Shown here piece by piece: positions 1 to 64,000 of a DNA stretch of 64,000 nt. Each line of letters begins with the position of its first letter. Within the stretch, counting starts at the first letter, position 1. Position numbers and translations under genes: made by a program. Source of the DNA: Geosiphon pyriformis uo1 (lineage: Eukaryota > Fungi > Glomeromycota). The notes beneath the pieces were generated by a model. It saw nothing but the letters and a program-made list of their open reading frames with translations, was not told the origin of the DNA and did not search any database. The stretch is taken from the NCBI GenBank assembly GCA_016748015.1, contig JAAOMT010000607.1, positions 806,001 to 870,000 on the forward strand, in the 5' to 3' direction.

Positions 1-14
1 GTGAAAAATGTGTT

Positions 15-830
15 ATGCCTTGTGATGACCAATGGTGTTTAGAATGTTATGCTTTTAGCATTCCTCTGCCAGATGAGAATAATGAAAATGAAATCGAATT
101 TGGAGTATCTGAACAAGTAGAAGAACTACCAACCACTCCCATCTATCTTTTTGAAAAGCAACCACCTCTACAACTTAAATATTTTGACAACCATGGCCAA
201 GGAATCAAACCAGAAAAAGCACACGAAATTGATACTGGATATGATCTAAGATACCCAGAAAAAGATACTTTGATTCTCCAACCAAAGTCTTTGACAAAAA
301 TCAATCTAAAAATTGCTCTTGAAATTCCACCAGGAGCAATAGTTCAAATTGCCTCCAGATCATCATTGGCAAGCAAAAAAATCAATATTAGAGGAAGAGT
401 TATAGATGCAGAATACACTGAAGACATTACCATCATATTACAGAATGAGACAGACAAACCATTCAAAATTGAACATGCTGAAAAAATTGCTCAAGCAATT
501 TACTTACCCTTAATCAACATTTCGGGTTTACAATCAGTAAACAACAGAGAACAATTGGGAAAAAGTGAAAGAGGAACTCAAAGTTTCGATTCAACTGGAC
601 AATTTACAGTTCCAGTAAACATAGTTCTTAATACACAAAATGAATCTCACCAGATTCTTCAACTTCCTCAGCCAATTACCATTTCATCTTTTGGAGAACA
701 TCACGAAATTTACACTTGCTCAAAACCCACCACTACACAACAAATCTTTGAATCCAATGAACAAATCTGTTTGAAGCATGAAATATCAATTTCAAATGTT
801 TATATTCCCAAAGGAATGAAAAAATTTTGA
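15..830 (+). pseudogene. Element A polyprotein segment with dUTPase domain (~171-599)
   Basis: Motifs TGYDL, RSSLA, RVIDAEYTEDI, KIAQAI and ERGTQSFDSTG match the five trimeric dUTPase motifs, with G>A erosion. Confidence 0.9.
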
Positions 831-1099
831 GTTACATTTTACAACCCCAATAATTACCCTATTGTTTTATTAAACAAATTAGAAATTGGAATCATACACA
901 GCAATATTTTTCAAGATAAAAACCCTCAAATTGTCTCTAATTTCATCGAAATTATAAAGCACACTCTACTCCCAAATCCAAATATCATTCCCATTACTGA
1001 AAACTACCACTTGTTGGAAGAAAAACTCTCTCAAATCAATATGAGTCCCTTAGAACCTTAACAACAAAGACAATTGAAACAATTGATAGCTGAATTTGC

Positions 1100-2291
1100 A
1101 GATATATTTGCAAAAGACAACAATGACTTGGGAAAAACAGATATTGTTCAACATCAAATCCATACAGGAGATGCTCTACCAAAACGTCAACAAGCTTATC
1201 GAGTGCCATCTGCCAGCCACCAATTGATCAGAGAAGAGATCCAATAAATGCTCAATAACGGATTGATTCAACCATTAAGAAGCCCTTGGGCCTTACCAGT
1301 AGTTTTGGTTAAAAAGAAAAACGGAAAAATTAGATTCTGTGTTGATTATAGACAACTGAATAGTGTTACAATTGGAGATGCCTACCCTCTTCCAAGAATT
1401 GATGACATGTTAGATGCTCTGAGAAAAGCCAAGTTCTTTTCAACTTTAGACCTGGAAAGTGGATACTGGCAAGTCGAAATGGACCCAAAAGATAGACCCA
1501 AAACAGCATTCACCACTCAAGAAGAAAATTATGAGTTTTAATGTTATGCCTTTTGGACTCTGCAATACACCAGCAACATTTCAGCGGCTTATAGATGTTG
1601 TCTATGAAGAGCTCTTGTGGCAATCAGTAGTTGTTTATCTTGATGATACTGATGTATACTCACCAAGCTTTGAAGTCCATCTCATTCACCTGCGAGAAGT
1701 TTTTCAACGATTACGAAAAGCAGGATTAAAGTTAAATATTGAGAAATGTCACTTTGGAAAAACAAGTTTGATCTTTCTTGGACACATAGTTAGTAAAGAT
1801 GGAATCAAACCAAATCCAGGAACAATCAATGCTGTCAAAAACTTTCAAACCCCCAGAAATACTACAGAACTAAGAGGATTTGTGGAATTAGCCTCTTACT
1901 ATTGAAAATTCATAAAAGGATTCTCAGAAATTGCCAAACCACTCAATTATCTTACCAACAAAAACGTACCATACAAATGGACTAAAGAACAACAAAAAGC
2001 TTTTGAAATTCTCAANNNNNNNNNNNNNNNNNNNNNNNNNNNNNNNNNNNNNNNNNNNNNNNNNNNNNNNNNNNNNNNNNNNNNNNNNNNNNNNNNNNNN
2101 NNNNNNNNNNNNNNNNNNNNNNNNNNNNNNNNNNNNNNNNNNNNNNNNNNNNNNNNNNNNNNNNNNNNNNNNNNNNNNNNNNNNNNNNNNNNNNNNNNNN
2201 NNNNNNNNNNNNNNNNNNNNATATTGTACACCACAAACCAGGAAAACTACATACCAATGTTGATAGCCTCTCAAGAATGAGACAAGATTAA
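1100..2291 (+). pseudogene. Element A reverse transcriptase / RNase H (frameshift ~1540, stops, N gap)
   Basis: SPWALPVVLVKKK, RFCVDYRQLN, YPLPRIDD, MPFGLCN, YLDD; ends HTNVDSLSRMRQD*. Confidence 0.93.
2016..2220. other. Assembly gap (N run)
   Basis: Run of n. Confidence 1.
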
Positions 2292-2348
2292 TACCAACAA
2301 CAATTCCACCACAACTTACCAACTTACCAACAAAATAACCAAACAAGA

Positions 2349-3716
2349 ATGGATCCCAGAAACTACAGCAATCTTAAAAATTATTTGGAGACCCTTACCA
2401 TACCAGAAAACTGGTCTCCAAGTGAAAAACACCGCTTACAACACCAATTAAAACAATATTTCATACACCAGAACAAAATTTATTATAAAAATCACAGAAA
2501 ACCAAACCAGCCACTCAGATTAATACAAGAGAATGAAAAAGAAACAATTTTATACAACATGCACACAGATCCGTCTTCAGCACACTCGGGAAAAGAGGGA
2601 ACAATTCAAAAAACCCTTGAACATTATTTTTGGCCTCACATGCAAAAAAACATTCGACAATATGTAGAATTTTGTAATAACTGCCAAAGAAGAGAAGGAA
2701 CTTGCCCCACAGAACCTTTAAATTCAATCAAAGTTGGACAACCTTTTAACAGAGTTGGAATTGATTTAGTCGGACCATTATCTATCACAACCCAAGGAAA
2801 TTGTTATATTGCAGTTGCAGTGGATTATCTTACCAAATGGTCTGAAGCTAGAGCCATCCAAAGAGCAGATGCAAAATCAGTAGCAAAATTCATCTATGAA
2901 GACATTATCTGTAGACATGGATGCCCAATTGAACTCTTATTTGATCAAGGAACACATTTTGTAAACAACTTGATACAAAAAATTTGTGAACAGTTCAATG
3001 TCAAAAGACCTCTATCATTACTTTATCACCCTCAAACAAATGGACTTGTAGAATGTTTCAACAAAATATTGTGTGAATCTTTAGCCAAAGTCTCAACAGA
3101 CTTTGAACAGGAATGGGATATCTTTATTCTATCAGTGTTACTAGCATACAGAACACTAAAACAAGATACTACAAAACACACACCATTTGATCTTACTTAT
3201 GGAAGAACAGCAATATTATCAATTAATTTCACAGTGGAAACATATCCAGTGCAACCAATCAATAAAGAAAACTTTCAAGAGACACTCCAAAGAAGAGCTT
3301 ACACTCTTCTTAATACACTGGAAGGAAAAAGAAGAATAGTAGCAGCTCATATTGAATATTCCCAAGCTTAACAAAAAGAAAGACATGACAACAAATTATC
3401 ATCTATTACCAACAAATTTAAAGTTGAAAATAAAGTTCTCTTACACAGAACTAAGGCTGAAAAACAATGGAGTGGGAAATTTGAAAACAAATGGGATGGA
3501 CCATTTTATATTCACGAAATTCTAGGCAATGGATCATATAAGTTAAGACTTGATGACAAAATATTAGCAAAAGTTGCACATGGAGACAGACTAAAACACT
3601 ATCATTCCAGAAACAATCCTGAACCATTAATTCCACAAATTGGTACACATTTCCCTTTAATTAATCTTGAAGATATTCCCCGAAATTTAGAATCAATAAT
3701 CATAATAGAACAATAA
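2349..3716 (+). pseudogene. Element A integrase (HHCC, DDE core, GPY/F tail); one internal stop at 3369
   Basis: H..H..CNNC, GIDLVGP, DQGTHF, YHPQTNGLVE, WDGPFYI. Confidence 0.93.
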
Positions 3717-3877
3717 CCAAACTTGAATACTTAAATTTTACAATAATTCTCCATAAAAACACAAAGACAAAAATAGTAAATAATTACAAAACACCCAAAC
3801 CCAAAAACAAATAAAAACTCCATATTCAAAAAATAATTTTTCTTTATTCTCTCTTTTCATAATTAGTCAATTTTATC

Positions 3878-4615
3878 ATGATTATTCCTCGAAATATTCA
3901 ACAAATATCCCAAAAATTAATGGTAGCCTTGAAAACACTCCCTGACTTATCTATAACGATTAATGGAAGTCAAATTAAATACATTCAGAAAGAAACCACA
4001 GCCCCAGTAGCAAATCATTTGCAGAACTATCACCCCTATAAAAAAGAAACAAAAAGTCACTCTGAGAATAAATTACCAAGACTTTTGAAGCAGGCACTAG
4101 AAAAAAATCTGCTAATTGCCCCTATTGACATTCCACCAAATGCTACAATGCAACAAAAACTACTACTACTTCTTAATAAACAGAACAATGAACACACCTC
4201 TAGCTATAAATATTTTCAAATTGGAAAAACACTTTATGAACGAAAACTGGAACTTAAAGCAACAAATCTCACTCCTGAAGTTATACAAAAACAAATCTAC
4301 AATGAATTCAAAACAGCAGCTGGACCAACAAACACTCGCTACAAACTTAGAGCAGCTTTTAGACTCTATGATTTGTTTAATACTTGTGAAAATGTTCTAC
4401 AAAATCCAATACTGCAATCAATGAAAGTCCAATACATTGGCAAACTCACAGAACTGAAATTTCAACAATTTTCAGACCAGATTACTTCAATCATTTTAGA
4501 TCACTATCTCAATATTACAGATAGTGCTTGGATTTCGACAGAGCTCAGTCTTGAGGAGGAGATTATGTTACCAGTAGAATTTTGGCTATTAATTAGCATG
4601 AAATTACCCTTATAA
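3878..4615 (+). CDS. Element A ORF3, accessory protein of unknown function in the env position
   Basis: Open 245-aa ORF between IN and LTR; homologous to the decayed ORF at 11938-12732. Confidence 0.75.
   Translation: MIIPRNIQQISQKLMVALKTLPDLSITINGSQIKYIQKETTAPVANHLQNYHPYKKETKSHSENKLPRLLKQALEKNLLIAPIDIPPNATMQQKLLLLLNKQNNEHTSSYKYFQIGKTLYERKLELKATNLTPEVIQKQIYNEFKTAAGPTNTRYKLRAAFRLYDLFNTCENVLQNPILQSMKVQYIGKLTELKFQQFSDQITSIILDHYLNITDSAWISTELSLEEEIMLPVEFWLLISMKLPL
4553..4565 (+). other. Polypurine tract of element A
   Basis: GAGGAGGAGATTA directly before TGTTACC. Confidence 0.8.
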
Positions 4616-5539
4616 TTCCTATAATTCATTAGTATATTAATATCATTTCAAATTATCATTTATTATTTAATCAATTATCACATATCACAATTCAATTAAA
4701 ATAATTTAATTAGTATAACAGAAAGTAAGATGATCAAATTACACAATACCCTGAACTTTGTAACATTCAAAAATTTGCTGAAATTTACAGAAATTCACCA
4801 AAATTATGAATAGTTTACCCAAATTAATCAATAGTTCAGCAAAATAACTTGTAGTTCATCAAAATGTATCTTTAGTTTGCCGGAATTTGGACAAAGAGAA
4901 AAAAGTGCAAGTTCATAAACTAGTACTACAACAAGTTGTATAAAAAAAAAGCTTTTCTCTTCTGAAAAATGTATCTTACTTTAGATTTATTACTTAGAAC
5001 CATTTCTATACACACAAAAAGAAATAAAAATCAAATAATTCAAAAAAACCAAATTTTTTAATTATTACACTTGAAAAATCCCCAAAACCCAACTAATATT
5101 TTGAAATTGATTAGCTACCAATTTCAGTAAACTGTTAGTGACTTCAGGCCTGAATAGAAAACGTTTCTCTTGACAAAAATTCTATTTCTTTTACATTTCT
5201 TTTATTTTCTTTTATTTTTTTTACTATAATCACTAAGATAACCTACAGACAAGATTCCTGTAGAAGAGTTGACTTTTACAGCAAAGTAACTACACATTTT
5301 TAGTAAGCTTTCAGACAAGCAATTCCTAAGAAAGAGTTGACGTTTACTACAATGTAACTACATAAAGTAACTGACAAGGAATTGGCCATTCTACTTATAA
5401 GCCCAGCAGTTCAAATTATAGGAGATAATTTGAAGATAAATTCAGTTATTGGAGGTTCAACTACTCCCTGAAAACGAGAATTCACAGCAAATCAACATTA
5501 CCAACATTTAAGAAAAGAGACCAAAAACCTCTGGTAACA
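4566..5539 (+). repeat. 3' LTR of element A (LTR family A)
   Basis: 9-bp terminal inverted repeat TGTTACCAG...CTGGTAACA; paralog at 30163-31140. Confidence 0.92.
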
Positions 5540-5568
5540 CCAGTAACACCCCACCCATTAACTGGATC

Positions 5569-8500
5569 ATGGCTTACTGGGATATCACTAAATTGGAAAA
5601 ATTCTCTGGTGAAGAAGATAACACATATTTTTGGATCACGGACGCCAAGAAAGCAATTACCACTAATGGTTGGAATGATGACCACACAATTTAGGCACTG
5701 CTGTTCTTTCTGACCAGAACTGCCAATTCATAGTACCAGAGCCTGACAGAGAAGCCTATCTCCTTTACCGAATTTAAACTCGCATTTCTACAATATTTCT
5801 GTAACCCCAATACGTTAATCCGATTGCAGAATCAATTCAGCATAATTAAACAAAAAGATCATAAAGCAGTAACTACTTATCTCGGATGATTTAATCAAAT
5901 CTTGCATCAAATATTAGCTATCGAAAGGGACTACTACACCGCGGCACAAGTTCTTAATTAATTCATTAAAGGATTGTGAAGTAGTATTCTAAGATCCATA
6001 AGACCCCGCCATTTGACTAGTTTATAAGACACCATTGCTCTCACTCGCAATTTTGAGTTTGCAGAACAAAAAGTGAACCATACTCATGCCATTAATTTAG
6101 CCATTAATGAAACCTCTGACATCAATGCAAAGATAACCCAATTGAGTGAGAAACTAACTCAGAAAATTGAAAGATTCTTAGCTGGAACTACAGGAACTTA
6201 CCAGCCACCCCAATGAAGAGAAAATAACAACAACAGCAGATACCCACAGCAACAGCAACAACCTTGGAGATCCAATTCCCGCAACTGTTACTATTGCCAG
6301 AAATCTGGACATATTGCCCGTGACTGTAGAAGGAAGATCATGGACCAAAATCAAGGAAACCTATACCAGCAACCCAGATATCAGCAAAACATGGTACCCC
6401 AATATTCTATACTTTAGAATCAACTGCCCCTATATGCACAACAAGTCCTGTATATTCAACCACCACCCCAGAATTATTATCAACCACCACCAATAACACA
6501 AGCAATTCCTCACTATCAAACTTCCCCTTACAGCCTGTTCAGACCTTGAGCTATAGACTATAATCAGGGATGGAGGAATCCCAACAACAATCAGGTACAA
6601 ACCAACAGTAGACCGTCTCGACCAATTTCTCGCAGTTCTGCCCAATCTTGACCAACACCAACTGGATACCCAAATCAAGCTTCCTATCTCAGTTTTATGG
6701 AAGACCAAGGTTTTAATAAATCTACACCTGTGGAAGGGAAAGATATAAAACAAATCTTCCAACCTTCCAAGCAAACAAAAAGCAATATCTCACCAGCCAC
6801 TATTACCAAAGACACCACCCTAGCCATCATATTTCCTTTTAACATCAATAATTTGAACATCCATAACCTTTTTAGTGAAGCAGCCATCAATCAAGATAAA
6901 CCAATAATGGCCCTATACACCGATGCCAGAGTCAGAGGAATAGACATTAAATTAATCCTGAATAGTGGATCAGCTGGTAACATAATCACAAAGCAGTTCA
7001 TGGACCAACTAGGTCATCAAGTAGACCATGCTGCTACCGCCCAGATCATTACAGCAGATAGAAACACAAAAACCCCAATAGGAGAAATTGACAACTTTCT
7101 CTTTGAGATTAATGGAATCCAAATCCCTACCAAAGTACTCGTTATGGAAGCTACTCAATATCAAGCTCTAGTAGAAAATGACTGGTTGTCAAAAGCCAAT
7201 GCTACTCTCGACTGGAACACCCAAGAACTTCAACTCATGTTCAATGGACAGCATGCCCGAGTTCCAGCTATGTGCAGACACTTTAAAACCCAATGTACTG
7301 AGGAACCCCTTATTGAATTTGAAAACACATCAATGCCACCAACCATCAAGACCTATCAGGTTTCATGGGCGGATGATTATCGAACTGAACTACTCTCACC
7401 ACCAACCTGGGAAGAAAAAGGAAAAGACAGAGCCAAAGAAAAACCCCAATCATCATCACTAGGATATGTAATCTCGGATCAAAGAAACTTATTTTACCAA
7501 CCCCCAAAACTAATATGTGTCAATTGTGGGAAAAAACTATCCACTATGGGCACATGTATCAGAGACAACGAAGAATGACCCACCGCCACCAAATACTATT
7601 GCAGACCTTGTTTACTGGAAAGATTTGGACAACCAAAACAACAAGGCAAATAGAACAACACGCTGTGCCTCGCATGTGATGAAATCCTGTCAGATGAAGG
7701 ATTCTGGAATGATGTGCCTAACAGAGGAGAAACATGTGACGAGGCTTGTCAATACACCATATTAATTAACGATTGGGTACGAAAGAAAACCCCCATCGAG
7801 GATGCTTGGAAATGAGCACTCAACAGGCTGGACAGTTATCTACATGATGACCATGAAATCTGGAGAATGGCAAGCACCAAGGCCAAAGGCACCACACCTG
7901 AAGAAATATGAGAAATCAAGAACAACTTTTGGACACCCAAATATAATGAACCTGACTACCCCAAGGATGATTTCTTCACAGATGACCCAGATGCATTTCA
8001 GAACCAATATCAGAAATTGGCCCCAACTTGCGAAGAACAGAAGCAAAGATTGGCCAATTTGAATACCAAATTGTGCGATCACTGTTTGATCCTCTGTCAC
8101 TTTCAGTACTACAACGAATGTAATCTTATGTTCAATCTGCCTTCAAGAATACTGTTTCCAATCACTGAACTACTTGAGCCCAAAGAAAAGGTATTGATCA
8201 CTGAGGACATGTCATTTCAAGATCCAACTGAGGATACCAAAACAGAACAGTATCTTGTGTATTCCAACCTATCCAAAGAACTAGAGCTAAAATGATATAG
8301 TAACAATGAGAAAGAAATCTGCCCTAAAAGAGTGCATGACACCAATGCCAGTTTCGATCTATGATACCCCAGACAATCACCCATCATTATAGCCCTACAT
8401 TCCCTCGTAAAAATAGATCTTAAGATAGTATTAGAAATTCCTGTTAGTACAATGGTACAAGTTGCCTCTCGATCTAGTCTAGCCAAGAAAAAAATCGACA

Positions 8501-10539
8501 TAAAAGGAAGAATCATCGATGCTGGTTATACAGAAAACATCATTGTGATGCTACAGAACAATTCAGACAGACCCTACAAAATAGAATCATAAGAAAAAAT
8601 TGCCCAAGCTATCTTCCTATCCCTAGTCAAAATATCCCAATTAACCCCGGTAACAACCTGAGAAGAGTTAGGTCTCACTGCCCGAGGAATCAACAGGTTT
8701 GGATCAAATAGAAGAGGAAGCGTACCAGTTAATTTCATGGAGGAAGACAGTAACCAGATAGAATTTATCAACACTGACACCATCATTTCCATTCCCCCAT
8801 ACTGATAATACATCCTCAAAATGAATCGAAAGATCCAAGATCAAGCCCTATTATTCAAAACCAGTTCCGAAATCTGTTCTCTAGCCGATATTGCTAATCT
8901 ATACCTACCAGCCAAAGCCCATAAACACTTCAAAATCCCCATCTACAACCCAACAAAAGATGTCATTGAAATTCCCGAAGAGACCTTCATCGGTTTCATA
9001 TCTGCAGATATTCAGAATTCTGAAAAACCCTAGTCTATTCCAGATTTCGCACAATTATTCTTATTCTGTGACATTACCTCACAAGTATAGAATTTGCCAA
9101 AAGAAAGTTACTTGTTCACACCAGAAGAGATCAATAAATTGAATTTAGGAAATTTAAGTACTCTGTAACAAATACAACTCAAAGTCCTTCTAAATCAATA
9201 TGCTGATGTCTTTGCCAGTGAAAATGAGTTCAGACACACCAACATCGTGAAGCATCAGATTGATATGGGAAACGCTTAACCAATTAAGCAACGAGCTTAC
9301 CGCATACTCCCATTTGGTGATAACCTAATTAAGCAAGAAGTACAATAGATGCTTGATAATGGCCTAATCAAAGAATCGTTAAGCCCTTGGTCCTCTCCAG
9401 TAGTTTTGGTCCCCAAGAAAAATGGAAAAGTGTAATTCTGCATAGATTATTTAAAACTAAATAGCATCACGTAAGGAGATAGTTATTCCACTCCCCTCAT
9501 TCAGGAAATTTTGGACAATCTAGGAAAAAAGAAATAGTTTTCATCATTAAATTTAGCAAGTGGTTATTGGCAAGTTTAAATAGACCCCAAAGACAAAGAA
9601 AAAACAGCATTTACTATTCAAGACGGAAAATTTGAATTTAACATAATGTTTTTTGGACTTTGTAATGCTCCTGCCATATTTCAATGCCTGATGGATGTAG
9701 TATACAAAGGAATCCTTTGGAAATCAGTAGTAGTCTACTTAGACAATACAAATGTGTTCTCTGAAACATTCAAAGACCATTTGCTCCACCTGCAACAAGT
9801 TTTCGAATGCTTTCGTAGTGCTGGATTGAAACTCAATCCTGAGAAATGCTTCTTTGGAAAAACCGAGTTAAAATTCTTAGGACATATAATCAGCAAGGAC
9901 GGAGTTAAACCCGATCCAGATAAAGTACAAAAAGTCAAGGATTTTCTAGCCCTAATCAACCTCAGAGAATTACAAGGATTTCTAGAATTGGCAGGATATT
10001 ATCATCAATTTGTCAAAGGTTTCTCGAACATCACAAAACCACTCCATCAATTGTTGTCCAAATACATACCATACTTGTGGAAGGAAGATCAACAGAAAGC
10101 ATTCGATTATCTTAAGCAGCAATTGATTACATTCCCAATCCTGATTTACTCAGATTTCATTAAATGGTTTATTGTCGCTACGGACACCTCGAAAAATGCT
10201 CTAGGAGCAGTCTTATCACAGATAAGACCAGACAATAGAGAACATCCAGTTGTCTACACTAGTCGCAGCACTAGCCCAACAGAAAAGAATTATAGCACAA
10301 CAGATCTGGAATGTCTCACCATTTATTGGGCTGTACAGACTTGGAAACATTACCTCAGTCAACTATTTAACCTATATACCGACCACAAAAGACTTATTTG
10401 ATTACTCAACAATCCACAACTAGAAGGAAAATATGTGAAATAGAGTACTTATCTGCAACAATTCCCACTCAAAGTCTATTACAAAAAAGAATTTAAGAAT
10501 ACCAATGCTGACAGTTTGTCAAAAATGCCACAAACCTAA
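5569..10539 (+). pseudogene. Element B gag-PR-ZnF-dUTPase-RT-RNase H polyprotein; one frame, many nonsense mutations
   Basis: Gag KFSGEED and knuckle CYYCQKSGHIARDC; protease LILNSGSAG (eroded DSG); dUTPase 8284-8712 (RSSLA, IIDAGYTE, KIAQ); RT YLDN (eroded YLDD); RH ATDTS, YTDH, NADSLS. Confidence 0.92.
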
Positions 10540-10549
10540 TCCCAGACCC

Positions 10550-11917
10550 ATGGATACACTCACTTATCAATGACTACATCAGTACCTATTGACACTACGT
10601 TTCAAGGAGATATTATCTCAACAGGAACAGAGTACCATACGAAAACAAGCCCAAAATTATTTTATTCAAGACAACCAACTATATCGACAAGAATGCCGAG
10701 ACTACCCCAACCCACAATAACTAATCAAGGACAGTGAAAGAGAAACTATACTATATAGTGTGCACTCAAATCCAACTGCAGGACACTTTAACAAAGATGC
10801 TACCCTCGAAAGAACACTAAACTTATACTATTGGCCAACGATGTACAAAGACATTTTTAAATATGTGCTTAATTGTGACGCATGCCAGCAAAGAGGAGGA
10901 GCAAAATCAACAGAACTACTTTGACCCATTCCAGTTGGAAATCCATTTAATAGAATTGGAATTGACTTGGTTGGATCTCTTTCAATTACATCCCAAGGAA
11001 ATCACTATATTGCTGTAGCCATAAACTATCTTACAAAATGGCCAGAAGCCAGAGCAATCCAAGTGGCTGATGCTAAAACAGTAGCCAAATTTGTGCATCA
11101 AGACCTAATTTGCCAACATGGATGTCCAAAAGAATTATTATCTGATCAGAGAACACACTTCATTAATAATATGCTGACTGAACTAAGCCAACAGTTTGAA
11201 ATAAAGAGACTCTTATTGTCACCATACCACCCACAAATAAACGGACTGGTAAAACAATTTAACAGAACACTGTGTGAAGCACTAGCAAAAATAAGTCATG
11301 AAAACAAACAAAAATAGAACTTATTCATACATTCTGTACTCTTTGTATACCAAACATTGAAACAAAATATGACTCAGTTCACACCATTCGAATTAGTCTA
11401 TAAAAGAAAAGCTACATTACTGATTGAATGAGTGATACCATCATACTCAACAGAAACAATCAATGAAGAGAATTTTGAAGCTACTTTATACCAAAGAACG
11501 TACCAGCTAATGGAAACATTGGAAAACAATCAAAGAACAGCAGCTAACAATATTAGTCACACTCAAAAATGACAAAAAGAAAGACATGATAAACATCTAT
11601 CAGAACAACCAATGAAATTCAAGATTGGAAACCAAATACTGTTATATCATACAAAAGCTGAGAAACAGTAGAATGAAAAGTTCGACCCAAAGTGGGACAG
11701 TTCATTCCACATACACAAAGCATTAAGAAATAGAGCTTACAAATTACGATTGGAAGACAGGATTTTAAAGAAAGTAGCACATGGAAATTGGTTAAAAATT
11801 TATCATGAAAAACAGAAATCATCATTATCAGTACCTTAACTAGGAACACAAATTTCATTAATCAGACCAGAAGATATATCACAAGATCTGGAACCAATCA
11901 TTGTTATCGAAACATAG
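10550..11917 (+). pseudogene. Element B integrase, separate ORF in +1 frame
   Basis: Starts MDTLTY; HHCC, GIDLVG, SDQRTHF, YHPQINGLV; ends EPIIVIET*. Confidence 0.9.
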
Positions 11918-11937
11918 ACAACAGGCAGCAAATTAAA

Positions 11938-12732
11938 TTGGAGAATTCAAATATATATAGCATCCGAAAAGCAGCAAGAAACAATAGAAATTTCAACATA
12001 GACCTTTCAAATCAAATTTTAAAATTATCTAAACAATTATTTAAGACAATTCAAAAATCGACATCTCAAATAGAAATAACAATTGATAAAAAAGAGATAT
12101 GGTACAAAGATAAGAGCAGGAAAGGGGAGGATGAGAGTTCAATTAGAACTAAACATTCTCTCCTCTACCCACCATCTGAAAGACAATGTTGGAGGAAAAA
12201 TTGCCTTTGGGTGGAAGGTGGAAAAGAAGAAGGCAAAGAATGAGAAAAAGGTTACAAAAAAAGATACTTGGTCCCTGAGCTCGAAAAAATAAAAGAAGCT
12301 TTAATTCATGGGACTGAACTCCCCAAAACAGAGAAATGAACACCTAACAATGCCCAGGAATAAAAAGAAAGACTTCCTCCAGCTTATTGGTTCTACAAAA
12401 TTGGAGAACAGCTTAACTTGAAAACACCATATGAAGACCTCAGCCAGAAAACGTTCAACAAAGAAGCAATACAACAAGTAGAAAAATTCATAGAGAAAAA
12501 CAATCTGACTCTACATTACAAAGCAGCATACTGATTATATACTGCCTTCCAACATTGCCCAAATGTACTACTGAATGGATCTATAAAAACCATAATGATT
12601 AACAACATAAGATGAATAACCAATCAACAGTTCAAAGACCTACAAAAGACAATACTCGAGGCAACAATCGAACATTACACGAATGAAGCCATGATAACAG
12701 ATACATACAATTTCGCAGGAGCTCAATTTTAA
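11938..12732 (+). pseudogene. Element B ORF3 (decayed homolog of 3878-4615)
   Basis: AYWFYKIGEQL...KAAY*LYTAFQHCPNVLLN aligns with SYKYFQIGKTL...RAAFRLYDLFNTCENVLQN. Confidence 0.72.
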
Positions 12733-12746
12733 AAAAATAGGGATAA

Positions 12747-13826
12747 TGTTACCCGAGTAGAAAAACCAATCCAAAGTTATAAAGAAACATGACCAAAATG
12801 TGACATAACACAGAATAATGCGCAATAATATTGGATAATGTATTATAACATAAGATAACATGTTATAATATAGAATAACACAGAATAGCACGTAATAACA
12901 TAGAATAATGTATTATAATGCAGGATAACACAGAATAACATGTAATAACATCAGATAATGTGTTATAATATAAGATAACTAGCAATAATATAGAAAAATA
13001 AAGCAATAACAGAAACAACAAAACAATAGTTAGCGATAGCGAAACAATTGAAAGCAATCCTGTAAAACCAAAAGAATATATAAAAGCAAGTAGTTGTAGA
13101 AGTGAGAAAAGACAGACAGATAGATATGAACCTCTAGACCAGAATTAAAATATCCATATCCCTTCATCCTTTATTATCTTCCCTATTTCATCTCCTGAAA
13201 TAAACCAATTATTAAAGAAATCAGAATCACAAATTCATGTTCTTAAACTTTGTAGAATTTACGTGAATTAACCCTTGTCTCATACCTCCATTCTAAAACA
13301 GATGCTCTTAGCATAACTGTCTTGAACCTATTAACAATTTGAACCAATTGCTCTTGATCACAGTGATTGACGATACTAATTTATCTTTTTCTCTCTTTTC
13401 TTTTCTTTTTCTTTTTCTTTCTTTTTCTGTCTTATTTTTGTAGAGCGGCAACATAGTAAAATCGACTGTTTGAGAATAGACTTCGTAATAGCCTGGTAAA
13501 AGAGAGAAGCTCCTTCTAAGTTTTTGAATATTAATATTATCTTGCTAGCTTACCAGAAAGGTAAAAAGACAATGCCAGACCCTAACAACTGCGCTTATTA
13601 GCTTGGAGAAGAAAGCTCACATTTACAAAAAACATTGCAATCGACAAAAGACAAACTTTGTGCCTTATAACCAAAAAACTCAATGAGTAAAATTCACATC
13701 CAGGAATAGCTCTTCAGAGACTGATAATCAAGACTAAGCCAACAGAATTACGTGAAAGATGCATCATCAATAATTGAGAGCACCAAACGTTACCATTTTT
13801 CATACTCACCAAGTTTACCTGTAACA
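12747..13826 (+). repeat. 3' LTR of element B (LTR family B)
   Basis: TGTTAC...GTAACA after PPT AAAAAAATAGGGATAA; TATA ~13076; related to 51695-52742 and 54226-55233. Confidence 0.92.
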
Positions 13827-16800
13827 TCATTGCCACAGTGTCTGAATTTGGGGAAATTAAGTTGATCAAAATTCAGCTGATTGGAATGTGGCAAAAAGCT
13901 GTGGTAAAGTTTGCTGAATTAGACCAAGCTAATTTATTAGTCTCTAAGTGGTCATTCCTGATTGGTAAGGATTCTGTGCACATAGCCAAAGTGGTGGAAG
14001 ATTGTAAGACTTGAACTTCAAGAAATCAGTTCAGAGCACTTTTGTTTACTTTGCTGGTGAGAACAATGGCACATGATCTTGAGACTCTTATGGATAGGAC
14101 TGGTGGGAAAACTTGTGTTATAAACAGATCTCTGGAAACTAGTAATAAGATTTGTTGTACTGTAGTCAGTTTTGAATCTGATAATAATCTGAAATCTGCC
14201 TTTTGCATGGAGCCTGGCTCGAGTTTTTCTAAGGTTCTGACTTCCAAGGTAGGTAGATTGGAATTGAAAATGGTAGCTTTCGAGGTCTCAATCAGTTCAG
14301 TTTTGGAAAAGTTGGATTGTCTGTATTCTGGTGCAAGTTCTTTAGCTCTCCTTCTTTCTTAATAAGTAGTTTGATGTGGAAAGTGGCTATGTGTAACATT
14401 AGAGGCATGAACAATCCTGCCAAACAAGAGGATATTGTTCAATGGCACAAAAATATGGGCAACATAATTTCTGTGGTTACTGAGACAAAGTTAAAAGGCA
14501 AAGTTTGTCCTTAGATTATGAATAAGTTTGATGGTGTTCGAGTGTTCATCTCTGGTTTGGAGTCTGGTTATTTGGGTACAGGTGTTGTCATAATTATGGA
14601 TGCTTCTCTGGCAAAGCACATATGCAAAGTTTCTGAGATGTCTGGTCAATTAATTTCTATGAAATTACTATTTAAAAACAAACTTTCATTGATGGTTTTG
14701 GGCTTGTATGCAGGTGTTATCTTGGAAAAGAGGCTGGCTTATTCTCATGTTGTCAATTCAATAGTGACTGAGGCTCTAAATGGCAGTACATTCATTGTTC
14801 TTGATGGTAACTTTAATGAAAATGATTCTGGTCACAATGCAAGCTTCAAGAAATATCTGGATTTGGGTTTGTTTGATTCTTTACATGGTTCTTCTTTGCA
14901 CAGACTTCTCATATGGTCCAATTTGAGAGGTGTTCAAAAGTGCATAGATTTTATATTAGTTAGTAAGGGTCTTTGCAGTTTGTCTTTTAACCAAAAAGTT
15001 TACTGTCTGGCTGAATTTTTTGATTCTGACCACTTGGTCATATTAGCGAACATTGGTTTGAGAGGCTTTTTCAATTTTCAGCTTAATTTGGTATGCAAAC
15101 AGGCTGCAAAAAAAAAATGGAAATACAAAGTTAGTGGTGTTAGTGATGAGATTTGGAAAAAGTTTGGAGATGCATTATTGGCTGCTTTTTCAAAGTCTGC
15201 TAGTGATTTTGAATACCACATCTCTGAAGGTGATATCAATAGAATGTGGACACTCCTCTGCCAAATGGTACAATCTGCAATAGAAGTCACTCTCATGAAA
15301 ACATGATCCAGAGATGGTGGGTTGGTCAAAACTTCTGCATCTTCTAGATTTCATAAGTTAGAACTTCTGGTGGCAAAAATTTTGAATGCATACAAATCAG
15401 GTAATTTGGAAAGACTTCAGGCTTTAGTTGATAAATGGGTTAACTTGGACTTTGACCAAGCCGTAAAGTTCAAGAGTTCCTTGAACAATAGTCATGACAA
15501 AGTGTTGGTTAAACAATTACTGGCATATTTTAGAAAATTATATAGGTCTCGCAAGTTTTTGGAATTTAAGACTACTGAGAACTCATAGATCCAGGTGGTC
15601 ATTGATAAGTGCATAGAAGCTTTTGTAGACAACAAAGGTTAAATGATTAGAAATATGTTAGAAAAGCCTTTCAGAAAAGTCACATTGGATTATCTGGTTA
15701 ATAATGGTGATTTGATCTTAGAACCTGATTTGGTTAAGAGCAAGGTGGATTCAATTATAGAAAATTGGACCAGGGAATGCACAATCAAATCTTTGATGTC
15801 TTCTTGTTGACAAGCACAATTCTCTCCTCTCAATCATGTCAGTGATAATGCATTTTCTGGGGTAATGAAGCAAATTGATTTTGATGAGTTTTTATTAGTG
15901 GTCAAAAATTTTCTTAATGACAAAGCTACTGGTTTGTCTGGCATCTCTAATGAGATGTGGAAACACTGTGATGAGTCTGTTCTAGTCCTTCTTTTGCATC
16001 TGCTCAACTTGTGCTTAATATGCAAATCTGTTCTGGATGCTTGGAAAGAAGTTTGGATTTCCATGATTCCAAAATCTTATGAGTGGAAAGGAGTTCTGAT
16101 GAACACCAGACCTATTGCTCTCATTGAAACCTCTAGGAAAATTCTTTTAAAGATTTTATTTGATTGTATTTTGAGGGTCTGCAACACACACAATGTTTTG
16201 CGTGGAGACAATTTTTCAGTGTTGAAAGGCACTTCTACTCAGTCTCCTATCTTTGTTATAGGTTTTGTTGTGAAAGATGCTTTGAAAAAGAGCAGAGAAC
16301 TCTGGTTGGTGCTTCAGAACATGCACAAAGCTTATGATTTAGTGGGCTGGTTGCATCTGAAGAGTAGTTTAGAGAGAATCAAAATATGTGAGAGATTTGT
16401 CAGGTTTTTTGGTAGTATCCACAATGGCCACAAGAATAGAGTTATAACAGACTTTGGTTTGTCTAAGAGTTACAAAGTTCACAATGGTTTGGACCAGGGA
16501 AAAGTTTTTTCTCCTCTTTTGTGGAGAATTTTTTATGACTCTCTGTTGTGCGAAGTGAAAAAACATGAGTTATTTTTTGGGTATCAAGTCGATTCCAAAT
16601 TTGTGGCCAGAATGGGCAGAATTAAGTCAAATGCTGATTTGACTTCTTATTTAGCTGCTGGTGCTTTTGTGGATGACACCATTTGGGTTGGCAATTGTCA
16701 TACAGCAACACAGAATATTTTGAACATTACTAATGAGTTTTTTGAATTAATGGATATATCAATTAACACAGAAAAAACGGTTGCCATTCTTATTAACCCA

Positions 16801-19177
16801 AGATCCAGCAACACCTCCTTGAAAGTGAGTGGGTCTTCAATCTCAATCACAAAGGCTGGTGAAGCTCATCAGTATCTAGGTATTTTTCTGTTGACTAAAA
16901 ATTTCTTTGGTCTAAGTTTGAAAAAGACAAATTCAGATGTCAAATTTTTCTCATCCATGGTTTTGTGCAAGGCTGTTATGGACAAGCAGTTCTCTTACTT
17001 AGTATCAGCTGTTTTACAGTTCATAGTGGAATATAAAACTCAATTTAGCTTCACCAGTAGAGGCATGTACAAGAAATAGGACTGTATGATTAGGAAGAAG
17101 TTGAAGTCTAAGGCCAGTCTGCTTAAGAACTTTCCTAATAAGACAATACATCATCCTTCTTTTTACAATTTAAAGCCCTTTGAACAGGTTCAGGCAGAAG
17201 CAAAAGTCTTGTCAGTGTTACAGTTTGCTAATGATAGTGGGTTAATGGGTCAATTATTTAGGCACAGATCAATGGACTTGCAAGTTTTGGAGTGGGTTTT
17301 TCAGAAATTTCTTCAATTTTCTGTTAAGTTAATGGTCAATTCGATGAACAATTTTCTGGCTGGTGTTACTAAGATTTTTTTATGTAATAATATCTCCTTA
17401 GCTAATGGCTTGCCCAATGCTTTTTGTTTTAAGTGAAGTTTTTCTGTTCTAGATATTTTGGGCCAAGCTATGTATCTTCGGGTTTGCAGATCACTAAAGC
17501 ATTTTGGAGTCATTTTTGCAGACCAGTTGTTGAACAGTCATAGAAAATGTTTTAATTGGAAGAATTTTTGCCATTGGAAACAATTGGATTCCAGAGGCTT
17601 AGTTCCTTTATGGTTCATGCTGGTTTCAGATTTTGTCAAGAGTGGTGGTTTGGTTAAAAGTTCCTCTTTTGCTGTTGGGTTCCCTTTTATGCTGGATGTT
17701 TTTCATATAGACCAATTTGGTTTTGTCCATTCTAGTTTAAAAGATGCTTCTTTACCAATGATCTTAGTTTATACTAATGACTCTGTTAAAGGCTTTGGTA
17801 TTTCTAATGCTGTCAGAGGGGCTGCCACTTATTTTTCTGATCTAAGTTTACACATAAGTGTAGAGGTTCATGGTTTGCTATCATCTACTCTAGCCAAAAT
17901 GCTGGCTATTGTGCTGGCTTTCAAGTGCATACTGGCTTCCTCAAATGTTACAATTTTCTCTGACAGTTAGGCTTCCTTAGATACATGTCAAGCCGAGTTG
18001 AGGTTGGTGGCTCTAGATTTTCGCAACAGATGCTAGATAGAGTGCCATCATATTAGCAATTTGGACAAGAATAAAAACATTTCTGTTACTTGGTCTAAGA
18101 TAAAAGGTCATTCTGGTGTTTTGGACAATAAGTGTGCTAATTGTTTGGCTGATCTAATCACATCATCAGGGCTTGTTTTTTCAACTAACATCAAAAAAAA
18201 ATTCTTAATGGCAGATGGTAAGGTGATTTTTGGCAATACATGTCATTTCACTAGGTTGACAAATGATACTGTTAGATGCTTTTAATGGAAATTTGGACCT
18301 GGTTCAAGCGTTATGGATCCTTCATGAATTGGAGACATAAATTGAGTTTGTACTGCCTTGGTTTGGCATTCTGACTCCCACATGTCTACAGGATATATAA
18401 GCAGAACTACCACCAGTTTGCACACATATTTGATAAAAGTCTTACATAAAAGGCTACCTATAGCTGTTAGAAAGTGCTTGTATGATCAAAGTTATCTTAG
18501 TGTGTTATGTGTCCACTATGGAAAGATGGATTTTTCGGATTATAGTTTTGTTTGTTACTTGGACTTTCTAATGCATCAGAGCTTATTAAGTGAGCATTCC
18601 TCTTTTTGGAAATCTCTTACTAAGACAACCTTGTCATTATCTATGGTTTTGCAGTTTCTGGCTTCCTCAGTTTCTGATGGTGGTCTCTATACATCTTTGT
18701 GCAAGAGTCTTGTGTTTAAAAATTGGTTGGCAGAGGCTAAAAAATTTTTTGTGAATACTAAAATTGCAATGTCTAATTTGGTCAAGTTTATTTGGAGTTT
18801 GGTTATTGGCCATAGAGAGCAGATTTGAGTGCCTAATTCAAAACTTTGAGCTGAGATGGAGTGTTATGGGTCATTATGTACAGATGAGTCTTTATATGAT
18901 GTCATTCGGGTTTTTCCTGCTAAGATTTTAGGTGGTATTGCTCGTTTACTAGGGATTGAGAAAGGTTATGCGACCAACTTTGGTCTAAGTGTTAGCCATT
19001 TATTTTTTGCTGATGCTGCTGGCGAAGACACAATGAATATAGTTACATAGTGTAGCTTTGATTGGCCAAGTGGCTAGTCACATATAGCAAGAGCGTAAAT
19101 CACATTTAATTTAGAACTTTAGATAATTGTATTGTATTAGATAGTAATTGGGCTTCACTCATTAAATAAAAAAAAAA
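13827..19177 (+). mobile_element. LINE copy a: ORF1 remnant (internal deletion near 14213), ORF2, 3' UTR, poly(A)
   Basis: RRM-like ORF1 remnant, ORF2 domains, conserved 3' UTR and A-tail. Confidence 0.92.
14362..19050 (+). pseudogene. LINE a ORF2: APE endonuclease, RT, RNase H, C-terminal zinc-binding domain
   Basis: NIRG, TETK, GNFN, IDFI, SDH; RPIALIET, KAYD, GLDQG..SPLLW, AFVDD, YLG; VYTNDS..KIKGHSG. Confidence 0.92.
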
Positions 19178-19630
19178 TATTTAAATATATTATTATTATT
19201 ATTTAACAAATTTAATTATTAATTTATTAAGTTTTAATTAATTTTGAACTTTAAATATATAAATAAAAATTAGAAAATTTTTTTGATATAATTTAATATT
19301 AGTTGCTTAACTTAATTAATATTTTTAATATTATACTGGAAATTTTAATTTTAAAAATATTAAATTCGCAAAATCATTTTTTAATATGCCAATTAAATTC
19401 AGATTTTTGTTAAGATTATTTATATATGTTATTTTTACATAATTTTATTGGAAAATGGTTTACTATTTTTTCAGTTTAAAATATTATTTAGATAATACAG
19501 TAGTACCTCCATAAGAGTGCTTTTTATAAGTGTATCCTTTATATTCTGTATGTGCAAATGATTTTATATTTTATAATTGCATGCACCAATCAGAGGTTTC
19601 TGATTATTTGTTAGTAGGGTTAGATTTGTT

Positions 19631-19660
19631 TTGATTGGCTTGGTGGCTAGTCACGTGTAA
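19631..19660 (+). promoter_or_regulatory. Reverse CCAAT box plus GTCACGTG E-box upstream of the RNase III gene
   Basis: TTGATTGGCTTGGTGGCTAGTCACGTGTAA, ~265 bp before the ATG; another CCAAT at ~19586. Confidence 0.55.
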
Positions 19661-19923
19661 AACAATATATATTTTATTATTGGCTATTCTTTAAATGCAT
19701 ACTCTCACTAAGCGCAAATTTAATTTACAATTAATAAATTTTCTATATTAAAGAAATGTATTTTCGTAAAAAACAAAGTTACCCTTTTGAACGACAATAA
19801 TTCACCATAAGTTAAGGGTTTGCTTTTTTTTTTTTCCATTAGGCAAAGGAAGATACGAGTCTTGCTGCTAAATAAACAGACGAACGAAAAGAGGGTAATA
19901 TAGGAGTAGGTGTTTTAAAACCA

Positions 19924-21709
19924 ATGGCATCAAGAGAGGTATTAAGCACTCCTGAGACGAGTACACTTGGTACACTTGGTACACACTACCGCTTTGGGGG
20001 CAAACTTTTTTGTCCCGAAGTTGGTGGAGTGGTTCCTGAGTTGGAAGTAAATTTAAAGGAGGGCGTTTTTCTCGGCTTCTCTACTCCAACTCCTCTTGAT
20101 GACAGACCAAATGAGGTTATTGCCATCAAAGAAAAGTTCTCGAGCACTAACAGTTCTGTGTCCTCCTTGAACCTTCAAAGTTCTAAGACTCCAGAAGCTA
20201 AAAAGTCTCGAGCTGATTTTCTTGTCGGCCTGACCTCGGCCCTCTCCAATAGCCTAAAAAACAATAATTTAGATCCAAAATTGCTTCAAGAATTTTCCCA
20301 GTTTTTGAAGAAATATGAAGGATTGGAAACATCAAGTCGATTTCATAATGTCTCTTTTGAGATAAATGATACGGAAATGACTGGATCCATTCAAAGTAAT
20401 CTTACACAACGACCTCCTCTGTTGGTGGTTCCCTCCATTGAAAATGAAAAAAATATGTTGTCTGGTCAGAAACCACAGACCGCTATCACAGTTGACCATT
20501 TACATGAAGCCCCTAGGAATCAAAATAACCATACCACAATCCATGATGTTGCCCCGGAGTTTGAATGTTCCTCGCATTCTTTGTGTCCAACAGCCGAATC
20601 TATCCCTAAACCAGTTGAGATAATTGTCATTCCAGATGAAGATAATATTGATTTCGATATTGAGATCATTGAAATTAGTGATGATGAAGGTGAAGAAGAA
20701 AAAACAGGCGAAAAGAGGCAATTTATGGAAGTTCAACACAAACGAGGAACAAAGCGGCGGAGGAGTCGCAGAGATCAGCACGTAGATCCAAGTATAGCAA
20801 CATGTAAATCTTGAAAAATTTTGTTCCACTATTTTTTATCTAATTAACGTTTTTCAAATCCCTACCCAAATCTTGTTATAAGCAATCACAGGTCATCCCC
20901 TCCCTCTTTTCAAAGATCAAAGTCTCCGAACATTGGCCTTGACCCCACGCAAAATACGTCCTCAAACTGGAGAAAACTACGAAAGACTCGAACATTTGGG
21001 TGATCGCGTTTTGCAAATTATTGCCACTGAAATGTTCTTGAAACGCTTGGGATACTTAAAACCACCATATAGTCGAAACATTGGATCATATATCCAAGAT
21101 TTGGTCCGGAATTCAACGCTTAGCGTTTTTGGCTATATTTTGAATCTTAAAAAAGAGGTGGCGAATGTTCATAGTCCATACGTCGCCTCCCGCCTCTCAC
21201 CAAAGGATCACGCTGATATGATCGAGGCAATCATAGCTGCCCATTATCTTGACAACAACAGAGATTTAACCCCCACTTCTATATATTTGGAGCAACTTAT
21301 GGGATCCCTGGTGGATGAGTTCTTGAAAGCTCCTAAATATGGCCTCAGCATCATCTCGCATTGGTTAGGGACAACTTATCCTCACCTAAAGGATCATGCA
21401 CTTCACTCTAACCTATTCAAAGTTGAAAAAACACGGTTGAATTTGATAGAAATATCTCGCAATATCCCGGAGATAAAGGAATTGAATGGATTCGTTCAAA
21501 GAATCTATGGTCGTATGTTAAATTTACAGCTTGATCCTTCTGCTAAGGATCAGTTTCGGATAATTCTTCATGCGGGACCCTATCAAGTGGAAGGTCAGGC
21601 CCCTAATCTCTCTCAAGCAGCCCGCAGCGCTGCCCTAGAAGCCCTTCGATACTTTAGAAATTTGGAAGGGATTAGCTTACAGGAAAATAGCCATATGATT
21701 ACAATCTGA
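19924..21709 (+). CDS. Single-domain RNase III plus C-terminal dsRBD, with long disordered N-terminus; exons 19924-20803 and 20883-21709
   Basis: ERLEHLGD and ADMIEA (all four acidic catalytic residues); dsRBD helix GQAPNLSQAARSAALEAL; GT-AG intron joins the exons in frame. Confidence 0.88.
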
Positions 21710-22613
21710 TAAATTAGTGGGTAAAATTCTAACTTTATTGGGTTTTATGAAGATTTAATGGCTTAATTGAAAATGTCTTCTCTACAATCATCATGCAGAC
21801 TGAATATTCAGTTCTTAAAATTCATCAGTCCAGTCTTATCCTCATGTTTTCTTTATTTAGTTTCATACCGTTCATCACCTGCCGATATGATGATTTTAGC
21901 ATCAGACAAACTCAATCGTTTAGTTTTGATGTTTTAATTCTTTTAATACATTCCTCATGAATACATACCGAGCGATTTTCTGACGCATGGCTATCAAACC
22001 TAGTGGAAAAATGATAACGCGATCCAAGGTTGGTTTCATCCAACTATCCTGAATGTGAAGTCATTACTTGACCTTTGGTCAATAACGGTGAAAAAACTAG
22101 CCCTTTTTCTTGTATTGACCAAATCTTTGTATCCACTTTATTAGATCTCTGAATTCCTATCAATTAAAAGTGAATCTTCTCAAGAATTTTCGATATCAAG
22201 TTGTACGATTCATTAATAATCCTCCAGTCGTTAACATAGTTAGAGAATTGGGCATTCTGAATAGAATTTTTCTCACTTCATCAAATCTTTAACATTTTTT
22301 GGGGTTAACCGAATCCAATGTCACGAGGTTCAAATTGGTTTATATATTCCTGTTTAAATCCCATGAAAATGGTCGAAAGTTATGATATTGTTGATCAAAT
22401 TAATCCTGAGCTAAAGCCTAGCTGATTACTAAGTGATTGAATGAGCTTTTTGTCTGCAGTTCACACCAGACATACCAAAGAAAAGGTCAAAGGCATATGG
22501 CAACAAGCTAGTTGAAAAAGCAAGGAAATTTTCGGTAAAGGATCTTCAAAAGCCTAGAAACTAACGAGTTGAGAAATAATTTAACTGTATCTTTGAAAAA
22601 AAAACCTGAAGCT

Positions 22614-23919
22614 TTAGTCCTCGCTGCTTTCAGCTCCGTTCGCATCTGACATGATAACGTCGTCAGGTTCGTTATCGTTATCGTTATCGCTACTGGTACC
22701 TTTTTCTTCGTTTTCGTCATTTTCTTTTGTGGGTGATTGTTCAGGCGCAGCAGAACTAGAAGCCTTCCCATTTTCTGTGCTAAGTCCATTAGCTCGACGC
22801 TTTCTATCACCATTTCTTGTCTTCATTACTTCAAAATTTTGCATCACATAATTTTTACATTTCGAGGCGTTAGGCAAATCTTGAATCATCTTTCGAATTG
22901 TAGCTTGAGAGAATCCGAAATAATCTGGGCCTGAAGCCGCGTTTGAATGATTTCTATGACGGATCGCGTTAGCTGTACGAACGATATTTGTCCAAGCACC
23001 AGTTGCAGTTTTAGCTGTGATAGGCTCATCAGGCTGATCATCGGCCTCAATTACAAACTAAAGAAAAAAATAATGAGTTTTAAGCTCCTAAATTATTGAG
23101 AAAATAAAATATTTACCCTTGGTCCATCACCCCCATCTTCAATTTTGCATGTATACATGGTTAGGGAGTCAGGATTTATCATACTATTGTATGATCTGAT
23201 AAGTAAGGATTGTAAGAAAGTTATTTTATTGAATATCCAAGACAACAAACAAGTGTGAAAGAATTTATCTCAAATTAAAAATATTACCTTCTAACTTCAT
23301 AGCCAACGGGCCAGATGTATCTGTCATTGTGGAAAGTGTCTCTGTCGTAAATGATTTTTCCAAGACTGATAACAGTCAATATACTTCCAATTTGAACGGG
23401 TAATATATAGTTTTCATGTTTATCTTTTTCTACGTATTGAACTTTCAATGTTTTGCTGTTCAGTGGGGTTTTTGTTACTCGTTTTGTCGGGATTATGTCC
23501 ATGATTGGCATTGTGTTAACCATGTTGTTGGCAGGGATATGTGGTAACATCTTATTAGGATCTGAAATTCGAGGGCGACTAGTTTTTTTCTTTAGATTAT
23601 GTAGAGAAGAAAGTGATGAAGCACGAGAATTGGGAAGCGAAGATAATTCCTCAAATTCGATCGATTCAGCTTTTACAGACTTTTCAGACTCTGAAAAGTC
23701 TTTTTCTTCATATTGATTTAGGCGACAAATGATCAATTCTTTTTCACGTTTCAGAGTCTTGATTCTTTTGAGAGCGCGTTCAAGCTCAGCATTAACCCGG
23801 TCGTTTTCCGATTGCATCTCTTGAGCTCTACGTTTCAATTTTTGGTAATGTTCTTGCGGGACGGTTTCTCCAGTAAAAACCGTTTGACGACGAGAATTTT
23901 GCGAATTGTTTTGTGCCAT
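22614..23919 (-). CDS. TBRG1: TBRG1/NIAM-like FYRN-FYRC protein with N-terminal coiled coil; exons 23919-23288, 23195-23117, 23057-22614
   Basis: LGKII..FHNDRYIWPVGY..Y.S..YTCKI (FYRN); TGAW..SGPDYFGFS..IQDLPNA.KC.NY (FYRC); in-frame GT-AG introns. Confidence 0.88.
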
Positions 23920-24592
23920 TACGAATCTGGTTGTTCAAAAAGGGAATGGCGAGTCGCCTAACACCTTGTTTGTTGAGTTTTAAAAAAAAAGACGTGACAG
24001 TTATGTGATCCTTTGAGCAAAATAAAGAGAAAAAAGTTAATAATTTGGATTGAAATACATCAGTAAACTTTTTTTTACTATAAATATTTACCACAAGTTG
24101 TCAACTTGTGTAATGACCGATTTTTGGCCTTTGACTGTGAAGCCTCTTAAAGCTCGTATAATGACTTTTTCCTGGAGGATAAGATGTCAATATTTTCTAA
24201 TTCCTAAACTTTGAATCTAATCATGGAATGTCAATAGTTGCAACATGATATTTTGCTTATTAACTTAGTATTATATTATTATTTAATTATTTTTAATGTT
24301 ATCTTATTAAAATTTAATTTGTAATAATTTACAAATATATTAATATTTTTTTAACTAAAAAATTAGCAAACTAAAAGTTTAATAACATTATTCGAACAAA
24401 AAATTATTTACTTTAGCAATTACCAAAAAGACTAAAATATTTATACAAGCAAAAATTATAAAAAATTTCAGTAAATTCTTTATAAAATAATAAACAGGTT
24501 TACCGAGTATTTTAAAAAAGTGATTTTAAGTAAAACTAGTCTTTAAAAGGATTTTCTAGATAATCTTGCAAAATATTTAAAACCCTGGGTTA

Positions 24593-27056
24593 ATGCAAAT
24601 TTTGGGCAAGTCGTGTGAATATTCAAACGTTATGTCCTCTCACCTTAACGTTTCCACCCCTGTCGAAGCGAATAGCAAGTTAAAGCAACTCACCTTAGAA
24701 GAATTATTTGGAAATACCCCTTTATCTAATATCTCCAACTCTCCAAAGTCCCCGTCCTCAAGTCAAAGGCGTAAATGTGTCCAGTCATCTAACAATCGTT
24801 CGGCTGTCTCCTCACCGTCTAACACCCCACTTTGCGGAGGAATATCGCTCACCACTGGACTTCCCTGCAGACGTCTTGTCACTTCAGACAATTTTTGTTT
24901 TCATCATCGATCACAGAGGTTGGGACTCAATGGTAATCTCTTCGGAATGCCCACCACACCGAGAAATGGTATTTTGGATCTCTCGGAAACCGTTCAATTA
25001 ACTGAAGCGAGGGATCTCGTAGATATTGATGATGAAGCTTCAGTCAAAAGCGTAACTCGTGAGCAAAACAGTCCTATTCCCTCATTATTGCTCGATGAAA
25101 GTGACAATGAGTTCAAAGAGGTAGAGACTTTGGTGAATCAATTGAACGAAATATCGATCGCTAAAGTTGAAACGCTCTATGATGATAAATCCCAAAGACG
25201 TGACCGAGTTCATGATCGCGATATCAAAGCAACATCCAGCTCCACCTCAAAAACTGAAATGCAGTCGACTGATTCCTTAATTGTTCCAACTTTGCCCACA
25301 AAAATTGAACATAAACCATTAAAAATAAATATGACTCAATCATCTAAAAGAGGTTCCTCACTTGTGCCATCCAAGGAAAATTCAAATACTCCATCAGTTT
25401 CATCACCTATATTTTCAAAGACGTTCCCCTCGACTCCATCAGAGACTACTCATCAAAAAGCGAAAACACCAACACCTTTTAAAACTAATTTCACGGACAA
25501 TATGTTTAGAACACCGCCTACACCGACAACGAATGTAATGAACCAAGAGGTGTCACCTCACTCTCCACGACTTTTACCTGAGATCTATGATAATAAACAA
25601 CAGGAGATTGGTTGCTCAGACCCTAGTGGCCAATCATTTAAATCAGACAGTCAAAAGGAAAATGTTTTACTGAGTCCAAAAATAGGGAATGAGCATTTGA
25701 AATCACGAGAAACTTCCCGGCAACTCCTCCAATCCGAAAATTCCGAACTCCCAGATGGCGAATATAAGAGAGAGTCTAATTCAGTTCAGAGGAGCTCCGA
25801 GCATCCGGAAGAGGATAAATATTTCGAGATATGGCATGACTTTTCCGCTCCTTCTAATACATCCGAGTCGTCTTTGCCATCTGAAAGTGAACTTGAGGAA
25901 TCTTGGGTAACTCAATCCAAAAAAACAGAAATCGAATCCACTTCTTTGTCTAAAAGTTTTACCAATAAGAAATCAATTGGTGTCGAAGAAAGTCTTTCAA
26001 ACCCTAATGAATCCAGCCTACTCACAACCACATGTGCACGAGTTCAAATAGATTTTGAAAATCAAAAAATCTTTACGGCACCATCTGACTCATCTTCATT
26101 CAAAAAATCGCCAGGCTCTATTCGGTGTCAGGGTTGCAATAGCAAAACGGGGAATCAATGTGCGCGCTCAATTAAAATTACCAATGAAACCGCAAATTTG
26201 GTGGAATGGCATTGCTTTCAGCATCGAGTAGAAAATGCTAATTTGGAGTCTTCCTTAATCATGGAATCTTTAGCATTTGTTCCGGGACAATCGAAAATTG
26301 TATGGCTCAGATTTGAGGGTACTCCTTCCGTTTTTAAGTTGATTATTTTATTAACAAGATCTCAATTGGTGAAATTAAATTTATTATGGTTTTCGGGCAT
26401 GTGACCAGATTGGGTTAAAAAAAATTTAAAGCCAGAAACTAAAAAAATGTTGGTCGAAGAAATGAAAAAGCCTATATCGGATGGTGATGAACCTGGATTT
26501 ATTTACGCATATCAATTGGTTGACGGTAACGAGTGATTTTTTCTTTAAAAATTTCATCTTTGGAAAATTTCCTTATAATGTCTCTGTTTTATTCTCCCAA
26601 GGCCCTTCTGGGCATCATGATCCAAACTATAACTTATATAAGGTTGGAAGAGCCACTAATGTCCAGCGACGTTTGTACCAATGGCTTCGTCAATGTGGCT
26701 ATGAGCCAACAGTAATCGAATACTTTCCGAATGTAACACTGCCTAGTTCGTGTTCTCATCATGGATCTTTCACACTTAATGTTGAAGATGATCAAGATGA
26801 TAATGGCTTACAACCTGAATTGATAAATGCGTTTATAAATGGCCCAAAATGTAAGTATACTCATCGGGCCGAACGCTTGATACATATTGAGTTGGGTGAC
26901 AAATATCATGCAAACATGCCGAAATGTGAAGGTTGCGGTAACTATCATCGGGAATGGTTTAAATTACCAGCTTCCGATTTGGACGACTGGGACGAATTGA
27001 GGCGCGTGATAGTTCATTGGCTGACATACATAGAAAAAACATATGGAGTGGGGTAG
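24593..27056 (+). CDS. T5orf172/Mug113-type GIY-YIG domain protein; exons 24593 (or 24632)-26318, 26409-26525, 26602-27056
   Basis: PGFIYAY, YKVGRATNVQRRLYQW..QC, ERLIHIEL, C..CG..HREWF; in-frame introns. Confidence 0.87.
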
Positions 27057-27491
27057 AAGATTCTGTTGATTCGCTTGTTGAAATCAAAATATTTTTGGAA
27101 ATCAACCCTTTCTTCAAGACATATTTATCACTTAACTCCCCTGATCAAATAAATCGGTAGATTTTGCGGATCTAACTTGATGGAAAACCGGAAAAAAAAA
27201 ATGAATTCAAGATTCCGATATACGCATGTACAAAGACAATAAATAAAAAAAGATTTTGTCACAAAATGAACTTTTCAAAAGTATTCACATTTTTGGCTCG
27301 AAATCAAAGTTAATATATTCTCCATTTGGTGATTCTAATCTGGACAGTAAATTATTTGACATGAAAAAACTCTTTCCTCAATGAAAAAACAATATCGACT
27401 TTTAACACCTTTTTTTTATCAAAAAGATTTCTTACCAAAATAAGTAATTTTTTTTTGAACATTATTATAAATTTTATTAAATTAATATACA

Positions 27492-27512
27492 CCGGGTGAC
27501 TGGTCACGTGTA
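27492..27512 (+). promoter_or_regulatory. GTCACGTG E-box module upstream of the 27693 gene
   Basis: CCGGGTGACTGGTCACGTGTA, isolated in AT-rich intergenic DNA ~180 bp before the ATG. Confidence 0.5.
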
Positions 27513-27692
27513 TGTATATTTTAATGTATTATAATATTTTTCATATACATATAAATCTTGTAATATTTTGAAATGAAATGAATGTAAAAAATATTTTTGT
27601 AACATGGTAATTTATTCTATTACTTAATAATTTTATATTAATAAAAACAATTTAAAAATTCTAAAGTTAGTCTCCTTTTTCATAATAAAACA

Positions 27693-28767
27693 ATGAACTT
27701 TTCATCTGAACAAGAAGACAACGAATTTCCAACATTATCCTCACTCGAATCTCTGCCCACAAAAGACCCACAGGTCTTCTCACTATTTAACACTGAAGAT
27801 CCGTTGCCACTACCGCCTATACATAAAATTTCACTAAATTCAACTGTTGTTTATTCTGGACAACGGTTTCAAACGTATTTGCCTAAATTCCGTAGTTTAG
27901 AGTCAAAATCTCGGATTGGTAGTAAAAATCAAAGTGAGTACTTTTAAGTAAACTTTTTGACAGTAAATGAGATAATGGATGTTACACACTCTGAAATAAA
28001 TTTCTATTTTATTAACGTAATTTTTCATTATTTTTCTTAATGAATGAATCGCTGTATTAAATTTTGATGTGAAAATTACTCGAGAAAAAATAATTGAACG
28101 TAAGCGAACTGATTCGTTTTTTCGGTATGAAGTTAAGCGTAAAGATAAGGGCTCGAATGTGAATATCATAATTTAACTTTCTTTGGGTTGTAGTTGTCAG
28201 ATTCACTGAATAATTATGATTTTTTTGATTCAATCCTTCCATTTATCGTCCGAAAAAGAACAGTCTTTCACACAAAAACTAGTAATTGGACCAGCTATCG
28301 GCCCAGTTGTAGCTTTTCATAACATGATACCCTCTTCCCAATCTCGTTCTGCTTCACCATCATCATCTTCTTCTTCACCATCACCATCACCATCATTAAC
28401 CACTCAGACTACAAAGCAAAAACGAAAAGACATCACTAGTGTCCCCAAAAAGACGATATCACCGAAAAAGAATTCTCGTAAAAAGAAAAGAGGTATATTT
28501 GATCCTGACTTTTCAACTGCAAGTGAAAATGGCGATGGTCAAGATGAAGTTGGTGATAATGATGTAAGAGGAGACAAAGCAAAGGATCAAGCTGATTTTG
28601 GATGGGCAATGTTTGAACGTGCTCGTTTAAATGATGATGGCTTGGTTAAAGGTAGTTCAAGTAGATCATCAATTACGAGAGGGAAAACGAGAGGTAGTGG
28701 AAATAGAAGCGGAGTGCAAAAGAGAAAAAATCGATCAACAAGAGGTCAAAGGATACGAAGAAGTTAA
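27693..28767 (+). CDS. Hypothetical Ser/Lys/Arg-rich, probably nuclear protein; at least 2 exons (27693-27933, ~28259-28767)
   Basis: CpG-retaining coding-like sequence, GTGAGT donor at 27934, basic clusters; acceptor or middle exon uncertain. Confidence 0.55.
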
Positions 28768-29889
28768 GGTATTGCTACGATTATTTTACATCCATTTGTA
28801 GAGTATAAAATATAAAATGATCAAATTCTAAAAATACAAAACGTGTCAATCATCGATTGTTCTCAAATATGATTTTTTCGTCCAGCATCTAAACAAAATT
28901 AAATTATATGCTTATTTTATATGAAGTTAAGTTAATAATTATAAAAAAAGAAAATAACAAAATAATAATGAGATAAATAAATAAAATTACTTTGAGACAT
29001 TTGTAATGATTACATTTTCGATTAAAATTGCTAAAACTTTATTAATTAAACATTAATGTAATTCTTTTAACTTTTCATATTTATAAATTAATCATTGGTT
29101 AAACATTAAGTTAAATATTATTAACATAAAATAAATTTAATAATATTTTTTTTAAGTAATTAAAAAGTATTATATATATATAAATTTTATTAAATTCAAA
29201 TGTTTTAAAATTTTATAATATATTTTTAAAATATATTTTTTATTAATATATAAATTATTAACAATTTATTAAAATTGAAAATATTAACAAAAAATAAACA
29301 ATAAAAAATATATAATATTTCAATTATTAAAAAACAATGATTTTATGTTTTTTAAAAACTTTAATTCTATTATTATTGTATTTAAATAAGCTTTTTTTTG
29401 AAAAAATTGGTTTAATTATTTAATTTTGTTTTATTAAAACTTATAAAATAACTAATTTTAATTTATTAAAATAAGTAATTAATTAATTTTAAATTATTAA
29501 GTATTTTATTAAACTTTTAAATATTTTGCCAATTTTTTAAATATTACATAGTTTAAAATATTATATAATCTAATTATTGTATTTTTAATTATATTTGTAT
29601 ATTATATAAATTAAAACTATAATAATATTTAATAATTTAATTAAATAATAATTAAGATAATATTATATATTAATTGATAATGAAAATTATAAAAATAACT
29701 TTATATTAATTAATAATTTAATTTTTATTTAATAATAATACTGTTTTTAAAATATTAAACTTAAATTTAATGTTAAAAAATATTTTATAACTACAACTAA
29801 AGCAAAGAATAAAAAAGCTGCAACTAATACTTTTTTTTTGGTATTTTATAAAGTTTTAACCAGAAAAGTTTTCTCTGTTGTATAAATAG

Positions 29890-31697
29890 TTTTATAAGTA
29901 ATTATTTGAGTGTTACAACAAATAACAAATCCATAACTTGGTATTTAATAACTAGTAATAATAATGGTTTCTAAAAGTTTGAAGTTTAAAGATTTTGATT
30001 AAATTCTTTGTATAATGAACAAAAATTTAATGAATGGTTTTTTCTATGGATTTTTTTTTTCAATATAATAGTCAGTTTATTCTGACAATTGTGCTTTTTT
30101 GGTAAATTATTCTTAAATTTCTATCTTTGTTTCTGGGTCTTTTACCAAACTATTCTTGACATTGTTATTAATAGAATTTTAATTATTAATTAACATAAAA
30201 TTATTCTTATAATTCTTATTATTAATTAGTATATTATATTATTTCAAGTATTACTTATTAACTTAATTAAATTATCAAATATTACTATTTAATTAATAAT
30301 TTGATTTGTATAAATAGAAATTAAAATAATCAAATTACATAATATTTCGAACTATGTAATATTTAAGAATTTACCAAAATTTGCAAAAATTTGTAGAAAT
30401 TTGTAGAAATAATAAATAGTTTATTAAAATAGTTAATAGTTTAATAAAATAATTTGTAGTTTAATGAAATATATTTTTAGTTCATTAAAATTATAGCAAA
30501 AAAAAAAGTTCAAGTTTATAGACTAGTATTATAACAAGTTGTATAAAAAAAAAGCTTTTTTTTGAAAAAATGTATTTTTTTATATATATTTTTCTTTAGA
30601 TTTATTCTTGTTAGTACAATTTAAAAATAAAAATATATTTTAAAAACCAATTTTTAAAAAGCATTTATGCTTGATATTTTCTGAAACCTAACTAATACTT
30701 TTAAAATTGATTAACTACTAATTTTAGTAAACTATTAGTAACTTCAGATCTGAATAGAAAACAATTTTTTTAACAATATTTTATTTTTTTTTCATTTTTT
30801 TTATTTTTCTCTTTTTTTATTATTATAATTATTAAGATAACCTACAAACAAAATTCCTGTAGAAAAGTTGACTTTTATAGCAAAGTAACTACATATTTTT
30901 AGTAAGCTTTTAGATGAGCAATTTCTAAGAAAGAGTTAATGTTTACTACAATATAACTATACAAAGTAATTGGCATAAAATTGGTTATTTCACTAATAAG
31001 CCCTATAATTTAAATTATAGAAGATAATTTAAAAATAAAATTCAATTATTAGAGATTTAACTACTTTCAAAAAATATGAATTTACAACAAATAAGCATTA
31101 ACAATATTTAAGAAAAAAAACCAAAAAACTTTCAGTAACAATATTAATTACTTAGTATTTAATTTTTTTAATTAATTAATAAACAACAAAAAAATAAAAC
31201 AAAAATAAAAAAAATAAGAAAATGAAATAAAAATTAGTATTTTATTAATAGTTATAATTAAAAACTATTGATCTAATGTGGTTATATATTGGATTTTATC
31301 AATATAAAGTATTAATAGTATAGAATTTATTAATAATTTTTAATTAATTTTATGATAATATATATTTAAATAATAATAGATGTTTTATTAATATTGGTAT
31401 GATTCTATTTTAAGTTATAAAAAACTATTTTTTAAAAAAAAAAGGATTGAATAATTATTAATCTCTAATTATTGTTTTAATTTGAATACTTTTTTTGTTT
31501 TTAATACTTTTATTATATATACATAATTTGTATTATATAAAATCTTACACATTTTTAAGCAATATACTATAATTTTTTAATAATATGTTATGATTTTCTG
31601 ATAATATGCTTATTTATTGAGTATTATTCTTCTATTAATCTATTTTTACTATCTGTTTTTGTACTTTTTTTTTGTACTTTTTTTTCTATAAATAATA
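29890..31697 (-). repeat. Solo LTR related to family C, eroded; TSD ATAG/ACAG; contains a nested family A LTR
   Basis: Colinear with 46126-46620; flanks rejoin into the host ORF1. Confidence 0.72.
30163..31140 (+). repeat. Solo LTR family A; TSD ACAT/ATAT
   Basis: Colinear with 4566-5539 end to end. Confidence 0.9.
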
Positions 31698-34600
31698 ACA
31701 GCTAGACAGAATGTTTTAAAAGCTTTTTCCTTAGTTAATAATAGTGAAAAGCTGTTTTTGGTGGCTATTAAAACATCTTTCTCATTTTTGGTTGGTTTTT
31801 TATTAGTCAAAATTTTTTTAAAAAAACATACTTAGATTAGTTTCAGTGTTGTTTCTACTCTTACCAAGAGCCCAAAAGTTTTTAATAGTAAGCCAATTAA
31901 CAAATTGAATTTTTCAACCATTGCTGTTATGTCTAATGTCATTAATACCACTTCTTTAAAAATGGCCAGAAAGATCAAAGATTCCAAAAAACAGAAGCAG
32001 TTATTCATTTTTACTATTGTTATACAAATTTCTTTGTGGTTTTTGATAAGATCTTGAATGATATCTTTATTGTATTATCTAACATATTATCTAAGATGGG
32101 CCAAAATTAACTACTGGTTGTATTTTTAAATATGGTTTTTTTTGGCAAATTATTATTAGTCTTAGAAATAAAACAACAGTCTTTTATTAAATCATTTATT
32201 TTTAAAAACTGGACTGATTAAATAAAAACTGATTTATTTTTTCTGCTAATCTTTGGTACTGTTACTAATAGTGTTTAAAAAACTATTTCTAATTATCAAA
32301 ATTTTGCTAAATAGATAATTTCTACTCTGGTGCTACTTTTAAAATTAAATTGACTTATATTAAGACTGTTTTTCAGTTTGTGCATGGTTTTTTGGATATT
32401 AAGTCAGTATTAAAAAACAATATAAAGCTTTTTTGCATGAAATTTGTTTTTTAAAAGTCTTTAAAAACTGTATTTTTGGTTAAGTTTACAAGTTTTGTTC
32501 ACTTAATCATTCTTAAAATTGTTAAATCTTTGTTGGTTTTTGAGTCTGGTTCTTTTTCTGCTGTTGTTGTTTTGCATAATGTGCTTTTAAGTGTGTTTGC
32601 TGTTGATATTAAGACAATACTTAATGTTTTTGGTGAAATTATCTATGTTATACTGAAACTTGTTAGTGTTTAATAATATATTATTGTTTATTTTAAAGAA
32701 TTGAATGTTGCTGTATTTGTTTTAAATTATTGATTGGTGTTGATAAACAAGAATAGTATTAGAATTTTTTTTTAATTAATCAAAATAAAACTATTTTGTC
32801 TTATAATAAGTTTAAGACCAAATTGGTCAATTTTTTTTTTAACTATATTGCCTTTAAGATTAGTAATATAATTTTTTAAATTAATAGTCAAACTTGTTTT
32901 ATTTTTTGCTTTTTTAATTTTAGTTAATGTTTTTAGTTTACTCTGATTATATTTGGATCTTAGACTGATTTGAATACTATAGTAGTTAAAATTAATATAC
33001 TAAAGAAGTACTATATTTGATAAGAAACTTTTAATTATTGGCACTGTTTTAAATATTAAGAAATAGACTATCTGATTGTAAATTATAAGATGTTTTCACT
33101 TTTTTTTCCAAGAGTTTTAAGATTCTTAAGATATTTATATTATATTTTATAAGTATTAAGTTTTATGTTAAAGCTTTTGCTTTTTTGAGTTTTTCTGAGT
33201 TTTTATCTCTAATAACTTTTGTTTTTTTTTCTGTAATTGTTGGTGATTCTTTGGTGTCTTCTCAATTGACTTTTTTGAAATCTGATTTGGCCAAACTTTT
33301 TGCTTTAATTGAGTCAATTATCAAGTCTGTTAACTTTCTAATTGCTGTGTTTGAACAATTTATTAAGAGTAATTTGCTTTTAAACAGTATTTTTAATCTT
33401 AAAATCAATAAACTTATGATTTATTTGAATTTTTTTAGCAAAGTTGTTGATAAGTTGAAAAAAAACAGTTTTATTAAAAAAAAGTACTATATAAATAATA
33501 TTAACATGTTTAATAATTCGGATTTTCTAATTGGTATTAATGATAATACATTTTTTAACTTAATATTTTTTTGAGTACATAAGCCTAATAGTATTAAAAC
33601 TAATTTTTTAAAAACAGCTGAATAGCTGGTTAGATTGGTTTTTTGTAATGTTAAATTGTTTAATATAGTTTAAAAAATATTAACTTTGAGTAAGTTTACT
33701 TTTTATTGTATTAATATAATATAGTTTAAACTAATTTAAATAGCTAGTTACATATAGAAAATACATAAATTATATTTAGTTTTAAAACACTTAGTTTGTT
33801 TTTAATTTCTAAATAATAATTGGACTATGTTCATTAAATTTTTAAAAAAAAAATTATTATTGTAACTAATATCTTAAAAACAATTTTTAAAACAATTTTA
33901 TTACAAATTAATTTTAATAAAAACTAAAAATAAAACTTATTTAATAATTTTAACAAAAGCTTTATATTTTAATTATAATAATATTAAGTAATTTGAATTA
34001 AAAAATTTACAAAAAATTAATTATAAAATAAATTAGAATTTACACTATTAATATTTTTATAATTGAAAACCATAATTTTTATTAATTATTACATGTATTA
34101 GCCATTGATATTACATAATTAGCCATTCTATTTTTAGATAGTAATTAATGATCTGATTATTAATTTAATTATTAACCTAGTCATTAATTTAATTGTTGAT
34201 TATTTTTAATAGCTATATAAGTAATAAGTCTCTTAACTATAAAAAAACATGATCAAATATAAAAAATAAAATAACAACTATTATCTCAATTCTTCTTATA
34301 TCACTTATTTTCTTTTTTTACTTTCAAGTATTTGAACATCTTAAAATAAAAGATTACTTGTTGGGATTTATCTACTTTTTTTTTGACTTATATAATTGTA
34401 ATATTTAAAGATTATTGAATAAAATGTGATTGAAGAATATTTTTAATACTTGATATTAAATTCTAAGAATGTTAATATAAAGCATAGAATTATACTAGTG
34501 TGTTATTATTTGTTAACAGTATGAACTATTTTTCTATTTTCAAATTTTTTGGTTATCTTTTAAAAAAATAGTAATTGAGATATTTTATAAGATTGATCTT

Positions 34601-35533
34601 GCATATTAAATTCATACTTATTTAATTTACTCCTTAAAGTTGAATCCTCTTTAATTAATTCTATTACTTTACAAATTCTGTTTTCTTTTGCTATCTATTA
34701 GCTTGTTACTTTAATCCATAATAATATATTTATAAAATTTATTTTATAATACTGTTTTATGTTTTAATATTTAAAAAAAGCATTTTAAAAAAATGTTGAA
34801 TATTTGTTTCTATTTTTAAAGAATTTTTTAGGTAATAAAACTATTAAAAACAACAAAAAAAATAAAACTTGTCTTTTTTTATTTTAATTGTAATCATAAA
34901 ATTATGAAAAAGAAAGAGTTTTTTGTATATTTATAATTTTTTTTAAAATTAAAATATGTAAACACTTTATTAATTTTATATTGTTTAAACAATAATTAAA
35001 AACTTTGTAAATTTTGATAAAATTATTGTTTATTAAAATAATAATAAAATTATTTTTGCAAATTATTAAAAATTTTTATAAAACTAAAAAATAAATAAAT
35101 AATATAGTTTTAATTAGTTTGAATAGTTAATAATATGTAAAAAATATATAAATAAAAAACAATATTATTAATTGTAATTTAAACCAAAAATTAATATAAA
35201 ATTACTATTATTAACTTAACAAATATTATTATTTTACATTTTACATTTTACATTAATTATTATTAATAATGTAATTTGTACAATACACAAATTATAATTA
35301 AAATTATGTAATATTAAAAAATGATTTATAAGAATAATATTATGAAAAAATTTGATTTTTTGCGATTTATGCTGCACAACTTATAAAAGCGGGGGTAGGG
35401 TTGATTCAACCCCAAGTTTTAAGTTTTCGAAGAACTTTCTAGATATAAAAGTTTTCAGCTGATCCTAAACATAGATTTTAAATATAAGTATCAGTTTCGG
35501 AAAGCTTAATTTCTCATTTCAGATTTTAAAAAT

Positions 35534-38214
35534 ATGTATAAATTTCTAAGATTTCCCAAGGGACCAATCAGTTCAATTTCTCAAAGGCCTCATGTAACAT
35601 TTCGATTTTTTACCAATCCACCGCCATCGTTCTTACTTGAGTAAGTAACCGAAGTGATTAAACCAAAGAATTTGAACATGTCTTTCACTCATTTATTTAC
35701 TTTTAGAGAAGAAGCGTTCAAAGTGTTATTGAAGGATTTTAAAACTTCATTGAGCATGGTCAATGATTTTCAAAAGCAAAATGCTCTTGATTCAATTTCA
35801 AGAGAATTTCAAAATGAAGATCTTAATGAGTGGAGAGATGAGGATGAAGATGAAGTTATAGTTCGTCGATCACCAGAGGGAACTTTTGGTAAAAAACGAA
35901 TAGGAATGGTTGTATTACCACAATGGTTGGATGCTGCAGTAATGGAATCAATCAAAGGTTGGCTTTATCACTGATATGTTTTTGTAAGTTCCCACCGAAG
36001 TCGCTGCCTAAATGTTACACAAAGAACTTCACGTGATTGGGATAGGTACATCTTTTATATTGTCTATCATAACCCATACCTCCAACTTATTTAAGATTAT
36101 GACAGGGATTTATTACGGGTTGACGCGTTGCGGATTTATGACTCTCTTCGTTCAACTACCGGATTCATGGAAGCTGAAATGGCAGCAAAAAATAAAGGTG
36201 GTATTGGATACTATCTTAAAATTAACTTTTCCTGAACTTTCGATTTTCGATTTCTAGATCCACTCTTCGGACCTTGCAAATCTGCAGCTAGATCTTTTAA
36301 AGATGCGGCAAGTAAACATCCAAATAAGCCACATTTGCTTCAATATGGAACTCGTGAATCGATGGCCTATATGACAGGCTATATGCCGATCGCTTATGGG
36401 CCAATTTATAATGTTCTCGCTGAATTGCGAACGCGTTTGCCGGATTTTTTTCCTAAACGCATACTAGATGTCGGAACAGGACCTGGGACAGCTTTATGGT
36501 AAATGAATATTAAAAGATTTTCAAAATAAAATAAAGAAATCAGAATCAAATCTTGAAATCTTCTAGGGCGGCAAACGAAGTATGGGGAAGCAACATCCAG
36601 TTATTATTAGGAATTGACAATTCCCACCCAATGCTTCAAATCGCCGACGCATTATTGGCCAGTATGTATTTTTCCTTTTCATCTTGCTTAGCTGATTTTA
36701 AAAATAACTATTTTCTGACCCAAATATTTTTATAGTGCGCCCCAAAACAAGTCCAAATTCAGAATTCGTTTTCAAACGTTATATGGAATATGATTCCAAT
36801 GTAAGAAGTTTGTGTCATTTCTCTTCAACTGTTAATTTCGTTTAATATAGATAACTATGATTTTAGGAAGAGAAATATGATCTTGTCATTAGCTCTTTCG
36901 CGCTCAATGAATTTGGTGGTGAAGGGATTAAGAGCGCAATGATTAATTCAATGTGGAATCAGACTAAGGATATATTGGTATTTGATATGCTATCTCACCC
37001 ATAAACGCGATTTTGGTGATTTATAGAAAAGTATATAAATAGGTTTTGGTCGAAAGAGGAACGCCTGCAGGTTTTCAGGCAATCGCTAAGGCACGTAAAA
37101 AAATCTTGGAAGAGTCCAACAATCAACTTGTGATGGCTCAGCAAGGTATCAGTCTTGGGCAAACTTTCTCACAAGAGAACCCCGTTACAAAAGCAGAAAA
37201 AGATTCGACCTCAATTCAAGGAGCCCATGTTGTCGCACCTGTAGTGTATAATCCTGTTTTCTCGAAAGATTGAAGATCTAGTTATTGTATATTGAAATTA
37301 AATTTTGCACAAATATACACATTTCACAAGTGTCCACACGATGGCCAGTGTCCGATACTCTCATCCAGAAATTGGTGCCATTTCTCGCAAAGGATACAAA
37401 GACCTTCTTATCTAGTAAGGCCGTTTTGTGTTTGTCATATTTCATCATTTATTTGGAATACATAATTTTTGTCTTACTTATTTACAAAATCCAATACATC
37501 TCTTCATTTGACTAGATGAAAACTAAAAATGCCAAAGTTAATATTGAAGACGCTATGTACTCTTATGTGGTGATTCGAAAAGGAACTCGTCCAGGTTTTA
37601 CTGCTTCCACAAAGTCAGAGGAAGGCGTGAATGGTATTTACACCGCCGATTGATATTAAATTAAGAGGACATCAAATGATTATGTTTTTCCTAAATTCAA
37701 ATAGTACTAGCTAATCGCGCTTATCACTGGCCTCGCCTAATATTGCCGCCACTTAAACGCAAAGAACATGTTGTAATGGACTGTTGCGTAAAAAATGGCA
37801 AGTTTATTTCCCTTCTTGTAAATTCAGTTCCTCTCGAAAATTGAAACCCGAGTAAATGTCTTTTTACGGTCAATAGGAGTTATTGAAAGGTTCATAATCC
37901 CAAAATCCCAAGGTAAAATACCGTATAATGATGCCAAGAAAATAATGTGGGGTGACTTGTTCCCACACACTCCAAAAAATAAGGGAGTACAAAGATTGGG
38001 TATACCGGATGCTGAAAGACAATTAAGTACCCCTCGCTCTGCCGAAAACCCAATATCGATAAGCAAGAAACAGAGATTCCTGCAAGTAGAAGATGGTCAA
38101 GATACGCCGCTTCCAAAGCACCAAAAAATGTCCCGGAGCCAATTTAACAGGTTGACCACACCTCAATTAACACATCGCCTTCCAAAACTCAAAGAGAGAA
38201 AGTCTTATAAATAA
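35534..38214 (+). CDS. RSM22: Mitochondrial small-subunit assembly factor Rsm22/METTL17 (about 11-12 exons)
   Basis: ILDVGTGPGTALW, YDLVISSFALNE, VERGTPAGF, HVVAPCPHDGQCP..WCHFSQR, WPRLILPPLKR..HVVMDCC, WGDLFP. Confidence 0.93.
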
Positions 38215-38778
38215 ATTCTATACGTTCTATGCGAGAAATTTCATGGCAAAGGAAAGAATTGGAAATATTTTTAAATATTTCTTGAATAGAAAATTATATT
38301 GTTATTTTCCATGCTTCGGTTGGATTTTGAAATTTCATAAATTAATCCAAGTCTTGATAATAACTTGAAATTGGATGATAACGCGTGAAAAATACAATGA
38401 ATTATAAATGGGAACATAAAATGCTAAGGGAATCTTCTATTGAAGTATAGGTGATGAATAGAATATCTCTTTCTAGAATATTATATACAAAAGGATAAAA
38501 TATATTAAACAAAGGAATTCTCTTTACTAATAAAATATAAGGGTTCGGTGTGATTCCTTGAAATTAAATCGTGATCTTTTGCAAGTTGCTTTGCTTTGAA
38601 AATCATTTGCCAGGTTGGAGTTTCCTCTACAATACAAAAAATTTCTGGGATCACACAAGTCTGGAAAGCCGATTGTGGCTGACTACCATCGGCAGCCGAA
38701 AATCACCAGTTAAAAAACTAGAGATCTCTCAATGCCAATAGTACAATTTGTTCCAGAAAAACCTCATGTCTGGAGCTT

Positions 38779-40663
38779 TCAAAATATGAATTTTGAGGGA
38801 CCTTCTTTGAGCATTTTAACAACCCAGAAATTTTGTTTGTTGGAATGATAAGGACAGAAAAGATTTCGACAGGCTTGCTCATTCCATCCACAGAAGCCAC
38901 GACTGATTTAACGTGAAGGGTGTGAATTAAAAGGTTTAAAATCATCATGTGTAAAATGTAAAGTGAAGATAAAAGTAAAAATACATGCCCAATCTTGAAA
39001 GTGTATTGTGAATCAGGGGCCACTTGGACGTAGTCCCATGTCTCCTCAACCTTTAGTCTAGGCCTTTTGATTTTCTTCTTAATCGTGAAAGTTTCAGGGA
39101 TTTTTTCCGTCTTTTCACCGTTTTCTTGAATGCTTTTGTTTTCAGGGTGACTAAAATAATCAATATCCATAGGCTCGCTTTCGTTAGATGCCTCATTAAT
39201 TCGTCGCTTCTGTGAAAATGACGACTTATCATCCGATTTTGGAACAAGCGAGGATTCGAAAGGATTTTGAAGATCTGATAATTGTGGAATTTTTGATTCC
39301 ATGCCCACCCCTGGAGAAAATAAGTTCGGTTTCTCGGGAGACTTTTCTTCGATCAAAGACGATCTTAACACTTTTTGTGGATTAAAAGTGGTTCCCAATT
39401 CGAAGGTCCTTTGCAAAATTGGTTGTTTTTGAATAGTTTCCTGTGGTATTGTAGGAGATGAAAATGGATTTGTGCGGAAAAATATTGGAGGTTGAAATGG
39501 TGCTTTTGAGAACGAAGACGGATTTGTAGGTGGCACCATGGAAATATTATTAGCCTTTACAACTAAAGATGTATTTCGATTATCGCTTTGAGGAGTTTTT
39601 CCAGGCGTAGGGGGGTCTAATGATGGGAGATCCTGTGATTTTAGCCACCAATGGTTTTCTTCGATTGATTCTTCAGCATCGCTCGGAATTAGACGTTCCC
39701 AATGAAAGGGAGCAGGGTAGGCAGAGAAGAAATCAAAAGCTCTGCAGCGAATGCAAGTATGATTGTATTCCCTCCGAAAACTTTCCAAAAATTCTTCAAC
39801 ATAATCAGAACTATTAATTCGTGAGGAATTTGAAGGTGGTGATGAACTTGTCGGTATAAACGAGTCAAGCGGCTTTGATGGAGGAAATTCTTGACCACCA
39901 AAGGGCGATAAAGAAGTTGAACGAAAGACACTAGACATGGATGAAAGATCTGGAAGTGCTGGTGATGAGCCAAGGTTACCAGAGCCGGAAAAAGAAGGTC
40001 CATTTCTCGTGGCATCTGAAGGAAGCGATGTGAATGGGCTTGTTTTAACCCCAAAACTTGGACCAAAGTCCGGTGTAGCATTTTGAGGAGGAGTTGTCAC
40101 TACTGTTTCGAAAGGACTACTAATAGCTATTGAGCCAGATGCAATCCCCGAGATCGACGAAATAATGGACTGGTTGGCGCTAGAAGAAAATCAAAATCTG
40201 GAGATGTAGGGAAACGCCTAAAATTTTTCCACCGAAACACCAGTCTGGTACTGTAAACTGCAACTTACTCCACCTCAACAGTCTCATATTCCATTTCTTC
40301 ATCTTCATCACGTCGTTCTGAGCTTCTTACTGGAATAGTTTTATCACGAATAGGAGCCCTTTGCCAGGAAAAATTATTTCCTCTTCGAGGCGATTTATTG
40401 TTTCCTCTACCTCTATTTGGGCCATAATTAATTTGAGGTCCCAGCCGCTGAGAGACTTCGCTACTGAAAGCAGCTCTCTCTGAAGCTGATTGCCCACCTG
40501 AAACATCATTTCGGATTTGCATGTTTCCATATGGTGCAGTTGCTCTCCACGGTCGATTCATTCCCCGACCGCGGATTGGCTGTCCATCAACTCCTTGACG
40601 TATTAAAATACGACTTTGATTTTCACGAGGAGAATTTTGAAGGCTGCTGCGTTTCTCTGCCAT
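38779..40663 (-). CDS. Hypothetical low-complexity protein with RG-rich N-terminus and C-terminal CCCH-like finger; exons 40663-40269, 40179-38989, 38902-38779
   Basis: Long CpG-rich ORFs; GTAAGT intron in frame; last exon needs a GC-AG intron. Confidence 0.7.
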
Positions 40664-41194
40664 GGTAGTAATGTGAAAATACTCGTACGATAAATAGTTG
40701 TTGTTTTCTAGTAGGATGCAAGAAATTTAGCATGAAAACAATCTTCAGCGAAATTAAAATTCCGAACTATAGAATCTTCGAATCAGGAAATTCACCATTA
40801 ACATGCTAACATACTGTTTTTATAGTTTTCACATTTTATTATGTTCTTCAGAATTTTTTTCTTTTTTATATTTCTCAAAATTTCAAAGTAAAAAATTTAT
40901 TAAATTAATTTTAGTATTATCCAGAACAATTAGATCAGTTTACTACTAAAAAATTTATTTATAATTAGCTAGATACCAAAATAACAAATTAATAAATCGA
41001 CAAAATTAGACCATTTTAGAATAATTGATAATTAAATATTTAATAATTTAAATAATAATTAATAATAATTTATTGTATATAAAATAAATAAAAAAACTTT
41101 TTGCTTTTTAGTTTTGTAAATTTTATGTTTATAAAAAACAACCATTATTTTTTATAATATAAATAAGAAAACAACAAGTAAACAATTAAACAAA

Positions 41195-43900
41195 TTTTTT
41201 TATTATGCTTTTATAAAATATGACCCAATTATTATCTCAAACCATACAATAAAATATTATTATACAAAAAGCTGTGGCATACACTTTTACTACATGTGAT
41301 TAGCCATTCAAGCTGATTAAAATTATATCTTTTTATTGAGTATTAAAAGATTTAACAACTTTAATAAAATTAAATTAAAATTTAAAACCAAATTTAAATA
41401 ATCTTTAAAACCAAAAATTGAGTATAAACCAAAAACAAAATTAATTAAACAAGTTTTATCAAAATTTATCAAAATTAAATAATTACTTATATTAAAAATA
41501 ATAAAATATTTAATAATTAAACTTTTTTTTTATATTTTATTCTGAATTTAAAATTAGATATTCTAATTTTTTTTATAACTTATAATCAAAACTTAAATAA
41601 AATTAACAACTTTAAATAATATCAAATTTACAATTCCAAAAAAACCAAAAAATTATTTACATTAATTTTTAAATACCAAATTTTTAACAAAAACTATATA
41701 TACAAAATCATTTTTTTTAATTAATATTAAATAATACAAAATAAAAAAATTAAAAACTAAAATTTTAACACATAATTTTTATATTTTAATAAACTTATTA
41801 AATTTAATACACAAAAAAAAATGATTTAAATCTTTTTTTTATATTAAATATAAATTTTATTAAAGTAATTTTTATTATAATGTTTTTTTCTAATTATTAT
41901 TAATAGTTTTTATAAAAAGCTTTAATAAAATATATATACAAGTTATTAAATCTTATATTTGTAAATTCAGATTTAATATATTTGTTAAAATGCTAAATTT
42001 ACATTAAAAAAGATTAATAATTTTTTTTTACATATTATAATTTATAAATTTAATACCATAAAAATTTTTTTATAAAATATTATTAATAAAATCAAAAAAA
42101 AACTTTTTTATATTGTTGAATATTTTTTAATATAATAATATTATAAGTTTTAATAAAATATTTAACAATTTATTAAAATAATTAATAGTTTATAAAAATA
42201 ACTTGTAGTTTGTCAAATATATTTTAGTTTACCAAAACATAAAAAAAAATGCTAAATTATAAAAAAATATTACAATAAATTATTTAAAAAAAGAGCTTTT
42301 TTTTTGAAAAAATATATTTTAAGATAACAAATAATTAATTAATACAAATCAATTAAATAAAATTTACTTTAAAAACCAATAAAATTTTTTATATTTATTA
42401 TTGTTTAAAATTCACAAATTTTGATTAAACATTTTAAAATTAATTAATTATTAATTTTAGATTTAAATATAAGATATTTTTTTTATGTTTTTATTTATTT
42501 TAAATTCTTTTTTTTTATATTATTAAGTAGTTACAATTAAAATTTTCTGTAAAAAGTAGATTTTTACTGCAAATAACTACATATTATTAAAAAAATTTTA
42601 TAAAAAAATTAATTTTTACTGTAAAATAACTATATAAAATAATTAATATAGAATTAACTATTTCATTATAAGTTTTAATAACATAAATAGTTCAAAGTAT
42701 TTTTTTATACTTTGAAAATAAATTAATTATTAAAAGTTTATTAGCTTTTAATAATAACAGATTAATAATAAAATAATATTAACAATATTTAAAAAAAAAC
42801 TAAAATTATTAATAATACTATTAAATAAAAAATCAAATTTATAATGTTTTTAACTTTTTTAATTTTAATTACAGATTGTAAATTTATTATATAACCTAAA
42901 TAAAACTTTATTTTTTTTATTTTATACAGTAAAAAATTATAATAAATTTTTTATAATAAAAAAAACACTATATTTTAATTTAAATTATTATATAGTATAT
43001 AATTAATTATTAAATCAAAATTTGTTATTTTATTGTAAATATATTCAAAAAACGTTATAAATTTATTATATATCTAAATTTTAATTAAATTATTTTTTAA
43101 ATAAGACAACTTATTAAAATTATAAGTTTTATATATTTTTTATAATATTAACAAAATTTTATGATTTTTTTAAAGTATTTTTAATTATTAAACTAACAAC
43201 AAAAATAGATATATATGTAGAAATACTTTTAAATATAGAAAAATTATTTTTATAAAAAACATTTTTTTATAAATAGTCAAAATTTTATTAAAAATAATCT
43301 TAAAAAAAATCTTCTTTATTATTTTTATTAAAATAATTTGTTATGTATTTGTTAAAATATTTTTTTATTCATAAAATTTAAAAATTATTAAAACTTAAGC
43401 TTTTTTTATTCATCTAAAACTATTTTTAAACACAAATAAAAATTTATAAATCTAATAAAAAACCCAAAATTATTATATTATAATGTTTTTATATTTTATT
43501 TAATATATTAAACAAATTAACAACTTTGTTATTTAATAACTTTTTAATTATTTTTAAAAACTAGTTTAAATTTATATTATTTATTACATTAGAAAAAATT
43601 TTATTGCTTATATAATTTAAAAAACTAAATTATAAATACTAAATATTATATATTTTTATAATATAATTTATCTTAGATTTAATTAGCTTAAATTTAAAAT
43701 AAGTTCTTTATTAGTTACCAAATAATTTAATACAACATTTTTAAAAAGTTTTTTAAATATATTTTTAATTATTTTATTTTTAATCTTAATAAAATTTTCA
43801 GTCTAATTAGTAATAGCTATATAAATCTTAATATTTTAGCTTTAAACAATTTAGATAATTTATACAACTTTTTGATTTTGATTAAAGCCTAAAATATAAA
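41195..43900 (-). mobile_element. Extremely AT-eroded LINE (3' UTR plus ORF2 relic)
   Basis: 3' UTR motif at 41289-41320; 41800-41960 translates to a YFIKAF..RKKHYNKNY..DLNHFFLC-like relic of the ORF2 C-terminus; 5' limit approximate. Confidence 0.65.
42030..42817 (+). repeat. Eroded LTR related to family A, nested in the LINE relic
   Basis: AAAATAACTTGTAGTT block and the duplicated U5 block match 4840-5539; ends approximate. Confidence 0.6.
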
Positions 43901-46125
43901 AACCTTAAAATAAAATATTTTCTTTGAAAATTTTCTCAAATTAATGTTCTGTACATCAATAATTTTTTGTTAAAAAAATTTTTTAATTCTTGAAACTAAG
44001 GCTAAAAGTTATATCCAAAGCAGATTAATTGTTTATTAAAAAAATTTTTAAAAATAAAACTAGTTTATTTATTATTTTATATTAAACATAAAGATTGCTT
44101 TAAATGATTATAACACAAAATTAACAAAATATTATTATTTAACAGATTTTTTATTTAGTTAAAAGTGAGTTTACAAACAAATTATTGATAATATTAAAAC
44201 AAATTACATTTTGACTCATTTATCAATTCTTTTATTGTTTTTAATAAAATAATTTTTTCGAATTTTTCCAATTTTAAAAATAAAATCTATAAAATGATAG
44301 GTCTTATGCTTAACATTAGAGAATAGAATTAGTGTTAGCTTCTAAACTTTATTATGTATTAATGAATTTAAATTTAATTTCTTTTAAAACAAATGTTAAT
44401 TGTTAAAAATTCAAATTATTTTACAATATAATTTTTTATTTAATTTTTGATATTTCTAATTAATCAGGTATTAATTACATAAAATACACACAAAGTAGAT
44501 TTTATTAATTATTAAAACATTTGTTTATAATCTAAAAACTTATTTATTAGCTAATAAACTGTTTGTAAAAGCTTTTTAAACAATTTCTTAAATCTTGGAT
44601 TAAAAATATTAAAGTGTTTTTGTTAAAAAAAACACTGGAAATTTGAGTTTAAATGTGACTGTTATTGTTAATAGTAATATTGTCAAAAATTACTAAAATT
44701 AAAAGTAGGCTAATAAGTATTAAATTTCTGTTTTATAATAAAACTTTTATTATAATTATTAATATTTATGCTAAAGCTTTTGCTAAGAAAAAAATAATAC
44801 AAACTTAATTTTTTAATAAGATTATAACAAAAATGCTACATAAAAATACTTATATAATTATTAATAGTAATTTTAATAAAAATAAATATAATTATTATGT
44901 AAATATTGCTTTATTTAAAAATATAATTTGTTTAATATTCTGTTAAAAAAGCCTGAAATAAAAGATTAAACTTGACAAAATTCAAAAAGTATACAATAAT
45001 ATTATCCAAATAAAAAACATTTACAAAAATTTAAAAAAAAAGATATATAACAAAAATTACACAAAAAAAATATATAATTTAAAAATAGTAATAACAAATA
45101 ACATAAAAAAATAGTAAAAATAGCAAGCTTTTAAAAGTTATCTAATAAAATTAAAAATATGTATATATATAAATAGTTTTAGTTTAAGAAAAAAATATTT
45201 AATTTTTAATAGTAATTAAATTTGGTTTTATTACTATTTTTTCAAATTTAATAAAATTATTAATAAAATTTATATTTTTTGATTCGAAAATTTGAAATTA
45301 GTTAAAATAGTCTAAAATAATACAAAATAACAATTTAATAATTTAATTATTATAATAGTTTGATAAAAAAAAAAAAAATTTAAAAAAAAGATTTTATAAA
45401 AGATTATAATTTACTAAACAAAAAAAAACAATGTTAAATTCTATTAATTATAATAAAATAACATAAAATAAAACATATTACAAATAAAATTAAATATTTA
45501 ATTTAATAAAAAAAACTATTATTAATATTAAAATATAAAGGTTTTAATATTTTTAGAACTTAAAAATAAAATAATTAACAAAAATATTAAAAAACTTTTA
45601 AATTTAATTAAATTTTTAAAAATTAATAATATATAAAATAAACATTAAAAGTTATATTATTCTAATAAAATAAATTTTAAATTTTAAATTTTTTGTTTTT
45701 AAATAAAAAATTTTTTGGAATTTTAATTAAAAATAATATTAAATATAAAATAATATATATATTAATTAATTTTAAGTTTAATATTATTAGAAAATAAATT
45801 ATTATAAATTATTATAAATTATTAAAAATACAATATTAAATATATTAATATGATTATATAATTAAAATTTAATAATATTTTTTTAAGTAAAACTATTATT
45901 TATATAAAGTTTTATTATTATTATTATTATTATTAAACATTTAACAAGTGCAGCCCTAAAGTTTTTTAATATTATTAAAAAAATAATTTGAATTTAATGT
46001 AATAATTATTATAATTAGTTGTTTTTAATTTAGTTAATATAATAATAAAATTTTTAATAAAATTTTTTTTCAATTTTATAAACTAAAAAAAAGTGTTCTT
46101 CTTTGGACCGTTCTGTTGACTCTAA

Positions 46126-47086
46126 TGTTACAGATGATTATTTGGAGTCTCAAATCAAATAACAAATCCATAACTTGGTACTCAATATCTTGATAATACT
46201 GGTAATACTAGTATGTTGGTTGTATTTGAAGGTTTTAAAGTTGAGTTCTTTGTATAATAAACAGAGATTTGATGACAATATGGTTGGTGAGTTGTTTTTC
46301 TAATTTTTGTTTTCAGCATGGTGGCCAGTTTATTCTGGCAGTCATGCCTTTCTGGTAAGCTATCCGTTAATATATATATTCTTACTCTTATCTCTGGGTC
46401 TTTTATCAGGCTATCTATAACATCAATAATTCAGCACTTTAATCTTTAATCAATTAGTACACAACAATAAGATCAAAACAAGAAAAAAAATAAAGACAAT
46501 AAAAAAAAAGATAATGAAATAAATGAAAGCAATTACAAGTTAGTATCCCGTTAATAGCCATGATCAAGAACTATTGTTTCAGTGTTTTTAAGTATCAATT
46601 ACTATCAACATAAAGTGTTGATAGTAGAGAGTGGATTGAAATAGTGAATAATTATTTATTAAATATTTGTGAATAGAAGGTTGTTTAGATTAAATCTAAA
46701 CTGAGAGGTCTCTAACTAAAAGATTCTTTTTTTTTGTAATTTTAATAATTATGATTTTGCAAGTCTAATTGATTCTATAAATCTAATTGACTTTGCAAAT
46801 TAATTGACTCTGAGTCCCATTGACTCATTTTCTAACTTTTGATACTACTGCTATATATACATATTTGAGATTCCTTAATTCCTCAATTCTTTATGTCAGG
46901 AATTCTGCAATTCCTTTGAGAGGAATCCTGGAATTTTGGAATCCTGCAATTTCTCCTATAAGAATTCTGCAATTTCTGGAATCCTGTGATTCCTCTGAAA
47001 GGAATCCTGGAATTCCATATTTATTACATCTATCTATGATTGGCTAATTTATATGCTAATATACTTTTTATATTTTATGAGTAACA
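46126..47086 (-). repeat. LTR family C (5' LTR with a short internal stub, or solo LTR)
   Basis: TGTTAC...GTAACA; similar to the reverse complement of 57105-57980. Confidence 0.88.
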
Positions 47087-48260
47087 CCAACTTTTCCAAA
47101 AAGTGCTGGATTGAGAAAAAACACATCCATTCTACTATCACTTCTAAGAATCTGTCAGTTGTTTGGGTCAAGATTAAGAGTTATTCTGGAATTGTTACTA
47201 ATAAGCGTGCAGACTTTTTTACAGATGCTGCTACCAGTTCGAAGTTTGTGCTGCCTGTTGGTGTGATGCATCACTTTCTTGCTGTCGAAAGCAGGCCTGT
47301 TTCTGGTAATGCTTGTCACTTCATAAGATGTCTTTTCAATGCTGTTAATTTTGTTGGGTAGGAATTTAGGTGTACAGAATATGCTGTGGATCTTAGTCTT
47401 AATATGCTGAACATTCAAAGTTTGGCATCCAGATGGTAGTATTTGCTCAGACTTTTTTAGTTTTGCCTTTGTGGTGTTCAGGTCTTATTTTATAAAGGCT
47501 CTGCACCATTGGCTGCCTACTGTAAAAAGGAAAAAGTTGTACAAATCGAGTTATTCTAGTATTTTGTACATCTATTGCAGTTTGACTGATAATTCTGATC
47601 ATGTGTTTTTATGTAAAAAAAACTCTGATGCCAAGAAGAAGTTGATCTTTAATATGGTTAGTGCTTGAATTGCCATGTTGAACATTGGCTATGCTAGATG
47701 TGCTGTGGTTTAATCCTTGCATATGGCTAAATTGTCTGATTACTTATATATGGCTTTAGCCAAAAGTTTTGTGGTAAAAAATTGGGTGGATAACACTATG
47801 AATATGTTGAATCTTGGATCTAATAGGAGATTATTGGTCATCAATATGATCCATAACTTCACTGAAAGCCACAGATCTACTATCTGGGTGCCAAATGTCA
47901 GGCTGAAGGTGTATTATAAAAAGCATGATCTTTTGCTGAGGGATAGATCTGTGGCACCAGCCATTTCTGGATTGGCCTCTTAGTGGTCTTGTAAGGAGAT
48001 TTGTGATTTTGGTATCAGATTAGATATTCATATGTGTTTTGGCTTGCATTCTGGATTGGCAAGTATGCATTTTGGTTTTCCGCATAACTTCTCAGTAGTT
48101 GGTAGTTTAGGTGTGTAGTGCTGTCTTGACTGGTCCAAGTGGCTGGTTATGTATAGAAAAAGCATGAGCCACACTTAATTTAGGATTCTGTTTGATCTTA
48201 TGTATTTAAGTAGTAGTTAGACTGCATTTATTAATAAAAAAATAATAATAATAATAATAA
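47087..48260 (+). mobile_element. LINE 3' fragment (RNase H end, zinc domain, 3' UTR, A/(AAT)n tail)
   Basis: KKCWIE..WVKIKSYSG..NKRAD; YFIKALHHWLP; conserved UTR. Confidence 0.88.
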
Positions 48261-48778
48261 ATTTATTAAAAAAAATTGTAAATATTTTAAAATAATTAAT
48301 ATAAATTTTTAAATATAATGAAAATTATTTTTATAATTAATAATTTATTTAATAATAAAACAATTAGTTTTTTTAAATTTCAAATAAATTGCAATTTTTT
48401 GATACAAAATATGTTATTAAACTTATTAGATACTTGTATTATATTGAAAAAACATTAAATTCTTAAAAATAGTTTGAATTTTTATGATTTCCAAATTTTA
48501 TAATTAAAAAAAAGTTTTTATAAATATTTAATTTATAATTTTAATTAAATTTACTTTATAATTATTATAATATTTTAAAAAAAAACAATTTTTTTGTTTT
48601 AAAAATATATATTATATATTTATTTATTTTAATAAAAAGATTAATTATTAAAAAAAAAACTTCTTTCTTTCTTATCTCCAAAAATTCTCAAAAAGCATAT
48701 TTTTTGTGAAAAGAAGTTTTTTTGTTTTTTAGTTTATTTTAACATTTCTTTATCTAGTAATAACCCATTTTTCGGGAT

Positions 48779-50640
48779 ATGAAAGCTACTGCAAGTAGCT
48801 CCATATCTAAAAAAAAGACACCTAAAAGTGCTTTTCATGGTCCTGCTGGTGATTCATTTTCTCAGAAAAAGAAAGTTGTCATTGGTAATATCAAACACTT
48901 TGGTAATGAAAAAGATATATCTTTAAGTAAATCTGGGCCTGGTGACAGTATATATTCTGATGTGGATAGTATATCTGGTAATGATAAAGATGTGGCATGT
49001 TTGGTGTAAATAATGGATCTCTTTTGGGCTTGGCTGCTACTACACCCAAAGCAAAGTGGGTTAATACTGGTGCTGTTTTTGGTTCCCCACTCGGTTCCCC
49101 CAATTTTTATATGGATAATGATAAAGTTGTACTCCCTTCTTGCTTGTTTATTTCTCTTGAAAAGAAGTAGATTGACCCAAAGATCATTAAAACTCCTATG
49201 AAAGTGTTAGTCAAAAAGTTGTTTGTTTTGGATATTAATCTTTCAGCTGTAAAAGAGAAATCAGCAATGGCAAAAACTCAGTTAATCAAAAAAATTTTTT
49301 CTTCAGTTAATGGTTTTGGGGGAGCCCACTACCCTTTCAAAATTTGAGAGGATCATCTGATTGACATTTACTTCTAAGGAAAGCTTGATTAAGGCTATAT
49401 TATTGGCCAAAGAGAAGGGGATTATTGTAAACAGCAATCTCAAAAAACAAGAAATTTGTTCAGATTGGGCTGTAGTAATCAAAAAAATTCTCATAAATAT
49501 GCCAAAAGAAATAATCATTATCATAGTATCTGAGTTTGGTTATATTAAGTCAATCAAGATTCAGCTAATTAGAATATGGCAAAAGGCTGTGGCGGAATTT
49601 GCTGAATTGGAACAGGCAAAACAGCTGGCATCAAGATAGTCATTCCTCATTGAAAAAACTCAGTGCATGTGGCTATGACTGTGGAGGATCAGGATACTTG
49701 GATGTCTAAGGATTGCTTTAGGGTGCTTTTGTTTACTTTGCTGATAGGAACAACTGCACACAATCTTGATACTCTTTTGGAAAGAGCTGGTGGGAAAATT
49801 TGTGTGATCAACCATTTTCTGGAGACTGACAACCAAACTTACTGTGCTATTGTAGGTTTTGAATCTGAAAATAAGCTTGAGTCTGCATTTTGCACTGAGT
49901 CAATTTTTGGTGATGTGAAACTTTTATGGGCTAAATTGGACTTGGTTTGATGTGAAAAGTGTGGGAAGTTTGGATACTCAACTTTGGAATATAATGCTTC
50001 TGACTTTCTGGTGTTTGCTCTTTCCAAAAAAACTTTTAAAAAAAATGCTTTTGATGTAAATTGTTTTCAGTTGGCCAGATTATATGCCAAAAAAAATGTT
50101 CTTATTTCTTGTCCTGCTGTCTTCAGTAACAAGTTGTGGGCTCAAGTGGTTTCTTTTGCATCTTCTTTTGGTGGTCTTCAGTTTGATTCTGGTTCTGGTT
50201 CTTTTCTTTCTGGTGCTTTAGATTTGGATGATGGTTTTTCTTTTGTTCTGACCAATAATTTGTCCTTGGTTGCTTGTTTGGTCTTTTTGGAATAATTCTT
50301 AGAGTTCTTGAGTAATCAAGTTTTTGGCATTGTGTGCAAACTCAACAGCATAGAATTGGTGCCTTTGGCCCCTTTTCTCTCTTCTGGTCATACAGTTGTC
50401 CCAATAATTATCGACTTGAATTTGAACTTGGATATAATTTTGGATGATTCTGTGGTGGTGCCTGCACCTCCTCTTGTTGTTTCAGCTCTGGGCTTTAGCA
50501 GCTCAAAGATTTTAACTACCAAGGTGGGCTGTTTGGAGTTTAAGTTGGTGGTTCTTGAAGTCTCTATTGGTTCTGTTTTGGTAAAGTTAGATTAGTTGTG
50601 TGCTAACTCAGGTTTCAAGATTTCTTCTTCCTCCCAATAT
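48779..50640 (+). pseudogene. LINE b ORF1 (RRM-like repeats, CCHC knuckle, coiled coil)
   Basis: VSEFG.IKSIKIQL..WQKAV.EF; CEKCGKFGYSTLEY (eroded CCHC). Confidence 0.8.
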
Positions 50641-51694
50641 GTGGTTTGATCTGGAAGATAGCTATGTGTAATGTTCGAAGCATTAATGTGTCTGCTAAAC
50701 AGGAAGATGTTGTGTGCTGGCACAAAGACTCAGGGAATATTATTTTAGTGATTATGGAAACAAAGCTAAGGCCTAACATTATGCATTGGATTATGAACAG
50801 ATTCAATGGTGTGCAGATTTTTACTTCTGGTTTGGATATAAGTTTTTTTGATACTGGGGTGGCTATTATTATGGACAATTTCTTAGTGTGTCATGTTTTT
50901 AAGGTGGAGGAGATTTCTAGTTGTGTTGTTTCAGTTCATTTCCTCTTCAAAGACAAGACTTCAGTTTTGATTGTCAGTTTGTATGCTGGTGCCTCTTCTG
51001 GTGTTAGGTTCAGTCTGGTCTCTGAGGTCAATTTTTTTATAGTCTGGATGGTTAATTCTAGTACTTTTGTTGTCTTGGGTGGTGATTTTAATAAGAACAG
51101 GTTTAGAAAGAGTACAAGTTTTGGGTTTTGTTCAAATTTGAGCTTGGTCAATTTCTTTGGTGGCCATTTTTTGGCTAGTGCACCTACATAGAGCAATTTA
51201 AAGGGTGTTAATAGAGTTATTAACTATATTTTTGTTAGTGAAAGCCTCATTTTAGCAGTGGCTGGTCACAAAGTTGGTTCTGTTTCTGAGTTTTTTAATA
51301 CTAATCACAATGCTGTTTCTATTTTTGTAGACTTGAGAGATCTTCTGGATGCTCAATTAAACAATATATGTAAGTAGGCTAATAAAGATCATTGAAAGTT
51401 CAAATTGAAAGGAGTGAATGATAGCAGGTGGGAATGTTTTAGAAAGTGTTTTTTAGAAAAGTTTTTGGCAAGGGCAAAAGAGTTTCTTGATGCAGAACAT
51501 GGTAGTAACTTGGATGCAATGTGGAAGATTCTTAGAGAGGTGGTAGTTGATTCTGCTGATGATATTTTTTCTCAGCTCTAGTTTAATGAGTTTAATTGTG
51601 CCAGAAATAAGCTATCTTCAAAATTTTTCAGATTGGAACTGCTGTTGTCTAAAATTGTCAAGAAATTAGGTTTAGGGCTGGGTTCAACAGCCAA

Positions 51695-52742
51695 TGTTAT
51701 GGATAAACTTGGTGGATAATGGAACTGGTAATGTTTGGTGCTCTCAATTATTGGGGATGCATCTTCTGTGTAATTCTGTTGGTTTAGTCTTGGTTATCAG
51801 TCTCTGAAGGTCTATTCCTGGATGTGAATTTACCTGTTGAGTTCTTTGGTTATAAGGCATAGAGTTTGTTTTTTGTTGATTGCAATGTTTTTTATAAATA
51901 TAAGCTTTTTTTTTGAGCTAATAAGCACAGTCATTAGGGTCTAGCATTGTCTTTTCATTCTTCTGATAAGCTATTAAGATAATGTTAATATCCAAAACCT
52001 AGGAGGAGCCTTCTTCTTTTATCAGGCTATCACGAAGTCTATTCTCAGACAGTCAATTTTTCTATGTTGCCACTTCATAAGAGAAAAAANNNNNNNNNNN
52101 NNNNNNNNNAAAAAAAAAAAAAAAAAAAAAAAAAAAGAAAATAAAAGAAAATAAAAGAAAAAAAAAAAAATAAAAAAAATAAAAATAAGAAATAAGTGTT
52201 CTGTCAATAGCCGTGATCAAGAGCTATTGTGCCAGCAGGTTAAGTAGTGGATAATAACATGGATTTAAAGAATTAAAGGGATATTTTATTGATATAATTC
52301 TATTTCGGTTGATAGCAACTATCTTTAAAAAGAAGAGTATTTAATAATTATGACCTGTGAGTCTAATTGATTCTGAAAGTTTAATTGACTTCTGAAAGTC
52401 TAATTTTCTTTTTGGATGTCTTTCTAACTTCTATAGCTACTCATTTTATACATTCTTTTTGTTCTACAAGATTACTTCTAATTGTTCTGTTATTGCTAAC
52501 TATTGCTTTGCTATTTTTGTAATTGCTTCGTTTTTCTATGTTATTACTAGTTATCCTATGTTATAATATGTTATCTGGTGTTATTACATGTTATTCTGTG
52601 TTATCTTACATTATAATGCATTATCCTGCATTATTTTAAGTTATAATGTGTTATTCAACGTTATTGTATACTATTCTGTATTATGTCATATTTTGGTCAC
52701 ATTTCTTTATAACTTTGGATCAGTTTTTCTACTTGGGTAATA
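51695..52742 (-). repeat. 3' LTR of element D (N gap 52090-52109)
   Basis: Direct repeat of 54226-55233. Confidence 0.9.
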
Positions 52743-53479
52743 TTATCCCTCTTTTTTAGAATTGAGTTCCTGCAAAATCTTCTAAATTTCTTTCTTGTCT
52801 TAATGTTGTTGCCGTAATTTTTATTACTATTATTAAATCTATTTTGGTACGTGAATAGTGTTTTTTTTTTTTTTTTAAACTATAAGGGTTTGTCCAAGAT
52901 ATCTAATTTCAAATTCTGCATTCGTATTATACACACATTCAGCCATAATGCCCTCATTATTATCACTGAATTGAGTTAATTTCTGCTCTATTGTAAGGTC
53001 TAAAAGCATAATATATTGTTCAATGTTTGAAACAGAGTTTGAATCGTTGTTGTTATTATTGGTGGAGTTTGAATTGTTGTTGTTATCATCAGTGGAGTTT
53101 GAATCAGAATTAAGTTTTGATTCTGATTCTTGCTGATTGGCTTGTCTTCCTTGGAGTTCAAATATATGACGTGTGGAAGTGGATTGTAACTTAGGGCCAT
53201 CAGGTGAGTTTAATGATTTGTTAATTGATTTTGGTACTATTGATTCTCAAATTCTTTTTTCTTCTCTAAGTCTTTTTTGTATTGACACTTTCCTAATGCT
53301 GACTTTTGGCATAAAAAAAGGCAGTCTTCACACAGATAAGTATGAATCTGGGTAGTTTTTTTTCTGGAATTTTTCCAATGGGTCTTTAAATAATCAGAGT
53401 TTTGAATTTCTAAAAGTTTGATGGGTTTTATCTGAAGTAAGCTTTCTTGTACAATAGCAGATTTGGACTTATTGAGTTT

Positions 53480-54100
53480 TGAATGTTTGAGTTTTGAATG
53501 ATCGGGTTGGAGTTTTAACTTTAATGAGTTTTATTGAAGGTAAGTTTTTTTCTACACTAGTGGGGTTAGAATTTATCAGGTTTTGAACTATTGGATCTTA
53601 AAGAATTGAAGTTTTAATGAGTTTTATTGAAGATAAGTTTCTTTATATGAGTTTATCAAAGATAAGTTTCAAATGTTCAGAGTTTTAACAATCAGGTCTT
53701 GAATAATCGGAGTTTTAATTTTAACAATTTTTTTTTTAATGAATTTTATCAAAGGTAAGTTACAAATGTTCAGGGTTTTAATAATCAGATTTTGAATAAT
53801 CAGAGTTTTAATTTGACGAGTTTTAATGAGTTTATCAACAGTAGTTTTCGAATGTTCAAGATTTTAATAATCGGGTCTTGAATAATTGGAGTTTTAATTT
53901 AATGAGTTTTTAATGAATTTATCAAAGATAAGTTTTGAATGTTCAGGGTTTTAATGATCGGATTTTAAATAATCAGAGTTTTTTAATTTTAACAATTTTT
54001 TTTTAATGAATTTATCAAAGGTAAGTTGCAAATGTTTGGGGTTTTAATGATTGGGTTTTAAATAATTGGAGTTTTAATTTAATGAGTTTTTCAAAGGAAA
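53480..54100 (-). repeat. ~87-93 bp tandem repeat (at least 5 copies) in element D
   Basis: AATGTTCAGGGTTTTAA-like anchors at ~53672, 53764, 53851, 53938, 54031. Confidence 0.85.
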
Positions 54101-54206
54101 TGTTAAAATAAGAATTTCGCGAATCTTAAGTGATTTTTCCATTGTTTTCTCTTGGTTTTTCACTTTTGTGAATTTCTGGGGTGCTCTGTCTCTGTGGATT
54201 TTATAA

Positions 54207-54225
54207 CCTTACAGAGAACACCAAA
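54207..54225 (-). other. Primer-binding site of element D, tRNA-like (possibly elongator tRNA-Met)
   Basis: TGGTG(C/T)TCTCTGT(G/A)AGG 2 nt after the LTR; tRNA identity is inferred. Confidence 0.7.
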
Positions 54226-55233
54226 TGTTATGGGTAAACTTGATGGGTAATAGAACTGGTAACATTTGGTGCTCTCAATTATTGGGAATGCATCTTCCAC
54301 ATAATTTTGTTGGCTTAGTCTTGGTTATCAGTTTTTGAAGGTCTATTCTTGGATGTGAATTTATCCATTGAGTTCTTTGGTTATAAGACACAGAGTTTGT
54401 TTTTTGTCAATTACAATGTTTTCTGTAAATGTAAGCTTTCTTCTCTGAGCTAATGAGCACAGTTGTTAGGGTCTGGCATTGTCTTTTTGCCCTTCTAGTA
54501 AGCTATCAAGATAATGTTAATATCCAAAACCTAGGGGGAGCCTTCCTTTTTTACCAGGTTATCATGAAGTCTATTCCCAGACAGTTGATTTTCTTATGTT
54601 GCCACTCCACAAGAGAAAAAACTAAAAAAAATAAAAGAAAATAAAAAAAAATAAAAAAAAATAAAAAAAATAAAAATAAGAAATAAGTGTTCTGTCAATA
54701 GCCATGATCAAGAGCTATTGTGCCAACAGATTAAATAATGGATAATAACATGGATTTGAAGAATTAAAGAGATATTTTATTGATATAATTTCATTTCAGT
54801 TGATAGCAACTATCTTTGAAAGGAGGAGTATTTAATAATTATGACTTGCAAGTCTAATTAACTCTGAGAGTTTAATTAACTTCTGAAAGTCTAATTTTCT
54901 CTCTGGATGTCTTTCTAACTTCTACAGCTACTTATTTTATACATTCTTTTTGTTCTACAGGATTACTTCTGATTGTTCTGTTATTGCTAACTATTGCTTT
55001 GCTATTTCTGTAATTGCTTTGTTTTTCTATGTTATTACTAGTTATCCTATGTTATAATATGTTATCTGGTGTTATTACATGTTATTCTGTGTTATCCTAT
55101 GTTATAACACATTATCTTGAGTTATTCTAAGTTATAACATGTTATCCAACATTATTGTGCACTATTCTGTATTATGTCATGTTTTGGTCACGTTTTTTCA
55201 TAACTTTGGATCAGTTTTTCTACATGGGTAACA
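54226..55233 (-). repeat. 5' LTR of element D
   Basis: TGTTAC start on the minus strand; followed by PBS. Confidence 0.92.
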
Positions 55234-57104
55234 CTGACAATCTAGTTAGCACTTGGTTGACTATTGATAAAGCAGAAGCTTTCAAAGTTTGCTTCATAAT
55301 CAGTAAAAAAATTAGGGTTGATATTATTCTGCATCACATTTCAAGTGTCAAGAAAAGTTACCATAAATCTAAATATTATGAATTCAAAATGGCCAAAAAT
55401 GACTTCATCAAGAAGGCTATTAAAAGATGCATAGAAAATTTTTGTTCAAATAAGGGTAGGATAATTAAAAGCATTCTGGATTGACCAATTAGAAAGGTGG
55501 TTTTTGATCATTTGATTGTTGATAATAACTTTATCTTTGAGTTGCAGGTGATTAAGTTTTCAATTGACACAATAATGGAAAGTTAGACAAGAAAACATCT
55601 GGCTCTGGGTGTTTTTCTTAATCATTGGTGTGAACAATATGTTCCTTTGGATTATGTTGATAATAATGCATTCTTAAGGGTTATGAATGATATCAATATG
55701 TGTGAGCTTATGTATATTGTCAAAAATCTGTTTGATGGAAAGACTGCTGGACTTTTTGGCATCCCTAATGAGCTATAGAAACATGGTGATGTTTTAGTTC
55801 TTAATGGTTTTTTATCTATTTACAATGGTTGTTTGAGATATGAGAGAGTTTTTGTGCAGTAAAAAAGATTCTAGGTGTCCATGATTTTTAAATCTTATGA
55901 TTGGAAAGACACTTTTACCAATACCCATCCAATCACATTAATTAAAACTGTTTGAAAGATTTTATCTAAGGTTTTTTCAGACAGGATCTCTCTGGCTTGT
56001 AACAAATTTAATGTTTTACATGGTAACAATTTTTCAGTTCTAAAGAGCACTTCTACACAAAGCCTGATCTTTGTCATTGGCTCAATTATTAAGGATGCTC
56101 TGGAGAAAAACAGAGAGGTGTAACTTATTCTTCAGAACATACACAAAACCTATAATTTCATTAAGTGGTCTTATTTACTTAACAGCTTGGTTAAAATCAA
56201 AATGTGTTCTCACTTCATAAACTTTTTCATAGTATACACAATAATAAGATCAATCAGGTGATGACAAATTTTGGCTTAATTGATGGTTATGTTGTTCACA
56301 ATGGTCTTGATTAAGGGAAGGTGTTTTCACCTTTACTATGGAGAATATTTTATGACCCACTTTTTTGTAAAGTCAAGAAGCATGAACAGTTGTTTGGATA
56401 CAGTATGTGTTCAAAGTTTTTTGCAAGAACTGGCAAGCCTGATCTGAGAGGCGGCTTAACTTTTTTTTTTGCTGCTGGTGCCTTTGTTGATAACATGATC
56501 TGGGTTGGCAACTGTTTGACAACTATACAGAACATTTTGAATATAGCCAGTAAGTTTTTTGCTATCAATAACATTTCAATAAACACAGAAAAAACAGTTG
56601 CCATACCTATAAATCAGGGTGTCTGGGATGCTGTCTTGTCTATTAATGGATCTAGAATTTCAGTTGCAAAGAAAAGCAAGTCTCACAGATATTTAGAAAT
56701 CTTTTTGTCAACTAATGGCTTGTTCAAGCCTAGCTTAACCAAGGTACATATTGATGTCAAGTTCTTTTTAAATATGGTTTTGAGAAAAGCCATCACCGAG
56801 AAACAATTCTTGTACTTAGTTTCAGCTGTTTTACAATCTATTATTGGTTACAGACTGCAGTTTAGCTTTGTCTTTAAAAGTGCATGTGAAAAGTGAGACA
56901 AATTGTTAAGAAAGGAGCTTAAGTTCAAAGTTAATCTGCCTAAGGACTTTTTTAATGAGGTGTTATATCATCCTGAGTTTTATGGACTAAAGACATTCGA
57001 GCAGATGCTAACAGAAAATTTAATGGCTAACTTGGTTAATTTTGCCAATGCTGGTGAGATTCTTGGAAGATTTTTTGATCATAAAGTGATGGATTTACAG
57101 ATGG

Positions 57105-57980
57105 TGTTACTCATAGAAATATAGGAAATATATTAGTATGATTATTAGCCAATCAGAAGTAGGCATAGTAAATGTGGAATTCCAGAATTCCTCTCAGAAA
57201 TTGCAGGATTCCAGGAATTTCAGAATTTCCTGATGAGGAATTGCAAGATTCCAGAATTCCAGGATTCCTCTCAAAGGAATTGCAGGATTCCAGGAATTCC
57301 AGGATTCCCATTATGAAGAATCAAGGAATTGGGGAATCTCAAATATGTATATATAGTAGTAGTGGTAAAAACAAAAAAGACAGAATCGATACTACAGAAT
57401 CCTTAGCCTAGAAACAAAATTATCAAATAAATATTTATTTCATATCTCAATCCACTGTCCACTATCAACACTTCATGTTGATAGTAATTAATACTTAACC
57501 ATACTGGAACAATAGCTCTTGATTATGGCTATTGACAAAATACTAACATACCAAATTGCCTTGGCTTATTTTCCCTATTTTCTTTATTTTTATTTTTTTT
57601 ATTTTATTTTATTTTATTTTATTTTGATTTTGTTGTTGTATACTAATTGATTAAAAGATTAAGCACTGAGTTATTGACATCAAGGATAGCCTGGTAAAAA
57701 ACCCAGAAATAAGGATAGGATTTTATATATTATCGGATAGCTTACTAGAAGGGCACAACTGCCAGACTAAATCTGGCCACCATGCTGAGAAAGAAATTGG
57801 GAAAACTCTTGGAAAGATACATCTACTATTGACACTATTGAATCTCTGTCCATTATACAAAGGACTCCAACAAAACTTTCAGATACAACACTTGCAGAAC
57901 CTTATCCACAGAAATAGTTTTTGAGCACCAAGTTATGGGTTTGTTATTTAATTCAACAGCAGAAATAATCACCTGTAACA
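57105..57980 (+). repeat. Solo LTR family C with perfect 4-bp TSD ATGG
   Basis: ATGG|TGTTAC...GTAACA|ATGG; removal restores the LINE frame MDLQMAS. Confidence 0.95.
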
Positions 57981-60128
57981 ATGGCTAGTTGAATGTTCTA
58001 GCATCCTTTACATTTTCCAGTCACATTACCTATTAGTCTTATGGATTGTTTTCTGACTGGAGCTATTTGTGCTCTCACTTTGTACAATCTTTTCTTGGAT
58101 GGTGCAATTCCTAATGTGTTTCAGGCCAGGTTAGGCATATTCATTTTGAACATACTGGGCATGAATGTGTACATGAATGTAGTCAAGTCTCTTAGAAGAT
58201 ATGGTTTTGTTTTTGCTAATCAAATTCTGAATTGTTATGATGAGTGCTTCATTTGGGAGACATTTCACAAATGGAAAAGACTAGACTCCAGAGGTCTGAT
58301 TCCTGTCTGGTTCATGTCCCTGTCTAATTTTGTTAGAAATAGTGGTTTGAGTGGTAACATGGCTCTGGCATCTCATTACACTTGTGCTGACCTGTCTTGT
58401 AATGTTGGTTTTGTTTCTGAGCACATACTTATCTCTGGATGTAGTTCCATCAAAGTTTACATGAATGGTTCTGTCAGAGGTATGGGGACCATTGGTGTCT
58501 GTGGTGGTGCTGCTGCATACTTTCCTGTAGTTGACGTAAGTATTGGTGTGAGGGTTCATGGCTTGTTGTCTTTGACATTGGTGGAGTTACAAGCTATTGT
58601 TTTAGCTTTGGAGTGTGTGTCTGCTTCTAGTGCTGTTACTTTGTTTATGGATAGTCAAATGTTACTGGATATGTGCAAGTTTGATGTGAATATGCCTGGT
58701 TTTAACTTTCGCAAAAAATGTTGGTTGGAGAAAAAACATATTCATCATTCAATTTCAAAAAAAAAATTTTCAATTACATGAAAGAAGATCAAAAGACATT
58801 CAGGTGTTGTTGGGAATAAGCAAGCTGATTTTTTTGCTAATGCAGCAGTCACTTCTAAGTCTGTGCTTTTTCTTAATGTGCTATGTCACTTTTTTAATAT
58901 GGAAAACTGGTCTATCTTAGGAAATGTGCATTACTTCATCAGAAGTTTGTTCAATGTTATTAATTTTGTCAATTGGGAATTCAAGTATGCTTTTAGCATT
59001 ATGGACAAGAGTGTTATCTGTACAATTGATATGAGCAGGTCTTTTAGTGTTTGGCATTCAAATGGCAGGATCCAATCAGGTTACACCAGTTTATCTTTAG
59101 CTTCTCTGCAGTTATATCTTATGAAGACTCTTCACTGTTGTTTGCCAGTTGTTGTGAGAAAGAGATTGTATAATTCCAAATATCCCAGCATATTGTGCAT
59201 TAGATGTGATTTGGTTGAGGATTTGAATTACTTGTTTTTGTGTAAGCAAAACAGAGGTGCCAGAAAAGCTTTGTTGTTGGCCACTCAAGTGGAATGGTGT
59301 AAAATGGTTGGTTGTTCAGTTATGGGGGATTCAGTTGTCAAATCTCTTTGCAAGACTGGATCTACTGGTGGCTTATATATAATGTTGGCCAAGGAGTTTG
59401 TTTTAAAAAGCTGGGTGGCTGATATTACCCAACATTTTGGCTTTAAGTCTGGTGGTGATCTGGTTATTAGGTTGGTTCACAGTATTGCTGAGTATTACAG
59501 ATCTGACATTTGATTGCCTACTGCTAAATTAAGATTCTTTTATGAAAAACACAATTTATTGCCATGTGATGGCTCTGCTGTTTCTTTAGTTGCTGGTTTG
59601 TTATCTATTAGGTCTGTTGGGGTCATCCATGGTTTTGGTATTAAATTGGGCATTCATGTGTGCTTTGGTTTGCATTCTTGTCTGTCCAATTTGGACTTTG
59701 GTTTCTTAAGTCATGTCCCTGTAGTAGATTCTGTAGATGTATAGTGCTCTTTGATTGGACTGAGTGTCTGGTCACATGTAGAAAGAACATGAGCCATACT
59801 TAATTTAGAATCCTGTTTGATTTTATGTATTTAGATAGTAGTTGGGCTGCACTTATAAAAAACTTTAATAATAAAAAAATTATTAAAAATATTTTAAAAA
59901 TAACAAAAAATTATAATTAACTTTATAGAATATAAAAAAACTTATAATTTATTAAATAATTATATTTATTTTATAATTTAAAAAAAATAAAAATATATAA
60001 AAAGTTTATTTGGTTTTTTGGTTATGTTTATATCTTATAAATAAAAAAAATTATAATAGATTTTAAACTTATTAGTAAATATTATGTACATAATAAATTG
60101 AATTAAAGTTTTTATTTTATTTTATTTT

Positions 60129-63100
60129 ATTTTTTTTTATTCATTTAATGAGTTAGGTCCAAACACTACTTAGAACTATACATCAATAAAATAATCTAAA
60201 CTAAGCATGAATCATGCATTTTCTACATGTGACCAGCCACTCAAACCAGTCAGAACAACACTATACACTTATATTAACAGAAACCGGATTACCAATACCT
60301 GAAAAAAATGAACAAAACTTGCAAAAGCCAAAACAAACACCAAAAGCTTCAGCAATACCAAGTAATTTAATCACACCAGCCAAGAACCCCGAAACCAAAC
60401 CAAAGACCAAGATGGGGATTAAGCCATCTACAGGGATCAGACCATTCTTTTTCATGAATGCACAATACTTAGCATAAACCAACCAAATGTTATTTCTGAA
60501 GACAAGACAAATAGATTGCACAAAATCAGAAATTCTAACACCAGCAACTTTGGGATCATAGAAGACGGAAATAGTTTCTCGAAGCCAACCATTAAAAACA
60601 AAACCCTTGTAAAGAGCTGAAGAAACTGGGAAATTCAAAGCACAAGTTAACAGCAATTGCAATACATCTGAAGAAGGAAGGAAGAGACCAGAAAGCACCC
60701 TCCAAGAAGACATACAAGATTCCAAGACCTGATGACAAGCTAAATCATCAACCACACAAGAAAACACATGGTCAGACACTTTAACCTTACCACAATACAG
60801 ACACAAAATACTAGGGTAACATTTGTTGTAAATGCACTTCCAAACAGTTATGGAAAGCCAACAGTGCAAAGTCTTCATGAAGTAAGTTTGAGTATCAGCA
60901 GTCAGTCTGCTGGTGAAACCAGTGGCCATATGTAAATCAGAGTGCCAAACTCTGGAAGAACAAAGCCAATTGACATTTGAACACAAATCATCATCTAGAA
61001 ATCTAGAACCAGACCTGACCTCCCAACGCACTTGACAAACAGCATAAAAAACATCACAAACAAAATGCTTAGAATTACCAGATACAACACTACCATCTGC
61101 CAATAAAAAAAGTTCATCAACACAAGAAGGAAGATATCAACCAAAGAGAGACACAGTGTCAGCAAGGCTATTGGTATAATCATTCCCCAAAATACCAGAG
61201 TGGCCCTTAATCTTGCATTATTTAATTCTCAAATTCTTACTGCAAATAACATTCCTGATATGCTGACACTTGACCCAACACTGATTGTGAAAATCAAGAT
61301 ACACTAGGTTAAACTCCGACCTACAAGCATCCAAAGCCACCTGACTATCCGAAAACAGATGGACAGAACGAGCCACAGACATGTATTCTAGAGCCAATGC
61401 AATAGTCTGCAGCTCCACTAAAGTGGATGACATTAAGCCCTAAACACTAATACCCAACCCCAAATTAATATTCTCAAAAAAGACAGCAGCTCCAGCTCTA
61501 CAACCAATCATGCCCAAATTTTTTACTAAACTATCCATATACACAGACAAGCTATCAATGTCAATCCAAGAAAGACAATCACAGACAGATATAAAATTAT
61601 CAGAACCATGAATGTCCAAAGGGCCAATACCAGCCAATGCCAAAAGAGAAAAATGAGGAGCCACAAAAAAAGCAACAGAAATATTGAACCAATTGGAAAC
61701 TGGACCATGAGAGTCTAGCCTCTTCCACTTTTTAAAGGTGTGCCAGCTAAAAACACTACCAAAATAATCATGAAGCTAGTCCATGAAAACAATGCCATAC
61801 TGCTGAAGAGAAAGTAAAATCTTATCAGACATAGGTACTCCACCATGAAACTGGAAAGAGCTAACCAAAAAGCTGCCCAAAGGTAACTTGCAGTCGAAAA
61901 GAATGTGAACCATACCAGCTAAGAAATTATTTGAAACATTGACATGAATACGAGCAGGGAAGACCAACAGATGGATAGGTTGCCAACACTGAACTTATAA
62001 GTCATAAGATCTGTGACCAAATAAGCACCCCAAAATCCCACCAGAGTTTGCAAAACTAATAAGCGAGGCAACTTTACCCTCAGATTGACACTGCGAAAAA
62101 GACTTTAAACCATAAAAGAAGGAGTAGTGAATTGTATCACTAGAAAAGTCCAATAGAAGACCAGATTTTAGCTTCAAGCCCTTGCGAATCAAAGCATCTT
62201 ATTTGTCATATACACCAACAGGAAAAAAGCTAAACTGTGTCCTATTGCTTACAATAAGGTAGAGAACTGCCGAAACCAAATACAAAAACTGTTTATCTGA
62301 GACAGCTTTCTTCAACACCAAATTAGTAAAAAAACGAACATCCAAATGTGCTCTTGCCAAACTAGATTTGGAAAGACTCTTTATTGAAAAAAAAATACCC
62401 AAGTATCTATAAGACTCTCCCTTTTTGGTGATCGAAATAGGCAGATTACTAATAGTGAGAGAAGAATTGCTGACTCTGCTGTTAATAGGAATCACTACTG
62501 TTTTGTCATTGTTAATTGAGATATTATTGATCCAAAAAAATTCACTGACAATGTTGAGAATATGTTAAGTAGCACTTTGACTATTACCAACCCAAATCGT
62601 ATCATCAACAAAGGTGCCAGCAACAAAAAAGGAAGAACATCCAGCACAAGACTCAGCACGACTATTCTTGGAAATAAAATGAAAATTCAGCTTATATCCA
62701 TATACACTCTTTTGGCACTTGACCTCACACAACAATGGGTCATAAAATATTTGCCACAAAAGAAGGGAGAAAACTTTTCCTTGATCCAGGCCATCATGTA
62801 CATGATAATTATTTGTCAAACCAAAATCAGTCATAACCTGGTTGGTACAATTATTGTGAATGTTGCCAAAAAAACAAATAAATCTGCTACACATCTTAAT
62901 TCTAACCAAACTATTTTTGAGATGTTTCTAGCCAACCAAATTATATGCTTTCCGCATATTCTGCAGAACCAGCCAGAGTTCTTGGTTCTTTTCCAAAGCA
63001 TCCTCAACCACTAAACCAATTGCAAAAATAGGAGACTAAGTTGTCGTACCCTTTAAAACTGAGAAGTTGTCCCCATGAAGGATATCAAAAGCACTATATG

Positions 63101-64000
63101 TCAAGGAGATTCTGTCAGAAAGAATCTTAAAAAGAATTTTACGAGCTGTTTTGATCAAAGCAATAGGATGAGTATTAGTTAAGACATCCTTCCACTCATA
63201 TGGTTTGGGAATCATCAAGATTCAGGCCTCTTTCCAAGGGCCAAGCACCAATTCAACAGACAGACAAAGGTTCAAAATCACCAAAAGCATATTCAGAACA
63301 GACTTATCACAATGTTTCCAAAGTTCATTTGAGATACCAGACAAACCAGCAGCTTTGTCATCAGGCAAGTCAGAAACCACCTCAAAGAATTCATCAAAAC
63401 CAATTTGGCATATTACACCAGAAAAGGCCTTATCAAAAACATAATCCAAAGATTGATATTGATGGTGCCAATCAATCGAGATATTATTAGCAACATGACG
63501 CTTCCTGGTCCATCCCTCTATGATCACATTCACCTTAGACTTAACCAAATCAGGCTCCAAAATCAGATCATCATTAACCACCAGATGATCTAGCACCACT
63601 TTACAGAAAGGATGCTTTAGTACACTTCTGATCATATGACCCTTGTTGATCTCGAAGCTTTCCATTCTCTTATTAATGACAGACTTGATGTTAGCTTCTT
63701 TAGCTCTCAGAGATTCAGCAATTTTGGAAACACGGTAAACTTTCTAGCACCAAAAAGAGTAGAACAAATACGATCAGAACTAGCTCCAGAGTCCACCAGA
63801 TTTTAAACAACAGAAGACTTAATATTGTCCACAAAACTCCAATATTTCATAAGATAAACAAAGTGTTCAGCATCTTCCCCACATAAAGCCTTAACAATCC
63901 TAGAAACCAAAAGCTCTAATTTATAAAACTTCAAAGAATCCTTAGTGAAAACTTCATTAAACTCTTTGAACCACTTTTTTTTGAAAATTTCATTAGCCAA
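60129..64000 (-). mobile_element. LINE copy d (ORF2 pseudogene 64000-60261, 3' UTR, poly(A)); runs off the window
   Basis: HPIALIKT, GLDQG, TFVDD, YLG, VYMDS, ELQTI, SDSQ, CLYC..H..C; tail-to-tail with LINE b. Confidence 0.92.

What the first reader, a model, noticed from the sequence alone, without database searches (positions are those of the whole stretch)
54181..54276. U5 contains a tRNA-3'-end mimic that pairs with the LTR end and PBS
Seen: 54259-54276 and 54214-54231 form an 18-bp inverted repeat (16/18, both mismatches transitions, 27-nt loop). In element sense the U5 arm is GAGAGCACCA-AATGTTAC, complementary to GTAACA-TTTGGTGCTCTC. The same arm is in LTR B (13776-13793), and GAGCACCAAGTTA is in family C (57923-57935). 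A second PBS complement lies just downstream (CACAGAGACAGAGCAC, 54181-54196), so two alternative folds are possible. Known: Tf1/sushi elements self-prime from their own RNA, and retroviruses have U5-IR stems. Inference: a conformational gate on tRNA priming, or an internal self-priming route through cleavage after ..CACCA.
Basis: partly seen in the sequence, partly recalled or inferred. Interest (0 to 1): 0.7.

Follow-up and report, generated by a model that had tools for sequence, protein, structure and literature searches.

The report
Retrotransposon hairpin masks tRNA primer site
A decayed jumping gene in a fungal genome carries, near the end of its terminal repeat, a short copy of a tRNA's tail that is predicted to fold over its own primer site, but that site still matches methionine tRNA over 17 bases, so the hairpin likely controls when the tRNA can bind rather than replacing it.

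Summary
The 18-bp inverted repeat is real (16/18, 27-nt loop). It joins the U5 end of a Ty3/Gypsy LTR to the LTR end and primer-binding site (PBS); the closest gag relatives are all Geosiphon pyriformis. The PBS is a true tRNA site: family contigs restore the window copy's three mismatches, giving 17 of 17 bases complementary to elongator-type tRNA-Met(CAT) genes, seven bases beyond the arm. The arm recurs in related family C, whose last 120 nt no longer align, which suggests selection. It is absent from family D, which has the same PBS start, and from 20 of 20 fungal-type relatives with tRNA-like PBSs, so covariation across families was not shown. The arm lies about 600 nt downstream of the predicted start of transcription; a cut after CACCA would separate the template from R, which argues against self-priming. 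Best reading: tRNA-primed element with an unusually long U5-PBS hairpin gating annealing, as in retroviruses. The scan noted self-complementary PBS hairpins in other genomes before, described there as lacking a tRNA site. No RNA data.

The parts
54226..55233 (-). 5' LTR of non-autonomous element A (TGTTAC...TAACA, about 1008 nt)
   Evidence: 86% identical to 51686-52740; ends and flanks
54935..54941 (-). TATA-like motif (predicted U3 promoter), 718 nt upstream of the PBS
   Evidence: same position in the 3' LTR (291) and LTR B (331); function inferred
54776..54781 (-). only AATAAA of this LTR (predicted poly(A) signal, end of R), 558 nt upstream of the PBS
   Evidence: at LTR position 451-453 in all three A/B LTRs; function inferred
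54259..54276 (-). U5 arm: 10 nt like a tRNA 3' end, 2-nt spacer, then the complement of the LTR end
54206..54223 (-). primer-binding site, 2 nt after the LTR end; complement of the tRNA-Met(CAT) 3' end
54180..54196 (-). second, bulged complement of PBS 2-14 in the leader
   Evidence: P = 0.012; duplex -16.2 kcal/mol
53642..54091 (.). five copies of a 93-bp tandem repeat in the leader of element A
52741..52754 (-). polypurine tract
   Evidence: same motif before LTR B at 12733-12746
51695..52740 (-). 3' LTR of element A, with the arm at 51745-51728
12747..13826 (+). LTR B: 3' LTR of a decayed gag-PR-dUTPase-RT-RH-IN element (5540-13826), the likely autonomous partner family; arm at 13776-13793
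57105..57980 (+). family-C solo LTR with a 4-bp target duplication; arm at 57923-57930 followed by a long stem closing on the LTR end
46126..47086 (-). second family-C solo LTR; arm at 46183-46176; its stem has one G-C to A-U pair change against the first copy
4566..5539 (+). family-D 3' LTR (control): no PBS-complementary arm although the family has the same PBS start

Best explanation
This Ty3/Gypsy LTR family likely primes reverse transcription with the host's elongator methionine tRNA, and the U5 arm is predicted to fold over the first ten bases of the primer-binding site, likely keeping it closed until the Gag nucleocapsid anneals the tRNA. Shown: the inverted repeat, its copies in families A/B and C, and the 17-nt tRNA-Met complement. 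Predicted by folding: the hairpin covers PBS 1-10, the bases that the tRNA's free CCA end would bind first, and opening the PBS costs about 20 kcal/mol against about 31 gained by a perfect 18-nt duplex. Inferred from retroviral biology: chaperone-driven exchange of arm for tRNA, after which a short stem on the LTR end (5-6 bp in A/B, 9+7 bp in C) remains at the initiation site like a U5-IR stem.
For: PBS: window copy differs from tRNA-Met at positions 6, 9 and 14 of the first 17; at exactly these sites contigs of run X1 carry the tRNA-matching letter in 86%, 52% and 50% of depth (61, 42 and 45 contigs). 17 of 17 viral-contig loci with the predicted tRNA end are tRNA-Met(CAT) genes (5 distinct). 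20 fungal-type relatives carry tRNA-like PBSs, 9 of them the same 16-mer behind different LTR ends, and the window's integrases sit among them. Selection on the arm: families A and C align at -300 to -120 (z 12.2 and 5.8) but not in the last 120 nt (z -1.3 and 0.3), yet both C copies keep the 8-mer (8/8, P = 0.005; 7/8, P = 0.02, the change giving a G-U pair), and both fold a stem on the LTR end with one two-sided pair change. The partner Gag has a CCHC knuckle. NC-dependent exposure of the MLV U5-PBS segment: PMC11181671, passages.
Against: The gate is dispensable: family D, the most deeply covered of the two families laid, has the same PBS start without an arm. Relatives show no general PBS masking (combined Z 0.24) and only a non-significant trend for LTR-end stems (Z 1.42). 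No covariation of arm and PBS could be shown, because every family with an arm seems to use the same PBS, and family C's own PBS was not seen. The one two-sided change in C is a pair of common transitions. The host's tRNA gene was not seen; the match is to tRNA genes in viral contigs, found with a pattern that I designed to include T-loop letters, and position 18 differs. Run X1 may be the sample that the window came from, its depths are not copy numbers, and only 40 of 102 variant rows were shown. No RNA evidence.
Confidence: 0.55

Rival explanations
1. Neutral relic: the arm equals the junction of tRNA 3' end and first cDNA bases, was copied once into U5 by a template switch during reverse transcription, and spread with the family without a function; priming is by tRNA.
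For: The arm is letter for letter the primer/cDNA junction. Family D and 20 relatives do without it. A and C LTRs share ancestry, so one origin suffices.
Against: The 8-mer and the stem persist in C while the rest of the last 120 nt has lost alignment; none of the 40 best-supported variant rows falls in 54267-54276 although neighbours on both sides vary (62 rows not shown).
Confidence: 0.2
2. Shield: the upstream arm and the downstream complement together hide the PBS from host 3' tRNA fragments loaded on Argonaute, while Gag can still open it for the tRNA.
For: The two complements together can cover PBS 1-13 and 16-19 in one predicted fold. 3' tRNA fragments target the PBS, and mutating the PBS costs replication (PMC7472051, passages). 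Rhizophagus makes small RNAs at transposons (10.1101/2021.03.30.436303, passages).
Against: The strong arm covers PBS 1-10, whereas a fragment's seed would pair at about PBS 11-17 (my inference from tRNA geometry). No small-RNA data for this host.
Confidence: 0.1
3. Self-priming, alone or beside tRNA priming: the RNA is cut after CACCA and the arm primes minus-strand synthesis.
For: The element meets the computational criterion for a self-primer (10 or more LTR bases complementary to sequence 0-5 nt after the LTR; PMC6317226, passage). At PBS 9 about half of the contig depth has the arm-matching T and half the tRNA-matching C.
Against: PBS matches tRNA-Met for 7 nt beyond the arm. The arm is about 670 nt downstream of the TATA-like motif and 500 nt downstream of the only AATAAA, so it is not predicted to be the transcript's 5' end as in Tf1 (PMC7175516, passage); a cut there would leave about 43 nt of template without R and block strand transfer (inference). 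The cut would fall inside a continuous helix. PBS 14, outside the arm, varies as much as PBS 9, and the loose-end consensus of family D, which has no arm, also shows T at 9 (low agreement).
Confidence: 0.08
4. The repeat acts on DNA: it folds in strong-stop cDNA or at the cDNA end and aids second strand transfer or integrase end processing.
For: The arm includes the complement of the LTR's terminal six bases, and plus-strand strong-stop DNA would contain both arm and PBS (sequence; standard reverse-transcription scheme).
Against: The changes seen in natural copies (C2 arm, A5 PBS 6) keep G-U pairs, which suits RNA better; masking the PBS in DNA would hinder transfer.
Confidence: 0.07

Closest known systems
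Retroviral U5-PBS and U5-IR structures (MLV U5-PBS segment, Rous sarcoma virus U5-IR stem, HIV-1 PBS segment)
   Same: tRNA-complementary PBS reaching into the T arm, with U5 sequence pairing near or over it and nucleocapsid needed to expose it (PMC11181671 passages; PMC3592414 passage; RSV U5-IR seen only as a reference title). An HIV-1 hairpin that buries the first PBS bases is recalled and was not found in the passages read.
   Different: Fungal Ty3/Gypsy retrotransposon; 8-10 PBS bases plus the LTR end in one near-continuous helix; a second complement downstream; present in two of three LTR families of the window.
Tf1/Tf2/Tj1 and the Tf1/sushi and Tcn1 self-priming chromoviruses
   Same: LTR sequence complementary to 10 or more bases just after the 5' LTR (PMC6317226, PMC4600332 passages); Tf1 also needs a U5-IR-like stem (reference title only).
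   Different: There the PBS is not tRNA-complementary and the primer is the first 11 nt of the RNA. Here the PBS matches tRNA-Met, the arm is at the far end of predicted U5, no chromodomain was found and target duplications look 4 bp long against 5 bp for Tcn1.
Ty3/Gypsy elements of arbuscular-mycorrhizal-type fungi (Rhizophagus and metagenome relatives)
   Same: Integrase 44-64% identical, shared tree, TG...CA LTRs, tRNA-like PBS a few bases after the LTR.
   Different: None of 20 junctions has a long PBS-complementary arm.

Membership tests
Ty3/Gypsy LTR retrotransposon (Metaviridae) | Paired TG...CA LTRs, PBS, polypurine tract, target duplication | tested here: met
   the 4-bp duplication of element A differs by two transitions, that of C1 is exact
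Ty3/Gypsy LTR retrotransposon (Metaviridae) | Domain order gag-PR-RT-RH-IN in the autonomous partner | tested here: met
   element ending in LTR B; element A itself has lost these domains
tRNA-primed LTR elements | PBS complementary to 12 or more bases of a tRNA 3' end | tested here: met
   17 of 17 with family-contig letters, 14 of 17 in the window copy, against tRNA-Met(CAT) genes from viral contigs
tRNA-primed LTR elements | The matching tRNA is encoded by the host | not testable with these tools
   no genome held; no tRNA gene in the window
tRNA-primed LTR elements | tRNA covalently linked to strong-stop cDNA | not testable with these tools
   needs particles or in-vitro assay
Tf1/sushi self-priming group | LTR complement of 10 or more bases to sequence right after the 5' LTR | tested here: met
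   criterion from PMC6317226
Tf1/sushi self-priming group | PBS not complementary to a tRNA | tested here: not met
Tf1/sushi self-priming group | The complement is the 5' end of the transcript | tested here: inconclusive
   motif positions put the start about 600 nt upstream; no RNA holder listed to map it
Tf1/sushi self-priming group | Chromovirus placement; chromodomain in most members | tested here: inconclusive
   no chromodomain in either integrase tail, only a weak SH3_Tf2-1 hit; no Tf1 reference was in the tree
Retroviral-type U5-PBS gate | PBS masked in the free RNA and opened by nucleocapsid | tested here: inconclusive
   folding prediction only
Retroviral-type U5-PBS gate | Structure kept by covariation across families with different primers | tested here: not met
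   no arm in family D or in 20 of 20 fungal-type relatives

The most novel reading that the evidence does not exclude
The A/C lineage is an intermediate between tRNA priming and self-priming: a tRNA-tail copy captured in U5 serves as an alternative primer beside tRNA-Met, and the half-and-half T/C state of PBS 9 records which primer each copy used (arm writes T, tRNA writes C).
Probability: 0.08. Interest if true: 0.75.

Novelty: new variant of a known kind. Interest (0 to 1): 0.33.

Why it matters
It shows an LTR element with both signatures that annotation pipelines treat as alternatives, a full tRNA PBS and a 10-base LTR self-complement, so an LTR complement alone should not be read as self-priming. 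If the gate is real, it extends retrovirus-like masking of the PBS to a fungal Gypsy lineage and gives a natural with/without comparison in one genome (families A/C against D, same PBS start). If the dual-primer case held, it would show how self-priming could arise from tRNA priming. The copies are decayed and the host is hard to work with, which limits impact.

Tried and rejected
No genome is held for the window, so host tRNAs and genome-wide copies could not be read. No RNA holder listed. A hairpin-core pattern in viral contigs gave 13 loci, none with stem extension or an integrase match: chance. RT and integrase scans of viral contigs found no relatives. The genome-contig scan gave mostly bacterial transposases; 11 of 80 loci (L094-L104) were examined and 5 junctions used. 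Runs X2 and X3 laid 2 and 0 contigs. The global alignment of U5 ends did not put the A and C arms in register, so conservation was tested by segment scores and shuffles. My idea that family D has a different, covarying arm and PBS was rejected. General PBS masking upstream (Z 0.24) or downstream (Z 0.16) among relatives was rejected. Literature: 'U5-PBS hairpin' with three other terms gave 0 papers; searches listed no paper on a tRNA-primed fungal Gypsy with such an arm, judged from listings; most subscription papers are not in the library, and the per-element REXdb table did not appear among the 5 supplement files searched.

Full report
Setting. The window is 30.6% G+C and CpG-poor and is packed with decayed Gypsy and LINE-like elements. 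All 28 gag hits are Geosiphon pyriformis proteins, up to 80% identical over the whole query; integrase hits are Rhizophagus and metagenome proteins. The host is therefore likely Geosiphon or a close relative. The finding lies at the 5' LTR/PBS junction of element A on the minus strand: 5' LTR 55233-54226, two bases, PBS from 54223, a 1.5-kb interior with a 93-bp tandem array and no Pfam domain in the part scanned, polypurine tract, 3' LTR 52740-51695, inserted in a LINE-like sequence. LTR B (12747-13826) is the 3' LTR of a decayed gag-PR-dUTPase-RT-RH-IN element and is 80-84% identical to the A LTRs in their 3' parts. Families C (two solo LTRs) and D (a 3' LTR and a solo LTR) are also present.

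Observation. Confirmed in every coordinate and beyond chance. The arm pairs PBS 1-10 with probability 0.9-1.0; forcing the PBS open raises the ensemble energy from -32.4 to -12.3 kcal/mol. The downstream complement is real but weaker.

Is the PBS a tRNA site? The window copy reads TGGTGTTCTCTGTAAGGT. Contigs of run X1 laid on the junction (1178 laid; 40 of 102 variant rows shown) carry C at PBS 6 (86% of depth), C at 9 (52%) and G at 14 (50%). X1 may be the window's own sample and depth is not a copy count. A pattern for the predicted tRNA end found 17 loci in viral contigs; ARAGORN calls all 17 tRNA-Met(CAT), 5 distinct genes, all starting with G (elongator type by my own knowledge). Against them the window PBS mismatches only at 6, 9 and 14 in the first 17 bases, the three sites that family contigs restore; position 18 differs. 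The pattern allowed A or G opposite PBS 9 and all hits had G. The host's own tRNA was not seen.

Relatives. From 91 loci scanned (80, 11), a junction pattern gave candidates; I kept 23, added L090 by eye, and dropped 14 that lay in coding or no LTR context. Twenty are fungal-type (label inferred from the tree with Rhizophagus proteins) and four animal-type. All have tRNA-like PBSs; nine share one 16-mer behind different LTR ends. The tRNA names used as tree labels for these are recalled, not tested. A long arm was found in none of the 20 (lowest P 0.065); one animal-type locus, L103, scored P = 0.01 on a G-U-rich match to PBS 5-18. With short loops allowed, only L039 reached P = 0.04 and the combined Z was 0.24; stems on the LTR end gave Z 1.42. 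The 20 are not independent, since several are close kin.

Families in the same genome. C shares the -300 to -120 segment with A but not the last 120 nt, yet keeps the 8-mer arm in both copies and folds a 9+7 bp stem on the LTR end, with one G-C/A-U exchange between copies. C's PBS was not seen. D's LTR end is followed, in the loose-end consensus of 32 contigs (agreement 0.48, mixed with random flanks), by TTTGGTGCTCT, the same spacer and PBS start as A; D has no arm (best match 5 of 8, P = 0.99), and in 72% of depth even its short complement to the LTR end is weakened (5501 C>A). So the arm is a kept trait of the A/C lineage, not a requirement of this primer or clade, and covariation with a different primer was not observed.

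Mechanism. Most likely the element is primed by tRNA-Met and the hairpin masks the bases that the tRNA's CCA end binds first, until Gag's nucleocapsid (CCHC knuckle in the partner gag) exchanges arm for tRNA; a perfect 18-nt duplex gains about 31 kcal/mol, without counting tRNA unfolding. This step is inferred from retroviruses (PMC11181671, passages). Self-priming is unlikely: a TATA-like motif and the LTR's only AATAAA lie 718 and 558 nt upstream of the PBS, at matching positions in all three A/B LTRs, so the arm is predicted at the end of a long U5. In Tf1 the primer is the first 11 nt of the RNA (PMC7175516, passage). A cut after CACCA here would leave about 43 nt of template with no R. 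These motifs are predictions in A+T-rich DNA. The one hint that keeps dual priming open is the even T/C split at PBS 9, where T fits the arm and C fits the tRNA; ordinary decay (PBS 14 varies equally) or two host tRNA versions explain it as well.

Papers seen. Passages: PMC6317226 (also one supplement search), PMC4600332, PMC11181671, PMC3601003, PMC3185550 (reference list hits only), PMC7175516, PMC1865047, PMC7472051, PMC3592414, PMC5767303, 10.1101/2021.03.30.436303 (its supplements not seen). The primary Tf1 and RSV papers were seen only as reference titles. An HIV-1 hairpin that buries the start of the PBS is recalled. Earlier scan notes list self-complementary PBS hairpins in at least 7 genomes (8 of 11 shown), described as lacking a tRNA site; they were not used as support.

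Verdict. Real feature, new variant of a known kind: a tRNA-primed fungal Gypsy lineage with an unusually long U5-PBS hairpin. Interest 0.33; the dual-primer reading has probability 0.08 and would rate 0.75.

Noticed in passing
window 102-600 and 8320-8690: Both Gypsy elements carry a dUTPase domain between protease and reverse transcriptase (Pfam E 2e-19 and 4e-16).
   Followed up: partly
window 2281-3371: Integrase of element 1 begins after a stop codon as a separate frame; many relatives show the same split. Earlier notes on this genome describe it.
   Followed up: no
window 3863-4615 and about 11950-12730: An extra frame of no Pfam family lies between integrase and polypurine tract; similar extra frames occur in relatives.
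   Followed up: no
window 52761-53420 (-): Element A keeps a short remnant resembling the segment at the start of the dUTPase region of the autonomous elements; no Pfam hit.
   Followed up: partly
window 46844-47092 and 57099-57363: Family-C LTRs hold short G+C-richer repeats in U3 with an internal inverted repeat near 46910-47005.
   Followed up: no
L060:6733: PBS resembling the tRNA-Met type sits inside a well-supported integrase clade whose other members share a different PBS: a likely primer switch.
   Followed up: no
L039:2640-2670 and L066:4870-4900: Short-loop hairpin in which a CCA just inside the LTR end pairs with the TGG of the PBS; L039 P = 0.04, L066 P = 0.20.
   Followed up: partly
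L058:5050-5095: PBS pairs with downstream leader sequence (P = 0.007), like the second complement of element A.
   Followed up: partly
L094-L104: Eukaryotic Gypsy elements inside prokaryote genome bins, likely contamination.
   Followed up: no
window 20882-21709, 23284-23934, 26466-27056: Host-type frames with RNase III, FYRN/INO80F and T5orf172 domains.
   Followed up: no
window 59738-60267 and 45484-46079: A+T-rich stretches that match their own reverse complement at 66-68%, possibly foldback elements.
   Followed up: no
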